DNA of 64,000 nucleotides from an uncultured bacterium. GTDB lineage: Bacteria; Bacillota_I; Bacilli_A; RFN20; CAG-826. Below are positions 1 to 64,000 of the stretch, piece after piece; the first letter of the stretch is position 1, and the number at the start of each line of letters is the position of its first letter. The translations under genes and the position numbers were made by a program. Location: assembly GCA_949284685.1 (NCBI GenBank), contig CASDWE010000002.1, positions 596,106 through 660,105 of the forward strand. The letters run 5' to 3'. The notes beneath the pieces were generated by a model. That model was not told the origin of the DNA. It worked only from the letters and a program-made list of their open reading frames with translations, and did not search any database.

Positions 1-1
1 C

Positions 2-574
2 AATATTAATTGTCTACATAATGAAAAAAAATTATTTACATTAGCAAGATTAGATCTTAAACAAAAAAGATTAGATGTACTTATTAAAGCTTTTGATTTA
101 GTTTATCAAATACATCCTGAATACGTATTAGAAATTTATGGACGCGCAAATACAGAAGATGAGTATAAAGAAATTTTAGATATTATAAATTCCACTAGTG
201 CAAAAAATAATATAAGAATATTAAACCCTATTAAAAACGTTCATGAGAAAGTTAAAAACTATCGTGGTTTTATCTTAACTAGTGATTATGAAGGAATGAG
301 CAATGCATTGCTAGAGTGTTTTAGTTTAGGAATACCATGCATAAGCAGCGACTGGGATGGCGTTGAAGATGTTTTGACAAATAATGTTGATTCATTGATA
401 TATCACAGACAAGATATAACTCAATTAAAAAACTGTATTATTAAAATTATTGAAAACGATGTGTTTTGTGATGAAATCACTGCAAATGCCAAACAAAATT
501 GCAAAAAATTTGATAAAAATACTGTTATGAGCAAATATTTTGAAATTATAACTAAGGAAAAAAACAATGGATAA
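2..574 (+). CDS. GT4-family (GT1-fold) glycosyltransferase, C-terminal part; the 5' end lies outside the window
   Basis: The frame is open from nt 2 and reads ...VLEIYGRANTEDEYKEIL...GFILTSDYEGMSNALLECFSLGIPCISSDWDG, the typical GT4 C-terminal domain. It ends at the TAA at 572-574. Confidence 0.6.
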   Translation, partial: NINCLHNEKKLFTLARLDLKQKRLDVLIKAFDLVYQIHPEYVLEIYGRANTEDEYKEILDIINSTSAKNNIRILNPIKNVHEKVKNYRGFILTSDYEGMSNALLECFSLGIPCISSDWDGVEDVLTNNVDSLIYHRQDITQLKNCIIKIIENDVFCDEITANAKQNCKKFDKNTVMSKYFEIITKEKNNG

Positions 575-1331
575 CAATAAAGTTTCTATAATAACTCCGC
601 TTTACAATTGCGAGAAATACATAACCGATACATTTAATAGTGTCATTAATCAAACTTATAAAAATTGGGAATGGATAATTGTTGATGATTGTTCGAGCGA
701 TAATTCATTAAATTTGATAAAAAAATTAGCGAAAAATTATGAAAATATTAAGATAATTTCTCTTAAAAAAAATTCTGGTCCTTGTGTTGCTAGGAACAAA
801 GGATTAGATATAGCGACAGGTGATTATGTTTGTTTTTTAGATAGCGATGACATGTTAGATGCGACAATGTTTGAAAAGCAAATAAAATTTATTTCACAAA
901 ATGATTATGATATTGTTTACTGCTCATTTAGAAGACTGACTGATAAATCATGTTCAGATTATATCGTTCCAAAAATAAGTACTTATAAATCTATTTTAAA
1001 AGGTAATCCATTTTTTATAGGAGCGGTTATTTATAGATTAAAAACATTTAGCAAAGAAAGATTTAGGGAAGATTTATATCGTTCTAACGATCGTGAAGAT
1101 TATGCTTTTTGGCTATCTTTATTAAAAAAAGGATACATAGCTTACGCTAATCAGGAAGTTTTGTGTACATATCGAATTGTTAAAAATTCACGTTCCTCTA
1201 ATAAATTTAAAATGATTATTCCACAATGGCGAATTTATTTTAAAATTGAAAAATTAGGATTTTTTAAAAGTATTTATTATTTATTTTGCTGGGTTGTTTA
1301 TGGTTTAAAAAAATATAAAAATGTAAAATGA
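567..1331 (+). CDS. GT2-family glycosyltransferase
   Basis: The N-terminus reads SIITPLYNCEKYI...SVINQTY, followed by the DXD motif (LDSDD). There is an AAGGA ribosome-binding site (RBS) upstream. It overlaps the upstream GT4 gene by 8 nt, which suggests one operon. Confidence 0.7.
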   Translation: MDNNKVSIITPLYNCEKYITDTFNSVINQTYKNWEWIIVDDCSSDNSLNLIKKLAKNYENIKIISLKKNSGPCVARNKGLDIATGDYVCFLDSDDMLDATMFEKQIKFISQNDYDIVYCSFRRLTDKSCSDYIVPKISTYKSILKGNPFFIGAVIYRLKTFSKERFREDLYRSNDREDYAFWLSLLKKGYIAYANQEVLCTYRIVKNSRSSNKFKMIIPQWRIYFKIEKLGFFKSIYYLFCWVVYGLKKYKNVK

Positions 1332-1337
1332 TTTGAT

Positions 1338-2003
1338 TCATTTTGCACCCTTATGATTTAACACAGCAGGTATAGTTAAAAATATAAGTTTTAAATCGAA
1401 AAACAAACTTCTTTTTCTTAAATAGGCAAGTTCCATTTCTTGTCTTTTTCTATTTTTGTATGTGACATCGCTTCTTCCATAAGCTTGCCAATATCCAGTA
1501 AGTCCAGGTTTAACACTTAATAATGCATTTTGTTCCTCTTTTGTATAATTTGCATCTAATTCATTTCTTGCAACAGGGCGAGGTCCCACAAATGACATAT
1601 TTCCAATAAATATGTTAAACAATTGAGGCAATTCATCTAATGAAGTTTTTCTTAAGATTTTACCGATTTTGGTTATTCTTTTATCATTATCAATTTTTCG
1701 TTCAATTTTCCATTTTTCGATTTCTTCTTTTGACATATATTTTTCAATATTTGCTTCAGCATCAACATACATTGTGCGGAATTTATATACATTAATTTCT
1801 TTATGATTTCTTCCAACTCTTTTGTCTTTAAAAATAACTTTTCCTGGAGAATTTATAGCAATTAAAATAACAATTATTAAAAATAGAAAAGATAAAATAA
1901 TTATTGATAAAGTTGAAAATAAAATATCAAAAAATCTTTTAAAAAAATCATAAGTTTTTGATTTTCTAATATAAATTAAGTCAGCGTCCATTTTCTTTCC
2001 CAT
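1338..2003 (-). CDS. Bacterial sugar transferase, an undecaprenyl-phosphate hexose-1-phosphate transferase of the WbaP/CpsE C-terminal-domain type
   Basis: It has an N-terminal transmembrane (TM) helix, then KRFFDI...INSPGKVIFKDKRVGRN...YKFRTM...DELPQLFNIFIGNMSFVGPRP, the hallmark of this family. Confidence 0.75.
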   Translation of the reverse strand: MGKKMDADLIYIRKSKTYDFFKRFFDILFSTLSIIILSFLFLIIVILIAINSPGKVIFKDKRVGRNHKEINVYKFRTMYVDAEANIEKYMSKEEIEKWKIERKIDNDKRITKIGKILRKTSLDELPQLFNIFIGNMSFVGPRPVARNELDANYTKEEQNALLSVKPGLTGYWQAYGRSDVTYKNRKRQEMELAYLRKRSLFFDLKLIFLTIPAVLNHKGAK

Positions 2004-2231
2004 TTACAACATTTTCAAATTATACACAAATAAGTTTTATTTGCAACCATGGGTTACATATATTTATAGACATGTTGATATATTTATAAATTTTAATATA
2101 ATATTATCTGATTGGGGAGTAGCGTGACATATTTGTCGTCAATACGATATATTAAATATATCCGGCCATATGTGATAATATAGCAAGACCAAGTTACACA
2201 TTAATGCTTAATTATAAAGGAGTATTTCTTC

Positions 2232-5150
2232 ATGAGAAAAAAAGAAAAATCAAATAGTAGTTCACCTACTCAAAATAATAAAAAGATTGCTTATGAATCT
2301 TTAACAATAGAACAAACAAAGCAAGCTCTTTCAACTGATATTGATAAAGGTTTAACAAATGAAGAAGCGAAAGCAAGATTAGAAAAATATGGTCCAAATA
2401 AATTACAAGAAAAAAAGAAAAAAAGTTGGATAAGAATATTTTTTGAACAAATGAACAATCCAATGATTTTTGTTCTTTTTGCTGCGATTGGTGTTTGTAT
2501 AGCGGTTTCAATTTATGAAACAATCAATACAATGAATATTATAAATACTGGAGGAGAGGCTGCATTCGATTGGTTAGTAAATCATGGTTTTATTCTAGAA
2601 GGCACCGACTTTGATTCAAATTTAATTGGTCCCGCGAGTAGTCAAATCAACTGGTTTTTAGATATCGGGGATTGGTCTGATGTTATTATCATTTTAGCGG
2701 TCGTTTTATTAAATTCTATAATTGGTACTGTTCAAGAAGTTAAAGCTCAAACATCCTTAGAAGCTTTAAAAAAGCTGTCGTCACCAGAATCCACTGTTAT
2801 TAGAGGCGGGAAAAGATTTAAAGTTAAATCGTCTGATTTAGTTATTGGTGATGTAGTTATTTTAGAAGAAGGAGACACTATTGGAGCGGATTTACGTCTT
2901 GTTGAAGCTGTTAATTTAAAAGCAAACGAATCATCATTAACTGGTGAATCTGTTCCTGTTGATAAAGATTGTCAAATAACTTTTTCTAACGAAGTAGCAC
3001 TTGGTGACAAATGCAATATGGCTTTTATGTCCACTCCTGTTAGTTATGGTCGTGGTCGCGGTATTGTATGTGCAACAGGCATGAATACTGAAATAGGTAA
3101 AATTGCTACAGCATTAGATGAGGAAGAAGATAGCCAAACTCCACTTCAAAAAATATTAGCCAAACTATCAAAGTTCCTTGGTTTATTGACATTAGTAGTA
3201 GTAATTTTAGTTTTAATAGCAGATATTATTTGGATATTCGTTGATGGAAACGGAAGTAATATTGAATCCTGGATTGAAGCTATTTTATCTTCTATTGCAT
3301 TAGCGGTTGCTGCAATACCTGAAGGATTAGCTGCTGTTGTCACAATTGTTTTATCTATAGGTGTTAGAAAGATGACGAAAGTTAACACTATTGTTAGAAA
3401 ACTTCCGTCTGTTGAAACATTAGGTGCTGTTAGTGTTGTTTGTAGTGACAAAACTGGAACTTTAACTCAAAATAAGATGACCGTTTTAAAAGCTTATACA
3501 AACAATTCTTTCTATGTAAGTGAAGACTTTAATAAAGAAAATAAAGAAGAACATTTATTATTGTTAGCAAAAGGCATGTCGCTATGTAGTAACGCCACTG
3601 TTGATGAAGGATTGTATGGTGATCCTACTGAAATCGCTCTAGTGGCTTTTGCTAATGAATTTAATATGCGCAAAAAAGATTTAGAAAAAGCATTGCCACG
3701 TGTCGATGAATTGCCTTTTGATTCAGTTAGAAAAATGATGTCTACCAAACATAAAAAAGATGATAAAAAACACATCATTTTTACCAAAGGTGCGTTAGAC
3801 TCTATTCTTTCAAATACCTCATTTATTCTAGAAAATGGAAAAGAAAGAAAAATAACAAAACAAGATATTGATAAAATTTATGAAGTGAATTCCATGTATT
3901 CTAATGAGGCATTACGTGTATTGGCATTGGCTTATTCAAATAAAGAAACAATCGAAGAAAAAGATTTAATTTTTGTTGGTTTAGTGGCAATGATTGACCC
4001 CGCTAGACCTGAAGCAAAACCTGCAGTAAGTAAATTTAAAGGTGCTGGCATTGTGACAGTTATGATTACTGGCGACCATAAAGATACCGCTTTTGCTATC
4101 GCCAAAGAATTAGGAATAGTGGAAACAATTGATCAATGTGTAATGGGTAAAGAAATAGATGCTTTAACTTTTGATGAATTATGTGAAATTTGTAAAAAAA
4201 CTAGGGTTTTTGCAAGAGTTTCGCCAGAAAATAAGGTCCAAATTGTTAAAGCTTTCCAAGCAAATGGCAACATTTGTGCGATGACAGGTGATGGTGTTAA
4301 TGACGCTCCTTCTTTAAAAGCAGCAGATATTGGCATTGCAATGGGCATTACTGGAACCGATGTTGCTAAAGGTGCTGCTGATATGGTTTTAACCGACGAT
4401 AATTTTGCTAGCATTGAAAAAGCAGTAGAAGAAGGTCGAGGGATTTATGCTAATATCAAGAAAACTGTTATTTTCTTACTTTCTTCAAACATTGCAGAAG
4501 TATTAGCAATGTTTTTTATCATATGTATTGGCTTTCCCGCTCCATTAATTGCCATTCATTTGCTTTGGGTTAATTTAATTACTGACTCAACACCAGCAAT
4601 TGCACTAGGTATGGATGGAAAAGATAGCAATATCATGAAAGAAAAACCACGAGATCCAAAAGAAACTTTCTTTGCTCATGGCGGCCTTATTATTACTTTG
4701 GTTTATGGTGCAATACTAACTATTGCCGTACTACTTGCTTACTTTAGTTGTGCTTGGACGCATGGTGTATATGATTTTAATGGCATTAAAAATTTATATT
4801 CTGATAATCCTACAATTTTGCACGAAGCCCAAACAATGGCTTTTACGACCTTGGCGGTTGGAGAATTATTCCATATGGTTGGAATGTCAAATATCAAACA
4901 AAGTTTTGTTAGAATTTTCGCTAAGAAAAATTATATGATGTTAATCGCTTTTGTCGTTGGCATTGCTTTACAATTATTTGTTATTGAAACTCCAGGAGTT
5001 CAAGATGTTTTTAGTACCGCTAATCTTGATTGGAAAGAATGGTTGATTACTTGTTCGCTTTCTGTTATTCCATTAGTGGCACATGAATTAATTGTCTTTG
5101 GTATGTGGATTAAAAACAAAATTAAAAACAAAAAATTAAAAACAAATTAA
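2232..5150 (+). CDS. P-type cation-transporting ATPase of type IIA (Ca2+-ATPase-like)
   Basis: The phosphorylation motif CSDKTGTLTQN, MITGDHKDTA and the hinge GDGVNDAPSLKAADIGIAMG are all present, with multiple TM segments. An AAAGGAG RBS sits 8 nt upstream. Length is 972 aa. Confidence 0.85.
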   Translation: MRKKEKSNSSSPTQNNKKIAYESLTIEQTKQALSTDIDKGLTNEEAKARLEKYGPNKLQEKKKKSWIRIFFEQMNNPMIFVLFAAIGVCIAVSIYETINTMNIINTGGEAAFDWLVNHGFILEGTDFDSNLIGPASSQINWFLDIGDWSDVIIILAVVLLNSIIGTVQEVKAQTSLEALKKLSSPESTVIRGGKRFKVKSSDLVIGDVVILEEGDTIGADLRLVEAVNLKANESSLTGESVPVDKDCQITFSNEVALGDKCNMAFMSTPVSYGRGRGIVCATGMNTEIGKIATALDEEEDSQTPLQKILAKLSKFLGLLTLVVVILVLIADIIWIFVDGNGSNIESWIEAILSSIALAVAAIPEGLAAVVTIVLSIGVRKMTKVNTIVRKLPSVETLGAVSVVCSDKTGTLTQNKMTVLKAYTNNSFYVSEDFNKENKEEHLLLLAKGMSLCSNATVDEGLYGDPTEIALVAFANEFNMRKKDLEKALPRVDELPFDSVRKMMSTKHKKDDKKHIIFTKGALDSILSNTSFILENGKERKITKQDIDKIYEVNSMYSNEALRVLALAYSNKETIEEKDLIFVGLVAMIDPARPEAKPAVSKFKGAGIVTVMITGDHKDTAFAIAKELGIVETIDQCVMGKEIDALTFDELCEICKKTRVFARVSPENKVQIVKAFQANGNICAMTGDGVNDAPSLKAADIGIAMGITGTDVAKGAADMVLTDDNFASIEKAVEEGRGIYANIKKTVIFLLSSNIAEVLAMFFIICIGFPAPLIAIHLLWVNLITDSTPAIALGMDGKDSNIMKEKPRDPKETFFAHGGLIITLVYGAILTIAVLLAYFSCAWTHGVYDFNGIKNLYSDNPTILHEAQTMAFTTLAVGELFHMVGMSNIKQSFVRIFAKKNYMMLIAFVVGIALQLFVIETPGVQDVFSTANLDWKEWLITCSLSVIPLVAHELIVFGMWIKNKIKNKKLKTN

Positions 5151-5253
5151 CTAATATTGGTCAATAATTTGAAATTTGGTTCTAATTGATTACAAATTAT
5201 TCTTGCAATAAATACGTATTTAAATATAATATTATTTGCTGCGCTGCTAGAAC

Positions 5254-5330
5254 GCCGACTTAGCTCAATCTGGCAGAGCAACTGAATCGTAATCAGTAGG
5301 TTGTAGGTTCAATTCCTATAGTCGGCACCA
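5254..5330 (+). tRNA. tRNA-Thr, anticodon CGU as read by eye
   Basis: The acceptor stem gccgact/agtcggc pairs perfectly. D-loop agctcaatctggcagagc and T-loop gttcaattcc are present, and CCA is encoded. The anticodon loop reads aTCGTaa. Confidence 0.7.
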
Positions 5331-5348
5331 AAATTATTGACCAGCTAT

Positions 5349-5424
5349 GGATGTTTAGCTCAGCTGGGAGAGCACCTGTTTGACGTACAGGAGGTCGAGG
5401 GTTCGATCCCCCCAGCATCCACCA
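5349..5424 (+). tRNA. tRNA-Val, anticodon GAC
   Basis: The acceptor stem ggatgtt/agcatcc has one G-U pair. D-arm tagctcagctgggagagc, anticodon stem-loop cctgt-ttGACgt-acagg and T-loop ttcgatc are present, with an encoded CCA. Confidence 0.7.
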
Positions 5425-5464
5425 AATTATAAAAATACCGGTGTTCCGGTTTTTTTATACAAAC

Positions 5465-5535
5465 GCACCTGTAGTTCAATGGTAGAACGTTAGCTTCCCA
5501 AGCTGAATACGCGAGTTCGATTCTCGTCAGGTGCT
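5465..5535 (+). tRNA. tRNA-Gly. The anticodon was read as CCC, but UCC is not excluded
   Basis: The acceptor stem gcacctg/caggtgc pairs perfectly. D-arm gttcaatggtagaac resembles Gly tRNAs. The anticodon loop is ttCCCaa and the T-loop is ttcgatt. Confidence 0.6.
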
Positions 5536-5633
5536 CCGTCAAAATCTAAACATAAAGTTTTAGATAATTCCAAAATCATAAACTTTTTACTTTTTATGAA
5601 TTCAATTAAAATATTTTTGGAGGATACAATTAT

Positions 5634-6782
5634 ATGGTCAATAGAATAATTTTAAATGAAACAAGCTATCATGGTCGTGGTGCAATTTTAGAAATCGCTA
5701 ATGAAGCAAAGGCAAGAGGATTTAAAAAAGCGTTTCTTTGCTCGGATCCTGATTTATTAAAATTTCACGTCACGGATAAAGTTATTGATGTTTTAAAAAA
5801 CAATAATTTAGATTATGAAATTTATTCTGATATTAAAGCTAACCCAACAATTGAAAACGTTTTACATGGTGTCGAAACATTTCAAAAAAGTGGGGCTGAC
5901 TATATCATCGCTGTTGGTGGTGGATCTAGTATAGATACTGCAAAAGCGATAGGCATTATTGTTACAAATCCTGAATTTAAAGATGTTCGTTCTTTAGAAG
6001 GCGTAGCATCAACTAAACATCCTTGCATTCCTATTTTAGCTGTTCCTACTACAGCAGGAACCGCGGCGGAGGTAACTATTAACTATGTAATTACCGATGC
6101 ACAAAAGAAAAGAAAATTTGTTTGCGTGGATGTACATGATATTCCTATTGTAGCAATTATTGATCCTGAAATGATGGAAACAATGCCTAAAGGCTTGACT
6201 GCTGCGACCGGGATGGATGCATTAACACATGCAATCGAAGGTTATATAACAAACGCTGCCTGGGAAATGACTAATATGTTTCATCTAGAAGCTATTAGAT
6301 TGATTTCTAAACATTTAAGAGATGCTGTTTCTAACACAAAAGAAGGCAGAGATGGTATGGCTCTTGCTCAATACATTGCTGGAATGGGATTTTCTAATGT
6401 TGGATTAGGTATTGTCCATTCTATGGCGCATGCATTAGGTGCAGTATATGACACCCCGCACGGTGTTGCAAACGCTATTTTATTGCCAACAGTTATGGCT
6501 TTTAATGCTCCATGTACTGGTGAAAAATATCGTGAAATTGCGCGTGCAATGGGCGTGAAAGATGTCGATAAAATGAACCAAGAAGAATATAGAAATGCCG
6601 CTGTCTTAGCAGTTAGACAATTGGCACACGATGTTGGCATTCCAAGTGATTTAAAAAACATTGTTAAAGAAGAAGATTTAGATTTTTTATCTAATTCAGC
6701 TTATAACGATGCTTGTGCTCCTGGGAATCCACGCAAAGCATCTGTAGAAGAAATTAAAAATTTGTATAAATCATTAATGTAA
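5634..6782 (+). CDS. Iron-containing (group III) alcohol dehydrogenase, 1,2-propanediol oxidoreductase-like
   Basis: The nucleotide-binding motif GGGSSIDTAKAIG is present, with metal-binding His residues in HAIEGY and HSMAHALG. There is a GGAGG RBS. Confidence 0.8.
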   Translation: MVNRIILNETSYHGRGAILEIANEAKARGFKKAFLCSDPDLLKFHVTDKVIDVLKNNNLDYEIYSDIKANPTIENVLHGVETFQKSGADYIIAVGGGSSIDTAKAIGIIVTNPEFKDVRSLEGVASTKHPCIPILAVPTTAGTAAEVTINYVITDAQKKRKFVCVDVHDIPIVAIIDPEMMETMPKGLTAATGMDALTHAIEGYITNAAWEMTNMFHLEAIRLISKHLRDAVSNTKEGRDGMALAQYIAGMGFSNVGLGIVHSMAHALGAVYDTPHGVANAILLPTVMAFNAPCTGEKYREIARAMGVKDVDKMNQEEYRNAAVLAVRQLAHDVGIPSDLKNIVKEEDLDFLSNSAYNDACAPGNPRKASVEEIKNLYKSLM

Positions 6783-6816
6783 AATATTTATATTTTTTCT
6801 TTTTAAAATATAGTAT

Positions 6817-6859
6817 GCGGTGATTAATTATTATAAATAATTAACTCATCGCTTTTTTA
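6817..6859 (+). terminator. Rho-independent terminator
   Basis: The stem gcggtga...tcatcgc encloses an AT-rich, partly self-complementary loop and is followed by TTTTTT. It lies downstream of the alcohol dehydrogenase gene. Confidence 0.45.
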
Positions 6860-6946
6860 AATTAATTTATAATTTGTCTATATTTTTCATTTTCAATATT
6901 TTATAATGTTTTGTCAAATAAAGATTTTAAAAGGAGGATTTTTACA

Positions 6947-9900
6947 ATGTCTAAGAAGAAATTTTTGATTTTTTTGCCATTGGTAACATTAGCAATTACT
7001 GGTTGCAATGGCGATTCTTCTTCTAGTATTTTTTCATCTAGTGGTGGTGGAAGTTCAACAACTTCACAAACAACATCAACCACTACATCAACGTCGACTT
7101 CTACGTCAACATCTACATCGACTTCAACATCAACCACTACTGGTGGAGGTGGTACAACTTCAGAAATTACCCCAGAAGAATTATGGAATGCAGCATTAAA
7201 TCAAGACTACACTAATTCGACGACCTATACCATGGCGTCATCTAGTTCTGGTGATGGATATCCTGCTTATATCTATAATTATAATGGCTATAACATTGTT
7301 CACGATTATACCTATAATTACATGTATGGGGAAACTATTTACAATTATTATCATGATTATGAAGGTGTATCTCATCTATACTTTGAAGATGAAGGTAATG
7401 GTGATGCTTGGTTAAGTCTAGGTTATCATGATGCTCCTCTTGGAATTGAAAATAATTACTTTGATATTATGTATTTCCAAGAAGTGTTAAAAGAACTCGA
7501 TTATAGTAATGTCGAACCAGCATATATTGGTGGTTATTACATTACAGACACCGCAATTATGGAAGAACTTAATTATTCCATATTCATGTTTGAAGACCGC
7601 TACATTGAATATTGTTTTATTTCAATTGATGAAACTACTCAATTATTTGATTCCGTCATTGGATTTGTAAATTATGATGATGATCAAAATTATGTTGAAG
7701 CATCCTTTAGTGATATTGGTACGACAACATTTACTTATGCTACATTACCTCCAGAACCAAATGAAGAGAATGTTAGAACATACGCTGATTATAAAGGCGA
7801 AGATCCATGGGTTGAAACTCATGTTACATCTTTAACTTTATCAACTTTAGAACCTAATGCTTCTTTAACTCTTGATTTAGATGAAACATTGTTATTAAAA
7901 GTTGATTTTGCTCCAACAGACGCTAATACAATGTTATTGACTCCTCATTCAGATGATGAAAATGTTGTACTAATTGATTATGCAACTGAAACACGAACTT
8001 ATGAAGTTTATGGTTTGCACGAAGGAACAACAACTGTTTACATCGAAGATGAGGTAAGTGGTGTAATTTCTAATAAATTAACAATTACAGTTAATGGTGT
8101 TGCGCAACCTACTCGTGAAGATGTCGTTAATGATATCACATTTAAGTATATTTCGTTAACAGATGGAAGTATTGAATATACCGACAATGTTGTTGGTGCT
8201 GCACCTGTTGAATTTACACTTGATGATGGTGGAAATACCGATATTCGTGCTCATACAAATAATTCTGCATTAGAATTAGTTAGACCAAATGAAAGCGCAA
8301 TTTTATATTTTGAACCTGGTCAAGGTGGTGCAAATAATCCAGAAGCACATCTTGATATTGATATGTTAACAAATAGTGTTGATGGATTATCTTTCTACTA
8401 TGGATTAGAATTTGAAGATCATTATGCAAATATTAACTATCTCAGTGCTAAAGTTTATACTTCTACTGATGGAAGTGAATATACGTTAGCAGAAGATTTT
8501 ACTGATGAATATAAAGAAAATGTTTCACCATATAACATGTCTTTATACGAACTTAATTTCGACTCTTTAACTAGATATATTCGTATTGAATTTGATGTTA
8601 ATTTCATTGGCAAAAATGTTTGGACAGTTATTCAAGGTTTAAGACTTTATAAAACACCTTCAACTGATGTTTTAATGGAATCCGTTGAATTTAACGAATT
8701 TAATCAAACAATTTATGTCGATGATACTTTCCAAACTCCAATTACAGTTTTACCTGCTGACACAACTGATAAGAGCGTAACATTTACAAGTTCTGATGAA
8801 ACAGTTGTTCAAGTAGTGGATGCTGCTAATGGACAATTTAAAGCTTTAAAAGCTGGCACATCTATTTTGACTGTTAGTGCTAATCAAAATAAAGAATTAA
8901 CAGACACTCTATCTATCACAGTTAATGAGAAAATACCTGATGTTACATCTATTGAAATTACTAGTGAAAATGCATCTATGGAATGTGATCAAACTAGTGA
9001 TTTAACTGTTAATGTCGTGGCTAGACAACCTGATTTAACAGGATATTCGTTATCATTGAATGATAATACATTAGGTAGTATTGTATATGATGATTACAAC
9101 AATCCAAGTTTTCAAGCTAGAAAACCTGGGACAGTTGTAATTACTGCAACTAGCACAATTGATTCAACAAAATCCGACACCGTTTCTATTGAGATTACTC
9201 CAGTAATGGTTGATAACAATTCTTATGATAGTGCTACTTATGATTTAGAATCACCAGATGATTATTCTAAAGACTGGAATTATGAAGAAGTTACTGTTGC
9301 AAGTGCAAGATTAGTCAAAGCAAGCGATGATACTTTAGAAATGTTTGTTTCGGTCAATAATCAAGCAGAAGTTTCTTTCTATGCTTATTCATATTCATTT
9401 GGCGAACCAGTATATTTTAGAAGTTATGATGAAGATTTAGCTTTAGATGTTGAAGTTGAAACTTCATATGGTTCTATTTCCATTATGTCAGTGGATTATT
9501 CATGGGGACTATATATTATTCAAAGTGTTCCTGCTGAAGGTGTTGAGATTTTAGGCTTAGAGGAAGGATACACAGTTGGTGATACTATTGAACTTAGTGT
9601 TTCATTACTTCCTGATTACACTACTGATGCAATAACATCCGTTCAATGGACGATTAATGAAACTACTGTTGTCACAACAGAAGATACTCTTGATCATGAA
9701 ACATTAACATTAACTGCCAAAGAAGCAGGTAGTTGTACAGTTTCTGTTTTGGTTAATGGAGAATTCAATGCTGAAGCGACTATTAATGTTGTCGAAGCAG
9801 TTGAACCGGTCAGTATTCCTAGTGAATTTTATGGTACTTATACAGATGTTGATTGTATGATTGAATTAACTGTTGATTCTGATGGAATATATGTCATGGA

Positions 9901-10099
9901 ATATTCTCTTAGTATTTTTTCTCAATTTAGCGTAACATCATATGATGCTGAAACAAATACCGCTACTTTGGATGAACCTGAAGGAAATTATAATCTTAAA
10001 GTAGTGTTCTATGATACTGATGGCACAATTACTCTTGATATCACAATTTATAATTGGAGTGGCAGTGTTGAAGCAGAATACACTGGTTGTACACAATAA
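6947..10099 (+). CDS. Large surface lipoprotein with a Ser/Thr-rich linker and Tyr/Asp-rich beta-type repeats, possibly with Ig-like domains (1050 aa from the ATG)
   Basis: An AAAGGAGG RBS lies 10 nt upstream of the ATG at 6947. The track's 6911 start is a TTG upstream of that RBS. It has a signal peptide with lipobox LAITGC, a (ST)n linker, and YxYNY-rich repeats. Confidence 0.6.
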   Translation: MSKKKFLIFLPLVTLAITGCNGDSSSSIFSSSGGGSSTTSQTTSTTTSTSTSTSTSTSTSTSTTTGGGGTTSEITPEELWNAALNQDYTNSTTYTMASSSSGDGYPAYIYNYNGYNIVHDYTYNYMYGETIYNYYHDYEGVSHLYFEDEGNGDAWLSLGYHDAPLGIENNYFDIMYFQEVLKELDYSNVEPAYIGGYYITDTAIMEELNYSIFMFEDRYIEYCFISIDETTQLFDSVIGFVNYDDDQNYVEASFSDIGTTTFTYATLPPEPNEENVRTYADYKGEDPWVETHVTSLTLSTLEPNASLTLDLDETLLLKVDFAPTDANTMLLTPHSDDENVVLIDYATETRTYEVYGLHEGTTTVYIEDEVSGVISNKLTITVNGVAQPTREDVVNDITFKYISLTDGSIEYTDNVVGAAPVEFTLDDGGNTDIRAHTNNSALELVRPNESAILYFEPGQGGANNPEAHLDIDMLTNSVDGLSFYYGLEFEDHYANINYLSAKVYTSTDGSEYTLAEDFTDEYKENVSPYNMSLYELNFDSLTRYIRIEFDVNFIGKNVWTVIQGLRLYKTPSTDVLMESVEFNEFNQTIYVDDTFQTPITVLPADTTDKSVTFTSSDETVVQVVDAANGQFKALKAGTSILTVSANQNKELTDTLSITVNEKIPDVTSIEITSENASMECDQTSDLTVNVVARQPDLTGYSLSLNDNTLGSIVYDDYNNPSFQARKPGTVVITATSTIDSTKSDTVSIEITPVMVDNNSYDSATYDLESPDDYSKDWNYEEVTVASARLVKASDDTLEMFVSVNNQAEVSFYAYSYSFGEPVYFRSYDEDLALDVEVETSYGSISIMSVDYSWGLYIIQSVPAEGVEILGLEEGYTVGDTIELSVSLLPDYTTDAITSVQWTINETTVVTTEDTLDHETLTLTAKEAGSCTVSVLVNGEFNAEATINVVEAVEPVSIPSEFYGTYTDVDCMIELTVDSDGIYVMEYSLSIFSQFSVTSYDAETNTATLDEPEGNYNLKVVFYDTDGTITLDITIYNWSGSVEAEYTGCTQ
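7058..7143 (+). repeat. Coding low-complexity (ACN)n codon repeat encoding T/S-rich TSTSTSTSTSTS
   Basis: acaacatcaaccactacatcaacgtcgacttctacgtcaacatctacatcgacttcaacatca is visible in the sequence. It creates spurious antisense ORFs (6901-7137, 7008-7199). Confidence 0.6.
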
Positions 10100-10134
10100 T
10101 TAAAAGTAATTATCGTTACGAATCATCAATTAAA

Positions 10135-10160
10135 AGCGGTGACATATCATCGCTTTTTTA
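10135..10160 (+). terminator. Rho-independent terminator
   Basis: agcggtga-cata-tcatcgct is followed by TTTTTT. The stem sequence is the same as the terminator at 6817. Confidence 0.5.
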
Positions 10161-10220
10161 GTTTTACTATATTGACAAATTAAAACAGTTAATACAGAAT
10201 AAATATAAGGAATTTAATCT

Positions 10221-10688
10221 ATGAAAAATATAGTTTTTAAATTGCTTTTGTTAAATTGTACACTTATAAGTTTATCTTCGTGTTTAGCAATAGAAAAAAG
10301 AACTAACTTTGTAGTGCCGGGTGAATTTTATGGTGAGAATTTAGGCGTAACTTTCTATTTAAATATTAATAAAATTTCAAGAGATGATTTTGACGCTGCA
10401 GATGGATTAAATGTTTTAGAAGATTTTGCTAATCCTAATAATTATTATTCAATTGATTTTTATTACATTGATGATGACGATAATAAAATTAATTTGCCTT
10501 TCGAAAATTTTAAATATACGAGTACATCAATGCAGCCAGTTACATATATCGATGATTATAAAAATTATTTTACTCCAATGATTATGAATAAAAATGAGTT
10601 ATCAACTCAATTATTTGATAAATATTTTTATAGTATAGATTATAATAGATACAATTATGAATATTTTGTATATTTTAAGATGATATAA
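10221..10688 (+). CDS. Small lipoprotein, hypothetical
   Basis: It has a signal peptide and lipobox SLSSC, plus a VPGEFYGENLGVTFYL motif related to the C-terminus of the 6947 lipoprotein. There is an AAGGA RBS. Confidence 0.5.
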   Translation: MKNIVFKLLLLNCTLISLSSCLAIEKRTNFVVPGEFYGENLGVTFYLNINKISRDDFDAADGLNVLEDFANPNNYYSIDFYYIDDDDNKINLPFENFKYTSTSMQPVTYIDDYKNYFTPMIMNKNELSTQLFDKYFYSIDYNRYNYEYFVYFKMI

Positions 10689-10837
10689 TAAATTACTTTA
10701 AATTATAAATATGGCGTTTTTGCACTAATTTAAAAGAAATTTACGCAGTTTTTTGATTACTTAAAATTATTTTATAGTTATGTAAAGGCTTGTCGATAAA
10801 TATTTAAATTATATAATTATATATATTTGGAGGAATT

Positions 10838-11419
10838 ATGGAGCAAATAGATATTTCATTGTTTGATTGTATATTAGATAAAGACGAATATATTATTAAA
10901 ACAATTCGTCCAAACAAAAAAAGATATTGTCTCGTGAGTCAATTCGGTTATTTTATAAACTTTATTTTATTTTTTGTTATTGCAATCATTTTTTTAGTAT
11001 TGTCACTTAATAGCATCGTTGAAATGGGTTTCTTTTATGTTATTATCGGGTTAAGCGCTGCAATTTTGTTAGCGTTTATATGGAATATTATTTATGTATT
11101 AGTTAGCTATAAAAAAACATTTTATGCATGCACAAATAAAAGAATTATTATTCGTTCAGGATTTATTGGTGTTGATTTTAAAACCTTAGATATCAATATG
11201 ATTGGTACTATAAATGTTAATGTTTCATTTCTTGATAAGTTGATGAAAAAGAATACAGGTAGAATATCATTTGGTTCACAATCTTCACCAATGATTAATT
11301 ATCAAAATAATTACGTAAACAGCTTTGCTTTTGTTTGTCTTGATAATCCTTACGATTTGTATAAAGAAATTAAAGAAATTATTGATAGAGTTAAAAAGCA
11401 AGAAAAGGAGAAAAATTAA
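10838..11419 (+). CDS. Membrane protein with a bacterial PH (bPH_2 / YdbS-YdbT-like) domain
   Basis: Two TM helices are followed by YACTNKRIIIRSGFIGVDFKTLDINMIG...ISFGS, the typical bPH_2 pattern. There is a GGAGG RBS. Confidence 0.5.
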   Translation: MEQIDISLFDCILDKDEYIIKTIRPNKKRYCLVSQFGYFINFILFFVIAIIFLVLSLNSIVEMGFFYVIIGLSAAILLAFIWNIIYVLVSYKKTFYACTNKRIIIRSGFIGVDFKTLDINMIGTINVNVSFLDKLMKKNTGRISFGSQSSPMINYQNNYVNSFAFVCLDNPYDLYKEIKEIIDRVKKQEKEKN

Positions 11420-11421
11420 TT

Positions 11422-12228
11422 ATGTCAGAATGTAACCACGATTGTGAAAATTGCAGTCAAGATTGTGCTTCTAGAGAAAGTCAATCTTTAAAAGCTACTT
11501 TAAATGATGCTTCTCATATTAAAAAAACTATCGCTATTGTTTCGGGGAAAGGTGGCGTAGGTAAATCTTTAGTCGCTTCCTTATTAGCGGTCAGTCAAAA
11601 TCGCTTAAAGAAAGCAGTTGCGATTTTAGACGCTGATGTGACAGGTCCTTCAATTCCAAAATGTTTTGGTGTCCACGATCGTTTAGAAGGCGACGGTGAG
11701 TATATTTATCCATCTTTAAGTAAAAATAATATCAAATTGATAAGTGCCAACTTAATGATGGATGATGAAACCGAACCTATTATTTGGCGAGGACCTCTTA
11801 TTGCTAGTATGGTTAAGCAATTTTATAGTGATGTTAATTATGGCGATTTAGATTATTTATTTATTGATATGCCGCCAGGAACTGGCGATGTTTCTTTAAC
11901 TGTATTTCGATCATTAAATGTTGATGGAATTATTATTGTTACAACACCACAAGATCTTGTATCAATGATTGTTGAAAAAGCTATTAAAATGGCAAATATG
12001 ATGAATATTAAAGTTTTAGGTCTTGTAGAAAATATGTCATATGCCATTTGTCCTAAATGTGGAGAAAAGTTAGAAATATTTGGGCATAGTAAGGTTAATG
12101 ACGTGGCGAAAAAATATAACTTAGATATTTTAGCAAGAATACCAATTAATCAAAATTTAGCTAAATTATGTGATGAAGGAAAAATAGAGGAAGTTGAGCA
12201 AACATATTTTGAAAAAGTAAAATTATGA
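11422..12228 (+). CDS. Mrp/ApbC-family Fe-S cluster carrier ATPase
   Basis: The deviant Walker A IAIVSGKGGVGKS is present, followed by the CPxC region (ICPKCGE). The N-terminus is Cys-rich. There is an AAGGAG RBS. Confidence 0.8.
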   Translation: MSECNHDCENCSQDCASRESQSLKATLNDASHIKKTIAIVSGKGGVGKSLVASLLAVSQNRLKKAVAILDADVTGPSIPKCFGVHDRLEGDGEYIYPSLSKNNIKLISANLMMDDETEPIIWRGPLIASMVKQFYSDVNYGDLDYLFIDMPPGTGDVSLTVFRSLNVDGIIIVTTPQDLVSMIVEKAIKMANMMNIKVLGLVENMSYAICPKCGEKLEIFGHSKVNDVAKKYNLDILARIPINQNLAKLCDEGKIEEVEQTYFEKVKL

Positions 12229-13778
12229 GAAAACTATTTCGCTTTCTTTCGAGTAGATTTTTTTGGACTGCCTTGATTATTTTAATTGAGATTGGTTTAT
12301 TGTTTGTTTTTATTTTTGCACTGTCTAATTTGCATAAAAATATAGCTTTATATGTATATATTGCTATTGAAATCTTAAGTATATTTCAAATGATTTTTAT
12401 TATTTCCACGAATGGAAATATTGCTTATAAATTAGCGTGGGTATTTTTTGTTGGGGCTATACCTATCGTGGGATTTTTTTGTTATTTGATTTTTGGCAAT
12501 AAAAAAATTAGTAAACGACAAATTAAAAAAATAATGCCTATTTATATTTCTTTAAAAGATGCAAAATATGACACTAAGGCATTGGATTATGTTAAAAAGA
12601 ACAATCCTGACATTGGACATATTTTTGAATATCTTTATAAGCAAGGCGGAAACCCACCATTTGGCGATACGATTGTTAAATATTTTCCCCTTGGAGATAT
12701 CGCTTGGCCGATGATGTTAGAAAAACTCCAAAATGCTAAGCACTTCATTTTTATAGAATATTTTATTATCGCCTATGGTAAAATGTGGAATTCAATTTTA
12801 GCAATATTAAAACAAAAATCTATCGAAGGTTTAGATATTCGAATTATCTATGACGATTTTGGAAGTATAACAACACTTCCAAGTGATTTTGAACAGCGGA
12901 TGATAAATTTAGGCATTAAGTGTCATACGTATAATCGTTTTAAGCCTTTATTAGATGTCAAAATGAATAATCGTGATCATAGAAAGCTTTTAATAATAGA
13001 TGGTCATACTGGATTTACTGGTGGAATAAATATCGCGGATGAATATGTAAATTTAAAAATGCGTTTTGGGCATTGGAAAGATAACGCAATCATGCTAGTA
13101 GGGGAAGGAGTATGGGGATTAACCACAATGTTTTTAACTTTGTGGGATTTTCTTGATAATAGTCTGAGTGATTATAAAAATTTTTATTATGAAAAATACG
13201 CTAATGAACTTAGTAAACCAGTTAAAGAAAGCGGCTTTGTTCAACCATATAGCGATTTTCCTTTTGATAATGAAACCATTTCTCAAACGCTTTATATTAA
13301 TATTTTAATGCGTGCTAAAGATTATGTATTTATTACCACTCCTTATTTAATTTTATCTAACGAATTACAATTTGCTTTGACAAGTACAGCAAAGCAGGGT
13401 GTAAATGTTGTCGTTTTAACACCTCACATTCCCGATAAAAAATTAGTTTTCTCTGTAACGAGAAGCTATTATAGGAATTTATTAGAAGCAGGAGTAAAAA
13501 TTTATGAATATACACCAGGATTTGTCCATTCAAAAATGTTTATTTCTGATGACAAGGTCGCGGTAGTGGGTACCGCTAATTTAGATTATCGTTCTTTGTT
13601 TTTGCATATAGAAAATGGTGTTTTTATTTACGATAAGAAAGAAGTTTTGAATATGAAAAAAGATTTTCTAAATTCGTTAAAAGTTTCTCAACTATGGAAA
13701 CTTTCCGATTATAAGAAAATCAATATATTCAAAAGAATGTGGTGGTCATTTTTAAGATTGTTTGCCACTCTTATGTAG
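12225..13778 (+). CDS. cls: Cardiolipin synthase of the phospholipase D family
   Basis: N-terminal TM helices are present, with two HKD motifs (HRKLLIIDG... and HSKMFISDD). It overlaps the Mrp/ApbC gene by 4 nt. Confidence 0.8.
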   Translation: MRKLFRFLSSRFFWTALIILIEIGLLFVFIFALSNLHKNIALYVYIAIEILSIFQMIFIISTNGNIAYKLAWVFFVGAIPIVGFFCYLIFGNKKISKRQIKKIMPIYISLKDAKYDTKALDYVKKNNPDIGHIFEYLYKQGGNPPFGDTIVKYFPLGDIAWPMMLEKLQNAKHFIFIEYFIIAYGKMWNSILAILKQKSIEGLDIRIIYDDFGSITTLPSDFEQRMINLGIKCHTYNRFKPLLDVKMNNRDHRKLLIIDGHTGFTGGINIADEYVNLKMRFGHWKDNAIMLVGEGVWGLTTMFLTLWDFLDNSLSDYKNFYYEKYANELSKPVKESGFVQPYSDFPFDNETISQTLYINILMRAKDYVFITTPYLILSNELQFALTSTAKQGVNVVVLTPHIPDKKLVFSVTRSYYRNLLEAGVKIYEYTPGFVHSKMFISDDKVAVVGTANLDYRSLFLHIENGVFIYDKKEVLNMKKDFLNSLKVSQLWKLSDYKKINIFKRMWWSFLRLFATLM

Positions 13779-14184
13779 ATTTTTTAATTTTTTCTACAAG
13801 ATAGTTGATTATAGAACTTCTTCTAACAATTCCGATAAAATTGCCTAAATCATCATTTACAGGAACAAAGTTTTGATTAGAAATTAAATTAATAAGAGAA
13901 TCCATATCATTATTTATTGATATAGGTTTAATTTCTCTTGATGGCTTAACTTTACAAATGTTGATTTTTTCTGTTTTTTCAAAATCAAGACGATTATCTT
14001 TTAAATACCATAATAAATCCCCTTCAGAAATAGTTGTGATATATTTTCCTTTTTTTGAAAGAAGAGGAACCGCACTATAATGATGAAATTGCATTTTCTC
14101 TAAAGTTTGACGTATTGAATAGTCTTCTTCGACATATACAACACTTGATTTTGGAAGCAAAAAGAATAAAACGTTCATAAACAT
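13771..14184 (-). CDS. CBS-pair domain protein
   Basis: Two CBS-like segments are present: ...IRQTLEKMQFHHYSAVPLL... and ...GNFIGIVRRSSIINYL. Confidence 0.55.
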   Translation of the reverse strand: MFMNVLFFLLPKSSVVYVEEDYSIRQTLEKMQFHHYSAVPLLSKKGKYITTISEGDLLWYLKDNRLDFEKTEKINICKVKPSREIKPISINNDMDSLINLISNQNFVPVNDDLGNFIGIVRRSSIINYLVEKIKKST

Positions 14185-14813
14185 TCCTCCAATTCATTTA
14201 TATTATTTATTATTTTACAATTTATATCTTTTCTATTTTCTAAATAACCAAATCCATAATTAACTAATATACAATCAACATTACTATTTTTAGCAAATTC
14301 TAAATCAATTACACTATCGCCAACATATAAAACATCACTATTATTTAAATATAATTTTTGAATTACTGAAATCATCATTTCTTTATTTGGTTTTGTTTGT
14401 AATTTATTAGTTTGTCCTAATACAACATCAAATAAATTTGGATAAAACTTATTTATTAATAATGTGCAAATATCATTTGGTTTATTAGAAATTAATGCGA
14501 GTTTTGCACCCTTTTGTTTGATTTTTGCAAGAAAATCGAAAACCCCAGGATATGGTTTTGTGTACACATCAAAATGTGATAAATAATAATTTTTATAATC
14601 ATTATAGACAATATCAAACAATTCCAAACGTTTATCATCCATTGCATTTTTTATTAAATGATTAGAACCTAATCCTAAATAGGTCTGAATTGTTTTTTCA
14701 TCTTTTTGTAAAAATCCATGTTTTTTCAAAGAAAAATTAACTGCTTCAGTTATATCTTTTAACGTATTTAAAACAGTGCCATCTAAATCAAAAAAAACAG
14801 CTTTATATTTCAT
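14175..14813 (-). CDS. HAD-family hydrolase of the phosphoglycolate phosphatase/PGMB type
   Basis: Motif I FFDLDGTVLNT, motif II LISNK and motif III GDSVIDLEFA are present. Confidence 0.7.
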   Translation of the reverse strand: MKYKAVFFDLDGTVLNTLKDITEAVNFSLKKHGFLQKDEKTIQTYLGLGSNHLIKNAMDDKRLELFDIVYNDYKNYYLSHFDVYTKPYPGVFDFLAKIKQKGAKLALISNKPNDICTLLINKFYPNLFDVVLGQTNKLQTKPNKEMMISVIQKLYLNNSDVLYVGDSVIDLEFAKNSNVDCILVNYGFGYLENRKDINCKIINNINELEECL

Positions 14814-15910
14814 AAATTAAAACCTAAAACATCTATAATCATTTCTTTGTCAAGGCCACCGCCGTGATGACCAATAAAATGATTTTCATCGCGGCTAACA
14901 AACATCGCTTTATTTGAAATTGAAACTGCAAGGCAATCACCTAAAAATGATAATGCCTCATTGCTATATTTTGCATATCCAAATAAATTATTATTGATAA
15001 CTTCTTGCCTTGTATATAATTCAAAATCGCTAGAGAAATATTTATTAAACAATTTGATGAATTCTTCCTTTTTATTTTCTTTTATCTTAAAATTTGGAGA
15101 ACGAACTTCAAAACTTGGATGATAATATAAAGTCGATAAAAAATCTGGATAATCTTCTAAATAAATTGGCTCAATATTAATTTGACCATGATCGGCAATA
15201 ACAAAAATAGTAAATTCTGGATTATTTTTAGCAAATTGTTGGACTGTATCGTTTATGTTTTTAATATGATTTTTAACTTGAATAGAATCTACACCAAAAT
15301 CATGTGAATCATGGTCTGGATTAGTAAAATAAGCGTATGTAAATGTTGTTTCTTGTCTATTTGCTTTTTCTTGAACTTTTATTAATAATTCATCAAGAGT
15401 TTTTGGTCCACTTTTATCAACTGGATATTGGAAAACAGAAGAAGCAATTTCACAATTATTTGTTTTGTTTATTAATGTTGTAATTGATATATAAGGTTTA
15501 AGTTGTTTATATATTATTTCTTTATCGATAAACTCGTCCGTTTGACTATTTGCACCAGTAAATACATCAGCATTGACTTTGAAATCATCAAATGGTTGAG
15601 ACCAAGCCATATAACCTGTTTCACAAGGATATTTCCCACTTAATAAAGCAGTAGTAGCCGCTACTGTGGTAGGAGGAAAAGTAGATGTGATTGTTAATAT
15701 TTTATGTTTTAGCAAAAAACTAGAAACATCTTTATGAATATTTAATAAATAATCGCCCATTCCATCGCAAAGCAAAACGACTATTTTCTTTTTATCTTTA
15801 ATGATGTCAAAAAGAGAATCGATCTGTCTATGAAATGGTTTAACACCATATTTTTTCAAGAAAGTATTAGAGAAGTTTATCAAAGATAAATCTTTATCAA
15901 TCTTAAACAT
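14810..15910 (-). CDS. Alkaline-phosphatase-superfamily metalloenzyme, type I phosphodiesterase/nucleotide pyrophosphatase-like
   Basis: The metal-site motifs VVLLCDGMGDY and IADHGQI are present. It overlaps the HAD gene, forming a CBS-HAD-phosphatase operon on the minus strand. Confidence 0.55.
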   Translation of the reverse strand: MFKIDKDLSLINFSNTFLKKYGVKPFHRQIDSLFDIIKDKKKIVVLLCDGMGDYLLNIHKDVSSFLLKHKILTITSTFPPTTVAATTALLSGKYPCETGYMAWSQPFDDFKVNADVFTGANSQTDEFIDKEIIYKQLKPYISITTLINKTNNCEIASSVFQYPVDKSGPKTLDELLIKVQEKANRQETTFTYAYFTNPDHDSHDFGVDSIQVKNHIKNINDTVQQFAKNNPEFTIFVIADHGQINIEPIYLEDYPDFLSTLYYHPSFEVRSPNFKIKENKKEEFIKLFNKYFSSDFELYTRQEVINNNLFGYAKYSNEALSFLGDCLAVSISNKAMFVSRDENHFIGHHGGGLDKEMIIDVLGFNL

Positions 15911-15987
15911 AAATTAAATATAACATTATTTAATATAAATGTAAAAAAATAAGGCAATATTTTGTTAATGTATTATAATTTATATAC

Positions 15988-16063
15988 ACGCCAATAGCTC
16001 AATTGGATAGAGCATTAGACTTCGAATCTAACGGTTGCGGGTTCAAATCCTGTTTGGCGTGCC
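15988..16063 (+). tRNA. tRNA-Arg, anticodon UCG
   Basis: The acceptor stem acgccaa/ttggcgt pairs perfectly. D-arm agctcaattggatagagc, anticodon loop ctTCGaa and T-loop ttcaaat are present, with an encoded CCA. Confidence 0.7.
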
Positions 16064-16584
16064 ACTTGTTAAATAATATTTATGACTCTTATTAGTTATA
16101 GATTTTTTAATAAATAAAACTTTTTGTCATCAAACCACGTTTTAAATTTTGTATTTAACTTAGTATTTCCAAAATATGCATTAATTATATTTGTAAATAT
16201 AACCACAAACATATAAAAATGGTTGTGATAAGAAGTTCGATTAACAAAATGTTCTTTCACAAGCTTTCAAAAAACTGCAAGATTTCTACATTTAAAGACG
16301 CTATGAAATTATTAATGATAGAAAAACATTCTTGCAAGGCGGCATCTTATTCAAACAAGTATGATTTTGCTCACGATATACGATTTGAAGATGTGTTGCG
16401 TGCAATATTAAAAGTTATAAAAAATTATAACGAGTGGTAAGAATCAAAATATATAGAGAATTAAAACTAGTTTTTAATTTAAAATTTTTTAATAGTTTTT
16501 GTGAAAGCATGTGTTTTACCATGCAACTAAAACATTTATTTTTTTATTGTGTGTGAATATAATATAATCATCTTATAGATAGCG

Positions 16585-17457
16585 ATGACAATTACGAATA
16601 AGAAAGAATGTTTGTTTTTGGGTTTAATAGTTGTTTTTGACTTTATCATTTTTCTTATTTTTTCTCTTGTAACGTTATACACAAACGTCAATTATAATTC
16701 GTTATTTTTTACTCATTTTTTCTTTGTTATATTCTCATTAATTGCTTTTTTAATTTTGTTGTTTTTTGCTAAAGAAAGACACCGGGGATATATTTTTCAA
16801 ACAATTATTGCATCAGCGGTATTACTGATATTTTTAATAGGTTATTTAATTGATGATTTTTCTATCAGTGGTATAAATTTTCAAATTTTAGCACTTTCTA
16901 ATTCGTTTGTAATTTCATTAATCATCAAAGTTCAAATTCTAATTAATTTAATAATTGAGTATTTTTTAAAACCTATTTCTAAAACTTTTTCTCATTTAGC
17001 TTTATCTCTTATCTCTATATTTGGATTTGTTATTGAAATTTTAGCATTTGGTTTAATTTTTTCATTAATGTTAGGTGGAAATGAAACCAATTCTATAACC
17101 ATTAAATTATTTTTATATGTACTTGTCCTTATTAATATTTTAAGTGTTTTTTCTATTTCTACGATATTGAATGAAATTTATTTAGATAAGAAAATTTTAA
17201 ATATTATCTTGAATGTAACCATGTCATTAAGTGTATTTGTTATTATGATGAATGTATATTTAGCAATGGAAAGAATTTTGTTTGGACCAATTTCCGCTGA
17301 TAGTATTGGTGAGGCACTAGGAAATGGCATAGCGTTGATGGTTTATGTTGGTATTATATTAGTTCCAGCAATTTTGTTTGCAGTAGCACAATTTGTTTTG
17401 ATAATTATTGCATTAATTAAAAGTATTAAAGAAAAAAGCAATCATGTTAATGAATAG
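16585..17457 (+). CDS. Polytopic membrane protein, hypothetical
   Basis: The 290-aa ORF has at least 7 hydrophobic helices. No RBS is recognisable. Confidence 0.4.
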   Translation: MTITNKKECLFLGLIVVFDFIIFLIFSLVTLYTNVNYNSLFFTHFFFVIFSLIAFLILLFFAKERHRGYIFQTIIASAVLLIFLIGYLIDDFSISGINFQILALSNSFVISLIIKVQILINLIIEYFLKPISKTFSHLALSLISIFGFVIEILAFGLIFSLMLGGNETNSITIKLFLYVLVLINILSVFSISTILNEIYLDKKILNIILNVTMSLSVFVIMMNVYLAMERILFGPISADSIGEALGNGIALMVYVGIILVPAILFAVAQFVLIIIALIKSIKEKSNHVNE

Positions 17458-17483
17458 TTTTCGCAATTTACTTTGGTAAAAGA

Positions 17484-18773
17484 TTGTTCGATAATATAAA
17501 TATGAAAAAAATATTTCCTTTCATTAGCATTTTAATTCTTAGTTTAACAACATCTTGTGCAAATCAAGTTAATTATCAAGTGTTGAGTGCACCTTATGAC
17601 AAAAGTCAATATAGCGAACTGACTAAAAATAAATTTTCTTATGAAACTTTAATTAATAGCACAAATAGTTTTGCTAATAAATTCATGGATGCAATATACG
17701 ATGGTGATAGCAATGATAATTTAGTTATTTCTCCTATATCGATTTATACCTCATTAGCGTTATCTAGTGCTATTACAAATGGAAACACCAAATCAGAAAT
17801 TTTATCCGCTTTAGGTGTTGACTATGATGTCTTGTTAGAAAGCTTTGACGATTTGTATTTCAAATTAAATAGCATTTATGATGAGGGAATGATATCATTA
17901 AGCAATTCTCTTTGGATAAATCAAAATATTGATGTTAAGAAAAATTGTTTAGATGTTTTAGGAAATAATTTTTTAACTCACTCTTTTTATGTTGATTTTG
18001 TCAATAACACAAAAGGAGCAATACAGGCGATTCATGACTTTGTTTTTGAAAAAACAAACGGCTTAATTGACAAATATTATGCTTTAGATTCTTTTACATC
18101 ATTAGTAATATTAAATACGCTGTATTTAAAAGATACATGGAATATTTTTGGTGAAGATTTAAATTACACTAATGAGACATATTCCTTTGTTGATTCAAAA
18201 GGAAATGTCACAAACAAACAATTTATTTCTCCAAAATATAATCTTGGAAGAACATATGATAATGGGAACTTTAAAACATTTTATTCTACAACCGAAAACG
18301 GATTTAAAATTGATTTTATTGTTCCTAATGATGGATATTCAATACAAGATGTTTTTAACAAAGAAACTTTAGATATCTTAGATAATGTAGAATACACGAT
18401 TACAAACGATGAAGAAATGCTTAGATACAACACAAGTTGTGTGTTTCCAGAATTTCACGCTGAATATGATCAAGATATTAAAGGCATTTTGTGTGATGAA
18501 TTTAATATTGTAGATTTTTTCTCTAGCCAATGCGATTTATCAAGTTTAACAAATGGTGGTGGAAGTTGTTCTTCAGTGATACATACTGTTAATTTAACTG
18601 TCGATAAATCTGGTATGTTAGGTGCAGCAGCAACTGCACAAATTATATCCACTAGTCCTGGCCCAGATGGATATACCGATGTATATGAACATTTTGTAGT
18701 AGACAAATCTTTTGGCTATGTTATTTCAAGAAATAATATAAAATTATTTTGTGGTGTAATAAATAATATTTAA
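17484..18773 (+). CDS. Serpin (serine protease inhibitor), lipoprotein form
   Basis: It has a signal peptide and lipobox LTTSC. The serpin N-terminal region VISPISIYTSLALSSAIT is present. The hinge GMLGAAATAQII matches the serpin hinge GTEAAAAT. The C-terminal FVVDKSFGYVISRNNIKLFCGVIN matches the FxxDxPFxFxI...LFxG pattern. Confidence 0.75.
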   Translation: MFDNINMKKIFPFISILILSLTTSCANQVNYQVLSAPYDKSQYSELTKNKFSYETLINSTNSFANKFMDAIYDGDSNDNLVISPISIYTSLALSSAITNGNTKSEILSALGVDYDVLLESFDDLYFKLNSIYDEGMISLSNSLWINQNIDVKKNCLDVLGNNFLTHSFYVDFVNNTKGAIQAIHDFVFEKTNGLIDKYYALDSFTSLVILNTLYLKDTWNIFGEDLNYTNETYSFVDSKGNVTNKQFISPKYNLGRTYDNGNFKTFYSTTENGFKIDFIVPNDGYSIQDVFNKETLDILDNVEYTITNDEEMLRYNTSCVFPEFHAEYDQDIKGILCDEFNIVDFFSSQCDLSSLTNGGGSCSSVIHTVNLTVDKSGMLGAAATAQIISTSPGPDGYTDVYEHFVVDKSFGYVISRNNIKLFCGVINNI

Positions 18774-18782
18774 GGAGAGAAT

Positions 18783-19304
18783 ATGTTAAACGAAATTATA
18801 AATAATATTATCTTGCGTCGTAGTTGTCGTTCGTTTTTAAATAAGCCAATTTTAAAAGATGAATTAGATCAAATTCTTCTTGCTGGAACTTACGCTCCTA
18901 GCGGTAGGGGTGCTCAATCTCCTGTAATTGTTGCTATTACTAATCCTGATGAACGAAACCTTGTTAGTAAACTTAATGCTCAAATATTAAATTCTCATAA
19001 TGATCCCTACTATGGTGCACCATATATCATTCTTGTTTTAGCAGATAGTAATATTAATACATATATTGAAGACGGTAGTTGTGCTTTAGAAAATATGATG
19101 TTAGCAGCAACATCTTTAGGAATAGGAAGTTGTTGGATACATCGTGAGCGAGAAATGTTTGAAACCGAACAAGGAAAACAACTTTTAAAAAAGTGGGGTC
19201 TTTCCGAATCTTTAAAAGGGGTTGGTAGTCTAGCCATTGGCTATCCAAAAGAACTTAAGACAGAAGCAAAACCTCGCAAATCGGATTATATTAAAATTAT
19301 TTAG
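18783..19304 (+). CDS. Nitroreductase-family protein
   Basis: RRSCRSF...AGTYAPSG...SCW is typical of the FMN nitroreductase fold. There is an AAGGAG RBS. Confidence 0.7.
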   Translation: MLNEIINNIILRRSCRSFLNKPILKDELDQILLAGTYAPSGRGAQSPVIVAITNPDERNLVSKLNAQILNSHNDPYYGAPYIILVLADSNINTYIEDGSCALENMMLAATSLGIGSCWIHREREMFETEQGKQLLKKWGLSESLKGVGSLAIGYPKELKTEAKPRKSDYIKII

Positions 19305-20622
19305 ACTTTAATTTTTCTTTAATTTCTTTTATTTGTTTTAGACGTTCTTTATATCTAATTTCTAATCCTTCTTCACTAGGATGATAATATATTTTATTTT
19401 TTAAAGAATCTGGTAAACATTGCATGTTCGCCATTTTTTCTTTTGTGTCGTGAGCATAAACATAACCTTTTCCATATCCTAAATTTTTCATTAATGAAGT
19501 TTCAGCATTTCTTATCACCAATGGGACAGGTTCGTCTAGCATATTTAAAGCGTCTTCTTTTGCTAAATTATATGCAACTTCCATTGAATTTGATTTTGGA
19601 GACATTGCCATATATGTAACAGCGTGAGTTAAAATAACATTGCATTCTGGCATCCCTAAATAGTGGCAGGCTTGATAAGCATCTACAGCGATTGATAATG
19701 CCTTAGAATCAGCAAGACCAATATCTTCACTAGCAAAACGAATTATTCTTCTTGCAATATATAATGGATCTTCTCCAGACTCTAACATTCTGGCTAACCA
19801 ATATATCGCAGCGTCTGGATCTGAATTTCTCATCGACTTATGTAAGGCACTTATCAAGTTATAATGTTCTTCTCCTTTTTTATCATATAAGAAAGTTTTT
19901 TTAGAAGTGCATTGCTCTATATTGTTTTTATCAACTAAAATAGAGCCATCGCTTTTAACTTTCCCATTTAAAATTGCCATTTCTAAGGTGGTAAGAGCAT
20001 TTCTTGCATCTCCATTTGAAAATAATGCAATTGCATTTAATAATTCTTTAGAAATATTTATTTTTTGATTTCCGTAACCATTTGGACTTTTAAGAGCGTT
20101 TTGCAAAATTTCTAAAATATCATCAGTAGATAATTGATTTAATACAAATACTTTACAGCGAGATAAAAGCGCAGAATTCACTTCAAATGAAGGATTTTCT
20201 GTTGTTGCACCTATCAATATTATGCTCCCTTTTTCTACATATGGTAAAAAAGCATCTTGCTGAGCCTTGTTAAAGCGATGTATTTCATCCACAAACAAAA
20301 TAGTTTTTTCACCAAACTGTCTATTTTTTTCCGCTTCTTCCATAACGTTTTTTATTTCTTTTATGCCAGATGTTACAGCACTAAAATCAATAAAATGAGC
20401 TTTGGTTTTATTTGCTATTATTCTTGCAAGTGTTGTTTTGCCAACACCTGGCGGACCCCAAAATATCATCGACCCGACATTATCGCTTTCGATAATATTT
20501 CTTAAAACTTTGCCTTTACCTAAAAGATGTTTTTGTCCGATAAAATCTTCTAAAGTATTTGGTCTAAGTCTTGCCGCTAAAGGCTGCGAATCTATTTTTT
20601 CAAATAAATTAATTTGTTCCAT
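19297..20622 (-). CDS. rarA: Replication-associated recombination protein A (MgsA/RarA AAA+ ATPase)
   Basis: Walker A GPPGVGKTTLA, Walker B ILFVDEIHRFNKAQQD and the C-terminal MgsA helical domain are present. Confidence 0.85.
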   Translation of the reverse strand: MEQINLFEKIDSQPLAARLRPNTLEDFIGQKHLLGKGKVLRNIIESDNVGSMIFWGPPGVGKTTLARIIANKTKAHFIDFSAVTSGIKEIKNVMEEAEKNRQFGEKTILFVDEIHRFNKAQQDAFLPYVEKGSIILIGATTENPSFEVNSALLSRCKVFVLNQLSTDDILEILQNALKSPNGYGNQKINISKELLNAIALFSNGDARNALTTLEMAILNGKVKSDGSILVDKNNIEQCTSKKTFLYDKKGEEHYNLISALHKSMRNSDPDAAIYWLARMLESGEDPLYIARRIIRFASEDIGLADSKALSIAVDAYQACHYLGMPECNVILTHAVTYMAMSPKSNSMEVAYNLAKEDALNMLDEPVPLVIRNAETSLMKNLGYGKGYVYAHDTKEKMANMQCLPDSLKNKIYYHPSEEGLEIRYKERLKQIKEIKEKLKSK

Positions 20623-20624
20623 AT

Positions 20625-21338
20625 TTAGGCAAATTTTTCAGCGGTTTCTATGGCAACTTCAATCATTTTAGCTAAACCAAGTTGTCTTTGTTCACTAGTC
20701 AATTTTTCTTTTTTTATAAAATGATCTGTTACAGTTAAAATACAAAGTGCTCTTTTTTTGTATCTCATAGCGGTGGTGTAAAGAGCGTATGATTCCATTT
20801 CAACGCCCATAACATTTAATTTGGCCCATTTTTTCCAAAGATTAGGATCTTCATCGTAAAATACATCTGCACTTAAAATTTGTCCTACATGCAATGGCAT
20901 ATTTTTCTTTTTTAATATTTCGTATGCTTGTAAAGTTAATTCAAAGTCGCTTGCTGCACTTAATTGCGGAACATCGTATTGTTTGTACCAATTTGAATCT
21001 GTAGAGGCACTAGAACATAATAAAACGTCAAATAAGTTGATATTGTCTTGATACGCTCCACAGGTACCAACTCGAATAATTGTTTCAACATTATAAGATG
21101 TATATAGTTCATGACAATAAATACCAATTGATGGTATACCCATACCAGAAGCCATAACTGATATTAATTTGTTATTTTTTGTATATCCAGTATATCCTAG
21201 TATTCCACGAACTGAATTTACTTGCTTATAGTCGTGTAAAAATGTTTCCACTATCCACTTAGCGCGAAGAGGATCTCCTGGCATTAGGACTACTTTTGCA
21301 AAATCATTTTCTAAAGCATTAATATGAGGTGTTGGCAT
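20625..21338 (-). CDS. deoD: Purine nucleoside phosphorylase, DeoD type
   Basis: MPTPHINA...VVLMPGDPLRAKWIVETFL...GMGIPSIGIYCHEL...GTCGA matches DeoD closely. An AAGGAG RBS lies 8 nt upstream of the ATG at 21338. The track's 21386 start is upstream of that RBS. Confidence 0.8.
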   Translation of the reverse strand: MPTPHINALENDFAKVVLMPGDPLRAKWIVETFLHDYKQVNSVRGILGYTGYTKNNKLISVMASGMGIPSIGIYCHELYTSYNVETIIRVGTCGAYQDNINLFDVLLCSSASTDSNWYKQYDVPQLSAASDFELTLQAYEILKKKNMPLHVGQILSADVFYDEDPNLWKKWAKLNVMGVEMESYALYTTAMRYKKRALCILTVTDHFIKKEKLTSEQRQLGLAKMIEVAIETAEKFA

Positions 21339-21402
21339 AATATGATCTCCTTTATTTGTAATTAAATTATACTTTATTTTCTTCAATATATCATCATATT
21401 AT

Positions 21403-21798
21403 TTGTATAATAATCACATGGAAAAAGCATTTAAATTAACATTAATAGATTATCGACTCCTGCAAATTATATTACAACTCAACGATGTGAATTTGACCTC
21501 TAATAGATATGGAGTATATTGCATCGCAAAAGGCATAATAAATAATGAAACTGAAATGTTAAAAAATAATTCTTATTTTGGTACCATAAAAAGTTCTTCT
21601 CAAAAACAAATTTCGCTTCGTTTAATTAAATTACATAAAGCAAAACTTATTGAAAATTTATACATAGAAAAATATAACGATACGTTTTTAAAAATTACAA
21701 ATTTAGGTGAAGAAAGGGTAGAGAATTATTTTTCAAAACATAAAAATACAGTTGCAAAACCTAAACAAAACAAACAAAATATTGTTTTTTTAAAATAA
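21403..21798 (+). CDS. Hypothetical protein, possibly a winged-helix DNA-binding protein
   Basis: The 131-aa ORF is divergent from deoD. It has no firm motif. Confidence 0.3.
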   Translation: MYNNHMEKAFKLTLIDYRLLQIILQLNDVNLTSNRYGVYCIAKGIINNETEMLKNNSYFGTIKSSSQKQISLRLIKLHKAKLIENLYIEKYNDTFLKITNLGEERVENYFSKHKNTVAKPKQNKQNIVFLK

Positions 21799-21915
21799 TT
21801 TTTTTCAAAATCTTTGCAAAACTTGATTATTATTTTTTAAAACACCAATTTTGTTCATTTTTTATACAAATTTGCATTGTTTTTTGTTACTATAATTTAG
21901 GGAGAAATTCTTTTT

Positions 21916-22725
21916 ATGAATTTTATTTGGGACACAATAAACGAGCCTTATGGTGCTGATTTAGGTAACATTATTTTAGATATCATTATCATTACTTTGA
22001 TATATGGTCTTTTGTTTTTTATTTTTGTGAAAGCTATTAAAAGAAAATCGGGTTATATACTTTTAGGTATTTCTTTTGGCTTAACGATTTTGTCTTATAT
22101 TTTCTCTTTACAATTGGCACTTATTGTCGTTTCAGCTATAACTTCTTGTTTGGTTGCAGTTATGCTTTTTGCTAATATTGGCGACTTACGTTATTACATT
22201 GCTAATCCTTTTAAAAGAGCCAATCCAAAATCGAATAAAAATCATGTTGAAAAAATATTTGATAGACACGCTACTTATCAAATTATTGATAGTACTGTAA
22301 AAGCTTTATCAAAAGCTAAAATTGGTGCTTTAATGACTTTTGAAAGACAAACACTACTTGACGATTTTTGCAAAAATGGCGTTAAAATTGACGCTCCAAT
22401 TAGTCAAGAATTATTAATGACTATTTTTTATCCTGGCACTAGACTTCATGATGGGGCAGTTATTATTCATGGTGATATGATTAAGTCTGCTGCGGTATTT
22501 TTTACTCCATCAACAAAAGCGTTTACCAATAAATATGGTTCAAGACATCGTGCTGCTATTGGAATTAGCGAAGTAAGTGACTCGGTGACTATTGTTGTAA
22601 GTGAAGAAACTGGTCGTATTTCTTTTGCTGTCAATGGACAAATAGAATCAGTCACTAGTGAAAACTTTTTAAGAGTATTTGAAAATTATATGATTGATTA
22701 TGAAAACTCCACAGAAGAAGAATAA
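21916..22725 (+). CDS. cdaA: Diadenylate cyclase CdaA (DisA_N domain, c-di-AMP synthase)
   Basis: Three N-terminal TM helices are followed by the DAC-domain motifs DGAVIIHGDMIKSAAVFFTP...SRHRAAIGISEVSDSVTIVVSEETG. There is a GGGAG RBS. Confidence 0.8.
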   Translation: MNFIWDTINEPYGADLGNIILDIIIITLIYGLLFFIFVKAIKRKSGYILLGISFGLTILSYIFSLQLALIVVSAITSCLVAVMLFANIGDLRYYIANPFKRANPKSNKNHVEKIFDRHATYQIIDSTVKALSKAKIGALMTFERQTLLDDFCKNGVKIDAPISQELLMTIFYPGTRLHDGAVIIHGDMIKSAAVFFTPSTKAFTNKYGSRHRAAIGISEVSDSVTIVVSEETGRISFAVNGQIESVTSENFLRVFENYMIDYENSTEEE

Positions 22726-24049
22726 ATATTTTGGCACTGATGGAATTAGATTAAATGCCTATATGTTTGATAGGCATTTTTGTTTTTCAATAGGAAAATT
22801 TCTTGGCAATTATAATAATAAAAAAAACAAAATTTTGATTGCTCGTGATACTAGAGAAAGCGGAGAGCAGATTCTAAATGATATTTCTGATGGACTTTAT
22901 TCTAGCGGGGCAGAAATTTATAATTTAGATATTTCAACTACTCCTTCGATGTCTTATTTATTACAAGAAGAAAAAAAATTTGATTTTGGAATAATGATTA
23001 GTGCATCACATAATTCATATACAGATAATGGAATAAAAATTTTCTCAAAAGATGGAAGAAAAATCAGTGACGACTTGGAATTTGCGATTGAAGAATATAT
23101 TAATAATAATAAAAATAATTCTTCGATTAATTATTATGATAAGAAATACATTTATTCATCAAAAAAATTATTAAAAGATTATATTATCTTCCTTTCAGAA
23201 AAATATAAGTTTAATAATTCCTATAACATTCTTATCGATTGTGCTCATGGAAGCACATCCTTATTTGCTAAAACATTGTTTAAGGAACACTTACATCAAA
23301 ATGTTAAAATAATTAATGCCGATTACAATGGAAAAGATATTAATAAAGACTGTGGATCAACACATATAGATTGCTTAATCAATCATATTAAAGAAGGAAA
23401 TTATGATGTCGGTTTTAGTTTTGATGGTGATGGAGATAGATTAATTTGTGTAACAAAAAAAGGTATTGTTTGTGATGGTGATTTTCAACTATATTTGAAC
23501 GCTAAATATTTAAAAGATTGCAATAGATTAAGTAATAATCAAATTGTTCTTACTAGCATGTCAAATAATGGTTTGAAGTATGATTTAGATAATATTAATG
23601 TTTCTTATGTAACTGTTGATGTAGGTGATAAATATGTTGAAAAGGCTCTCGCTGATTTTAATTTAAATCTTGGTGGAGAGCAAAGCGGACATATTATTCA
23701 TTATGATGATTTGTGTACTGGCGATGGACTTTTAAGCGCTATTTACATGCTAAATATAATTTCTTATTATAACGCTAGTTTAGATGATTTAATTGAGGAT
23801 TTGCACATTTTTCCACAGATTTTGCACAATATTAAGGTAAATAACAAACGCGAAAACTATAAAAAAATTATTTCTGATACCCGTATAAAAAAAATATTAA
23901 AAGAAATTAAATATAATGAGAAATTGCTCATTAGAGAAAGCGGCACCGAACCTTTAATTAGGATAACAGTTTCCTCTATTGATTCTAAACGTTGTCATGA
24001 AATATTAAATAAGGCTATAACAATTATTAATGAAATAATTCAATCGTAA
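22694..24049 (+). CDS. glmM: Phosphoglucosamine mutase
   Basis: FGTDGIR, the phosphoserine loop SASHNSYTDNGIK and GDGDR are present. It overlaps the 3' end of cdaA, keeping the conserved cdaA-glmM synteny without an intervening cdaR. Confidence 0.8.
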   Translation: MIMKTPQKKNKYFGTDGIRLNAYMFDRHFCFSIGKFLGNYNNKKNKILIARDTRESGEQILNDISDGLYSSGAEIYNLDISTTPSMSYLLQEEKKFDFGIMISASHNSYTDNGIKIFSKDGRKISDDLEFAIEEYINNNKNNSSINYYDKKYIYSSKKLLKDYIIFLSEKYKFNNSYNILIDCAHGSTSLFAKTLFKEHLHQNVKIINADYNGKDINKDCGSTHIDCLINHIKEGNYDVGFSFDGDGDRLICVTKKGIVCDGDFQLYLNAKYLKDCNRLSNNQIVLTSMSNNGLKYDLDNINVSYVTVDVGDKYVEKALADFNLNLGGEQSGHIIHYDDLCTGDGLLSAIYMLNIISYYNASLDDLIEDLHIFPQILHNIKVNNKRENYKKIISDTRIKKILKEIKYNEKLLIRESGTEPLIRITVSSIDSKRCHEILNKAITIINEIIQS

Positions 24050-24474
24050 ATTTCCTTAACTTGTCTAATGTCCCTTAATTCTACTCCAATTTTTTGCAAA
24101 TTAATTTTAAGGTAATCAAAATTTATATCATCTTTTAAAAGTGTTATTTCATTTATAAATCCATCAACAGTTTTTTTAGAATAATAAAACATTTTAGGAT
24201 CATTTATGTCGTATGTTATTTCAGCTTTTTTTCCATTATTTAAGCGAAAAGTTTTTTTGTTATTTTTTAAATGATAATAGGCAACTCTACGATAAACAAA
24301 CGGCCAGAAAAAGTACCATCCTTCATAATAGCAATTATAAAATTCTTGCATTTTTTCGATAATGATTACTGAATTTTTTTTGACACGATAAATACATGCG
24401 ATGAAAAATATGATAATCCCAATTACAAAGGCACAAATAACAGATATCAAAATGACAATATCTTCTTTACTCAT
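24040..24474 (-). CDS. Hypothetical membrane-anchored protein
   Basis: The 144-aa ORF has one N-terminal TM helix. It is convergent with glmM. Confidence 0.35.
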   Translation of the reverse strand: MSKEDIVILISVICAFVIGIIIFFIACIYRVKKNSVIIIEKMQEFYNCYYEGWYFFWPFVYRRVAYYHLKNNKKTFRLNNGKKAEITYDINDPKMFYYSKKTVDGFINEITLLKDDINFDYLKINLQKIGVELRDIRQVKEIYD

Positions 24475-24570
24475 ATGAAGATATTATAATAATTTTTTTA
24501 AAAATTGCGTATCTTTTATAATTAAAATCTTTTATTATCATTTTCTCACTATTATATTTATAATAAATAT

Positions 24571-25179
24571 ATGGATTCAAAAGAAATTTATGATTTTTTA
24601 ATCAAAGTTCAATCAATTGCAAAAATTGGTTTAGTTTACAGCAAAGACCCATATGCAATTTCAAACTATCAGGAAATTAATAATTTAACTTTAAGGTTTT
24701 TAGAAGATTTTGAAAATATAAAGCTTAATCGTAACAATTATTTTAAAAGAGACGTTTATCCCACTCCAAACATTTCTGTTAGGACCATCATTTTAAATAA
24801 TGATAAAACAAAGGTTTTAATGGTTAGAGAAAAAAAAGATGAATCATTTTCATTGCCAGGTGGGTGGTGTGATCTATACGATTCACCTAGTGAAGCAGCA
24901 AAAAAAGAATGTCTTCAAGAAGCTGGTGCAAACGTAGAAATTATTCGTCTTGTCGGCATATTAAATCGAACGCCATTTAAACAAAAAACAAGCGTCCCTG
25001 AATATGTAATTGTATTTTTAGCTAAATTGAATGGTGAATTAGTGGAACATGAATATGAAACTGATGGAATATTTTTCTTTGATATTGACAATTTGCCGAC
25101 ATATTGTGATAAAGTATCTCTACCTGAAATTAAAAAAATGTTGCATGCCGCAATAAATAACGAAACGATTTTTGATTAA
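24571..25179 (+). CDS. NUDIX hydrolase
   Basis: The Nudix box GGWCDLYDSPSEAAKKECLQEAGANVE is present. Confidence 0.7.
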   Translation: MDSKEIYDFLIKVQSIAKIGLVYSKDPYAISNYQEINNLTLRFLEDFENIKLNRNNYFKRDVYPTPNISVRTIILNNDKTKVLMVREKKDESFSLPGGWCDLYDSPSEAAKKECLQEAGANVEIIRLVGILNRTPFKQKTSVPEYVIVFLAKLNGELVEHEYETDGIFFFDIDNLPTYCDKVSLPEIKKMLHAAINNETIFD

Positions 25180-25194
25180 ACGAAAGGAAACATT

Positions 25195-25851
25195 ATGCCT
25201 ATTACACTTGTTGATTTAGATCCTATCCAAATTACGTTTATTATAGTTGTTCCAATTATTGTTATTTTTATTGTATTCATTTTGTTATATAAACCGATAA
25301 TGCGCAAAATATATCGAAAAAAATTTAAAGATTTATATGGCAAAAAAATTTATAAAATTGCTCTATACGAAGATTTTTATTTAATAAATGATTTTATATT
25401 TAGTTATGAAGATACTAAAAACGCTAAAATTGATCATGTTTTATTTGGCGATAAGTTTATTTATCTAATAAATGATTATTATTACAATGGTTCGCTTGTT
25501 GGAAATGTTGATAATCAATCGTTAATTCTTGTTTCTCCAAACAATACTAAATCATACGCTGACAATCCTTTAAATGATAGCAAACTCATATTGAAAAGAT
25601 TATCTTTAATAACCAATATTGATTCTTCTCTTATGATAGGAATATCTTTAGTCAATGATGAATGTGCTATTGATATTGAGCAAACTAGCAAACAATTTTA
25701 TTTAATACAAGCTAGCAATCTTTCAAAACTAATAAAAGCCATCGAGTCTAGACCAATTCAACAAATAAATGCTGATCAATTACAAATTGTTGTTAAAGAA
25801 TTAGATAAATTTAATCGAAGAGGTAAACGTCGTGCTAAAAAATCTTCTTAA
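25195..25851 (+). CDS. Membrane-anchored NERD-domain (nuclease-related) protein, tentative
   Basis: An N-terminal TM helix is followed by IDHVLFGDKFIYLINDYYYNGSLVG, which resembles the NERD core. There is an AAAGGA RBS. Confidence 0.4.
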   Translation: MPITLVDLDPIQITFIIVVPIIVIFIVFILLYKPIMRKIYRKKFKDLYGKKIYKIALYEDFYLINDFIFSYEDTKNAKIDHVLFGDKFIYLINDYYYNGSLVGNVDNQSLILVSPNNTKSYADNPLNDSKLILKRLSLITNIDSSLMIGISLVNDECAIDIEQTSKQFYLIQASNLSKLIKAIESRPIQQINADQLQIVVKELDKFNRRGKRRAKKSS

Positions 25852-26854
25852 GGTATCTTTTTTAAATTTTAAAAAGAATATACTTTATTTTATATTTTTA
25901 TCATTAATTTTAGTTTTGTGTGGAGCAGTAACTTTTTCACTTGATTTGATTGGTTTTGGAATCGGAACACTAATCGTTTTTCCGTTTTTATTTATGCCGG
26001 TAGTGTTTGCGATTCAAGTAGCTATTTTTGGTTTCCGTCAAGATGCAAATCCCAATTGGCGTTTATTTTTTAGATTTTTTTCATCATATTTTAAATCAAC
26101 ATTTCGAGGTTGCTATCGTTTTATATTGTCTGCAGCTTTCGGAATAATATTGTTTAGTATTTTTTCTACTATTTTTTCATTTATATCTGAATCAATTTGC
26201 TTAAGTATTTTTCCAAATTTTTCACAACAATTAGAGGAAGTGATGAATAGTATATATAATGGAAACGTTGAAGATGTAATGTCTTTGATAAATAATGATG
26301 AAATACGCACCTGTTTTTATATTGCTTATTTACCTAGTATTGGAATAGGTGCTATTGGAGCTTTTGTTAGCATGTCATTTAATTCATTTTATATTTATTT
26401 TAGAATACAAAATTCAAGATTTGCTCCTCAATATAGCAAGGTGGTATATAGAGTTGCCAAAAATAAAATAAGAAAAAATCTTATTAAAGAATATTGGTCT
26501 TTAAATTGGCCTTTATATCTCTTATTTGTAGCTGGTTTTGTTGGTGGAACATGCTGCAGTTTTTATCTAGATTATAATTTTTATTATGCAATTAGTTTTG
26601 CTATTATTTTCGCTATTGTAGCGATGATATTTTATTTACCAATGTATTTTTCTAATATGGAAACTATATATTTATCGCACCAAGAAACATTTTTAAGTGC
26701 TCCTAATATTGCTAGGGAAATGATGATGAACAATTTACAGAATCAAATTAATATTATGAATCAGAATTTGCATGATTTAGAAAAGCAAAAAGATGAATTT
26801 AATTCCAAAGAAAAAAACGAAAATGGAAATGATGTAGATAATAAAGACTCATAA
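25832..26854 (+). CDS. Polytopic membrane protein with an acidic coiled-coil tail, hypothetical
   Basis: The 340-aa ORF has multiple TM helices. It overlaps the previous gene by 20 nt. Confidence 0.35.
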   Translation: MLKNLLKVSFLNFKKNILYFIFLSLILVLCGAVTFSLDLIGFGIGTLIVFPFLFMPVVFAIQVAIFGFRQDANPNWRLFFRFFSSYFKSTFRGCYRFILSAAFGIILFSIFSTIFSFISESICLSIFPNFSQQLEEVMNSIYNGNVEDVMSLINNDEIRTCFYIAYLPSIGIGAIGAFVSMSFNSFYIYFRIQNSRFAPQYSKVVYRVAKNKIRKNLIKEYWSLNWPLYLLFVAGFVGGTCCSFYLDYNFYYAISFAIIFAIVAMIFYLPMYFSNMETIYLSHQETFLSAPNIAREMMMNNLQNQINIMNQNLHDLEKQKDEFNSKEKNENGNDVDNKDS

Positions 26855-26913
26855 TACTATTTTCTATTATTTTTCTAAAATAATATGCTAAAATATATTG
26901 GCTTTCGGTTTAA

Positions 26914-26938
26914 AATAAAAAACCTAGGTCTACCTAGG
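26914..26938 (-). terminator. Rho-independent terminator for the minus-strand tRNA-Gly
   Basis: The palindrome cctagg-tcta-cctagg is followed, on the minus strand, by TTTTTTATTTT. Confidence 0.5.
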
Positions 26939-26949
26939 ATGTCGTCATC

Positions 26950-27023
26950 TGGAGCAGGTGACGAGAATCGAACTCGCATAACTACCTTGGCAAGGTAGTG
27001 TTCTACCACTGAACTACACCTGC
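26950..27023 (-). tRNA. tRNA-Gly, anticodon GCC
   Basis: The reverse complement reads gcaggtgtagttcagtggtagaacactaccttGCCaaggtag...ttcgattctcgtcacctgctcca. The acceptor stem gcaggtg/cacctgc pairs perfectly. Confidence 0.75.
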
Positions 27024-27092
27024 ATTACAGCGTGTATTATTATAATCAAAGTAAATTTAACTTTCAATAATTATTTTAAGGAGTTTAAAAAA

Positions 27093-28751
27093 ATGATTAC
27101 ATCAAAACAATTAGCGGATCTTATTTTTCCTGAAGTAACTAAAACAATTGATGATTTAGAAAAACTTTTTCCAAGTAGAAATCTTCCACAAGATGCGGAA
27201 GTAACGCGTTTTGCACCTTCTCCTACTGGGTTTTTGCATACTGGAAGTTTATTTACTTCAATGATTTGTCAAAAATTAGCAAAACAAACAAATGGTGTTT
27301 TTTATATTCGTTTAGAAGATACAGATACTAAAAGGGAAATTCAAGGGTCTGGAGAAAAATTGTTAGAAGAAATGAAACAATTTAATATCGTTCCAAATGA
27401 AGGCTATTTTGGTTCACATCAAAAGGGAGATTATGGTCCATATATTCAAAGCCAACGTTCTGAAATTTATAAAATCTGTATTAAATACCTTTTACAGCAA
27501 GGATTAGCGTATCCATGTTTTTGTTCAAGCAAAGATATTGAAGAATTAAGAACTGTTCAAGAAGCAAATAAAATATTGCCGGGATATTATGGACCATATG
27601 CAAAATGTCGAAGTCTTTCTCTTGATGAAGCTTATGGAAAAATTAAAAATAATGAACCATTTGTAATTAGATTTAAGTCAAGTGGAAATCATAATAATAA
27701 AATTAAAGTCGATGATTTAATTCATGGAACTTTTTCAATCGCAGAAAACGATCAAGATATTGTCATTTATAAATCAGATGGCCTTCCCACATATCATTTT
27801 GCTCATGTTTGTGATGATCATTTTATGCATACAACGACAGTAATACGTGGGGAAGAATGGATTTCATCACTACCAATTCATTTGCAATTATTTAAAGCAA
27901 TGAATTGGCAACCCCCAAAATACGCTCACGTGCCAGTAATCATGAAAGTTGATGAAAATGGTAACAAACGTAAATTATCAAAAAGAAAAGACGCTGAAGC
28001 AGCAGTTAGTTATTTTTTAGATGATGGTTATCCAAGCGAAGCACTTATCATGTATTTGATGACAATCGCTAATTCTAATTTTGAAGAATGGATTTTTGAA
28101 CACGATTTTAAAAATATGGAAGAATTTGAATTTTCATTTAGTAAAATGTCATTAGATGGTGCCTTGTTTGATATAAATAAATTACAGTTCTTCGCTCGCG
28201 AAATTTTGGCTAGAAAAACAAAACACGAAATGTTATTAATGGCTTTAGATTTTGCCAATAAACACGATCAAAATCTTTTATATCACATTAATTTAAATCA
28301 TGAATATTTTGAAGAAATAATGAATATAGAAAGAGAAGTAGAAAAACCAAGAAAAGATTATTATAAATTTGGTAACATGTTAGATTATATTGGATTTTTC
28401 TACCATGATTTATATGATGTTAATATTGATATTAATTTGTTTAATCAAAATATTGATAAAACGATTATTAAAAATGTTTTGTTGGATTTAAAAAAACTAG
28501 ATTTTAGCAAACCTCAAAATGAATGGTTTGAACAAATGAAAGAAATTGCCTCAAAACATAATTTCGCTTCCTCAAATAAAGAATATAAGCAAAACAAAGA
28601 TATGTATGTAGGGCAAGTAGGCGATGTTGCAGAAATGTTAAGAATAACTTTGTGCAATCGAAAAAACGCTCCTAATTTATATTGCGTGATGGTAGTTTTG
28701 GGCAAAAACGAAGTTATGCGTCGTATTGATAAAATCGTGACTTTGTTGTAA
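27093..28751 (+). CDS. gltX: Glutamate--tRNA ligase
   Basis: The class I HIGH motif reads RFAPSPTGFLHTGSL, and KLSKR is the KMSKS motif. There is an AAGGAG RBS. Confidence 0.85.
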   Translation: MITSKQLADLIFPEVTKTIDDLEKLFPSRNLPQDAEVTRFAPSPTGFLHTGSLFTSMICQKLAKQTNGVFYIRLEDTDTKREIQGSGEKLLEEMKQFNIVPNEGYFGSHQKGDYGPYIQSQRSEIYKICIKYLLQQGLAYPCFCSSKDIEELRTVQEANKILPGYYGPYAKCRSLSLDEAYGKIKNNEPFVIRFKSSGNHNNKIKVDDLIHGTFSIAENDQDIVIYKSDGLPTYHFAHVCDDHFMHTTTVIRGEEWISSLPIHLQLFKAMNWQPPKYAHVPVIMKVDENGNKRKLSKRKDAEAAVSYFLDDGYPSEALIMYLMTIANSNFEEWIFEHDFKNMEEFEFSFSKMSLDGALFDINKLQFFAREILARKTKHEMLLMALDFANKHDQNLLYHINLNHEYFEEIMNIEREVEKPRKDYYKFGNMLDYIGFFYHDLYDVNIDINLFNQNIDKTIIKNVLLDLKKLDFSKPQNEWFEQMKEIASKHNFASSNKEYKQNKDMYVGQVGDVAEMLRITLCNRKNAPNLYCVMVVLGKNEVMRRIDKIVTLL

Positions 28752-28774
28752 TATCATAAAGACAACAAGTCAAT

Positions 28775-28849
28775 GGCCCCATGGTCAAGAGGTTAAGACG
28801 AGACCCTCTCAAGGTCTAATCCCGAGTTCGATTCTCGGTGGGGTCGCCA
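28775..28849 (+). tRNA. tRNA-Glu, anticodon CUC as read by eye
   Basis: The acceptor stem ggcccca/tggggtc has one G-U pair. The Glu-type D-arm tggtcaagaggttaagac is present. The anticodon arm is agacc-ctCTCaa-ggtct and the T-arm is ccgag-ttcgatt-ctcgg, with an encoded CCA. Confidence 0.65.
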
Positions 28850-29120
28850 TCATTTGAATATTGTAAAAATTATTTTAGACAGTTATAGATTAAAAGAAAT
28901 GGCTGATTATATAAATAGAAAAAAGATATTTAATTTTTTAGCAGGAGAATTTTCGAAAGTTAAAGATGGGGAAAATTAAAAAAATATTAACATTTTAAAT
29001 TGATATTTCCCAAGCTCAAGAATGTTCATATTAATCTTAATTATTTTTAAAATGGTGTGGAAGTCATAGGTTAAAATGCAGCTGGTATATTTAATTTTGA
29101 TGAACTTTACTCATAATTAT

Positions 29121-29176
29121 TAGTTTTTCTCTCATTTTGTGTTATAATTTATGGGAAAGAGGTTGAATATGAGAGA
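29121..29176. repeat. Inverted-repeat module ttctctcat-N32-atgagagaa spanning the Fic promoter and start codon
   Basis: The left arm tagtttttctctcatttt (29121-29138) and right arm atatgagagaa (29166-29176) enclose an extended -10 (TGtTATAAT, 29140-29148). A second copy flanks the 3' end of the gene. Confidence 0.45.
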
Positions 29177-30218
29177 ATTTGATTATAGTAAACTAAAATA
29201 TAAATCTTGGAATAATGAAATACTTCTTAAGGTAGCAAATATTCATGAAGCAAAGGGAAAACAAGAGCTATATTTGGCTCAAAAACCTGATGATTTGAAT
29301 AGATTAGTTGAAATTGCTAAAATACAAAGTACTGAAGCAAGTAATGCAATAGAAGGAATTAGAACAACTGATTCAAGATTAAAACAACTTATAAACGAAA
29401 AGACTACTCCAAAAAATAGAAACGAAAAAGAAATAGCAGGATATAGAGATGCATTATCAACTATTCACGATAGTTTTGAATATATTCCATTAACGCCTAA
29501 TTATATTTTACAATTACATTCTATTTTATGTTCTCATAATGATGAAGTTAATGATGGTGGGAAATTTAAAAATGTCCAAAATTATATAAGTACAACTGAT
29601 GAAAAAGGTAATAGTTATACTTTATTTACCCCGCTTTCACCATTTGAAACTCCTTTCGCAATTAAAAATTTATGTGATGAATATAATAAGGCGGCAGAAA
29701 AAAAAGAAGTTGATCCACTTATTTTAATCCCCATTTTTATTCATGATTTTTTATGTATACATCCATTTAATGATGGTAATGGAAGAATGTCTAGGTTACT
29801 TACAACTTTACTTTTATATAAATCTGGATATTATGTTGGAAAATATATTTCTTTAGAAGCAAAAATATCAAAGATAAAAGATTTATATTATGATGCCTTG
29901 TTCGATTCTCAACATGGATGGCACGAAGGAAATGATAATCCAACCCCATTTGTTAAATATTTACTAAGCATTATTGAGATGGCCTATGATGATTTTGAAC
30001 AACGAGTAAAACTAATATCTAAAAAGCTGTCTGCATATGAACTGGTTGATAATGCAATTAAGCAAAAACTTGGCAAAATTACAAAATCTAATATTGCGGA
30101 ATTATGCCCAAGTTTATCTATTAGCGCTATTGAAAAAGCAATGGCTAAAATGGTAGAGGAAGGAAAACTTGAAAAACAAGGTTCTGGTAAAACAACATAT
30201 TACATAGTGAAATTATAG
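29169..30218 (+). CDS. Fic/Doc-family protein (AMPylation/adenylyltransferase fold)
   Basis: The canonical Fic motif HPFNDGNGRMSRLL is present. A GAAAGAGG RBS lies 6 nt upstream of the ATG at 29169. The track's 29151 start is in the same frame. Confidence 0.8.
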   Translation: MREFDYSKLKYKSWNNEILLKVANIHEAKGKQELYLAQKPDDLNRLVEIAKIQSTEASNAIEGIRTTDSRLKQLINEKTTPKNRNEKEIAGYRDALSTIHDSFEYIPLTPNYILQLHSILCSHNDEVNDGGKFKNVQNYISTTDEKGNSYTLFTPLSPFETPFAIKNLCDEYNKAAEKKEVDPLILIPIFIHDFLCIHPFNDGNGRMSRLLTTLLLYKSGYYVGKYISLEAKISKIKDLYYDALFDSQHGWHEGNDNPTPFVKYLLSIIEMAYDDFEQRVKLISKKLSAYELVDNAIKQKLGKITKSNIAELCPSLSISAIEKAMAKMVEEGKLEKQGSGKTTYYIVKL

Positions 30219-30270
30219 TTTCTCTCATTTGACATAATATTTTACGAGAAATTTTTTAAAAATGAGAGAA
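30218..30270. repeat. Second copy of the inverted-repeat module (ttctctcattt-N26-aaatgagagaa), immediately after the Fic stop codon
   Basis: tagtttctctcattt (30218-30232) and aaatgagagaa (30259-30269) repeat the motif seen at 29121-29176. Confidence 0.45.
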
Positions 30271-30563
30271 CCACCTCATAAAAGTACGATATGTCTGATA
30301 TAAACTTAGAAAATTTCTAGGTGTATCCAGACTTTTTTAATTTATATCCCCATCAAAACAGCTTTGAGATCTCCATATGGTGAGAAGGGTACGGGGTGAG
30401 CCACAAGGCCAAGATTGGCGGGCAAAGAAGAATACTATGGGAAATATCGATAAAACCTCAACTTTATATAGGGGTTGCAAAGTTGGCAAGGGGGTTGCGC
30501 TTTATAACTAGGGGTCGCAACCGCATTAAAATAGGTATTCTTGTCCATACGATATAAAAATAT

Positions 30564-30599
30564 AAACTTGAACAGAAAATAACTAGTTCAAGTTTTTTA
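30564..30599 (+). terminator. Rho-independent terminator, possibly bidirectional
   Basis: acttgaac-agaaaataacta-gttcaagt has an 8-bp perfect stem and is followed by TTTTTT. It is preceded by an A-run. Confidence 0.55.
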
Positions 30600-31004
30600 T
30601 CAATTAGTGGATAATTTAAACGTGTACGTATCTTTAAAAAGATTGTTTTATTCGATAAACTTTAATACAAGTTGTTAAATTCACAGCTTAGGATTGGAAG
30701 GTTTTTTATGTCTCACATCAATTAATTAAAGAATCATAGAAGTTTTAACAATAAATTAGAGTTTAACATCGAAAATAGGTCTATTTAAAGGAATTAAAAA
30801 GTAGCATAACGAACTGAGTATAAACAAGAGATGTAAAACAAGAAAAATCATATATTTAATATTTTTATCAAAAAAAAGCTTGATAATTATGATTCTTTTG
30901 TTATTCGTTTTAAAAATATTTGATGTTAATAATTTAAATTATCATAAAGACACGAATTAGATTGCTATAGCAAATAAAATACATATAAATTTAAATAAAA
31001 TCAC

Positions 31005-31026
31005 TGCAAAACTGACTTATTTTGTG
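31005..31026 (+). promoter_or_regulatory. Conserved upstream motif TGCAAAACTGACTTATTTT (copy 1), about 25 nt upstream of an extended -10 (TGaTAAAAT, 31046-31054)
   Basis: A near-identical 19-mer recurs at 38292-38310 upstream of another envelope-protein gene. Confidence 0.35.
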
Positions 31027-31088
31027 TACTCTTTTTCAAATATTTGATAAAATATTTAAGTCAGAAAAAATGAAAGGAGTGACAATTA

Positions 31089-33688
31089 ATGGAGAAAAAA
31101 TCTTTTTTATTTTTAGCGGTAGTTTTTTCGCTTCTTCTTGCTGGATGTAATAATGTTGATAATACATCTAGCGAGAATTCATCTACAACAAGTGTTGGTG
31201 GTAGTTCATCTTCTTCAAGTGAAGTTAACGTTAATCCACCATCATTTTTATTAGGTAAATTTTATGCTCCTACTGGAATACTTACCGTAAACGAAAAAGA
31301 AGCTGTTTTAGATGATTTAACTTTATCTTATATTGATTATGATGAAGCCGAAGAAATATTATATTTAGAAAATTTTAATGGCGGAGATGCATATCGTTTA
31401 TATCTTTCTAACAGTGAAAAAATGGAAGTCATTTTAGATATTCAAAATGGAGAAAATTTTGAAATTATTGATACTTTTATGCCAGATATCACTCAATTTG
31501 TAGGTACATACACTGCGTATGGTGATTCTAGTCCTTATAATATTCCTATCGTTATTACAGATGAATATGTTAGTGATTTAGATACCTTTACGGTTAATCA
31601 ACCACTTTATTCTTATGGTCTTATGATAATGATTATTACTATGTATCAACATATTTTGCATATATCGATGGTGAATTAAAAACAATGATCGACATCTTAG
31701 ATTACGAAGATGATTATCTTTATTATTCTTGCTATTTGACTATCAATAATGGGATTGCTTCGCTTTATGATGTTCTTTATGATAGCGAAGCATATTATGC
31801 TGATCTATCATTTGTATATGGGACTTATTTTGTTGATGATAATAAAACTTTATCGTTTGAATATTCTCCAGTTTATGATGAAAACACATGGGAATATTCT
31901 ATTAACTCAGAATTGATGATTGATGGAGAATCGTTCAACATTGAACTTATTTATGATAATGGTTCTTATCTAAAAATTTATAATGACAGCAGAGAAGCAC
32001 TTCTTCAATCTACCGCTTATGGATTAAAGTGGATTGAAAATAATAAAATTAACTATTATCCGTATAATACTCTTGAACATTTGGTTGGGACATATAAAAA
32101 TGAAGTTGGTTTTGTATATAGTTTTCAACTCGACAATGCGAATTTAATTGATGGAACACTTCTAATTAACAATCAGCAAAATGAATTCGAAGTAGTTATT
32201 TTTGAAGATAAATTAGGCATTTCGACCCATGTTGATGGATATAATGAAAATGTTGTATTTATCGAATTTAAAACAAATATATCTATAGAAATGTATGCAA
32301 ATGAATCTTTTTCCTATTTAATTAATTACGATGCTTTTTTAGAAGCTTTCCAACGAACTTATTTTCAAATTGTTTATACATCAAATGGATCCATAGTTCA
32401 TTTTTATAATGTTGATTCTAATTTAACATTAAGTTCTAATAATCAAACTTTTGAAGGATATTTTAAATATAATCCAAGAGAAGATTATCCAAAACTTGTT
32501 TATTCTGATTGGTCGATAAGTGTTATCGATTATGAAAATAAAATATTTGCTATGACTAATAACATCGATGGAAAAATAAAGTATTTATTTGATATATCTT
32601 TTTTTGATAATCTAGATAACAAAGATTACACTAACGGAAAAGAAAAAATATCTTTTATTTATGATAACGAGAAAATTAATTTAGATTATAAAAATGAAAA
32701 TCTTTCTTTTGTTTTAATTCCCATTTATGATGCATATTCTTTTTCGTATTTAATTGCTGTTGATTTTGAACTTGCTGGTGAGTATTTAGAATTAATTTAT
32801 TCTGAAGGTGGGCAATGGACAGAATATATTTTGGAAAACGAACAATATATTGCAAATGATAGTTATATTCCACTTGATACATTTAACAAATTAGTTGGCG
32901 TATATAAATATGAAGGACAATATGGTGTCGAAGGTTTCGAACTTACTAGCGATGGTCATTTTTACGCTGATACCTTAAATGAAAAAGGTGATGGATTAAT
33001 TTATCATCAAGAAATGGAATATCAATTACAAATGTATCCTCTTGGTAATGGTGAAGTTTCTCCTGTTATTTCCTTTTATTATGATGGAATGTGGATTAAT
33101 TGTTATTTTGAAGATTATTCTTTACTTGTCGTTGAAACTAGGTATGTAAGAGAAGAATTATTTAATTATAGTGGTATTTATGTCGATTCAACTAACACTA
33201 GCATAATTGCTATTTACCAAAACAAAATAATGATTAATGGAGTAGAAGCATTAATTAACAACATTAAAATTGTAGATGATACATTAAATATTGAAGTGAC
33301 AATAAATGGTGAAATATCAACAATTATACTATCAACTGTCGATGGAGTTAAAAAGATAACATATAACGATATTGAACTAATTTTAAATGATGTTAATTAT
33401 AGTTCATTTGTTGGTACTTATACCGATGAAAGTGGCAACACTTATACATTTGATAACCATTATGGATTAGGTGGTATTATTAACGGATTTGAACTAACCT
33501 ACACATCTGTCTCAAGTGGATTGCCAACAGTGTATACTGATTTTACTGTCATATTAATGAACGGACATATTACTTTAAAATTCAGTGGTATAAGCGAAAC
33601 TTATTATTTAGAAATGACCGATACTGGAGTTATAGCATCGCTTGAAAGTAGCATTCCTCTTCCACCCCCACCTCCACCAGTAGGATAG
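31089..33688 (+). pseudogene. Tyr/Asp-rich surface lipoprotein gene interrupted by a -1 frameshift near 31615-31640 (fragments 31089-31679 and 31685-33688)
   Basis: The first ORF has a signal peptide and lipobox LLAGC and ends after the out-of-character tail LMIMIITMYQHILHISMVN. The second ORF lacks a signal peptide. Its frame is open upstream of its ATG as ...SYDNDYYYVSTYFAYIDGELK, the same composition as the rest. The shift maps to a CTTATGgtCTTATG direct repeat. Both parts carry FVGTYT-type repeats. Confidence 0.45.
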
Positions 33689-33757
33689 TGCTTCAAATCT
33701 GAATGATAAAAATTTATAATTTGAAAAATCAAATTATTAATTTAAAATATTTATGAT

Positions 33758-35539
33758 ATGGTAAAACTAACTAATGTATTTTTGCTTTCGGTTGAATGGT
33801 TTAATACCTCACACCCATATTTTTATTTAGTTATCATTTTAGGTATTTTTATCATTGCATTATTAGCATATTTTATTATTTCTTTTTCATATGGAAAATC
33901 AGTAGTGCATCGTTATACTACAAAAATCAAAAACGAATCAAATACATTAAGAATATTTTCTATTGATGTTAAAAATGGTGTCGTAAAATATTTTGATCGT
34001 GTTGATATGAAAAATAAAAAAACTATTAATATGAGCGAGTTTTATAATTTTTTCAACGCCACTGATGTTGATAAAATTAAAAATTGGTTTGCTGATATCT
34101 CTTCACAAAAAGAAGATATTACTCCTTATTTAGAAGTTCAAAGTATTAGCGATACCGACACCGAATTGAATTTCTTTTCACTTTTAAAACTTATTTCTTT
34201 TCACAAAAAACAAAATGTTATTCATTTAGAAATGCAAACATTAAAGTATCTTTCAGTTAACACCAGTGAAAAAACCAAAAAGAAACTAATATCAAACACT
34301 ATTGTTAATATGTCCACTATAAAAATAATTATCGAAAATAACAAATCATTAAAAGGTTTTACTTTTTCTTTACGATTCACTTATGTTAATCAACTAGCAT
34401 TTGCAGAAAGCGAAGAAGAAAGATTGATGCTTTTAAAAATTAAAAATAGTGTTTATCCATATGCAAAAGATAAAAAACATCCTAGATATTTGTGCGAGGT
34501 TAATGCTTCTGAAATATTGATATTTGATTTAAAATTAACTGATAAAAAGGATGCTTACCAATTAGCATTATCATTATCAAATACCATTCATAAGGTTATG
34601 TTGCTAAATGATTTTAGTCGTTATTTTAAATTGACTATTGGTATTGTCCAAAATAATAAGTTTTATCAAGATTTTAATAATATTGTTAAAAGTGCTCAAG
34701 AAGCATCATTTATAGCAATAAATGAAAATAGAGAAATATGTTTTTACGAAAAAAATGTTGTCAAAGAATTAAACGAAGAGAAAAACAAAGAATTAATTGA
34801 TTCTTTAATTCGTGATGATAAAATCCGGTATTTGTTTCGTCCAATAGTGGACGTTAAAGGTAAAAAAGTTTTGGGATATATCGAATCTATTAAAACGTAT
34901 GGAGCGTCTTTTTCTTCTTATAATGAGATGATGAAATACGCTCACACGTGTCATAAAGATCGCGAATTATTCGCGGTCGTTGCTAAAAATGTTATACCAA
35001 GATACGCTGATGAAAATCCACGACCTAAATCATTATTATTTTTTCCTGTCTCTATTTTAGATTTTGAAAACATTCAAACAATTTTGCCACAAATAACAAG
35101 AATTGATAAAGTTCACTTGGTTTTGATTTTTGAAGAACAAGAAATTTCTCAAACATCATCTCATTTAAAAGAGTTGATGAATTCTTTATCTACTTTAAAA
35201 TTACTTGGCTATGAATTAGCACTTTCTATGATGGATAAAAATTTACTATTAGATGTAAATTTCTATAAAATTTTTGATTATTTTATTGCCGGAACCTCAA
35301 TGACTGGTGAATTAAAGAAAAATAATTTGACTCGATTATCTTTAAGAGCTTTGATTGAATCATTATTAAAATTTAAAAAACCAATTATCGCTACTGGTCT
35401 AGAAGGTTGGCAATCTGTTGAATTGATGGTTAAAAGTGGTGTAAACTTTGTTTCTAGTGAAGCTATATCACCTTCAAGTGAGATGATATTGCCAGTCGAA
35501 AAGAAAAAATTTGAAAAATTGATAGATTTTATTAAATAA
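33758..35539 (+). CDS. Membrane-anchored protein with a C-terminal degenerate EAL-like (c-di-GMP phosphodiesterase-fold) domain
   Basis: An N-terminal TM helix is present. The C-terminal half reads YLFRPIVDV...GYIESIKTY...(EAL to ESI)...KIFDYFIAG...TGLEGWQSVELMVKSGVNFVSSEAIS, in the order of EAL-domain blocks. Several catalytic signatures look degenerate. Confidence 0.4.
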   Translation: MVKLTNVFLLSVEWFNTSHPYFYLVIILGIFIIALLAYFIISFSYGKSVVHRYTTKIKNESNTLRIFSIDVKNGVVKYFDRVDMKNKKTINMSEFYNFFNATDVDKIKNWFADISSQKEDITPYLEVQSISDTDTELNFFSLLKLISFHKKQNVIHLEMQTLKYLSVNTSEKTKKKLISNTIVNMSTIKIIIENNKSLKGFTFSLRFTYVNQLAFAESEEERLMLLKIKNSVYPYAKDKKHPRYLCEVNASEILIFDLKLTDKKDAYQLALSLSNTIHKVMLLNDFSRYFKLTIGIVQNNKFYQDFNNIVKSAQEASFIAINENREICFYEKNVVKELNEEKNKELIDSLIRDDKIRYLFRPIVDVKGKKVLGYIESIKTYGASFSSYNEMMKYAHTCHKDRELFAVVAKNVIPRYADENPRPKSLLFFPVSILDFENIQTILPQITRIDKVHLVLIFEEQEISQTSSHLKELMNSLSTLKLLGYELALSMMDKNLLLDVNFYKIFDYFIAGTSMTGELKKNNLTRLSLRALIESLLKFKKPIIATGLEGWQSVELMVKSGVNFVSSEAISPSSEMILPVEKKKFEKLIDFIK

Positions 35540-35551
35540 AGAGGTGTGATT

Positions 35552-36991
35552 ATGAAAGAAAACAATGTAATTAAAAACGAATCGATAACTAGACAAGAAG
35601 ATGATTTTGCACAATGGTATACTGATGTTTGTTTAAAGGCAGAATTAATGGATTATAGTGATGTTAAAGGATTTATTATTTATCGTCCATACGGATATGC
35701 TTTATGGGAAAATATCAAAAACTATTTAGATATGCGTTTTAAACAAACCGGACATGAAAATATTTATATGCCTTTGGTCATTCCAGAATCTTTATTCAAT
35801 AAAGAAAAAGAACATGTTGAAGGTTTTGCACCAGAAACATTAATCGCAACAATCGGTGGTAAAAATAAATTAGAAGATCGTTTAATTATCCGTCCAACAT
35901 CAGAAGTTTTATTTTGCCAGCATTACGCAAAAGTTATTTCTTCATATCGTGATTTACCAAAAAAATATAATCAGTGGTGTTCGGTTGTCCGTTGGGAAAA
36001 AACTACTCGTCCATTTCTAAGAGGCAGTGAATTTTTATGGCAAGAAGGACACACTATGCATTTAACAGAACAAGAGGCAAGACACGAAACATTATCTATG
36101 TTGGAAATATACGATGAGTTAGGTAAAGATATTTTAGCCATACCTTTTGTTAAAGGCAAAAAGACTGATAAAGAAAAATTTGCCGGCGCATTAGAAACTT
36201 ATTCCATTGAAGCTTTAATGCCAGATGGAAAAGCTTTGCAAAGTGGGACGACCCATTATTTTGGTCAAGGATTTGCAAAAGCATTCAATGTTTCTTATCA
36301 ATCAAAAGAAGGCAAATTAGAGACTCCATATCAAACATCATGGGGCGTCTCAACAAGATTAATTGGATCAATTATTATGGTTCATGGTGATGATAATGGT
36401 TTGGTATTGCCACCTTATGTTGCGCCTATTCAAGTTGTTATTATACCAATCGCACAACAAAAACCAAATGTCTTACCAGAGGCAAGAAAAATATATGAAT
36501 TGTTAACTAAACATAATATAAGAGTCAAAATTGATGAAACTGATAAAACACCAGGGTATAAGTTTGCGGATTGGGAAATGAAAGGTGTTCCATTGCGTTT
36601 AGAAATTGGTCCTAGGGATATTGAAAATAATCGTTGTGTTCTAGTTAAACGAAACACACAAGAAAAAATAACAGTTAATCAAGATGATTTGTTAAATCAG
36701 GTCGATTTGTTATTAAAAACAATTCATCGAGAAATGTATCAAAAAGCTTATCAATTCCTTTTAGAACATATTACAGAAGTTCATTCATTAGATGAATTAA
36801 AACAAGTAGTGGATAGAGGTGGATATGCAAAAATGATGTGGTGTGGGGATGAGGACTGTGAAAACAAAATTAAAGAATTAACAACCGCGACCGCAAGATG
36901 CATGCCATTTAATCAGCAAGAATTTGATGATGTATGTCCAATATGTGGCAAAAAAGCCAAAAAAGTTGTTTTATTTGCTAAAGCATATTAA
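35552..36991 (+). CDS. proS: Proline--tRNA ligase (archaeal/eukaryote-like type with a C-terminal zinc-binding domain)
   Basis: Class II motifs are present, with a C-terminal CxxC...CPICGK Zn ribbon. An AAAGAGG RBS lies 7 nt upstream of the ATG at 35552. The track's GTG at 35546 sits too close to that RBS. Confidence 0.85.
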   Translation: MKENNVIKNESITRQEDDFAQWYTDVCLKAELMDYSDVKGFIIYRPYGYALWENIKNYLDMRFKQTGHENIYMPLVIPESLFNKEKEHVEGFAPETLIATIGGKNKLEDRLIIRPTSEVLFCQHYAKVISSYRDLPKKYNQWCSVVRWEKTTRPFLRGSEFLWQEGHTMHLTEQEARHETLSMLEIYDELGKDILAIPFVKGKKTDKEKFAGALETYSIEALMPDGKALQSGTTHYFGQGFAKAFNVSYQSKEGKLETPYQTSWGVSTRLIGSIIMVHGDDNGLVLPPYVAPIQVVIIPIAQQKPNVLPEARKIYELLTKHNIRVKIDETDKTPGYKFADWEMKGVPLRLEIGPRDIENNRCVLVKRNTQEKITVNQDDLLNQVDLLLKTIHREMYQKAYQFLLEHITEVHSLDELKQVVDRGGYAKMMWCGDEDCENKIKELTTATARCMPFNQQEFDDVCPICGKKAKKVVLFAKAY

Positions 36992-37040
36992 ATATTATTG
37001 CTAAAAATTGTCTATTTATGGTAATATAAATAGGCTTTGT

Positions 37041-37131
37041 GGAGCAATACCCAAGTTGGTGAAGGGGCGTCCCTGCTAAGGACGTAGGTCGGGTAACTGG
37101 CGCGAGAGTTCGAGTCTCTCTTGCTCCGCCA
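37041..37131 (+). tRNA. tRNA-Ser, anticodon GCU
   Basis: The acceptor stem ggagcaa/ttgctcc pairs perfectly. The anticodon arm is cgtcc-ctGCTaa-ggacg. A long variable arm and a T-arm are present. It is 91 nt with an encoded CCA. Confidence 0.75.
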
Positions 37132-37142
37132 AATAGCAAATT

Positions 37143-37166
37143 ATCTAGGCTGTGCCTAGATTTTTA
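37143..37166 (+). terminator. Rho-independent terminator after tRNA-Ser
   Basis: atctaggc-tgt-gcctagat is followed by TTTTTATT. Confidence 0.5.
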
Positions 37167-37392
37167 TTATAAATGTTTTCTATAATTATTCTCATATATC
37201 ATCATTAACAGCTAAACCTTAAAAAATTAAAGGTAAAAAATAATTGGATTAAATCATTTCTGAACATAATGAAGTATATTTTTCCTATGATAATGATAAT
37301 AAAATATACAAAATTGGTGGATTTGTTTTGTATTTTTGGCAATAAAAATAAAATATTTTGAATGTTTTATTTAATGTAATAAAATTAAAAAC

Positions 37393-38244
37393 ATGAGAGC
37401 AATCTTTGTTTATAATCCTAGTAGTGGTACACAAAAAATTAGTAACAAATTAGACTATATTGTCGATAAATTAATGATGGTTTTTGCAGTAGTGGATGTT
37501 TATCAATCAAAAGATAGAGAAGATTTTATAAACATTTGCAAAAAAGCTTGTGGTGTGTATGATTCTTTAATATTTGCGGGCGGGGATGGCACTTTTAATA
37601 TGGTTGTAAACGCCTTGGCTAATGAAGATAACCCACCAACTCTTGGCATTATTCCGACTGGTACAATAAACGATGCAGCAAAAAATTTCTCGATAAGAAA
37701 AAATGTAAAAAAAGCAGTGAATATTATTTTAAAACAACATGTGAAAAATTTTGATATAGGAAAAATTAATGATAAATATTTTGTATTTGCCGCTGCAATA
37801 GGGGCATACGCTGATATACCATTAATTACATCACCTAAATCAAAAAAGAAGTTAGGCCCGCTTGCATATTATTTTAAAGCTCTTCCTAAATTATTTAAAA
37901 TAAAAAAAATCGAAGGAGAAATATTGATAGATAACGAAAAATTAATTCACTATAAAACTCCTTTTATATTAATTTTAAACTCCACTCATATGGGGGGATT
38001 TAAAATAAATCCAAAAAGCAATATTAATGATGGCAAATTTGATTTATTTATGACAAAACCCGAACCATTTAATGGAATATTAAGTTATTTATTTTTTAAA
38101 AAAAGATTGCAACATTATCTTGTCAATAATTTGAAAATTGATGTTAAAATTAATGATTATTGGGATATCGATGGTGAAAAAGGGCCTCAAAATAGTGTTG
38201 AAATATCCCTAATACGCGACAAATTTCGTATATATGGAAAATAA
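37393..38244 (+). CDS. Diacylglycerol-kinase-family lipid kinase (YegS/DgkB-like)
   Basis: The DAGK catalytic domain motif GGDGT is present, with a conserved PxGTxND segment (IPTGTINDAA). Confidence 0.7.
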   Translation: MRAIFVYNPSSGTQKISNKLDYIVDKLMMVFAVVDVYQSKDREDFINICKKACGVYDSLIFAGGDGTFNMVVNALANEDNPPTLGIIPTGTINDAAKNFSIRKNVKKAVNIILKQHVKNFDIGKINDKYFVFAAAIGAYADIPLITSPKSKKKLGPLAYYFKALPKLFKIKKIEGEILIDNEKLIHYKTPFILILNSTHMGGFKINPKSNINDGKFDLFMTKPEPFNGILSYLFFKKRLQHYLVNNLKIDVKINDYWDIDGEKGPQNSVEISLIRDKFRIYGK

Positions 38245-38291
38245 ATATTTGGATTTTGCGGGTTTTTTTGGATGTAATTTCTTAAAATGCT

Positions 38292-38310
38292 TGCAAAATT
38301 GACTTATTTT
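38292..38310 (+). promoter_or_regulatory. Conserved upstream motif TGCAAAATTGACTTATTTT (copy 2), upstream of the 38381 gene
   Basis: This is the same 19-mer as at 31005-31026, with one mismatch. It contains a TTGACT -35-like hexamer. Confidence 0.35.
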
Positions 38311-38380
38311 TTAAAAATTATAGCAATTCCACTGAAATTATATTAAAATTGTTTTAGATTATATAGTAGGAGGATTTCTT

Positions 38381-40078
38381 ATGAAAAAGGCCTTAGGTGT
38401 TTTTACAATTTTAGAGGGAATATCGCTAGTAGTTTGGATTGTAATTCTTTTGTGTACTTTTGCATTTGCGGGTACTGGTACGGATTATTTGACATCGTTA
38501 GTTGATTTCTTTAGACCATTTGGTAATGTTTTTGCCAATTTAGGATCAATAGGCAATCCGAGTGTTTATGGTACTTATGGGTATGTCACACTTGTTTTGT
38601 TTGTAATTTTCTTAGTTTTAGTTTTATTATGGATTATCTTACTTGGTGTTAAGAAAAAACCAATTTATTTATCTTTCTTACCAATTGTTTTATTAGGTCT
38701 ATTTCCATTATTGTGCACTGTAGCAAACTTTGATGCATTCTTATCAATGTTTACTAATGGTATGACTCAAGAAACTATTGTTGGATTGGTAATATATTCT
38801 CTTTTATTTGCTTATGCTGTTTTAATAACTCTGTTGTTTGTAGTATTTTATATTTTGGGACTTGCCAATATTTTAAAACGTGTACCAACGAGCGAAACCA
38901 AAGAACTTCCAGTCGATGGAGATGCTGCAGTTGATGCTTCTTATCCTTATTCAACTGTTGAAGCACCCGCAATGTCTGTTGAAGAACCTACACCAGAACC
39001 TGCTCCTACATATGTTGAAGGAGTTGAACCAGAAGGCGAGCCTGCTCAACACGTTGATGAAACCAATGAACCTACACCAGAACCTGCTCCAACTCCTGCT
39101 CCGGAATCTGTTGGTATTAATGGAAATAATTTAGATGCACAGACTCTTGCACAAGCTATACGCGATGCAGTTCGTGATATAGTTAGAGATGAATTAGCAC
39201 GTGCTGAATTAAATAAACCGCATTCTGTTCCAACCAATTCTAATTCCACCATCACTGGTGCTACATTTGGTGGTCCTCTAGTGGTTCAATATTTTAATGG
39301 TGGTATAAATTCTGTTCCTGCACCAGAACCAAAACCTGTTGAACAGCCTGTTCAAAAAGAAGAGAAAAAATGTGAAGAGGAAGTTAAGGAAGAAAAAGTG
39401 GAAGAGGTTAAGGAAGAACCTGTAGTTGAAGAGCCAACACCAGAACCAACACCAGAACCTGAACCTATAGTTGAACCAGAACCAATTGTTGAAGAACCTG
39501 TTGTTGAACCAGAACCCGAACCCGTGCCTGATGAACCAACACCAGAACCTGTAGTTGAAGAGCCAATTGTTGAACCTGTAGTCGAACCAGAATCAACACC
39601 AGAACCAGTTGTTGTAGAGGAAAAACCACAAAAAGTTTATGAAAGAATATCTTTCATTGATCGTATGATTGATGCTGATAAAGATATGCAGGATAATTAC
39701 AATATTTTGAAAAATGAAATATTGTCATATGGTGTTAAATCTAGAGTTAGTAATTCTGGCGACACATTTAGATTACATAAGAAAACTTATGCTAAAATTA
39801 CAATTGCTGGCAAATCATTAAAATTATACTTTGCACTAGATCCAAAGGATTATGAAAATTCTACCATGCCAGTTCAAGATGCTGGTCATAAAGGAATTTA
39901 TGCTGAAATCCCATTAGTGTTCAAAGTTAGATCTGAATTATCTATGCGAAGATGTAAAGATTTAATTCAAACAGTTATGGAAAAAGATCACTTAGAACAA
40001 GGTGAAATACTTGATGTAAATTGGATTGAAGATTTAAAATCTATCGCCTTAGAAAAAGATAAAGAAGAGGACGATTAA
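38381..40078 (+). CDS. Membrane protein with a long Pro/Glu-rich (EPxPEP) repeat stalk and a C-terminal globular domain, hypothetical
   Basis: There is a GGAGG RBS. Five TM helices are followed by TPEPAP/EPVVEEP repeats (roughly nt 38980-39630) and a conserved-looking 140-aa C-terminus. Confidence 0.5.
   Translation: MKKALGVFTILEGISLVVWIVILLCTFAFAGTGTDYLTSLVDFFRPFGNVFANLGSIGNPSVYGTYGYVTLVLFVIFLVLVLLWIILLGVKKKPIYLSFLPIVLLGLFPLLCTVANFDAFLSMFTNGMTQETIVGLVIYSLLFAYAVLITLLFVVFYILGLANILKRVPTSETKELPVDGDAAVDASYPYSTVEAPAMSVEEPTPEPAPTYVEGVEPEGEPAQHVDETNEPTPEPAPTPAPESVGINGNNLDAQTLAQAIRDAVRDIVRDELARAELNKPHSVPTNSNSTITGATFGGPLVVQYFNGGINSVPAPEPKPVEQPVQKEEKKCEEEVKEEKVEEVKEEPVVEEPTPEPTPEPEPIVEPEPIVEEPVVEPEPEPVPDEPTPEPVVEEPIVEPVVEPESTPEPVVVEEKPQKVYERISFIDRMIDADKDMQDNYNILKNEILSYGVKSRVSNSGDTFRLHKKTYAKITIAGKSLKLYFALDPKDYENSTMPVQDAGHKGIYAEIPLVFKVRSELSMRRCKDLIQTVMEKDHLEQGEILDVNWIEDLKSIALEKDKEEDD
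39300..39630 (+). repeat. Coding Pro/Glu-rich tandem repeats (PEPTPEPEPIVEPEP...) inside the 38381 gene
   Basis: Reiterated gaaccagaaccaacaccagaacct-type codon blocks are visible. They generate spurious ORFs on other frames (38775-38972 and 39046-39255 on the minus strand, 38880-39134 on the plus strand). Confidence 0.55.
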
Positions 40079-40103
40079 TTCCTCATTGAAAAGCAAATTA
40101 GTT

Positions 40104-40133
40104 AAGGGTGCATTGAAGTGCATCCTTTTCTTT
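40104..40133 (+). terminator. Rho-independent terminator
   Basis: aagggtgca-ttgaag-tgcatcctt is followed by TTCTTT. Confidence 0.5.
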
Positions 40134-40328
40134 AATAATTGGTTGCACTAGATTATACTATTTGTATGATAAACCGTAATTTTGATTTAGAACCACGTGG
40201 TGAAAATGAGCCCAAATATAATCCAAATAACAAAACTGATAAAAAATTAGTGACAATTTTATCAATAGTTGCTGGTTTGTTTGTGTTAATTGCTATCGGC
40301 TGTTTTTTGATTTACTATTTTTTATTTT

Positions 40329-41252
40329 ATGTCAATTAATAAATATTTGAATAAACATCTTCCTTTAAATTTTGATTTATCTAATAAAATTTTTGTTATA
40401 ACTGGTGCTAATTCAGGCATTGGTTATGAGTTAGCAAAATTATTTGCTAATTATAATGCTACTATCGTATTTGCGTGTCGCAATAAAGAAAAAGCAAGTA
40501 ATGCTATCAATAATTTAAAAAAAATATATATGAATGCAAAATTTGCTTACTTGTATTTAGACCAAAGCAGCTTGGAAAGTGTTGATGAATTTGTTAATCA
40601 ATTGTTTTTATTATATCCAAATTTTGATTCATTAATTTTAAACGCAGGCATTTTATTTGCTGATCCGGATAGTAAAACAAAAGATGGATTTTATTTAGTT
40701 AATGGAACAAATTTTATTGGTATATATTATTTGATTAATAAATTAAATCAATTAATCTCTTCAAGTAATGTATCTTGCAAACATAAAATTATTTTTCAAG
40801 GTTCTTTTATGACAATGTTTTCAAAATATAAAAAAGGAGCATTATCTAATAAAAATAGCCATGGTTTTAAAGCATATAATATTTCTAAACTTGGTGTTGA
40901 ATCTATTTTTTATAATTTTGTCAAAAACAATAGTGACACGAATATGGTGTATGCATTAGCTGAACCAGGTGCTTGCAAAAGCAACATTTATCATAACTTG
41001 AATAAAATTTTAATTCCTATTGCTGATTTATTTATGTCAGTATTTTTTCATAGTACTGAAAAAGGTGCTTTGCCTGCTTTTATGTTAGCGGCAAACCCAA
41101 ATATTAAAAATGGAGATATACTTATTCCTCGTGGTATATTGTCATTAAGTGGCTTTCCTAAAAAAGGTAAAGTAAGAAAAAAAGTAAAAAGAAATTACTT
41201 AACTATACTTAATGAAGCAGAAGATCTTTTAAATTCTAAATATAATTTATAA
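40329..41252 (+). CDS. Short-chain dehydrogenase/reductase (SDR) family oxidoreductase
   Basis: The Rossmann motif ITGANSGIGYELAK and catalytic YxxxK (YNISK) are present. Confidence 0.7.
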   Translation: MSINKYLNKHLPLNFDLSNKIFVITGANSGIGYELAKLFANYNATIVFACRNKEKASNAINNLKKIYMNAKFAYLYLDQSSLESVDEFVNQLFLLYPNFDSLILNAGILFADPDSKTKDGFYLVNGTNFIGIYYLINKLNQLISSSNVSCKHKIIFQGSFMTMFSKYKKGALSNKNSHGFKAYNISKLGVESIFYNFVKNNSDTNMVYALAEPGACKSNIYHNLNKILIPIADLFMSVFFHSTEKGALPAFMLAANPNIKNGDILIPRGILSLSGFPKKGKVRKKVKRNYLTILNEAEDLLNSKYNL

Positions 41253-41755
41253 ACAATATCGCATACTTCTTCAATTGTGTGATTTTCCGTATTTACTATT
41301 CCATCAGCGTTAGTTAATTTACTCATTGAAAATTCTTGTTTATCTTTAAAAATTCTTTCTTTTGCATCTTCTATTTTGTCGCCTCTAAATATCATTCTTT
41401 CATATCTTGTTTTTTCGCTTGCCAATAATACAATTGCAAAAATATTTTTATTTTTAATTTTTTTATATGCATTTAAACCTTTTGGATCGACTACGACACA
41501 TTTATTATCTGCAATTTGATCTTTTCTCGACCCATAATAGTTCCCGTTATATATGGTATATTCAACAAACAAATCTTTTTTTATCATTTCTTTAAACAAA
41601 TCAGAAGAAATAAAAAAATAATCTTTTCCATTGACTTCGCCTTGTCTTTTTTTGCGCGTAGTGGTGGTAATAATTTTTTTAATACCATATTTTTGCGCTA
41701 ATAATTTAGCAACTTCTGTTTTTCCACTAGCACTAGCACCTACTAATACAATCAT
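41195..41755 (-). CDS. gmk: Guanylate kinase
   Basis: The P-loop GASASGKT is present. TTTRKKRQGEVNGKDYFFIS matches the GMP-binding signature TTRxxRxGExxGxDYxFV. It is convergent with the SDR gene and overlaps its 3' end. Confidence 0.7.
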   Translation of the reverse strand: MIVLVGASASGKTEVAKLLAQKYGIKKIITTTTRKKRQGEVNGKDYFFISSDLFKEMIKKDLFVEYTIYNGNYYGSRKDQIADNKCVVVDPKGLNAYKKIKNKNIFAIVLLASEKTRYERMIFRGDKIEDAKERIFKDKQEFSMSKLTNADGIVNTENHTIEEVCDIVYKLYLEFKRSSASLSIVK

Positions 41756-41853
41756 ACAAATATTATCTAATATTAAAATATTTAATTAAAGGAAATAAAT
41801 TATATTTTTAGTCAAATTAGATATTTCCACCTATAAGTAATTAAGGAGGGAAT

Positions 41854-42171
41854 ATGTTAGACATCAAATATGCATCTTTAAATAATAAAGAAAAAATAAA
41901 ACTTATTGCCAAACAATACGGAACGAGTTATCACCGATATGCGAGCAATACTTCCACTTATTCAGACATATATTTTATAAATGTTTTAAATAAAGCATTT
42001 GATCAATTAGACGACAAAGGAAAAATGTATATTAATAACATTTATTTTTTGCAACAAAACGCCAAATGGTGGAAAAACATTTATCCAAAATCTACTTATT
42101 ATAGGTTGAAAAACAAATATTTAAATCAATTTATTAAAAATGTGGAGGAAATATATGACACCTATTGTTAA
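41854..42171 (+). CDS. Hypothetical protein, first gene of the pilus-like operon
   Basis: There is a GGAGGG RBS. The 105-aa product has no recognisable motif. Confidence 0.3.
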   Translation: MLDIKYASLNNKEKIKLIAKQYGTSYHRYASNTSTYSDIYFINVLNKAFDQLDDKGKMYINNIYFLQQNAKWWKNIYPKSTYYRLKNKYLNQFIKNVEEIYDTYC

Positions 42172-43159
42172 AATCGCTTCTTTGTTAGCAATCTCGTTTT
42201 CTAGTTTATTTTCGCCAATTCAAGAACAAACAATTTATGTAACAGTTGATAAATTCGGGCCATTTTATCGTAATCAAGATGTTAGAGTGAATATCAAATT
42301 AGAAAGTAAAAGTCGTTATGAAGATTTGATAGTTGATTTATATTACAATATTGATGCAAACGATGACTATTTTTTAGTTGCCAGCAGCGGTTATATTGAT
42401 ATAGAACCAAATATTGCAACTATCACCGATATTAAGGTTCCAACATATTTGTTCCAACATTTTAATCCGATTAATTTTGAAATTAGAGTAACAAGAGATG
42501 CAACATATCAATTTCTTACAACTGTTCCTTTTAGATTGTATGAAGGCAAAGAATATCAAATCGATATACAAACATTAAAAAACTCTGAATCGATTTATAA
42601 TCCACCAAGAACAACTATTAGTATATTAAATAATGAAGTTTTTTATAGAGACAGTGACCAATTAAGTTTTAAAAGATTTTCTGAAAGTTTTGTTGAAGAA
42701 TATTATCATAGACTAACTTTTGGAAATAAATTTTTCTTCAATTATTATTCCAAAGCCAACATTATATATGACGATATATTTTTGATATTTAATGATAAAG
42801 AAAACTTATTTCCTTATCTTGCTGATGATACTAGAACAGTCAAAATAAGATTAAAAGCTGTTCAAAGTGGCACAAATTATATTCACACATTGGCTTTAAA
42901 TGAAGAAACACTTTTTGTAGATCCTACAACTTTACAAATGTCGAGAACAAAAAGAAATAACTATGTGAAAACAAATTATTTTTACTTGCCAGTTAACGGA
43001 AAATCTCTTTTTGAAACATATGATTTAATAATATATTTTAAAGGTTTGGGTCAAGGTGGTTTCGATTATTATTATTTGACAAATTATATGGCATCAAAGT
43101 CAATTATTGGAAATTGTTCATCTTCACAATTTTGTATAGTAGGAGGTATATATGATTAA
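42155..43159 (+). CDS. Secreted protein in the pilus-like operon, hypothetical
   Basis: A GGAGG RBS lies 6 nt upstream of the ATG at 42155. It has a Sec-type signal peptide, MTPIVKIASLLAISFSSLFSPIQ. Confidence 0.4.
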   Translation: MTPIVKIASLLAISFSSLFSPIQEQTIYVTVDKFGPFYRNQDVRVNIKLESKSRYEDLIVDLYYNIDANDDYFLVASSGYIDIEPNIATITDIKVPTYLFQHFNPINFEIRVTRDATYQFLTTVPFRLYEGKEYQIDIQTLKNSESIYNPPRTTISILNNEVFYRDSDQLSFKRFSESFVEEYYHRLTFGNKFFFNYYSKANIIYDDIFLIFNDKENLFPYLADDTRTVKIRLKAVQSGTNYIHTLALNEETLFVDPTTLQMSRTKRNNYVKTNYFYLPVNGKSLFETYDLIIYFKGLGQGGFDYYYLTNYMASKSIIGNCSSSQFCIVGGIYD

Positions 43160-43553
43160 CGCCTTCATAGCAATGATTGTTTGTGTCATGTCTTTTCAAA
43201 TATTTACTACGACATATCAATTAAGCGGAATTAACAAGACTCTTATAAATATGCCTAAATCTATCATAGAAAATTCTATTCCATTAGAGGGTGAAGAAAA
43301 TAATTTTATTCCAACAATTGATAAAACGCTATTACAAGAAAATGCAAACGAATATTTTAAGAAAAATTTATCTAGATATACAAACGAATATAAATTGCAG
43401 TACTTATTTTATGATAAAGATACAAATCGACCATGCATTATTAAAAATTGCAGTGGTGTAAGAATTACTTTGACTTGCAAAATTTTACAAATTTTTAATT
43501 ATAGTCAAACAATGTATTACGAAATTATAAAAGGAGATTTATGGACAGCTTAA
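43152..43553 (+). CDS. Small protein with an N-terminal hydrophobic segment (possible pseudopilin/pilus accessory protein)
   Basis: There is a GGAGG RBS. The N-terminus is MINAFIAMIVCVMSFQIF. It overlaps its neighbours. Confidence 0.3.
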   Translation: MINAFIAMIVCVMSFQIFTTTYQLSGINKTLINMPKSIIENSIPLEGEENNFIPTIDKTLLQENANEYFKKNLSRYTNEYKLQYLFYDKDTNRPCIIKNCSGVRITLTCKILQIFNYSQTMYYEIIKGDLWTA

Positions 43554-44545
43554 AAGTATATGATTTTATTAAAAATTCTTTTTTAAAACCTTTAATATTA
43601 GATGAGGATGTAACAGATATTTCTTATAATGGGAAAGATATATATTATCAAAACAATATTTTTGGTCGGAAAAAATACGATTTAGAAATAAGTTTAAATG
43701 ATGTTTATGATTTTTTACGACAAATAGCAAATTTATGCGAACAATATTTTTCGATTGCACATCCTATTTTAGATATATCAATACGCAATATACGATTAAA
43801 TGCGACATATTTTTCAATCGCACGAGTCGACTATGAAAAATCATTATCATTTTCAATAAGAATCGCTAGAGACAACTTAAATATTGATAGCAAAACATTT
43901 ATGTCTGATATTTGCCGTCAATTCCTTGTTGATTTAGTTCAATCAAAGTCATCCATCATTATATGCGGGCAAACATCATCAGGAAAAACTCAATTACAAA
44001 AATATTTGATTCGGCACTTATTACCAAATACTAGGGCAATTATCATTGATAATGTTTTGGAATTAAATGACTTAACTCAATGCAATGAATTAGATATTAC
44101 ATGTTGGCAATATGATGATTTAAAAGACAATATGACACTTAAAGTACTAATAAAAAACGCTTTAAGAAATAATCCAGATTATCTTGTATTAGCGGAATCA
44201 CGTGGAGAAGAAATGTTTGATATTATTAACGCTTCTTTATCTGGATGTCCTATAATTACAACAATACATAGTCATGATATTAAATCAATAATAGATAGAA
44301 TGGTGTCTCTTTCTTTACTTTGTGATAAAAAAATTACAGCCGAGTACGTTAAAAACAATATCTATCAAAATATCCATTATTTTGTTTTTGTAAATGTTAT
44401 AACAACAAAAAATGAAATGATTGAAAGATTTGTAGAAAAAATAGCGTACTTATCTAATGATGGATCTTTACAAATTATTTATGAAAAAAATAAAAAAGAA
44501 AATGATTTGACAAGACATAGAAAAATGTTAGGAGAATTAAGATGA
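43541..44545 (+). CDS. Type II/IV secretion-system ATPase of the CpaF/TadA/VirB11 (T2SSE) family
   Basis: Walker A ICGQTSSGKTQL is present. Asp box/Walker B DYLVLAESRGEEMFD and His box PIITTIHSHD are present, in the same block order as CpaF. There is an AAGGAG RBS. Confidence 0.7.
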   Translation: MDSLKVYDFIKNSFLKPLILDEDVTDISYNGKDIYYQNNIFGRKKYDLEISLNDVYDFLRQIANLCEQYFSIAHPILDISIRNIRLNATYFSIARVDYEKSLSFSIRIARDNLNIDSKTFMSDICRQFLVDLVQSKSSIIICGQTSSGKTQLQKYLIRHLLPNTRAIIIDNVLELNDLTQCNELDITCWQYDDLKDNMTLKVLIKNALRNNPDYLVLAESRGEEMFDIINASLSGCPIITTIHSHDIKSIIDRMVSLSLLCDKKITAEYVKNNIYQNIHYFVFVNVITTKNEMIERFVEKIAYLSNDGSLQIIYEKNKKENDLTRHRKMLGELR

Positions 44546-45255
44546 AAAAAATAATACTAGTAGACATAACAATTGTTTTTGTTGTCGGATTATCTAGTTA
44601 CTTATGTACAGATAATTTGTATTTAATGTGTGGTGTCATATTTATATTTGCTTTGTATTTATTTATTGTTTTTAACAGGATGTATAAAAAACAACTATCA
44701 AATATAAACCGCTACCACGAATGCTTTAATTTTATGAACGATTACATTGTGTCATTAAACACTAATCAATCTCTTTTAGGTGCATTTGCCGCTATTCAAA
44801 ATAATTTTTCAAAAGAATTAGATATAGAAATTGAGGGAGTTAAAGACACTGATATTATTCAAAAAATTGAATATTTGCAGGGTTATTTTCCATTTCATGT
44901 ATATTTTTTATTTTGTCAAATTATCAAAATATACGATAAACAAGGTGGCAATATTTTAAACATGTCTTCTTATTTAATTAAACAGGCTAGAAGCGTTGAA
45001 GAATATATCGATACAACTGAAAAATATAGGTCACAAAAAATAATTGAAATAATAATATTATGGTCTTGTTGCCTTTTAATTTTAATTTTTATAAGATTTG
45101 GTCTAAATCAATTTTTTAGCACCATAAAAAACAATCTTATCTATGTCATTTTCGTCGGCGCTTTTTATCTTTTCCTTCTTTTATTTATTCATATGAGTGG
45201 GTTAGTATTATTCAAATTTGATGTGCGGGGGTTTGTTAAAAATGAAAAAAATTAA
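44542..45255 (+). CDS. TadB-like inner-membrane platform protein (single T2SSF-type domain), tentative
   Basis: The 237-aa protein has an N-terminal TM helix plus two C-terminal TM helices. It is translationally coupled to the ATPase by a 4-nt overlap. Confidence 0.45.
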   Translation: MKKIILVDITIVFVVGLSSYLCTDNLYLMCGVIFIFALYLFIVFNRMYKKQLSNINRYHECFNFMNDYIVSLNTNQSLLGAFAAIQNNFSKELDIEIEGVKDTDIIQKIEYLQGYFPFHVYFLFCQIIKIYDKQGGNILNMSSYLIKQARSVEEYIDTTEKYRSQKIIEIIILWSCCLLILIFIRFGLNQFFSTIKNNLIYVIFVGAFYLFLLLFIHMSGLVLFKFDVRGFVKNEKN

Positions 45256-45910
45256 AAATTATTTAGAATCATTAAACTTGTCTTTTAAGAAAGAAATTTT
45301 GCTATTTATCATTTGCAATTTATTGTGTATTGCCATTGTATTAGTGGTATCCATTATCTCTAAAAATTATTTATTTTTTATTGTCGGAATTTTGTTAAAT
45401 ATCGGAATAAATATTTCTTTAATAATGCGATATTCGTATATTAAAAGTAACATTATTAAAAATCATGAAAGCGAATTTGTTTACTTTATTCAATATTTAG
45501 AGATTTTTTTATCCAATAAATATAATGTTTATTCATCATTTTTAGCAGTCAAAGAATACATGAGTGATTGGATGCAAAATAGAATAGATGAGTTAATCAA
45601 CGATATAGATAAAGATAAAAGCATAAATCCATACATTAATTTTGCTAAAAATTTTAAGGCTCCTGTAGTTAGTAACGTTATGATGAATATTTATCAAATG
45701 GTAAACGAAGGAGAAGACGAGATGCGTTTGCAACAATTTGATCTATTATTTGTTAAATATTTTGAAAATTATCAAGAAATTCGAATTGACAAAAGAAAGA
45801 AAAATCTTGACAATTTATCAATTTATCCACTTATAGGTGCGGGGATTATAACAATTATTTTAATTTTAGGAGTTGTAATAATTATGGAGGATATGATTAA
45901 TGTCTTATAA
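45242..45910 (+). CDS. TadC-like inner-membrane platform protein, tentative
   Basis: A GGGGG RBS precedes the ATG at 45242. The track's 45218 start is a TTG. The TM topology is similar to the TadB-like gene. Confidence 0.45.
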   Translation: MKKIKNYLESLNLSFKKEILLFIICNLLCIAIVLVVSIISKNYLFFIVGILLNIGINISLIMRYSYIKSNIIKNHESEFVYFIQYLEIFLSNKYNVYSSFLAVKEYMSDWMQNRIDELINDIDKDKSINPYINFAKNFKAPVVSNVMMNIYQMVNEGEDEMRLQQFDLLFVKYFENYQEIRIDKRKKNLDNLSIYPLIGAGIITIILILGVVIIMEDMINVL

Positions 45911-46241
45911 GATATCTTTAATTTTATCAATGGTATTTGTAGCTATGTTTTTCTTGCTTGGTATTGATTTTATTGGTCTTCAATTTGCATATACTGAATT
46001 AGATCAAAAAGCTATTACTATTAGTTATTTAATAGCACAAAACGGCAATCTTTTACCAAGTTTTATTAACAGAATAGAAATTACATATGATGTTGAATTT
46101 GTTTGTAACACAAATTGTACGCCTGCTTTTGGCGATGTTGTTGAGTTTACATTAATTGATGAGTTTAATCCGATAGTGATAAGCAATGACACTATCGATG
46201 TCTCCATTAAACGAACATCAATTATTGGATATTATGATTAA
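45900..46241 (+). CDS. TadE-like pseudopilin-type protein, tentative
   Basis: The 113-aa protein has one N-terminal TM helix (ISLILSMVFVAMFFLLGIDFIG) followed by a beta-rich domain. There is a GGAGG RBS. Confidence 0.3.
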   Translation: MSYKISLILSMVFVAMFFLLGIDFIGLQFAYTELDQKAITISYLIAQNGNLLPSFINRIEITYDVEFVCNTNCTPAFGDVVEFTLIDEFNPIVISNDTIDVSIKRTSIIGYYD

Positions 46242-46256
46242 AGAAGGAGGGATGCT

Positions 46257-46439
46257 ATGTCAGAAATAAAAGGACAACTTTTGGGTATATTGCTTGTCCT
46301 TGCAATTTTTGGAACAGTAGCCGGAACATTAACCACTGTATTTTCATCTTTAGCAGAAGATGTTGAAAGTGAAGTTTCTGGTCTAAATAGTTCACTAAAA
46401 AATTCTAACGTCTTAGAAAAAGAATTATTACATTATTAA
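46257..46439 (+). CDS. Flp/pilin-like small hydrophobic protein, tentative
   Basis: The 60-aa product reads MSEIKGQLLGILLVLAIFGTVAGTL. A Gly lies before the hydrophobic helix. A canonical Flp GxxxxEY or ComGC FTLIE motif is absent. There is a strong AAGGAGGG RBS. Confidence 0.3.
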   Translation: MSEIKGQLLGILLVLAIFGTVAGTLTTVFSSLAEDVESEVSGLNSSLKNSNVLEKELLHY

Positions 46440-46445
46440 AACTTT

Positions 46446-46480
46446 AGGAGGATTAATCACCAAGTCCTCCTTTATTTTTT
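46446..46480 (+). terminator. Rho-independent terminator closing the pilus-like operon
   Basis: aggagga-ttaatcaccaag-tcctcct is followed by TTTATTTTTT. Confidence 0.55.
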
Positions 46481-46543
46481 CTAGACTATTTTATTTTTTT
46501 TAATATAATTGAATTGATTTAAATAAAAAGAGGGAATTTATTT

Positions 46544-46771
46544 ATGGAAAATGTAGCAGATAAAATTCGAAAAATAATTACAAAACATGTAGATATTACA
46601 AATGCAAAAGAGGACACACCTCTTTCAGAATTAGATATCGATTCGCTTGATTTAGTGGAAGCGATGATGGAAATCGAAGAAGAATTTAACATTGAATTTG
46701 ATAATGATGAAATATTGAATTTAAAATGCTTTAACGACATTGTCAGCGTTGTTGAAAACAAATTAAAATAA
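46544..46771 (+). CDS. acpP: Acyl carrier protein
   Basis: The phosphopantetheine attachment site DIDSLDLVEAMMEIEEEF (Ser in the DSLD motif) is present. There is an AGAGGG RBS. Length is 75 aa. Confidence 0.8.
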   Translation: MENVADKIRKIITKHVDITNAKEDTPLSELDIDSLDLVEAMMEIEEEFNIEFDNDEILNLKCFNDIVSVVENKLK

Positions 46772-46848
46772 TTTATTCAGTTTTATTTATAAAAATGTTT
46801 GCTTTAAAAACATATATATGCTAATATTTTTGTTGCGTTAAAACGCAC

Positions 46849-46924
46849 GCCTACTTAGCTCAGTCGGTAGAGCTATCGGCTGTTAACCGATCGGTCGTGG
46901 GTTCGAGTCCCTCAGTAGGCGCCA
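46849..46924 (+). tRNA. tRNA-Asn, anticodon GUU
   Basis: The acceptor stem gcctact/agtaggc pairs perfectly. The anticodon arm is atcgg-ctGTTaa-ccgat and the T-loop is ttcgagt, with an encoded CCA. Confidence 0.75.
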
Positions 46925-46929
46925 ATTTT

Positions 46930-47006
46930 GGCCCGTTGGAGAAGTGGCTTAACTCATATGCCTTTCACGCATACACTCATGGGTTCGAATCCCGTACGGG
47001 TCACCA
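46930..47006 (+). tRNA. tRNA-Glu, anticodon UUC
   Basis: The acceptor stem ggcccgt/acgggtc has one G-U pair. The anticodon arm is tatgc-ctTTCac-gcata and the T-loop is ttcgaat, with an encoded CCA. Confidence 0.75.
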
Positions 47007-47019
47007 TTAGAAAGATACT

Positions 47020-47050
47020 CGCTAGAATTGTAATGATTCTAGCGTTTTTT
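47020..47050 (+). terminator. Rho-independent terminator after the tRNA-Asn/tRNA-Glu pair
   Basis: cgctagaat-tgtaatg-attctagcg has a 9-bp perfect stem and is followed by TTTTTT. Confidence 0.55.
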
Positions 47051-47274
47051 CATTATTCATAGGCATTTTTATTACTTTTTATAAGTTTTAAATATCTATG
47101 AAGTAGAATTTTTGACTTTAATACATATCAAAAATGCAAAAATGTGATACAATAAAAGCATTATTTAATGATAAGTTTTTATTTGAATTAACTATTGACG
47201 TTATCTTTAATATGTAATAAATGCCTGATTTCAAATAATAATTATTATTGAAGGAAAGATTGATTGACTAATTT

Positions 47275-48237
47275 ATGACTCAAGACGAAAAATTGATATA
47301 TTTAAATGAAATTGTTAAAAATAATTTTACAAGTGAATATAAGGGCCCTTTAATTTTGTATAAATATAGACCATTTGATGAGTATACTTTTGAAATGCTA
47401 GATAATGATTATATTTTCTTGTGTCCAGCCGAAAAAGAAGATGATGAAACTGAGTGCTTAACTACAACGAATCTTAATGAAATGTTAGATCCTAAGACTG
47501 GTAATTTATCAAAAAAATACTTAAATAAAATCGTTAGTTTGATAAAACCTAGTTCAACCGATAAGAATTATGAAATTGCTAAAGATAAAGTTTTTGAAAT
47601 TGCTGATAAAGAAGGTACTAATCCAATAATTTTTAATAAAGATTTTGCTATAGAACTTAAAAAAATGGCACCAGAAGGTACAGATGTTGGTCCAATAATA
47701 AAGGCAATTGAAAACATACCAGAAATGCTTAATAAGCCGGAAATGAGCAAAACTCTTGAACCAGCCTTCAAATTAGCAATTGATGCAAGAAAGAAAATTG
47801 GTATATGTTCATTAGCTGAAACAAATAATATAGATTATATGTGGAAGAATTACGCTCAAGAATCTTCTGGCTATTGTATTGAATATGACTTAAATGATTA
47901 TGAACTAGTAAAGAATATTTTACCTGTTATTTATCAAGATGAAAGAGAAACTAATATAATAGTTCAGTTTACAGGCACTATGCTAGGCTTACTTATATGT
48001 GCTATCAGCAAAGGATTAATACCTGCAGATGCGTCACACTTTATTAGATTATTCTTAACAAAATATAAGAAGTGGGAATATCAAAATGAGTGGAGATATA
48101 TAGGTAGTGCTAATGACAAGCCTAAGGCTCCAAAAGTAAAAACAATTTACTTAGGAAAGAATGTTACTGCTGAGAACGAAATAGAAATGAGAAAATATGC
48201 AGCTTTAAAGAGCATACCAGTTATAAAACTTAATTAG
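47275..48237 (+). CDS. DUF2971-like protein (defence-island associated), tentative
   Basis: The N-terminal region LILYKYRPFDEYTFEMLDNDYIFLCPAEKEDDETE resembles the ...lyKYrs...N-DpfE signature of the DUF2971 family. Confidence 0.45.
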   Translation: MTQDEKLIYLNEIVKNNFTSEYKGPLILYKYRPFDEYTFEMLDNDYIFLCPAEKEDDETECLTTTNLNEMLDPKTGNLSKKYLNKIVSLIKPSSTDKNYEIAKDKVFEIADKEGTNPIIFNKDFAIELKKMAPEGTDVGPIIKAIENIPEMLNKPEMSKTLEPAFKLAIDARKKIGICSLAETNNIDYMWKNYAQESSGYCIEYDLNDYELVKNILPVIYQDERETNIIVQFTGTMLGLLICAISKGLIPADASHFIRLFLTKYKKWEYQNEWRYIGSANDKPKAPKVKTIYLGKNVTAENEIEMRKYAALKSIPVIKLN

Positions 48238-48249
48238 GGAGGAAAGGCT

Positions 48250-49410
48250 ATGAAAATCCATAATATTCATATACATTTTGATTTTGGAAACTGTCTTGTG
48301 ATAAGAAACGATACTCCATTGCTTGATTGTTATCAAATCCAAAAAGATAATGCTAATGCAGCATTAATTGATAAAATTGAAAAAGAAACAAGTGGTAAGT
48401 TTGTATATTTCTTAATTGATATAAATCAAGCAAAGAACGTAAAAAGAAATATTTATATTGGAAAAACAAACAGCTTGATGAATCGAATTATCAGTCATAG
48501 AAAGAATAAAGACTGGTGGAATACGATTATCGTATTTGGTAACAAGTATTTATCTTCAGATGACATAGATGCTATTGAAAAGCTTCTTATTGAGGAATAT
48601 GAAAATTCTGATCTTTATACAATCAAAAATGATGTGGGATCTAATGCTAAATTAAGTGAGCAACATAATGATTATAGAGAATACATTGTTGATATTATGG
48701 ATTTTCTATCTTATGGAGTTACTAAAACTGTCATTACTCCTGAGACTAAAACTAATCAAGTGGTTATTCAAACAGCTGCTCAACCATTATCTAATTCTAG
48801 TAGACAAGAATCATTTAAATTTTCAATGTTAGATATAAAACCTGGTGAGATACTTTCATTTATTAACAATGATAAAGTAACTTGCGAAGTTGTTGATGAT
48901 AAGAATGTTAAATATAAAGGGAAGTTATATTCTTTAAGTTCTTTGGCAAAAGAATTATTGAATACTAATGTTCCTAAAAGAGGAACTGATTATTTTTTAT
49001 ATAAAGGTAAGACTTTAAGAGTTTTAAGAGATGAAAAGAATGGAATACAAGTTTCTGATGTTGAAAAAACTAATAATTGGATTATTTCTTGTAATAAAGA
49101 GTTCTATGATTTAGATAATGCATTAAACGAAATGAAAATTATTGATTTTAAACAAAATGCTAATGTTGAAGCTGGTAGTAAAGTATATATTTATTCATCA
49201 GGTGAAGATAAAAAATTAGTTTATATAACTGAAGCTGTTGTAGTTAATAAACCAGAACAGACTATAAATGACGATAAATATATAAAGAATAAGAGTGGTT
49301 ATGCTGATTCTAATAGATACATGGAACTTAAGCTAGTAAAAAAACTCGAATCTGATAAATTATCATTATCTGATTTAAAGAAAAATGGACTTAGAGGTAA
49401 CTTGCAATGA
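48250..49410 (+). CDS. GIY-YIG nuclease-family protein with a C-terminal extension (DUF4357-like), tentative
   Basis: FVYFLIDIN...NIYIGKTNSLMNRIISHRKN fits the GIY...YIG...R...H spacing. There is a GGGAGG RBS. Confidence 0.5.
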   Translation: MKIHNIHIHFDFGNCLVIRNDTPLLDCYQIQKDNANAALIDKIEKETSGKFVYFLIDINQAKNVKRNIYIGKTNSLMNRIISHRKNKDWWNTIIVFGNKYLSSDDIDAIEKLLIEEYENSDLYTIKNDVGSNAKLSEQHNDYREYIVDIMDFLSYGVTKTVITPETKTNQVVIQTAAQPLSNSSRQESFKFSMLDIKPGEILSFINNDKVTCEVVDDKNVKYKGKLYSLSSLAKELLNTNVPKRGTDYFLYKGKTLRVLRDEKNGIQVSDVEKTNNWIISCNKEFYDLDNALNEMKIIDFKQNANVEAGSKVYIYSSGEDKKLVYITEAVVVNKPEQTINDDKYIKNKSGYADSNRYMELKLVKKLESDKLSLSDLKKNGLRGNLQ

Positions 49411-49481
49411 CCTTGTAGAGTCCCTGTTGAATTACAAGCATATATAGATTTTATTATTAAGTAGAAAGGTGGTGAGACGAT

Positions 49482-51149
49482 ATGTCTTTATTTAAAGAAA
49501 AACCGATATTATTTGAAACAATGTACTTCAAAGGTGGAGATTATGCAGGTGCTTTCTTTTTAAAGAATGTCGTTGACAATCTTTCTTATATTGAAACAAC
49601 TTTATCTTCGTTTGATTACTCAATTAATTCTATTGAAGATTTGTTTGATTTTTTGTGGTTGTCAGACTTTATAGAGATGGCAAATGAATTAGATATATTT
49701 AAAATCGATGAGGATATTAAAACAAGAATTCGTAATCTTGCTGATTCTATATATACTAATCCAAAAGAGTTTATAAAGTTTATTAATAATGATCCTGAAT
49801 TGGTTTTTACAAAACAAAATATTAATAAACCAATGTATTGGCATCTTTACTTACCGAGAATGTTAAATCTATGCTTTAACAAATATTCAACATCATTGAG
49901 ACAAAATGTTTTTGACTTCATAGAAGAAAATCTATATTTGAATGTATTATCATCATTTGATGAGTACCAAAAGTATTATCTAAAACATAAAGAATCATTT
50001 AAAAAGTTATTTAATTCTTTGAAAGAAACCAGACCATTTGATGACCAGATTTATAAAAACTTTTTATTAAAAAAGAATGATATTATAGATCTCGAATTCT
50101 TAAAAGAACAAGCCACATTTATATGTGAAAGAGCATATGATGAAATAATAAAAATGGGGTTAGATTCAGAAAATAAAGAAATTATGCAAGCAGTTAATTT
50201 TTTTGATGAATATTATGAACTTGCTCGTTTTTATAAACTTAAATGTGCAAATAAATATAGTGCCTATAAACCAAAAATAGAAAAAGTGTTAAATGATTAC
50301 ATTGTTAAGCATGGTCAACATATGGATTTTGGTCCTATAGATTTAAAACCAGCGCTAGATATTTTTGAAAAATCAGATGATGTATATAGATTTTTTCAAC
50401 TAACACATAGCATGAAAGATGATAAATACTATAACAATTTAAATAATGTATTTGAAACTACTCCGCCTGATGGTTTATCAGAATTATTTCCACCGAGAGG
50501 TAAAGTTGGTAGTGAGAATTATCCTATCTATAGACAGGATCATATTGATTTATATCTTTCGATTAATTCGAGTATTTTAAATATGATAATAGTTCATCCA
50601 AAGTTATCTGTTGATTTTTCGAATTATATCGGTGCAATCTGCTCTCATGTTCAAACTAACTATTTTGATGATCAAATCAATATTTTCAAAGAAATCGGTG
50701 GAAGTTATGAGATGATTAGTAATCTTTATATGCTTAGAACAAAGAAGCAGAGTGACTCTTTATTGTATAAAGCATTATGTAACGGATGCTGTGTAAATTT
50801 ATGTGGAACCATTGAAAAGATACTAAGAAATATAATAATTAAAGAAGAATCAGACAATGTTTACATTGATGAAAGTAAACTCACATTAGGTCAAATTTTT
50901 AAAAGAACGCATAATTTATCATCAATTTCAAATGGTATTAAATACTATTTAAAATACATATTAATGACTGATGAAGAGACTTCACCAATAAAAGAAAAAA
51001 GACCAGGTAGGGATATAAGAAATTGGCAGATGCATAACGCAAATGATAAGTATGATAAAACAAGTTATCAATTATGCGTTGAACTATTCTATTTAACTAT
51101 ATCTCTTGTAGTTGATTTAGTTGTAGTATCGTTAAAATACGACGAGTAG
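49482..51149 (+). CDS. Hypothetical protein with a C-terminal HEPN-like Rx4H motif
   Basis: The 555-aa product has a C-terminal ...RPGRDIRNWQMHNANDKYD... (R-x4-H) motif, similar to the motif in the 58195 gene. Confidence 0.4.
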   Translation: MSLFKEKPILFETMYFKGGDYAGAFFLKNVVDNLSYIETTLSSFDYSINSIEDLFDFLWLSDFIEMANELDIFKIDEDIKTRIRNLADSIYTNPKEFIKFINNDPELVFTKQNINKPMYWHLYLPRMLNLCFNKYSTSLRQNVFDFIEENLYLNVLSSFDEYQKYYLKHKESFKKLFNSLKETRPFDDQIYKNFLLKKNDIIDLEFLKEQATFICERAYDEIIKMGLDSENKEIMQAVNFFDEYYELARFYKLKCANKYSAYKPKIEKVLNDYIVKHGQHMDFGPIDLKPALDIFEKSDDVYRFFQLTHSMKDDKYYNNLNNVFETTPPDGLSELFPPRGKVGSENYPIYRQDHIDLYLSINSSILNMIIVHPKLSVDFSNYIGAICSHVQTNYFDDQINIFKEIGGSYEMISNLYMLRTKKQSDSLLYKALCNGCCVNLCGTIEKILRNIIIKEESDNVYIDESKLTLGQIFKRTHNLSSISNGIKYYLKYILMTDEETSPIKEKRPGRDIRNWQMHNANDKYDKTSYQLCVELFYLTISLVVDLVVVSLKYDE

Positions 51150-51184
51150 TCTTGCATTTGTTTTTTATATTAATGAGGTAGAAT

Positions 51185-51901
51185 ATGAAATCATTGAATG
51201 AAATAAAGTTATCTATAATAGATGAATTATCTAAGAACAAAGCGTATGATTTACCAAATATATGTTCTGCACTAGGGTTGGAAGATGGTACTGAAAACGA
51301 AGCCTATAATAGTAAAAGAATGTATGTGAGTAAACGAATTAATCATCTTTCTAAAGTTGAAATAAATAAATTACTATATGCAATGAAAGAAAATTTTGAT
51401 ATTGACCTATTACCAGAAGAAAACTGTAACTTTGATAATCTAAAAAAAGTCTCTGAAGAAATAAATAGTGACTATATAAATGTACAAATAGAATTAATGA
51501 AAAAATTTCAAAAAGAAAATCCAACAGAGGCTATTGGTAAAGCGAAGGAACTTTTAGAAACTATTTGTAAAACCATTTTAAAAAGATTAAATATAGAATT
51601 CGATGAATCATGTGAAATCCAAGCCTTAGCAAAAGCAACTTATAAAGCCTTGAAATTATCTCCAGATGAAGTAAAGGATGGCCCTTTATCTCAAACAATA
51701 AAACAAATATTAGGTGGATTGAATAGTATTTCAAGTGGTTTGGCTAGTTTGAGAAACTCTTATGGAAGTGGACATGGCAAGGACGAAAGTTATAAGGGGC
51801 TTCCAGAAAGATATTCAAAGTTAGCAATTGGAAGTGTATCTACACTAGTGGTGTTTCTATGGGAAACAATGCTATATCAAATTGATAAAAATCAAGAGTA
51901 A
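51185..51901 (+). CDS. Abi_C-like abortive-infection protein (HEPN superfamily), tentative
   Basis: The C-terminal ...SSGLASLRNSYGSGHGKD... fits the Abi_C pattern R-N-x5-H-G. There is a GAGG RBS. Confidence 0.5.
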   Translation: MKSLNEIKLSIIDELSKNKAYDLPNICSALGLEDGTENEAYNSKRMYVSKRINHLSKVEINKLLYAMKENFDIDLLPEENCNFDNLKKVSEEINSDYINVQIELMKKFQKENPTEAIGKAKELLETICKTILKRLNIEFDESCEIQALAKATYKALKLSPDEVKDGPLSQTIKQILGGLNSISSGLASLRNSYGSGHGKDESYKGLPERYSKLAIGSVSTLVVFLWETMLYQIDKNQE

Positions 51902-52132
51902 ATAATTGTAGTGATTTTATTCTTAAACTTGCATTTAGTAGAAACTAATGGAATAAGTATGTTAAAACCTGTCGTTTGGGTGAAAAAAATAACATTAGCA
52001 AATTTAAGGTCAAATAACTGTAGAGTTATTGTAGGTTCAGTAAATTGATAAAATAACTCTTTTGTTATATAATTATACCGATAATCTAAAGTACCAGAAA
52101 GTTGAGGAAGGGCTCAAAGGAGGTACTTGTGT

Positions 52133-52363
52133 ATGGATTATCAAAAAGCCATATTAGATAAAGAAGCAACAAGTATTAAACTTAGGTCCCTTAGAATCAA
52201 AGCTAATCTAACACATGATAGACTAGCTGCATTACTTCAACTAAACACACCTCGTGTGATTTATGATTGGGAATGTGCAAAGAAGATGCCTAATGTTGAA
52301 AACTTGTATAATCTGGCTCTAATATTTAATATGAAAATGGAGGATTTACTTGTGACCAAGTAG
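52133..52363 (+). CDS. XRE-family helix-turn-helix transcriptional regulator
   Basis: The HTH_3 core LRSLRIKANLTHDRLAALLQLNTPRVIYDWECAKKMPNVENLYNLALIF is present. An AAGGAGG RBS lies 9 nt upstream of the ATG at 52133. The track's 52127 start is a TTG. Confidence 0.7.
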   Translation: MDYQKAILDKEATSIKLRSLRIKANLTHDRLAALLQLNTPRVIYDWECAKKMPNVENLYNLALIFNMKMEDLLVTK

Positions 52364-52672
52364 ATCCTTCTTTTTTATTTTTGAACTATAGTACATTTTT
52401 TATTCCTGGATTTATTGTTAAAATAATAACAGTATCTATGAATATGTCCGTTGATATTGAAATAAATTTCAATAATGTGATATAATTATATAAAGATACA
52501 TATGCAGGTTCTGAAACAGTGGAGTAAGAACTTTACCTATATGAAATGTTGGAACAAATCCTATGGTTGGGATATACCATATGAGGAGTAAACCAATAGT
52601 TAAAAGCTAATTTTCAAGAGTGGTATTGCGTGTCTAAACAAAATAACATAATAAGAGGAAGAATGTTATTGA

Positions 52673-52708
52673 AGTGGCGATAGGCTAATACCTACCGTCA
52701 CTTTTTTG
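52673..52708 (+). terminator. Intrinsic terminator (attenuator-like) at the end of a ~370-nt leader, 7 nt upstream of the operon RBS
   Basis: agtggcgatagg-ctaata-cctaccgtcact forms a 12-bp stem with one G-U pair and one mismatch, followed by TTTTTTG. The AAGGAGG RBS and the ATG at 52731 follow. Confidence 0.5.
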
Positions 52709-52730
52709 TATATAAGGAGGTGTCAATAAC

Positions 52731-53660
52731 ATGAAAAAGAAAAGCAAAGTCATCGGTAAAGACTATGATAAATTAGAAAAAGATAATAGATTCGATCAGA
52801 TTGATTATTATGGTCTTATTGCTAAAGATGGCAGAATTAAAATTGACACAAAGAGATATAAAAAATTCTTTACTATTCCTGATACTAAAATAGAAAGAAG
52901 ACAATCTGTTTATTACCTTCCAACAAAGCAACATAGATCCGATTATAAATGTAATTGGTTCAGAGATTTGTTAGCAGGTTATAAACAATTGTGGTTTAGA
53001 GAATATAAAAGTTTTATTGATAGCATTAAGACACCAAAGCAAGTAGAAGATAGTGCGAGATTAGATTATTTAGCTGATGGTGTTCTTGAGTACGATGAAG
53101 CTAATGCAAAAGCATTTATTGCAGGTATGAAAAGAAGTGCTGACTATAAAGTGATTATTAAATCTTTATATGCTCAATTCTTCCATCAAATGATGTCTAG
53201 CATTGATGCTTTATGTTTAAAGATGTTAACTGCCTGTGGTTATAAAGAAGAAGATTATACTAAGAAACAATTTGATATTTATATTCAAGGTTTGCAAGGT
53301 AATAATGCATTATCATTCAGACAATACGATAATTATCAATTATATGATAGAGCATTTACTGTTTGGAACTTCCTAAAGCATAACTCTCTTAGATCATATA
53401 AGATCTTGAAGCAATGGTATCCTAAAATGGTATGGGATCCAGAAGAGAAATATCAAAATGGTGAATCTGCACTTACTGTTGTTAAATTAGATGAGAAATT
53501 CATCTTAGATTGTATTGATAACTTACATTTATTCTTTGATGAATTATGTGCGAGAGCTTTTGGTGAAAATGCTGATGATGCACAATGGGATTATGATGAT
53601 TACTTCTTAGACGTCGTACAAGATGAAATAGATGTTATTGTTAATCCACTAGGTATATAG
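52731..53660 (+). CDS. Hypothetical protein, first gene of the helicase operon
   Basis: The 309-aa product has a strong AAGGAGG RBS and no recognisable catalytic motif. Confidence 0.45.
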   Translation: MKKKSKVIGKDYDKLEKDNRFDQIDYYGLIAKDGRIKIDTKRYKKFFTIPDTKIERRQSVYYLPTKQHRSDYKCNWFRDLLAGYKQLWFREYKSFIDSIKTPKQVEDSARLDYLADGVLEYDEANAKAFIAGMKRSADYKVIIKSLYAQFFHQMMSSIDALCLKMLTACGYKEEDYTKKQFDIYIQGLQGNNALSFRQYDNYQLYDRAFTVWNFLKHNSLRSYKILKQWYPKMVWDPEEKYQNGESALTVVKLDEKFILDCIDNLHLFFDELCARAFGENADDAQWDYDDYFLDVVQDEIDVIVNPLGI

Positions 53661-53672
53661 GAGGGCGGAAGA

Positions 53673-56600
53673 ATGGCATATTTATTTCTATCTTTTACTG
53701 ACAGATTGAATAATGGTTCTAATTTTAAAAGTGAATTATATAATCAATCTCTAACTGAACAATTTGAATATATCCAAAAAAGAATCCCTCTTGAAAGACA
53801 AGTTAGTAGCTTTAGATCATTTATAGAAGAATGCTTTACTACAGGAATGATGAAGAAATATTACATTTCTTGCCCTAACTTCTTAAGAGAAAAAGAATCT
53901 TCAAAAAGTGGTAAAGTGCAATATCTTGATAATGTAGTTGTACGTCCAGAATTAACTTTATCAATGAGAAAAGTGTTACCTGATAATCAAAACATAATTC
54001 TTATCGGTAAGATTGTAGAAGGTGGCAAACAAAAACATTTAGAGGTAAAAGGGATACAATTAATAGATTCCTCTATGTCTTCACCTAATGATATTGTTAT
54101 TTCTGCAGCTGCATGTAATTCATTTTCTGAAGAAAAAAGAGCAAGCATGTATGGTGGTACATTTGCTGTTAACATATGGTCGGTTCCAAATGTTCCTTAT
54201 GAAGATACTGTATTTACACCTAATTTTGTATATGAACTAATTCAATCATGCTGGACTGTATCTAAGCCAGAGCAAATTAGACAATCTTATGATATTTGGA
54301 ATAAATACATTGAATTTAGAAAGTACTATCTTCAAGAACAATCAAAGCGTAATTTTAAATTAGATAGAGCTATGTTTGTTGAAGCATATGCCGTCAATAG
54401 AAAAGACTACAAAAAGAATGCTTCAATTTATGATGAATATCTACTTGATGGACGAGATGAGTTTAAATGGGGAGATATGATTGTTTTATCTGAAAAGATA
54501 GAAGATGCTGAAGAATTCCCACTTATTAGATTAGATATTGAAAGAAATAGAAAAGCTTTTAATGAAGCTAAAGTTACAAAACGTGGAAAATTAGTTAATG
54601 AAGAAGAACGTAAGATTCGTTCATTATCTAGTGATAATGTATTTATTACTGCTATTGATCCTGAAAGTAAATCACAGCATAACGATAGACAGGTTACTTT
54701 TGGTGAATTATTAAATGCTGGATATGCATTAGGTGATAGATTTAAAATTGTTTCTTATGATATCGAACCTACTGAGCATTTAGAAGAATTAGATCAAGTA
54801 TATACAAAAGATATTGATAACTCATATAAAAATATAGATGCTAAGTTTGAAAAGATTATTAAAGAAGAAGTAAAACAAGCAGTTACTTTATATGAAAAAG
54901 AATTAAATAAACAAGCTAAAGAAAGAATTGATTCTTATAAAAATGAACTAGATAGTTCTTTAGAACAAGATGTTTTAGAAAATAAAGATAAAAATATTAT
55001 TAGTTTAATTGATAAAAAGAAAAAAGAAATTGAAGCTAATGTTAAAAAGAATAATAAACAAGATAAAAAAGAAAAAGATAATGAATATGCATTAAGAATA
55101 AAAGCGTTAATTGAAGATGAAATATCTAAAATTGATGTCAAGTCATATTATGTTGAAAGAAATTCTAAATTATTACAAGATAATGCGAATAAGATTGAAG
55201 TTGAACTAAAGAGATTATTGGCACAGTATGAAGTAAAAAAGAATTCTGAAATTACTAACAAATATAAAGATGATGTTAGAAATGAAAAGATTAAATCAAA
55301 AGAAGAACTTGATGCTAAGTTAAAGTCTGATAAAGAAAAAGCAATTGAAGAAGAAACAATTATTAGATTCTCGTTATATTTTAGATTAGGTGATTCTAAT
55401 AATTTTATTTCTGATAAGCAAAAAAAGGTTGTAGATTCTTGTGAATATATTGTTTATGATAATCGTGCTGAAAAGGCAAAGATATCAAGACAAGAAGCAG
55501 CTTTAGATAATTTCTATTCTGGATATGTTAAGAATCCATATCTTTCAACATATCTTTTTAATCCTGAAGAATTAGATACTGTTAAAGCTGAACCTAGCGA
55601 TTGGATATGGTATTTAGATTCTCTTAATGAAAAGCAAAAAGAGGCTGTAAGAAAAGCAGTTTCAAGTAACGGTATATTCTTACTTCAAGGTCCTCCAGGA
55701 ACTGGTAAAACACAAGTAATTGCTGAAACAGTAGCTCAGTTAATTAAAAAAGGTAAGAAGGTATTAATTTCATCAGAAACTCATAAGGCAATTGATAATG
55801 TATTTGAAAGATTACCTAAGATTGCTGAAATTGTACCTATTAGATTAATTCCTTCTAATAATGATAAAAAGAAAGAAAACGAATATGATCCAAAATTCCT
55901 AGTAGATAATTTCTATTTAAATATTTCTTCTAATATGAAGAAAGCTGTTAATAGATATAAGAATTTTGAAAAGAACAAAATAGAATTTGCTGAAAACTTT
56001 GATAAATTAAAGTTGGCAAAAGCCAAAATAGAAAAATCTCAAAAGGTTTTAGATAAGGCTAACGAAGAAATCAAAAAGTTTGAAGACAATGCTAAAGACA
56101 TTAATTCTAAGATATCAGTATTAAATGATAAAAAGGACTTGGTCAGAATTGATATTGATATCTTAAGAAGAACTAAACGTCATATTGAAAATGATAATTT
56201 GAGACCTGATGAAGATGTAAAGGTTGACTTGATTGTTGATGTAAGAAAGAAACTAGAACCTTTATTTGAAAAAGATGTTTATATCGATGATGATTTAGGC
56301 CAATTATTAAAAAATATTAATTTAATTAAAAATGATGAAATAGAACGTGAGTTAGCAGTCATTAATCCTGAATCCAATAAAACTATTCTTGAAGTTAAGA
56401 AAAATGATTTAAAGGCTGAATTAAATAAATATGTTGATGAATTGGGAGACATTATTAATCCTAATAATGAAGAAAAAGTTGAAGAAATTAAAAATGAATT
56501 AAGAAAGGTTTTAAAAGAACTTAAGGCTGAATCAGTTGACATATCTTTAAGCGATTTAAAACTTAATAAGATTTTTAATTATTCATATTTAGTTGCTAAT

Positions 56601-58202
56601 ATTTCTCTAATTCCAGAAGTTATTAGAACTGTAAAAGATAGAATTATTGAGATTAAATCTTCAACGATAGAAGTTCTTAATAAAGAATTACGTACTATTG
56701 AAGATAAACAAGCAGAACTAGATAAAGAAATAGATTCATTAAAGCAACAAATAAAAGTAATTAATGAAAATATTATTGATATTCAAGAAAGAAATGATGT
56801 TAAAGATATTCAAGAAGCTAAATACAAGCTTGAGAATGATTTAATAAAATTCTTTAAAGATTTTGAAATTGCTGAACCATATAGAGATGTAGATGAAGGT
56901 CTAAAGATTATTAAACGTAAATGGTCTGAGCTTGAAGATGATTTCCAAGCGAAAGAACAAGAAAATAGAGAAAAAATACCTATGTATGAAAAGATCGCAA
57001 ATTACATCACTAGTGAAGATGTAATTGAAGAAGATAGAAAGGTATTTACTAAAGACTTGTTTGAAAATGCTAATGTATTTGGTATTACATGTACATCTAA
57101 CGATAGATTCAGTGGAAGAAATGTTGATGCATTATCTGAATATAATATCGATGAGATTGATATTAAGTCTGTAGGTATTGATGTAGTTATTATTGACGAA
57201 GTTTCTAAATCAAGTTTTATAGATTTATTGATACCTATTCTTTATGGTAAAACAGTTATTCTAGTTGGAGACCATAGACAATTACCTCCAATGTATGAAT
57301 TCTCAAAATTAAGAGATGATGATTTTGAAGGATTAGATGAGACAATTATTAATAAAGAAATTAATAAAGAGTTCACTAAATTGTATGAAGAGTGTTTCTT
57401 CAAAACTCTATTTGAAAGAATACCAGATAGTTATAAAACTATGTTAGTTCAACAATATAGATGTCATGAACATATTATGAATGTATTTAACCATTTCTAT
57501 AAAGGCGAATTAAAACTAGGTTTTGCAGGTCAAAACAATAATAAACATCATAATGTTAAATTACTATCAAATGGTAGAAATATTATCGAACCAGATAAAC
57601 ATATTTATTTTGTTGATTGTAAGCAAAATGAAACGCATGAAGCTGATTCAACATCTATGTACAATACTGGTGAAGCTAGAGTTGTAGTTGAATTAATCAG
57701 AAAATTAAATACATACTTTAAATCGCATCCTGAACTTGAAAAGTTAAGCATTGGTGTTATTTGTACTTACGGAGACCAAGCTAGAAAAGTAAAAGAATTA
57801 CTTAAGAGTGAAAAGGTTAAAACTGATGCATTTAAAACTGACGTTGAAAAGATGATAGTCTCTACAGTCGATGATTTCCAAGGCGATGAAAGAGATATTA
57901 TTATCTTGACTACAGTTAGAAATCCTGAGAATCCAAAAAGAAGTAATCCTGGATTCATCTTGGCTTATCAAAGAATTAATGTTGCCTTATCTAGAGCTAG
58001 AAGAATGCTTGTTATGGTAGGTAATAGAAAATACCTAGAAGAAAAAGGTGTGATAGATCTACCAGATGTCTATGGTCGTGTTGGTAAAGAGCAACGAAAC
58101 TTTAGAGTTTATGAAGAAATCCTATCTACTATTGAACGATATGGTAAGGTCATTGAGGATATTGATGTATTAGATGATAAGGAGGCGAGAATAAATGGAT
58201 AA
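53673..58202 (+). CDS. Giant Upf1/DNA2-like superfamily-1B helicase (1509 aa) with an unassigned ~640-aa N-terminus and a ~500-aa Lys/Glu coiled-coil insertion
   Basis: Motif I is LLQGPPGTGKTQ and motif II is VVIIDEVSKSSF. VGDHRQLPPM is motif III and QYRCHEHI is motif IV. VSTVDDFQGDERDIIILTTVR and YQRINVALSRARRMLVMVGN are motifs V and VI, the AAA_11/AAA_12 architecture. There is a GGAGGG RBS. Confidence 0.8.
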   Translation: MAYLFLSFTDRLNNGSNFKSELYNQSLTEQFEYIQKRIPLERQVSSFRSFIEECFTTGMMKKYYISCPNFLREKESSKSGKVQYLDNVVVRPELTLSMRKVLPDNQNIILIGKIVEGGKQKHLEVKGIQLIDSSMSSPNDIVISAAACNSFSEEKRASMYGGTFAVNIWSVPNVPYEDTVFTPNFVYELIQSCWTVSKPEQIRQSYDIWNKYIEFRKYYLQEQSKRNFKLDRAMFVEAYAVNRKDYKKNASIYDEYLLDGRDEFKWGDMIVLSEKIEDAEEFPLIRLDIERNRKAFNEAKVTKRGKLVNEEERKIRSLSSDNVFITAIDPESKSQHNDRQVTFGELLNAGYALGDRFKIVSYDIEPTEHLEELDQVYTKDIDNSYKNIDAKFEKIIKEEVKQAVTLYEKELNKQAKERIDSYKNELDSSLEQDVLENKDKNIISLIDKKKKEIEANVKKNNKQDKKEKDNEYALRIKALIEDEISKIDVKSYYVERNSKLLQDNANKIEVELKRLLAQYEVKKNSEITNKYKDDVRNEKIKSKEELDAKLKSDKEKAIEEETIIRFSLYFRLGDSNNFISDKQKKVVDSCEYIVYDNRAEKAKISRQEAALDNFYSGYVKNPYLSTYLFNPEELDTVKAEPSDWIWYLDSLNEKQKEAVRKAVSSNGIFLLQGPPGTGKTQVIAETVAQLIKKGKKVLISSETHKAIDNVFERLPKIAEIVPIRLIPSNNDKKKENEYDPKFLVDNFYLNISSNMKKAVNRYKNFEKNKIEFAENFDKLKLAKAKIEKSQKVLDKANEEIKKFEDNAKDINSKISVLNDKKDLVRIDIDILRRTKRHIENDNLRPDEDVKVDLIVDVRKKLEPLFEKDVYIDDDLGQLLKNINLIKNDEIERELAVINPESNKTILEVKKNDLKAELNKYVDELGDIINPNNEEKVEEIKNELRKVLKELKAESVDISLSDLKLNKIFNYSYLVANISLIPEVIRTVKDRIIEIKSSTIEVLNKELRTIEDKQAELDKEIDSLKQQIKVINENIIDIQERNDVKDIQEAKYKLENDLIKFFKDFEIAEPYRDVDEGLKIIKRKWSELEDDFQAKEQENREKIPMYEKIANYITSEDVIEEDRKVFTKDLFENANVFGITCTSNDRFSGRNVDALSEYNIDEIDIKSVGIDVVIIDEVSKSSFIDLLIPILYGKTVILVGDHRQLPPMYEFSKLRDDDFEGLDETIINKEINKEFTKLYEECFFKTLFERIPDSYKTMLVQQYRCHEHIMNVFNHFYKGELKLGFAGQNNNKHHNVKLLSNGRNIIEPDKHIYFVDCKQNETHEADSTSMYNTGEARVVVELIRKLNTYFKSHPELEKLSIGVICTYGDQARKVKELLKSEKVKTDAFKTDVEKMIVSTVDDFQGDERDIIILTTVRNPENPKRSNPGFILAYQRINVALSRARRMLVMVGNRKYLEEKGVIDLPDVYGRVGKEQRNFRVYEEILSTIERYGKVIEDIDVLDDKEARING

Positions 58203-60327
58203 GTTTAAATTAGAAACTTCTATGCAATTTCCATTCTTTAAATTGAATGAACTTGCTATATATTCAGAAGTTAAAAAGCCTAGTGGTGTAGCCTATATTT
58301 TACTAGTACTTATCAGTGAGTCAAAAAATAAAAATGATAGATTATCTAAAGTGCTAGAGAATTTTGGTATACCTAAATCTTTACATTATATTTTTGCTGA
58401 TAATGTTCAATACCTTATGAATCAGGGAATACTAGAAGAATTTAACTTTTACAAAACTGAATTTGATAGTTATCTTATAGGATCATTTCAATTTACTTCA
58501 AAAGGTAAAAAAATATTTGCAGAAGAATCTATTCCTACAGGTGTTAATAAAGAATTAAAGGTTGCAGTCTTTTATGATATTGCAATGAATGCATTATCTT
58601 TAAAAATGGATGTTGATTTAGATCCTAAACCATTAATGGACTGTGCAATTACACCTGAATTTATGAATTCATTTAAATGTGAAAAGAATGTAGAAAATTT
58701 CTTAAACCTTCAAAAAGGTAAAGGAATAGGCATAAAGAAAGAAGAAATAATTACTAGCGTAGAGTTATTAAATCAAGAAAATTGGATTGGAAAATATGAT
58801 TGTGACATGAATATCAAAGGCGATGATATAGAAATCAAATTTGATGAAGCGTTACTACAAAAATTCTTTGATGCTAATTACAATCAAGAAATGGTTAATT
58901 TAGCCATATCATATAAAAACAAGTTCAAGTTTAAATCTTCTTTTAAAGATAATCTAAAACTAAGTAGTTATGGTTTTGATAGAATTGCTGGAATTATTAT
59001 TCCAAAAGAAATTGATGATGTGTTAAAGCAAAAAAATCAATTATTACTTACAAAAGGTAATTATAAAACTTCAAATGGTTATATGGTTACTAGTGCTGAT
59101 TCACTTGCTGGATTTGATGATACAATTGAATTCATACAAGTTGATATGCATGATTCGATTTATGCATATATTCCAGGCAACTTTAATTTTAATAATAGTA
59201 TATTTGGAACTATTACAATTCCTTTGGCTGTTAAAATTAAACTAACTGATGAGGAATTGAAAAATGTTATTAGACCATATGTACTTTCTTTATCTTCATA
59301 TAGCGAAGATAACTTTAGAGAGCTTGTTAAGGTAACAAATATCACTGATGACTTAAAGTTAGCAAAAGAGATTATTGAAGGTTATGTTAATAAAAATGCA
59401 GAAAGCAATATTGTCTTGTTAAATGAAATGAAGCCATATGCAATATCTAATGGTGGTATTTCAAATATCTATAGAGAGCTATTAGAAAAGAACTATAACA
59501 ATTATATGGATAATTTAACTGAAGACAATCTTGAAACAGCATTAAAGATAACTGCTTCAGTTCCTAAATTCCTAAATATTCCAAATAAGGACGTTTTATC
59601 TAAAATCTTTAAGAATGTAAAGGCTAGAAGTGAATTGAAGATTTATGAAACTTTAGTAAATAAAGGATTTGATAAATCACTAGTTGTTCTATATGTTAAC
59701 CCAGTAAATGAAATACTTAAGTTGAGAGATTCTGAAGAGAAGAGTCTTATTGATTTAATTAATTATGATGATGCTTTGGAAGAAATGAAACGCATAACAA
59801 ATATAAGTGATTATAAGAGTTATTTGTATGATGAAGAAAAGATAAATCATAATGAATTTAAAACAAATTATAACAAAGCATTCAATCTTCAAAAGAATAT
59901 TTTAGTGTTTAAAAATGGCAATGAAGCATTATTTGCAAATTATGATGGTTTTATGAAGCTGTTCTCTACAATTAATGATGATATTAATATGGTTGAGTCA
60001 GCTCTTAAAAATCCTAATAATCTGAAACTAGATTTAATTGAAAAGAAAATATCTAGTGGTGAATATCAATTTGTATTTGTTAATCTATCTGCAAAATTAG
60101 AAACAATTCTTAAAAACAAGTATAAATTAGAAGGTAAATTATCTGACATGCTAAATGATGCAAGATCTAATGGTATAATCGATAAAAAGATTGTCAGTGA
60201 TTTGCATGATTTTAGAGATAACAGAAATGCAAATGTTCATCCTGAAGATAGAACGTCTAACTATGATGCAAATGATCTCAGAAGATGGGCAAAAGAAATC
60301 TTTGATTTGGAGGTGAAAAAGAAATGA
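58195..60327 (+). CDS. Hypothetical 710-aa protein with a C-terminal HEPN-like (DUF4145-type) Rx4H motif
   Basis: The C-terminal ...LHDFRDNRNANVHPEDRTSNYD... (R-x4-H) is present. There is an AAGGAGG RBS. It overlaps the helicase gene by 8 nt. Confidence 0.45.
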   Translation: MDKFKLETSMQFPFFKLNELAIYSEVKKPSGVAYILLVLISESKNKNDRLSKVLENFGIPKSLHYIFADNVQYLMNQGILEEFNFYKTEFDSYLIGSFQFTSKGKKIFAEESIPTGVNKELKVAVFYDIAMNALSLKMDVDLDPKPLMDCAITPEFMNSFKCEKNVENFLNLQKGKGIGIKKEEIITSVELLNQENWIGKYDCDMNIKGDDIEIKFDEALLQKFFDANYNQEMVNLAISYKNKFKFKSSFKDNLKLSSYGFDRIAGIIIPKEIDDVLKQKNQLLLTKGNYKTSNGYMVTSADSLAGFDDTIEFIQVDMHDSIYAYIPGNFNFNNSIFGTITIPLAVKIKLTDEELKNVIRPYVLSLSSYSEDNFRELVKVTNITDDLKLAKEIIEGYVNKNAESNIVLLNEMKPYAISNGGISNIYRELLEKNYNNYMDNLTEDNLETALKITASVPKFLNIPNKDVLSKIFKNVKARSELKIYETLVNKGFDKSLVVLYVNPVNEILKLRDSEEKSLIDLINYDDALEEMKRITNISDYKSYLYDEEKINHNEFKTNYNKAFNLQKNILVFKNGNEALFANYDGFMKLFSTINDDINMVESALKNPNNLKLDLIEKKISSGEYQFVFVNLSAKLETILKNKYKLEGKLSDMLNDARSNGIIDKKIVSDLHDFRDNRNANVHPEDRTSNYDANDLRRWAKEIFDLEVKKK

Positions 60328-61412
60328 GCCAGCAAGTAACTGTTGATTACCAAGGTGTATCTATTCAAGTGCAAGCTAAATGTGATACAGCTGTTCATTC
60401 GCTATGTCAAATAGATAAAGTGCTTGATAGAATACATAAAACAGCAGATAAGCTAGAAACATCAAAAGTAAAAGAATATGAAGCTTATTTGCAAAAATCC
60501 AAGGAAACAATCAAAGAAAAGATTGAAGCGTTTAAGAAGACTCTAGAAAAATATAAAGAAGCTAGGGCTTATTCGGTTAATAATCATCAACCAGATTATC
60601 AACAATTCATTAATTTTACTAATAAAGTTCAAGCTGAATCACAAGAATTAATTAGAACAGTAAATGAGTTAACTGGTTCTAAACTTGCAGTAATTGATCA
60701 GATGATTGATGAAGGATTATTAAATGCTGGACAAGAAACTACTCAAGCTATGCTTGATAAATTACATGGTGTTATTTCGATTTCAGATGATGTTTTATTA
60801 AAGATTAATAGTATAGAAGATGTTTCATTAAGAGAATTAGCTTATAGAGAAATTCTTAAAAATGATAAACTTAGTTTTGATGAAGCAATTACTAAAGCAC
60901 AAGAAGAATATGATGTTCTCTTAGGTAAACAAACAAAGAAAGTTATTCAAGAATATAAAGAAGAACTTACTGCTAAGGGTATTACTGTTGAAGAATTAGA
61001 TAAAGCTAAATCTATTGATGAAGCTAATGCTATTGCTAATGAAGCAATTACTGATGAAACAGTAAGAAAAGAAACTTTAAAAGTTATTATTAAAGCAATC
61101 AAAGATAGAGGATTCATTGTTGATACAAAGAAGAATCTTAAAATCGATAAAGAAAGAAATATTGTTAAGCTTGTTGCATTAAAGGCATCTGGACAAATGG
61201 CTGAATTTGAAATTCAACTTAATGGTAAGTTTATGTACCACTTTGATGAATATGAAGGTCATGCATGTAAGAAAGATATAGAACCATTCTTAGAAGATTT
61301 AAAGAATATCTACGATATCAATATTCTTCATGAAGAAGTAACGTGGGAAAATCCAGATAAGATTCAAACTCAAAAATATCAATACATAAACAAAAATAAG
61401 GGTACTAATTAG
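60324..61412 (+). CDS. Hypothetical coiled-coil protein (362 aa), possible partner of the downstream ClpB-like ATPase
   Basis: There is a GGAGG RBS and a 4-nt overlap with the upstream gene. It has no catalytic motif. Confidence 0.4.
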   Translation: MSQQVTVDYQGVSIQVQAKCDTAVHSLCQIDKVLDRIHKTADKLETSKVKEYEAYLQKSKETIKEKIEAFKKTLEKYKEARAYSVNNHQPDYQQFINFTNKVQAESQELIRTVNELTGSKLAVIDQMIDEGLLNAGQETTQAMLDKLHGVISISDDVLLKINSIEDVSLRELAYREILKNDKLSFDEAITKAQEEYDVLLGKQTKKVIQEYKEELTAKGITVEELDKAKSIDEANAIANEAITDETVRKETLKVIIKAIKDRGFIVDTKKNLKIDKERNIVKLVALKASGQMAEFEIQLNGKFMYHFDEYEGHACKKDIEPFLEDLKNIYDINILHEEVTWENPDKIQTQKYQYINKNKGTN

Positions 61413-61423
61413 GAGGTAAACAT

Positions 61424-63238
61424 ATGTCTTTACAAAATAGTTTTAATAAAATCAGAAGAAATGCTGGAATTAAAAAATGTGTCATGATTGATGGCAATGT
61501 TGGTGACGTTTATTTAAATGAAAAAAATAATATCGTCACATTAAGAGAATATCTTGAAGCAATGTTCAAAGATATGGATTATCAAGACATTGTTTACTGG
61601 GATAGAGTTGAAGGTGCAACTGGTGCAATTGATAAGCTTACTTTAACAGATGAAGTTGAAGTAGAAGGTGATGCATATGATTTAGGTGATGAAGAAGAAA
61701 CACCTAAAGCACAACAAGGCTTATTTAAATCACCAGCTGAAATCTTAAATGTTGTTTATAAGAATGTAATTGATAAAAAGAAAAAAGTAGCTTTTATTAT
61801 CAATTGGTCTGAATATTTATTCAGTGTTAATGGGTTAAGCGATGATGAAAGACAAAATATTACTTTATTAGGTAAAGCTCTAAAGGATAGAAAAGTAGAT
61901 TATTTAAACACTGACTGCAACGAAAGTGTTGTTGTCATTATTTTAAATAAAGCGTCTGGATTACCATTATCTTTCTATCAAGGAAATCCTGAAGTTGAAA
62001 TTGTAACATTACAAAAACCAGATAGAGAAGAAAGAAAACAAATGATTCAAAAGATAGAAGATTCATTTGAAGTTAGATTAAAATCTGGTACTAGCTCATT
62101 GCTTGATAATGAAAATATCGATTGTATTGATATGCTTGAAGATTTCACTAATCGTGAGATTATTCAATTATCAAGAATGTCTAGAAAAGAAGATAAGATG
62201 ACTTTTGATAAGTTATTCTATTTATTCAAATATGGTGAAAAAGAAAATCCATGGGAAAAATTAGAACAATCTAGAGTTAAGAATATCAAAAAAGAATTAT
62301 CTGACAGAGTTATAGGTCAAGAAGAAGCAATTGATAAAATTGAAAAGACTGTTGTTAAAGCATATATGGGTTTAACAGGCCTTCATAAAACTTCATCTAG
62401 ATCAATGCCAAAAGGTGTATTCTTCTTTGTTGGTCCTACTGGTGTAGGTAAAACTGAGCTTTCAAAGGCTTTAGCTAAATTCTTATTTGGTGATGAACAA
62501 GCTTGTATTAGATTTGATATGTCTGAATATGCTCAAGAGAATAGTGATCAAAAATTAATTGGTGCAGCTCCTGGATATGTTGGATATGAAGAAGGTGGCC
62601 AATTAACTAATGCAATTAAAGAACATCCATTCTCAGTTGTATTATTTGATGAAATTGAAAAGGCTGCAAAACCTAATCCACGTATTCTAGATATTTTCTT
62701 ACAAATTCTAGAAGATGGTCGTTTAACAGATTCTAAAGGTGAAACTGTATACTTCAGCGACACAATTATAGTATTCACATCTAACTTGGGTGCTAACCAA
62801 GTTCAAGCATCATCTGATAAAGAAGGTGTAGCAAAAGAATTCATTAAGATTGTAAAAGATTACTTTGATAATGAATTAAAGAGACCAGAATTATTAGGAC
62901 GTATCGGATACAATAATATCGTTCCATTTAATTTCATTCAAGATAGAGATTTCCAAGTTAAGATTTGTAAGAACAAACTAAAACCAGTTATCAGGGGAAT
63001 AGAAGAAAAATATAAACTTGAATTGGAATTTGAGAAAGAATTGGAAGCTATCGAATATATCTTAAAAGCTGTAGATTCATCTAAAGGTGGTCGTGATATT
63101 TTAAATGCTATCAATGATAGATTATTAGATCCACTAGCAATGTTCTTATTTGAAAATAAAGATGAATTACGTTCTTTAAAAGGAAGCAGAATTATTACAA
63201 AGGTAACAAAAGATGGATTCAGCTTTGACTTCGATTAA
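61424..63238 (+). CDS. ClpA/ClpB-D2-like AAA+ ATPase with an unassigned ~300-aa N-terminal domain
   Basis: RVIGQEEAI...FFFVGPTGVGKTELSKALA...LIGAAPGYVGYEEGGQLT...VVLFDEIEKAAKPNPRILDIFLQILEDGRLTDSKG...VFTSN is the canonical ClpB second nucleotide-binding domain, with sensor and D2-small domain. There is an AGGAGG RBS. Confidence 0.75.
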   Translation: MSLQNSFNKIRRNAGIKKCVMIDGNVGDVYLNEKNNIVTLREYLEAMFKDMDYQDIVYWDRVEGATGAIDKLTLTDEVEVEGDAYDLGDEEETPKAQQGLFKSPAEILNVVYKNVIDKKKKVAFIINWSEYLFSVNGLSDDERQNITLLGKALKDRKVDYLNTDCNESVVVIILNKASGLPLSFYQGNPEVEIVTLQKPDREERKQMIQKIEDSFEVRLKSGTSSLLDNENIDCIDMLEDFTNREIIQLSRMSRKEDKMTFDKLFYLFKYGEKENPWEKLEQSRVKNIKKELSDRVIGQEEAIDKIEKTVVKAYMGLTGLHKTSSRSMPKGVFFFVGPTGVGKTELSKALAKFLFGDEQACIRFDMSEYAQENSDQKLIGAAPGYVGYEEGGQLTNAIKEHPFSVVLFDEIEKAAKPNPRILDIFLQILEDGRLTDSKGETVYFSDTIIVFTSNLGANQVQASSDKEGVAKEFIKIVKDYFDNELKRPELLGRIGYNNIVPFNFIQDRDFQVKICKNKLKPVIRGIEEKYKLELEFEKELEAIEYILKAVDSSKGGRDILNAINDRLLDPLAMFLFENKDELRSLKGSRIITKVTKDGFSFDFD

Positions 63239-63767
63239 GTTTAATGTAGCATATATAAAATTATGTACTAAAACTGAAGGTCCATATAAGAGATGCTGTA
63301 TTTGGTTTCAAGGATGTAACATTAATTGTAGAGGATGTTGTAATAACGATTTACAACCATTAGTTCCAAATCATATAGTTACATTAAAAGAACTTATCGA
63401 TATAGTTAAAGAAGCTAAAGATAAGTTTGATATAGAAGGTATAACTCTTAGTGGTGGTGAACCTTCTTTACAAACTGGTTTAAAATTCTTCAATAATGAA
63501 ATTCATAAATTAGGATTAGGAATTATTATGTTTTCAGGAAAAAATAAACAACTTCTTGACAAAGAACTAGTTGAATCTGTTGATTTATTAATAGATGGTC
63601 CATTTATTGAAGAACAACTTGATGATAAAAGAGTTTTATTAGGTTCTAAAAATAAACGATTATCTTTTATTACTGATAGATATAAAAAAGAAGAAAATTA
63701 TTTCAATAATCCTATAGCTATAGAAGAAGTAACAGCTGAGGATTATATCTTCATAAATGGAGACTGA
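63213..63767 (+). CDS. Small radical-SAM / 4Fe-4S activase-like protein (NrdG/QueE-like)
   Basis: The cluster motif FQGCNINCRGC is CX3CX2C. ITLSGGEP (SAM-binding) is present. The 184-aa size is typical of NrdG-type activases. Confidence 0.7.
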   Translation: MDSALTSIKFNVAYIKLCTKTEGPYKRCCIWFQGCNINCRGCCNNDLQPLVPNHIVTLKELIDIVKEAKDKFDIEGITLSGGEPSLQTGLKFFNNEIHKLGLGIIMFSGKNKQLLDKELVESVDLLIDGPFIEEQLDDKRVLLGSKNKRLSFITDRYKKEENYFNNPIAIEEVTAEDYIFINGD

Positions 63768-63769
63768 TT

Positions 63770-64000
63770 ATGGATAAAAAGAGAATAGAAAGTGAAATGA
63801 GAGAATTAGAACTTAAAATTCATTATCATTTCAATGACATATCTTGGCTTGCTAAAGCTATGGGTTCTATAAAAGTACCTGTTCCAGGTCAAGGAAAGAA
63901 TGGTTCTGAATATTCTAATGAAGGCTTGGCTACTGTTGGTGATACTATATTAAAATCAGTTATTGCTGATAAGTTTTATAGAGAAGGAATAAGAACCAAA
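63770..64000 (+). CDS. Divergent RNase III-like protein, N-terminal 77 aa; the gene continues beyond the window
   Basis: LELKIHYHFNDISWLAKAMGS...SEYSNEGLATVGDTILKSVIADKFYREG aligns with the RNase III N-terminal LxxxLGYxFxDxxLLxxALTHxS...NERLEFLGDAxLxxVVxxxLY. The ERLEFLGD signature has diverged to EGLATVGD. The ATG is 2 nt after the radical-SAM stop. Confidence 0.6.
   Translation, partial: MDKKRIESEMRELELKIHYHFNDISWLAKAMGSIKVPVPGQGKNGSEYSNEGLATVGDTILKSVIADKFYREGIRTK

Follow-up and report, generated by a model that had tools for sequence, protein, structure and literature searches.

What does a compact radical-SAM protein do at the end of a bacterial defense operon, and with which of its neighbors does it act? 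The question is raised by a 64,000-nucleotide stretch of DNA from an uncultured bacterium (hereafter, the window). A first-pass annotation of this DNA had described a 184-aa radical-SAM protein (here termed rSAM) with CX3CX2C and GGEP motifs, encoded by a gene that overlaps that of a ClpB-like ATPase and ends 2 nt before the start of an RNase III-like ORF, and had read the radical-SAM enzyme as paired with a dsRNA-specific nuclease. The description was accurate: the ClpB-like and rSAM ORFs overlap by 26 nt, and the rSAM stop codon (TGA, 63765–63767) is followed by tt and then by the ATG of the RNase III-like ORF at 63770. That ORF has a GGAG 7–10 nt 5′ of its ATG, contains the reported signature NEGLATVGD (within SNEGLATVGD), and is cut by the end of the window. 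The layout of the locus is given in Table 1.

Table 1. Genes of the cassette and its immediate flanks, in window coordinates
Feature	Coordinates	Strand	Remarks
Xre-like HTH ORF, 78 aa	52127..52363	+	HTH assigned by eye from the sequence; with g309, forms the upstream "bookend"
g309, 309-aa protein	52731..53660	+	Optional first gene of the unit
Upf1-like SF1 helicase (MkoA-like), 1509 aa	53673..58202	+	AAA_11, 1.4e-28; AAA_12, 2.5e-43
g710, 710 aa, C-terminal HEPN-type (DUF4145) RNase domain	58195..60327	+	Predicted effector
g362, 362 aa, coiled-coil N-terminal half and conserved C-terminal alpha/beta domain	60324..61412	+	
ClpB-NBD2-like AAA+ ATPase, 604 aa, with 270-aa N-terminal domain	61424..63238	+	AAA_2, 2.6e-51
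NrdG/PflA-type radical-SAM protein (rSAM), 184 aa	63213..63767	+	Closes the conserved core; Fer4_12, 8.6e-23
RNase III-domain-only protein, 166 aa	63770..64000	+	Optional 3′ accessory gene; the window holds the first 77 codons

In a conserved cassette of five genes, the rSAM gene comes last and is translationally coupled. The cassette comprises, in order, an Upf1/MkoA-like helicase, a HEPN or PIN protein, g362, the ClpB-like AAA+ ATPase, and rSAM. All 44 species-level genome loci with flanks that reach the cassette show this order, across helicase identities of 38–100%, and rSAM is the final gene of the conserved cassette in 37 species-level genomes. The helicase is kept in all full cassettes, and at the homologous loci the rSAM ORF either overlaps the ClpB-like ORF or lies directly against it. 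The five genes also occur together on four proteobacterial plasmids (Polaromonas, Acinetobacter, Leisingera, and Photobacterium), which extends the range of the cassette beyond gut bacteria; it moves between phyla, and it occurs in aerobes and in strict anaerobes. The steady partner of rSAM is the ClpB-like AAA+ ATPase. Of the cassette proteins it is the best conserved (80–100% identity where the helicase shows 54–92%), and the two proteins also occur together, in reversed gene order, in a third architecture with a DUF4011 helicase, kinases, and an FHA protein. One ClpB-like homolog, from Geminocystis, occurs without rSAM. A second, unrelated AAA+/rSAM core, which we call the type-B cassette (for example, at locus L059), encodes an rSAM only ~30% identical to that of the window, and there the rSAM gene does not adjoin the AAA+ gene. 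In 11 genome loci the optional first gene, g309, precedes the helicase gene, with 48–93% identity, and it is 89% identical in the type-B cassette L059; searches with Pfam, NCBIfam, and PADLOC profiles gave no match to its product.

The domain content of the cassette suggests that its targets are RNA. The C-terminal part of the helicase matches PADLOC MkoA (3.1e-93). In g710, residues ~629–694 (window ~60079–60276) match DUF4145 (PF13643; 4e-05; 24 bits, with the gathering score at 23.1), which belongs to the HEPN families (PMC3710099), and the motif R-N-x3-H, which conforms to the Rx4-6H pattern and places g710 among the HEPN (DUF4145) proteins, is invariant in 30 homologs. On the proteobacterial plasmids the position of g710 is filled by a protein with a C-terminal PIN_4 domain (7.3e-24 and 1.5e-19). 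The C-terminal domain of g362 contains an invariant loop, Y310-x-G312-x-x-C315-x-x-D318. The ClpB-like protein aligns to positions 552–849 of the 853-position ClpB profile and retains intact Walker A (GPTGVGKT), Walker B (FDEIEKA), and pore loop (APGYVGYEEGG) motifs; its PADLOC matches are PDC-M37B (1.1e-33) and DolB (1.1e-20), and a PDB search with its N-terminal domain gave no match. Despite these similarities, the cassette falls outside the named systems, because no MkoB (PLD) that would make it Mokosh type I, and no DolA or PDC-M37A that would make it Dodola or PDC-M37, is found among its proteins. Mokosh type I and Dodola are, like the cassette, helicase- or ATPase-based defenses, whereas the cassette additionally has the HEPN/PIN protein, g362, and rSAM.

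The genomic surroundings are likewise those of a defense island. Just 5′ of the cassette the window carries AbiJ-like, PDC-S31, and PDC-S57/S14 genes; at other loci restriction-modification genes, Abi_2, and recombinases lie close by; and in the Acinetobacter plasmid copy a pair of pVip and kinase genes adjoins the cassette as a separate unit. The defense-island location and the RNA-directed theme that the first-pass annotation had recognized were thus borne out, the theme being carried by the Upf1-like helicase, the HEPN or PIN domain, and RNase III-like and DEDDh add-ons. From gene context and domain content, the cassette is probably an antiviral, RNA-cutting system. We found no description of it in the accessible literature, and the best reading is therefore an anti-phage system, so far undescribed, that targets RNA.

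To which family does rSAM belong? Pfam matches (Fer4_12, 8.6e-23; Radical_SAM, 1.8e-10), 348 database homologs at E ≤ 1e-5, and conservation from the Bacillota to the Proteobacteria establish 63213–63767 as a real gene. Its cluster motif is C35-x3-C39-x2-C42 (FQGCNINCRGC), with SGGEP at residues 80–84. Ranked by HMM score, the best match is NrdG, the activase of class III ribonucleotide reductase (RNR), with 63.5 bits, followed by NrdG2 (59.2) and PflA (54.9), and then by QueE (24) and viperin (22). All of the NrdG scores lie below the equivalog cutoffs (TIGR02491, 63.5 against 126.1; TIGR02495, 59.2 against 131.15; TIGR02826, 39.5 against 151.7; NF008335, 46.9 against 199), as does the PflA score (TIGR02493, 54.9 against 231.75). 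rSAM resembles NrdG in its size class and its single CX3CX2C site, and it shares with the NrdG of phage CC31 the motifs GPxxR, GCx3CxGCxN, GxTxxGGxP, D...DG, and GSxN, which span the whole length of the protein. It differs from NrdG in scoring half the curated cutoff, in having a C-terminal extension of ~30 aa that is absent from NrdG and present in the type-B rSAM, and in being always located inside a helicase/AAA+ cassette. The closest solved structure is that of the pyruvate formate-lyase activase, PFL-AE or PflA (PDB 3C8F, 3CB8, 8FO0), with 3C8F and 3CB8 the top match in both the sequence-profile search (E 4.6e-07) and the fold comparison (E 3e-06, TM 0.55; the rSAM model has a modest pLDDT of 64). 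Both proteins carry an activase-type GPxxR loop at the N terminus, whereas PflA is longer (245 aa) and rSAM has no PFL-like partner or RVxGY motif among its neighbors.

The first-pass annotation had seen no glycyl-radical enzyme beside rSAM, and a wider search for NrdD agrees. NrdD is the enzyme in which NrdG activates the glycine of a C-terminal RxCGY motif. A tblastn search of the window and ~135 related loci with the phage CC31 NrdD gave no match except at locus L047, and a conserved glycyl-radical motif, R[VI]xG[YF], was found in no protein family of the cassette, so that a classical activase–substrate pair is not visible. Judged by its sequence, rSAM is thus a compact NrdG/PflA-type enzyme without an NrdD partner at the examined loci other than L047.

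The remaining 3′ sequence was recovered from contigs identical to the window, and it contains the complete RNase III-like gene (L001:10558–11058). The island does not end at 63769; the operon continues through this gene, downstream of which lie a terminator-like hairpin and then an AAA_14/DUF4143 gene. Its product consists of the nuclease domain alone, with no double-stranded RNA-binding domain (dsRBD) (PF00636, 28.4 bits, with the gathering score at 27). The family retains counterparts of E. coli E38, D45, and E117, of which those of D45 and E117 (D58 and E134) are invariant, while the E41 equivalent is Ala and the D114 equivalent is shifted by one residue within an invariant H-D-P-Y-x-E. The protein shares the motif L-A-x-x-G-D with Mini-III, where rnc has L-E-F-L-G-D, and like Mini-III it has no dsRBD. 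No Mini-III model in NCBIfam gave a match, and Mini-III (MrnC) itself was rejected: the domain-only architecture fits, but the context is a mobile defense cassette and not cysS-mrnC-rlmB. The housekeeping rnc, which the earlier reader had already doubted, was rejected as well. In addition to the missing dsRBD, TIGR02191 gives 34 bits against a cutoff of 166.25 (profile positions 4–143 of 219), the hairpin and AAA_14/DUF4143 gene stand where smc-ftsY would be expected, and the gene is missing from 29 of 37 cassette loci and from most otherwise identical cassettes.

The distribution of the RNase III-like gene does not support a dedicated pair with rSAM. It is present in 8 of the 37 evaluable species-level cassette loci, and it is exchanged independently of the cassette core: the RNase III-like proteins are 59–64% identical behind near-identical cores (at locus L126, identity to the window is 100% for the ClpB-like protein and 94% for rSAM but only 64% for the RNase III-like protein), and at L059 the same gene (96% nucleotide identity) stands behind the unrelated type-B core. 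It is also found 5′ of an SF1 helicase–DUF2726 gene with no rSAM nearby, and as a solitary gene after housekeeping genes (MiaB-like, TrkH, SDR). We conclude that this is a Mini-III-style exchangeable accessory gene that encodes a putative nuclease; roughly one in five of the cassettes carries it at the 3′ end, and it is also added to other helicase or AAA+ cassettes. Some functional link with rSAM may exist, as 65 of the 80 loci that were collected through the RNase III-like gene have an rSAM gene, in some cases the divergent type-B form, upstream within ~1.7 kb.

We consider it moderately likely that the locus encodes an undescribed RNA-targeting defense cassette whose activase-type rSAM works on a macromolecule that the AAA+ protein handles, with the RNase III-like add-on as an accessory. 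In the mechanism that we infer, rSAM, by homology to the glycyl-radical activases, would bind one [4Fe-4S] cluster and SAM and would make a 5′-deoxyadenosyl radical, which would abstract hydrogen from a macromolecular substrate. That substrate would most likely be a protein of the complex, presented or remodeled by the AAA+ protein, because the constant partner is a protein-threading AAA+ ATPase with an intact pore loop and because GPxxR, a loop with a substrate-contact role in the PFL-AE structure, is kept. The best candidate for the site of reaction would be the Y-x-G-x-x-C loop of g362, which we propose on the strength of its invariance. The rSAM step would then switch on or license the HEPN or PIN RNase, with the helicase engaging foreign RNA and the RNase III-like add-on, where present, extending cleavage to double-stranded RNA. 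For the AAA+/rSAM module in particular, we offer as a tentative proposal that radical chemistry on a protein of the immune complex (for example, a glycyl or thiyl radical, or modification or cleavage at the g362 loop) arms the HEPN/PIN RNase.

A different target for the chemistry, RNA or nucleotides, is possible, if doubtful. rSAM would in that case mark host RNA or tRNA to be spared by the HEPN/PIN and RNase III-like nucleases, an RNA-level counterpart of restriction-modification, or damage or alter the RNA or nucleotides of the invader, as RaSEA or viperin might, and the RNase III-like enzyme would be its true partner where present. To our knowledge, no radical-SAM enzymes other than the prokaryotic viperins (pVip) have an established antiviral role in bacteria, and rSAM, also a radical-SAM protein in a defense island, has a weak PADLOC pVip match (7.7e-07), although this covers the generic radical-SAM core only. 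Viperin was ruled out (NF038283, 22.3 bits against a cutoff of 180, over residues 33–123 only): rSAM is ~100 aa shorter than a pVip (~280–300 aa) and has no C-terminal nucleotide-binding region, and its gene belongs to a five-gene operon where pVip is a single gene or part of a kinase pair. The viperin-like production of nucleotide analogs suggested in the first-pass annotation therefore gained no specific support. QueE (7-carboxy-7-deazaguanine synthase), the second-best structural match of rSAM, was excluded by its score (TIGR03963, 24.1 against 260.1). A further parallel is RaSEA, the small radical-SAM partner of ArcS, which acts on tRNA-preQ0-Lys and works only in complex (PMC11298593). 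Some relatives of rSAM, 36–38% identical to it, are fused to an ArcS-like domain (P0292), which points to RNA-base chemistry as in RaSEA and not to protein chemistry; the cassette is without ArcS, TGT, or 7-deazaguanine genes. The RNA-directed nature of every other enzymatic part of the system (helicase, HEPN/PIN, RNase III-like enzyme, and DEDDh exonuclease add-ons) and the 65 of 80 loci with rSAM upstream of the RNase III-like gene would suit such chemistry. Against it, no RNA-binding domain is detectable, rSAM has no added substrate-binding domain save the ~30-aa tail, the partner that it always keeps is an AAA+ ATPase of the protein-unfoldase type, and 29 of the 37 cassettes do without the RNase III-like gene.

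A role for rSAM as a sensor or regulator, in which the [4Fe-4S]/SAM site would signal a loss of SAM (caused, for instance, by phage SAM lyases) or the redox state, and so gate the AAA+ protein and the nuclease, seems improbable to us. The lack of a substrate motif in any cassette partner, the very small size of the protein, its tight coupling to an ATPase better conserved than itself, and the occurrence of the cassette in aerobes as well as strict anaerobes would all be in keeping with sensing. However, the catalytic-type NrdG motifs (the three cluster cysteines, GGEP, GxTxxGG, and GSxN) are invariant across phyla, as expected for an active enzyme, and literature searches found no precedent for such a sensor.

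We think it quite improbable, too, that the RNase III-like gene and the HTH and g309 genes lie outside the system, as resident flanks of an integration hotspot that takes up alternative cassettes. The idea draws on the comparison with L059, which shares with the window only the HTH and g309 segment (window 52060–53664 and L059:1088–2691, 85% nucleotide identity) and the RNase III-like gene, the cores between them being wholly different, and on the solitary occurrence of the RNase III-like gene after MiaB-like, TrkH, and SDR genes. The similarity ends ~670 nt 5′ of g309 and ~35 nt past the RNase III-like stop, however, so that the outer flanks differ. Moreover, the rSAM stop lies 0–9 nt from the RNase III-like ATG even in cassettes with rSAMs only 30–50% identical, a spacing to be expected within a single operon but not from random insertion, and behind near-identical cores the RNase III-like gene is variable. 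Finally, an ordinary housekeeping origin, with nrdG serving a class III RNR elsewhere and followed by cellular rnc or Mini-III, can claim the best HMM match of rSAM and the RNase III nuclease domain downstream, but it has almost no likelihood and is already contradicted by scores far under the curated cutoffs for both proteins, the lack of a nearby nrdD, co-inheritance with a mobile cassette that aerobes carry on plasmids, the presence or absence of the RNase III-like gene among near-identical cassettes, and a context that is neither smc-ftsY nor cysS-rlmB.

The favored reading, in which an activase-type rSAM acts with the AAA+ protein, has a parallel in the FtsH ternary conflict systems predicted by Kaur et al. 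(2020, eLife, PMC7159879), which combine a chaperone-type AAA+ ATPase with a standalone radical-SAM protein proposed to modify peptides or proteins; those systems are defined by MoxR, vWA, and a double FtsH-type AAA+, none of which was detected in the window cassette. If the AAA+/rSAM module does perform radical chemistry on a protein, this would add to the antiviral immunity of prokaryotes a principle that is new and differs from the nucleotide chemistry of the viperins.

The present analysis suggests that the 184-aa NrdG/PflA-type radical-SAM protein of the window, here called rSAM, is encoded at the end of a widespread RNA-targeting defence cassette that is apparently new to the literature, and that its distinctive part is best described as an AAA+-coupled, activase-type radical-SAM enzyme; we place this overall reading slightly on the favourable side of even. 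Specifically, when the window proteins were mapped onto 44 species-level genome loci with rSAM relatives, the order helicase–g710–g362–ClpB-like protein–rSAM was found to be kept wherever the flank is long enough, g710 and g362 being proteins of 710 and 362 aa. The Upf1/MkoA-like helicase is 38–100% identical to that of the window across loci, and the 604-aa ClpB-like AAA+ protein is the most conserved cassette protein, at 80–100% where the helicase is 54–92%. Hosts include gut and rumen Bacilli/RF39, Acholeplasma-like, Erysipelotrichaceae and Clostridia MAGs, as well as Succinimonas and Ruminobacter. Through full-length ClpB-like homologues, plasmids with all five genes were also reached in Polaromonas naphthalenivorans (pPNAP02), Acinetobacter (pNDM1_010055), Leisingera and Photobacterium. 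As these hosts span the alpha-, beta- and gammaproteobacteria, the cassette crosses phyla and is not restricted to anaerobes. Which genes and domains make up the cassette, their order and coupling, and its mobility are matters of observation, and in claims at this architectural level we have high confidence. Five IMG/VR contigs classed as viral (L139–L143) carry the RNase III-like gene discussed below behind rSAM, and four of them extend further into the cassette. In one Bacilli MAG (L051) numerous short ORFs, among them pieces of the helicase and of AAA_2, stand in for the cassette, either because the copy has decayed or because the long-read assembly is rich in frameshifts; genes for Mob_Pre, a recombinase and a type I S subunit lie behind it.

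Coordinates of the cassette, its neighbours and the related loci (L handles) discussed in the text; bare coordinates refer to the window
Feature	Position	Strand	Description
Defence genes directly upstream of the unit	47275-51901		PDC-S31 (DUF2971; 2e-26), PDC-S57/S14-like (7.6e-26), AbiJ-like/Abi_C (6.6e-26)
5′ bookend	52060-53664; L059:1088-2691		Xre-like HTH ORF (52127-52363) and g309
Helicase	First core gene		1509 aa, SF1, AAA_11/AAA_12; PADLOC MkoA 3.1e-93
ClpB-like ORF	61424-63238		Upstream of rSAM
rSAM ORF	63213-63767	+	184 aa, FQGC35NINC39RGC42 and SGGEP; stop TGA 63765-63767
3′ bookend	63770-64000; L059:10001-10535	+	RNase III-like gene, ATG at 63770
Terminator-like hairpin	L001:11222-11246		About 165 nt past the RNase III-like stop
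Second candidate core	L059:2700-10001		Also in L065, L100
Split cassette copy (L051)	JBKWUX010000002.1, 673748-694260		Bacilli MAG
NrdD-like match	L047:12548-13745		tblastn 6e-15
Reversed rSAM/ClpB-like pair (L146)	NZ_CP069422.1, 17926-35671		Aristaeella lactis plasmid
ClpB-like homologue (L144)	pGM01, 27598-29595		Geminocystis; full length, 33% identity
RNase III-like gene and SF1 helicase	L054/L055/L131:10001-10498 and 10619-13675		Module also in L052, L053
DEDDh exonuclease gene	L107, L109, L110, L115-L117		Between rSAM and RNase III-like gene
DEDDh exonuclease gene	L070, L074		After RNase III-like gene
DEDDh exonuclease gene	L051:8884-9453		
Kinase-like and 328-aa radical-SAM genes	L137:11718-13222		Acinetobacter pNDM1_010055

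The first-pass annotation had read the rSAM ORF, its motifs and its junctions correctly in every respect. The gene starts 26 nt inside the ClpB-like ORF, and 2 bases beyond its stop an ATG with GGAG ahead opens an ORF (MDKKRIESEM...SNEGLATVGD...) that continues past the window end. Pfam recognizes Fer4_12 (8.6e-23) and Radical_SAM (1.8e-10), and HMM placement among the NrdG, QueE, PflA and viperin families, which that annotation had proposed, puts rSAM on the activase side: NrdG (63.5 bits), NrdG2 (59.2) and PflA (54.9) score well above MoaA, QueE (24) and viperin (22), with every family score under its curated cutoff. Among solved structures the family profile matches only the PFL-activating enzyme (E 4.6e-07), which is also the top fold match of a modest AlphaFold model (pLDDT 64; E 3e-06), followed by Bacillus subtilis QueE. 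rSAM shares GPxxR, GCx3CxGCxN, GxTxxGGxP, a D...DG segment and GSxN with a phage NrdG that has an nrdD neighbour, but extends ~30 aa beyond NrdG at its C terminus. When 1.84 billion representatives were searched exhaustively, the family grew to 838 clusters at E <= 1e-10, mostly of 180–220 aa, and none of the nine members tested reaches the NrdG cutoff. Of two longer members, the one scanned over its N-terminal part (P0292) has there an ArcS-like domain, reminiscent of RaSEA, the radical-SAM protein that acts with archaeosine synthase (PMC11298593).

No glycyl-radical partner emerged: a regular-expression scan of the alignments of every cassette protein family detected no conserved R[VITLC]xG[YFW] site. 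The GRIGYNN segment of the ClpB-like protein has the wrong spacing for RVxGY and is a chance resemblance; its position is that of the NRID arginine-finger motif of ClpB. The expectation that such chemistry would confine the cassette to anaerobes is ruled out by the Polaromonas, Acinetobacter, Leisingera and Photobacterium copies. Likewise, tblastn found no NrdD near the cassette in the window or related loci except in L047, a Clostridium sp. chromosome, where the only match lies 2–3 kb beyond the degenerate end of a cassette and may be a housekeeping nrdD that is near by chance. The steady partner of rSAM is instead the AAA+ protein. The rSAM gene overlaps or abuts the ClpB-like gene in cassette loci and plasmids alike, and the pair is kept, in reversed order, on an Aristaeella lactis plasmid that reads DUF4011 helicase, Ser/Thr kinase, hypothetical protein, FHA, rSAM, ClpB-like protein, phosphatase, DUF6273 protein and kinase. 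An unrelated core, type B (see below), likewise joins an AAA ATPase and a radical-SAM protein. Walker A, Walker B and the GYVG pore loop of the ClpB-like protein are intact, and protein threading or remodelling is therefore expected of it. On Geminocystis pGM01 a ClpB-like homologue follows a HigB and regulator pair with no rSAM detectable nearby, so the AAA+ protein can also occur without rSAM. PDB sequence searches with g710, with the optional 309-aa leader protein g309 and with the N-terminal domain of the ClpB-like protein gave no match.

The first-pass annotation also proposed that the gene downstream of rSAM is probably not the cellular rnc, and the completed sequence bears this out. Eight public contigs encode an rSAM protein identical to that of the window, and in all six loci fetched from these the downstream gene, recovered to its 3′ end, encodes 166 aa. 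Beyond its terminator-like hairpin lie roughly 650 nt of non-coding sequence and then an AAA_14/DUF4143 ATPase gene; smc and ftsY are absent from the recovered 3′ sequence. The protein passes Pfam PF00636 narrowly (28.4 bits, threshold 27), scores 34 bits against the rnc equivalog, where the cutoff is 166 and only the nuclease part is matched, and contains no dsRBD. A housekeeping rnc followed by smc–ftsY is thus excluded. In an alignment of 22 family members (A3), Escherichia coli E38, D45 and E117 have conserved equivalents (E51, D58 and E134); Ala occupies the E41 position, and H-D-P-Y-x-E stands in place of the usual D-x-x-E, off by one residue relative to Dicer/RNase III alignments. Mini-III, an active dsRNA endonuclease, has L-A-x-x-G-D and likewise lacks a dsRBD, so that these residue changes are no argument for an inactive enzyme.

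The further proposal, that rSAM and the RNase III-like protein form a dedicated functional pair, did not hold. The nuclease gene is present in only 8 of the 37 genome loci with adequate downstream sequence; in the other 29 the downstream genes are often on the opposite strand or unrelated. Of 80 metagenome loci gathered with the RNase III-like protein as seed, which are not independent samples, most have the cassette upstream, including a deep branch with 38% helicase and 48% rSAM identity. The gene is also exchanged independently of the core: in L126 the ClpB-like protein is 100% and rSAM 94% identical to those of the window, with an RNase III-like protein only 64% identical, and L134 and L135 show the same pattern. 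Conversely, L059 has an RNase III-like gene 96% nucleotide-identical to that of the window and an HTH–g309 leader at 85%. The similarity of these bookends ends exactly at the g309 stop codon and the RNase III-like ATG, and between them lies an unrelated 7.3-kb core for proteins of 388, 139 and 124 aa, a classical AAA ATPase, two proteins of 727 and 247 aa and an NrdG-like radical-SAM protein of 190 aa that is only ~30% identical to rSAM. This type-B core is itself a second candidate system: its ATPase is IetA-like in PADLOC (3.7e-31), its radical-SAM protein scores 110 bits against TIGR02491 (cutoff 126), and its non-ATPase proteins have no family match. Its 247-aa "MSC..." protein showed no significant relation to g362 (hhalign probability 0.2). 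Elsewhere the RNase III-like gene stands alone behind housekeeping genes or precedes SF1 helicase–DUF2726 genes with no rSAM nearby. The latter arrangement forms a two- or three-gene module in a restriction-modification/AbiH island, DUF2726 being a restriction-endonuclease-fold nuclease fused to the SF1 helicase. A 189-aa DEDDh (RNase T/DnaQ-like) exonuclease (PF00929, 24.5 bits; PF21762, 27 bits) is a further optional 3′ accessory. The RNase III-like gene is thus a mobile, optional nuclease, although its recurrent place behind rSAM, divergent rSAMs included, may reflect more than modular shuffling.

The likely target of the cassette is indicated by its second gene. In the window, g710 ends in DUF4145, which belongs to the HEPN families (PMC3710099), and its R-N-x3-H motif is invariant in 30 homologues; the proteobacterial plasmids have at this position a protein with a C-terminal PIN_4 domain (7.3e-24, 1.5e-19). 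Defence effectors typically show such swapping of RNase domains in a constant slot, which, together with the Upf1-like helicase, indicates RNA as the predicted target. The genes directly upstream make the 3′ third of the window a defence island, and restriction-modification, Abi_2 and recombinase genes lie near the cassette in other loci. A shared hotspot flank traced through the DUF2971 gene was rejected, its L084 counterpart being only 45% identical and thus not syntenic. On the Acinetobacter plasmid the cassette is immediately followed by a thymidylate-kinase-like gene and a radical-SAM gene matching "viperins associated with kinases" (1.1e-11), a pVip and kinase pair, so that two distinct radical-SAM-containing defence candidates are adjacent. 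PADLOC and NCBIfam recognize the cassette piecemeal, as MkoA (helicase) and as DolB and PDC-M37B (AAA+), with no match to MkoB, DolA or PDC-M37A, and no description of it was found in the literature searched. The nearest published idea is that of the FtsH ternary systems, in which an AAA+ system is joined by a radical-SAM effector with a peptide as its predicted substrate (Kaur et al. 2020, PMC7159879). The flanks of cDHS1, a defence hotspot of Pseudomonas aeruginosa, comprise a radical-SAM gene and a core gene for a DUF4011 helicase (PMC10250203).

In the mechanism that we tentatively favour, rSAM would bind one cluster and SAM and take hydrogen from a macromolecule, in this view a protein handled by the AAA+ partner. 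The best candidate would be the invariant Y310-x-G312-x-x-C315 loop of g362, modification of which would license the HEPN/PIN RNase. A protein substrate is nevertheless doubtful: the canonical glycyl-radical motif is absent from the cassette protein families, the ArcS-fused relatives, by analogy, keep an RNA base plausible as the substrate of rSAM, and the recurrent position of the RNase III-like gene behind rSAM may likewise speak against it.

To our knowledge, no radical-SAM enzymes other than viperins have an established antiviral role in bacteria. rSAM represents a second class in predicted defence loci, activase-type (NrdG/PflA-like) and unrelated to viperins, and is a fixed, translationally coupled part of a widely transferred five-gene cassette. 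In the RNase III-like gene, an RNase III that consists of the nuclease domain alone has been co-opted as a mobile accessory next to SF1 helicases; helicase and RNase III together recall Dicer in domain composition, as an analogy only. Should the cassette prove protective against phages, it would offer a route to the interplay of its Upf1-like helicase, exchangeable HEPN/PIN RNase and AAA+ unfoldase and, because aerobic plasmid versions exist, a tractable system for the contribution of radical chemistry to immunity.
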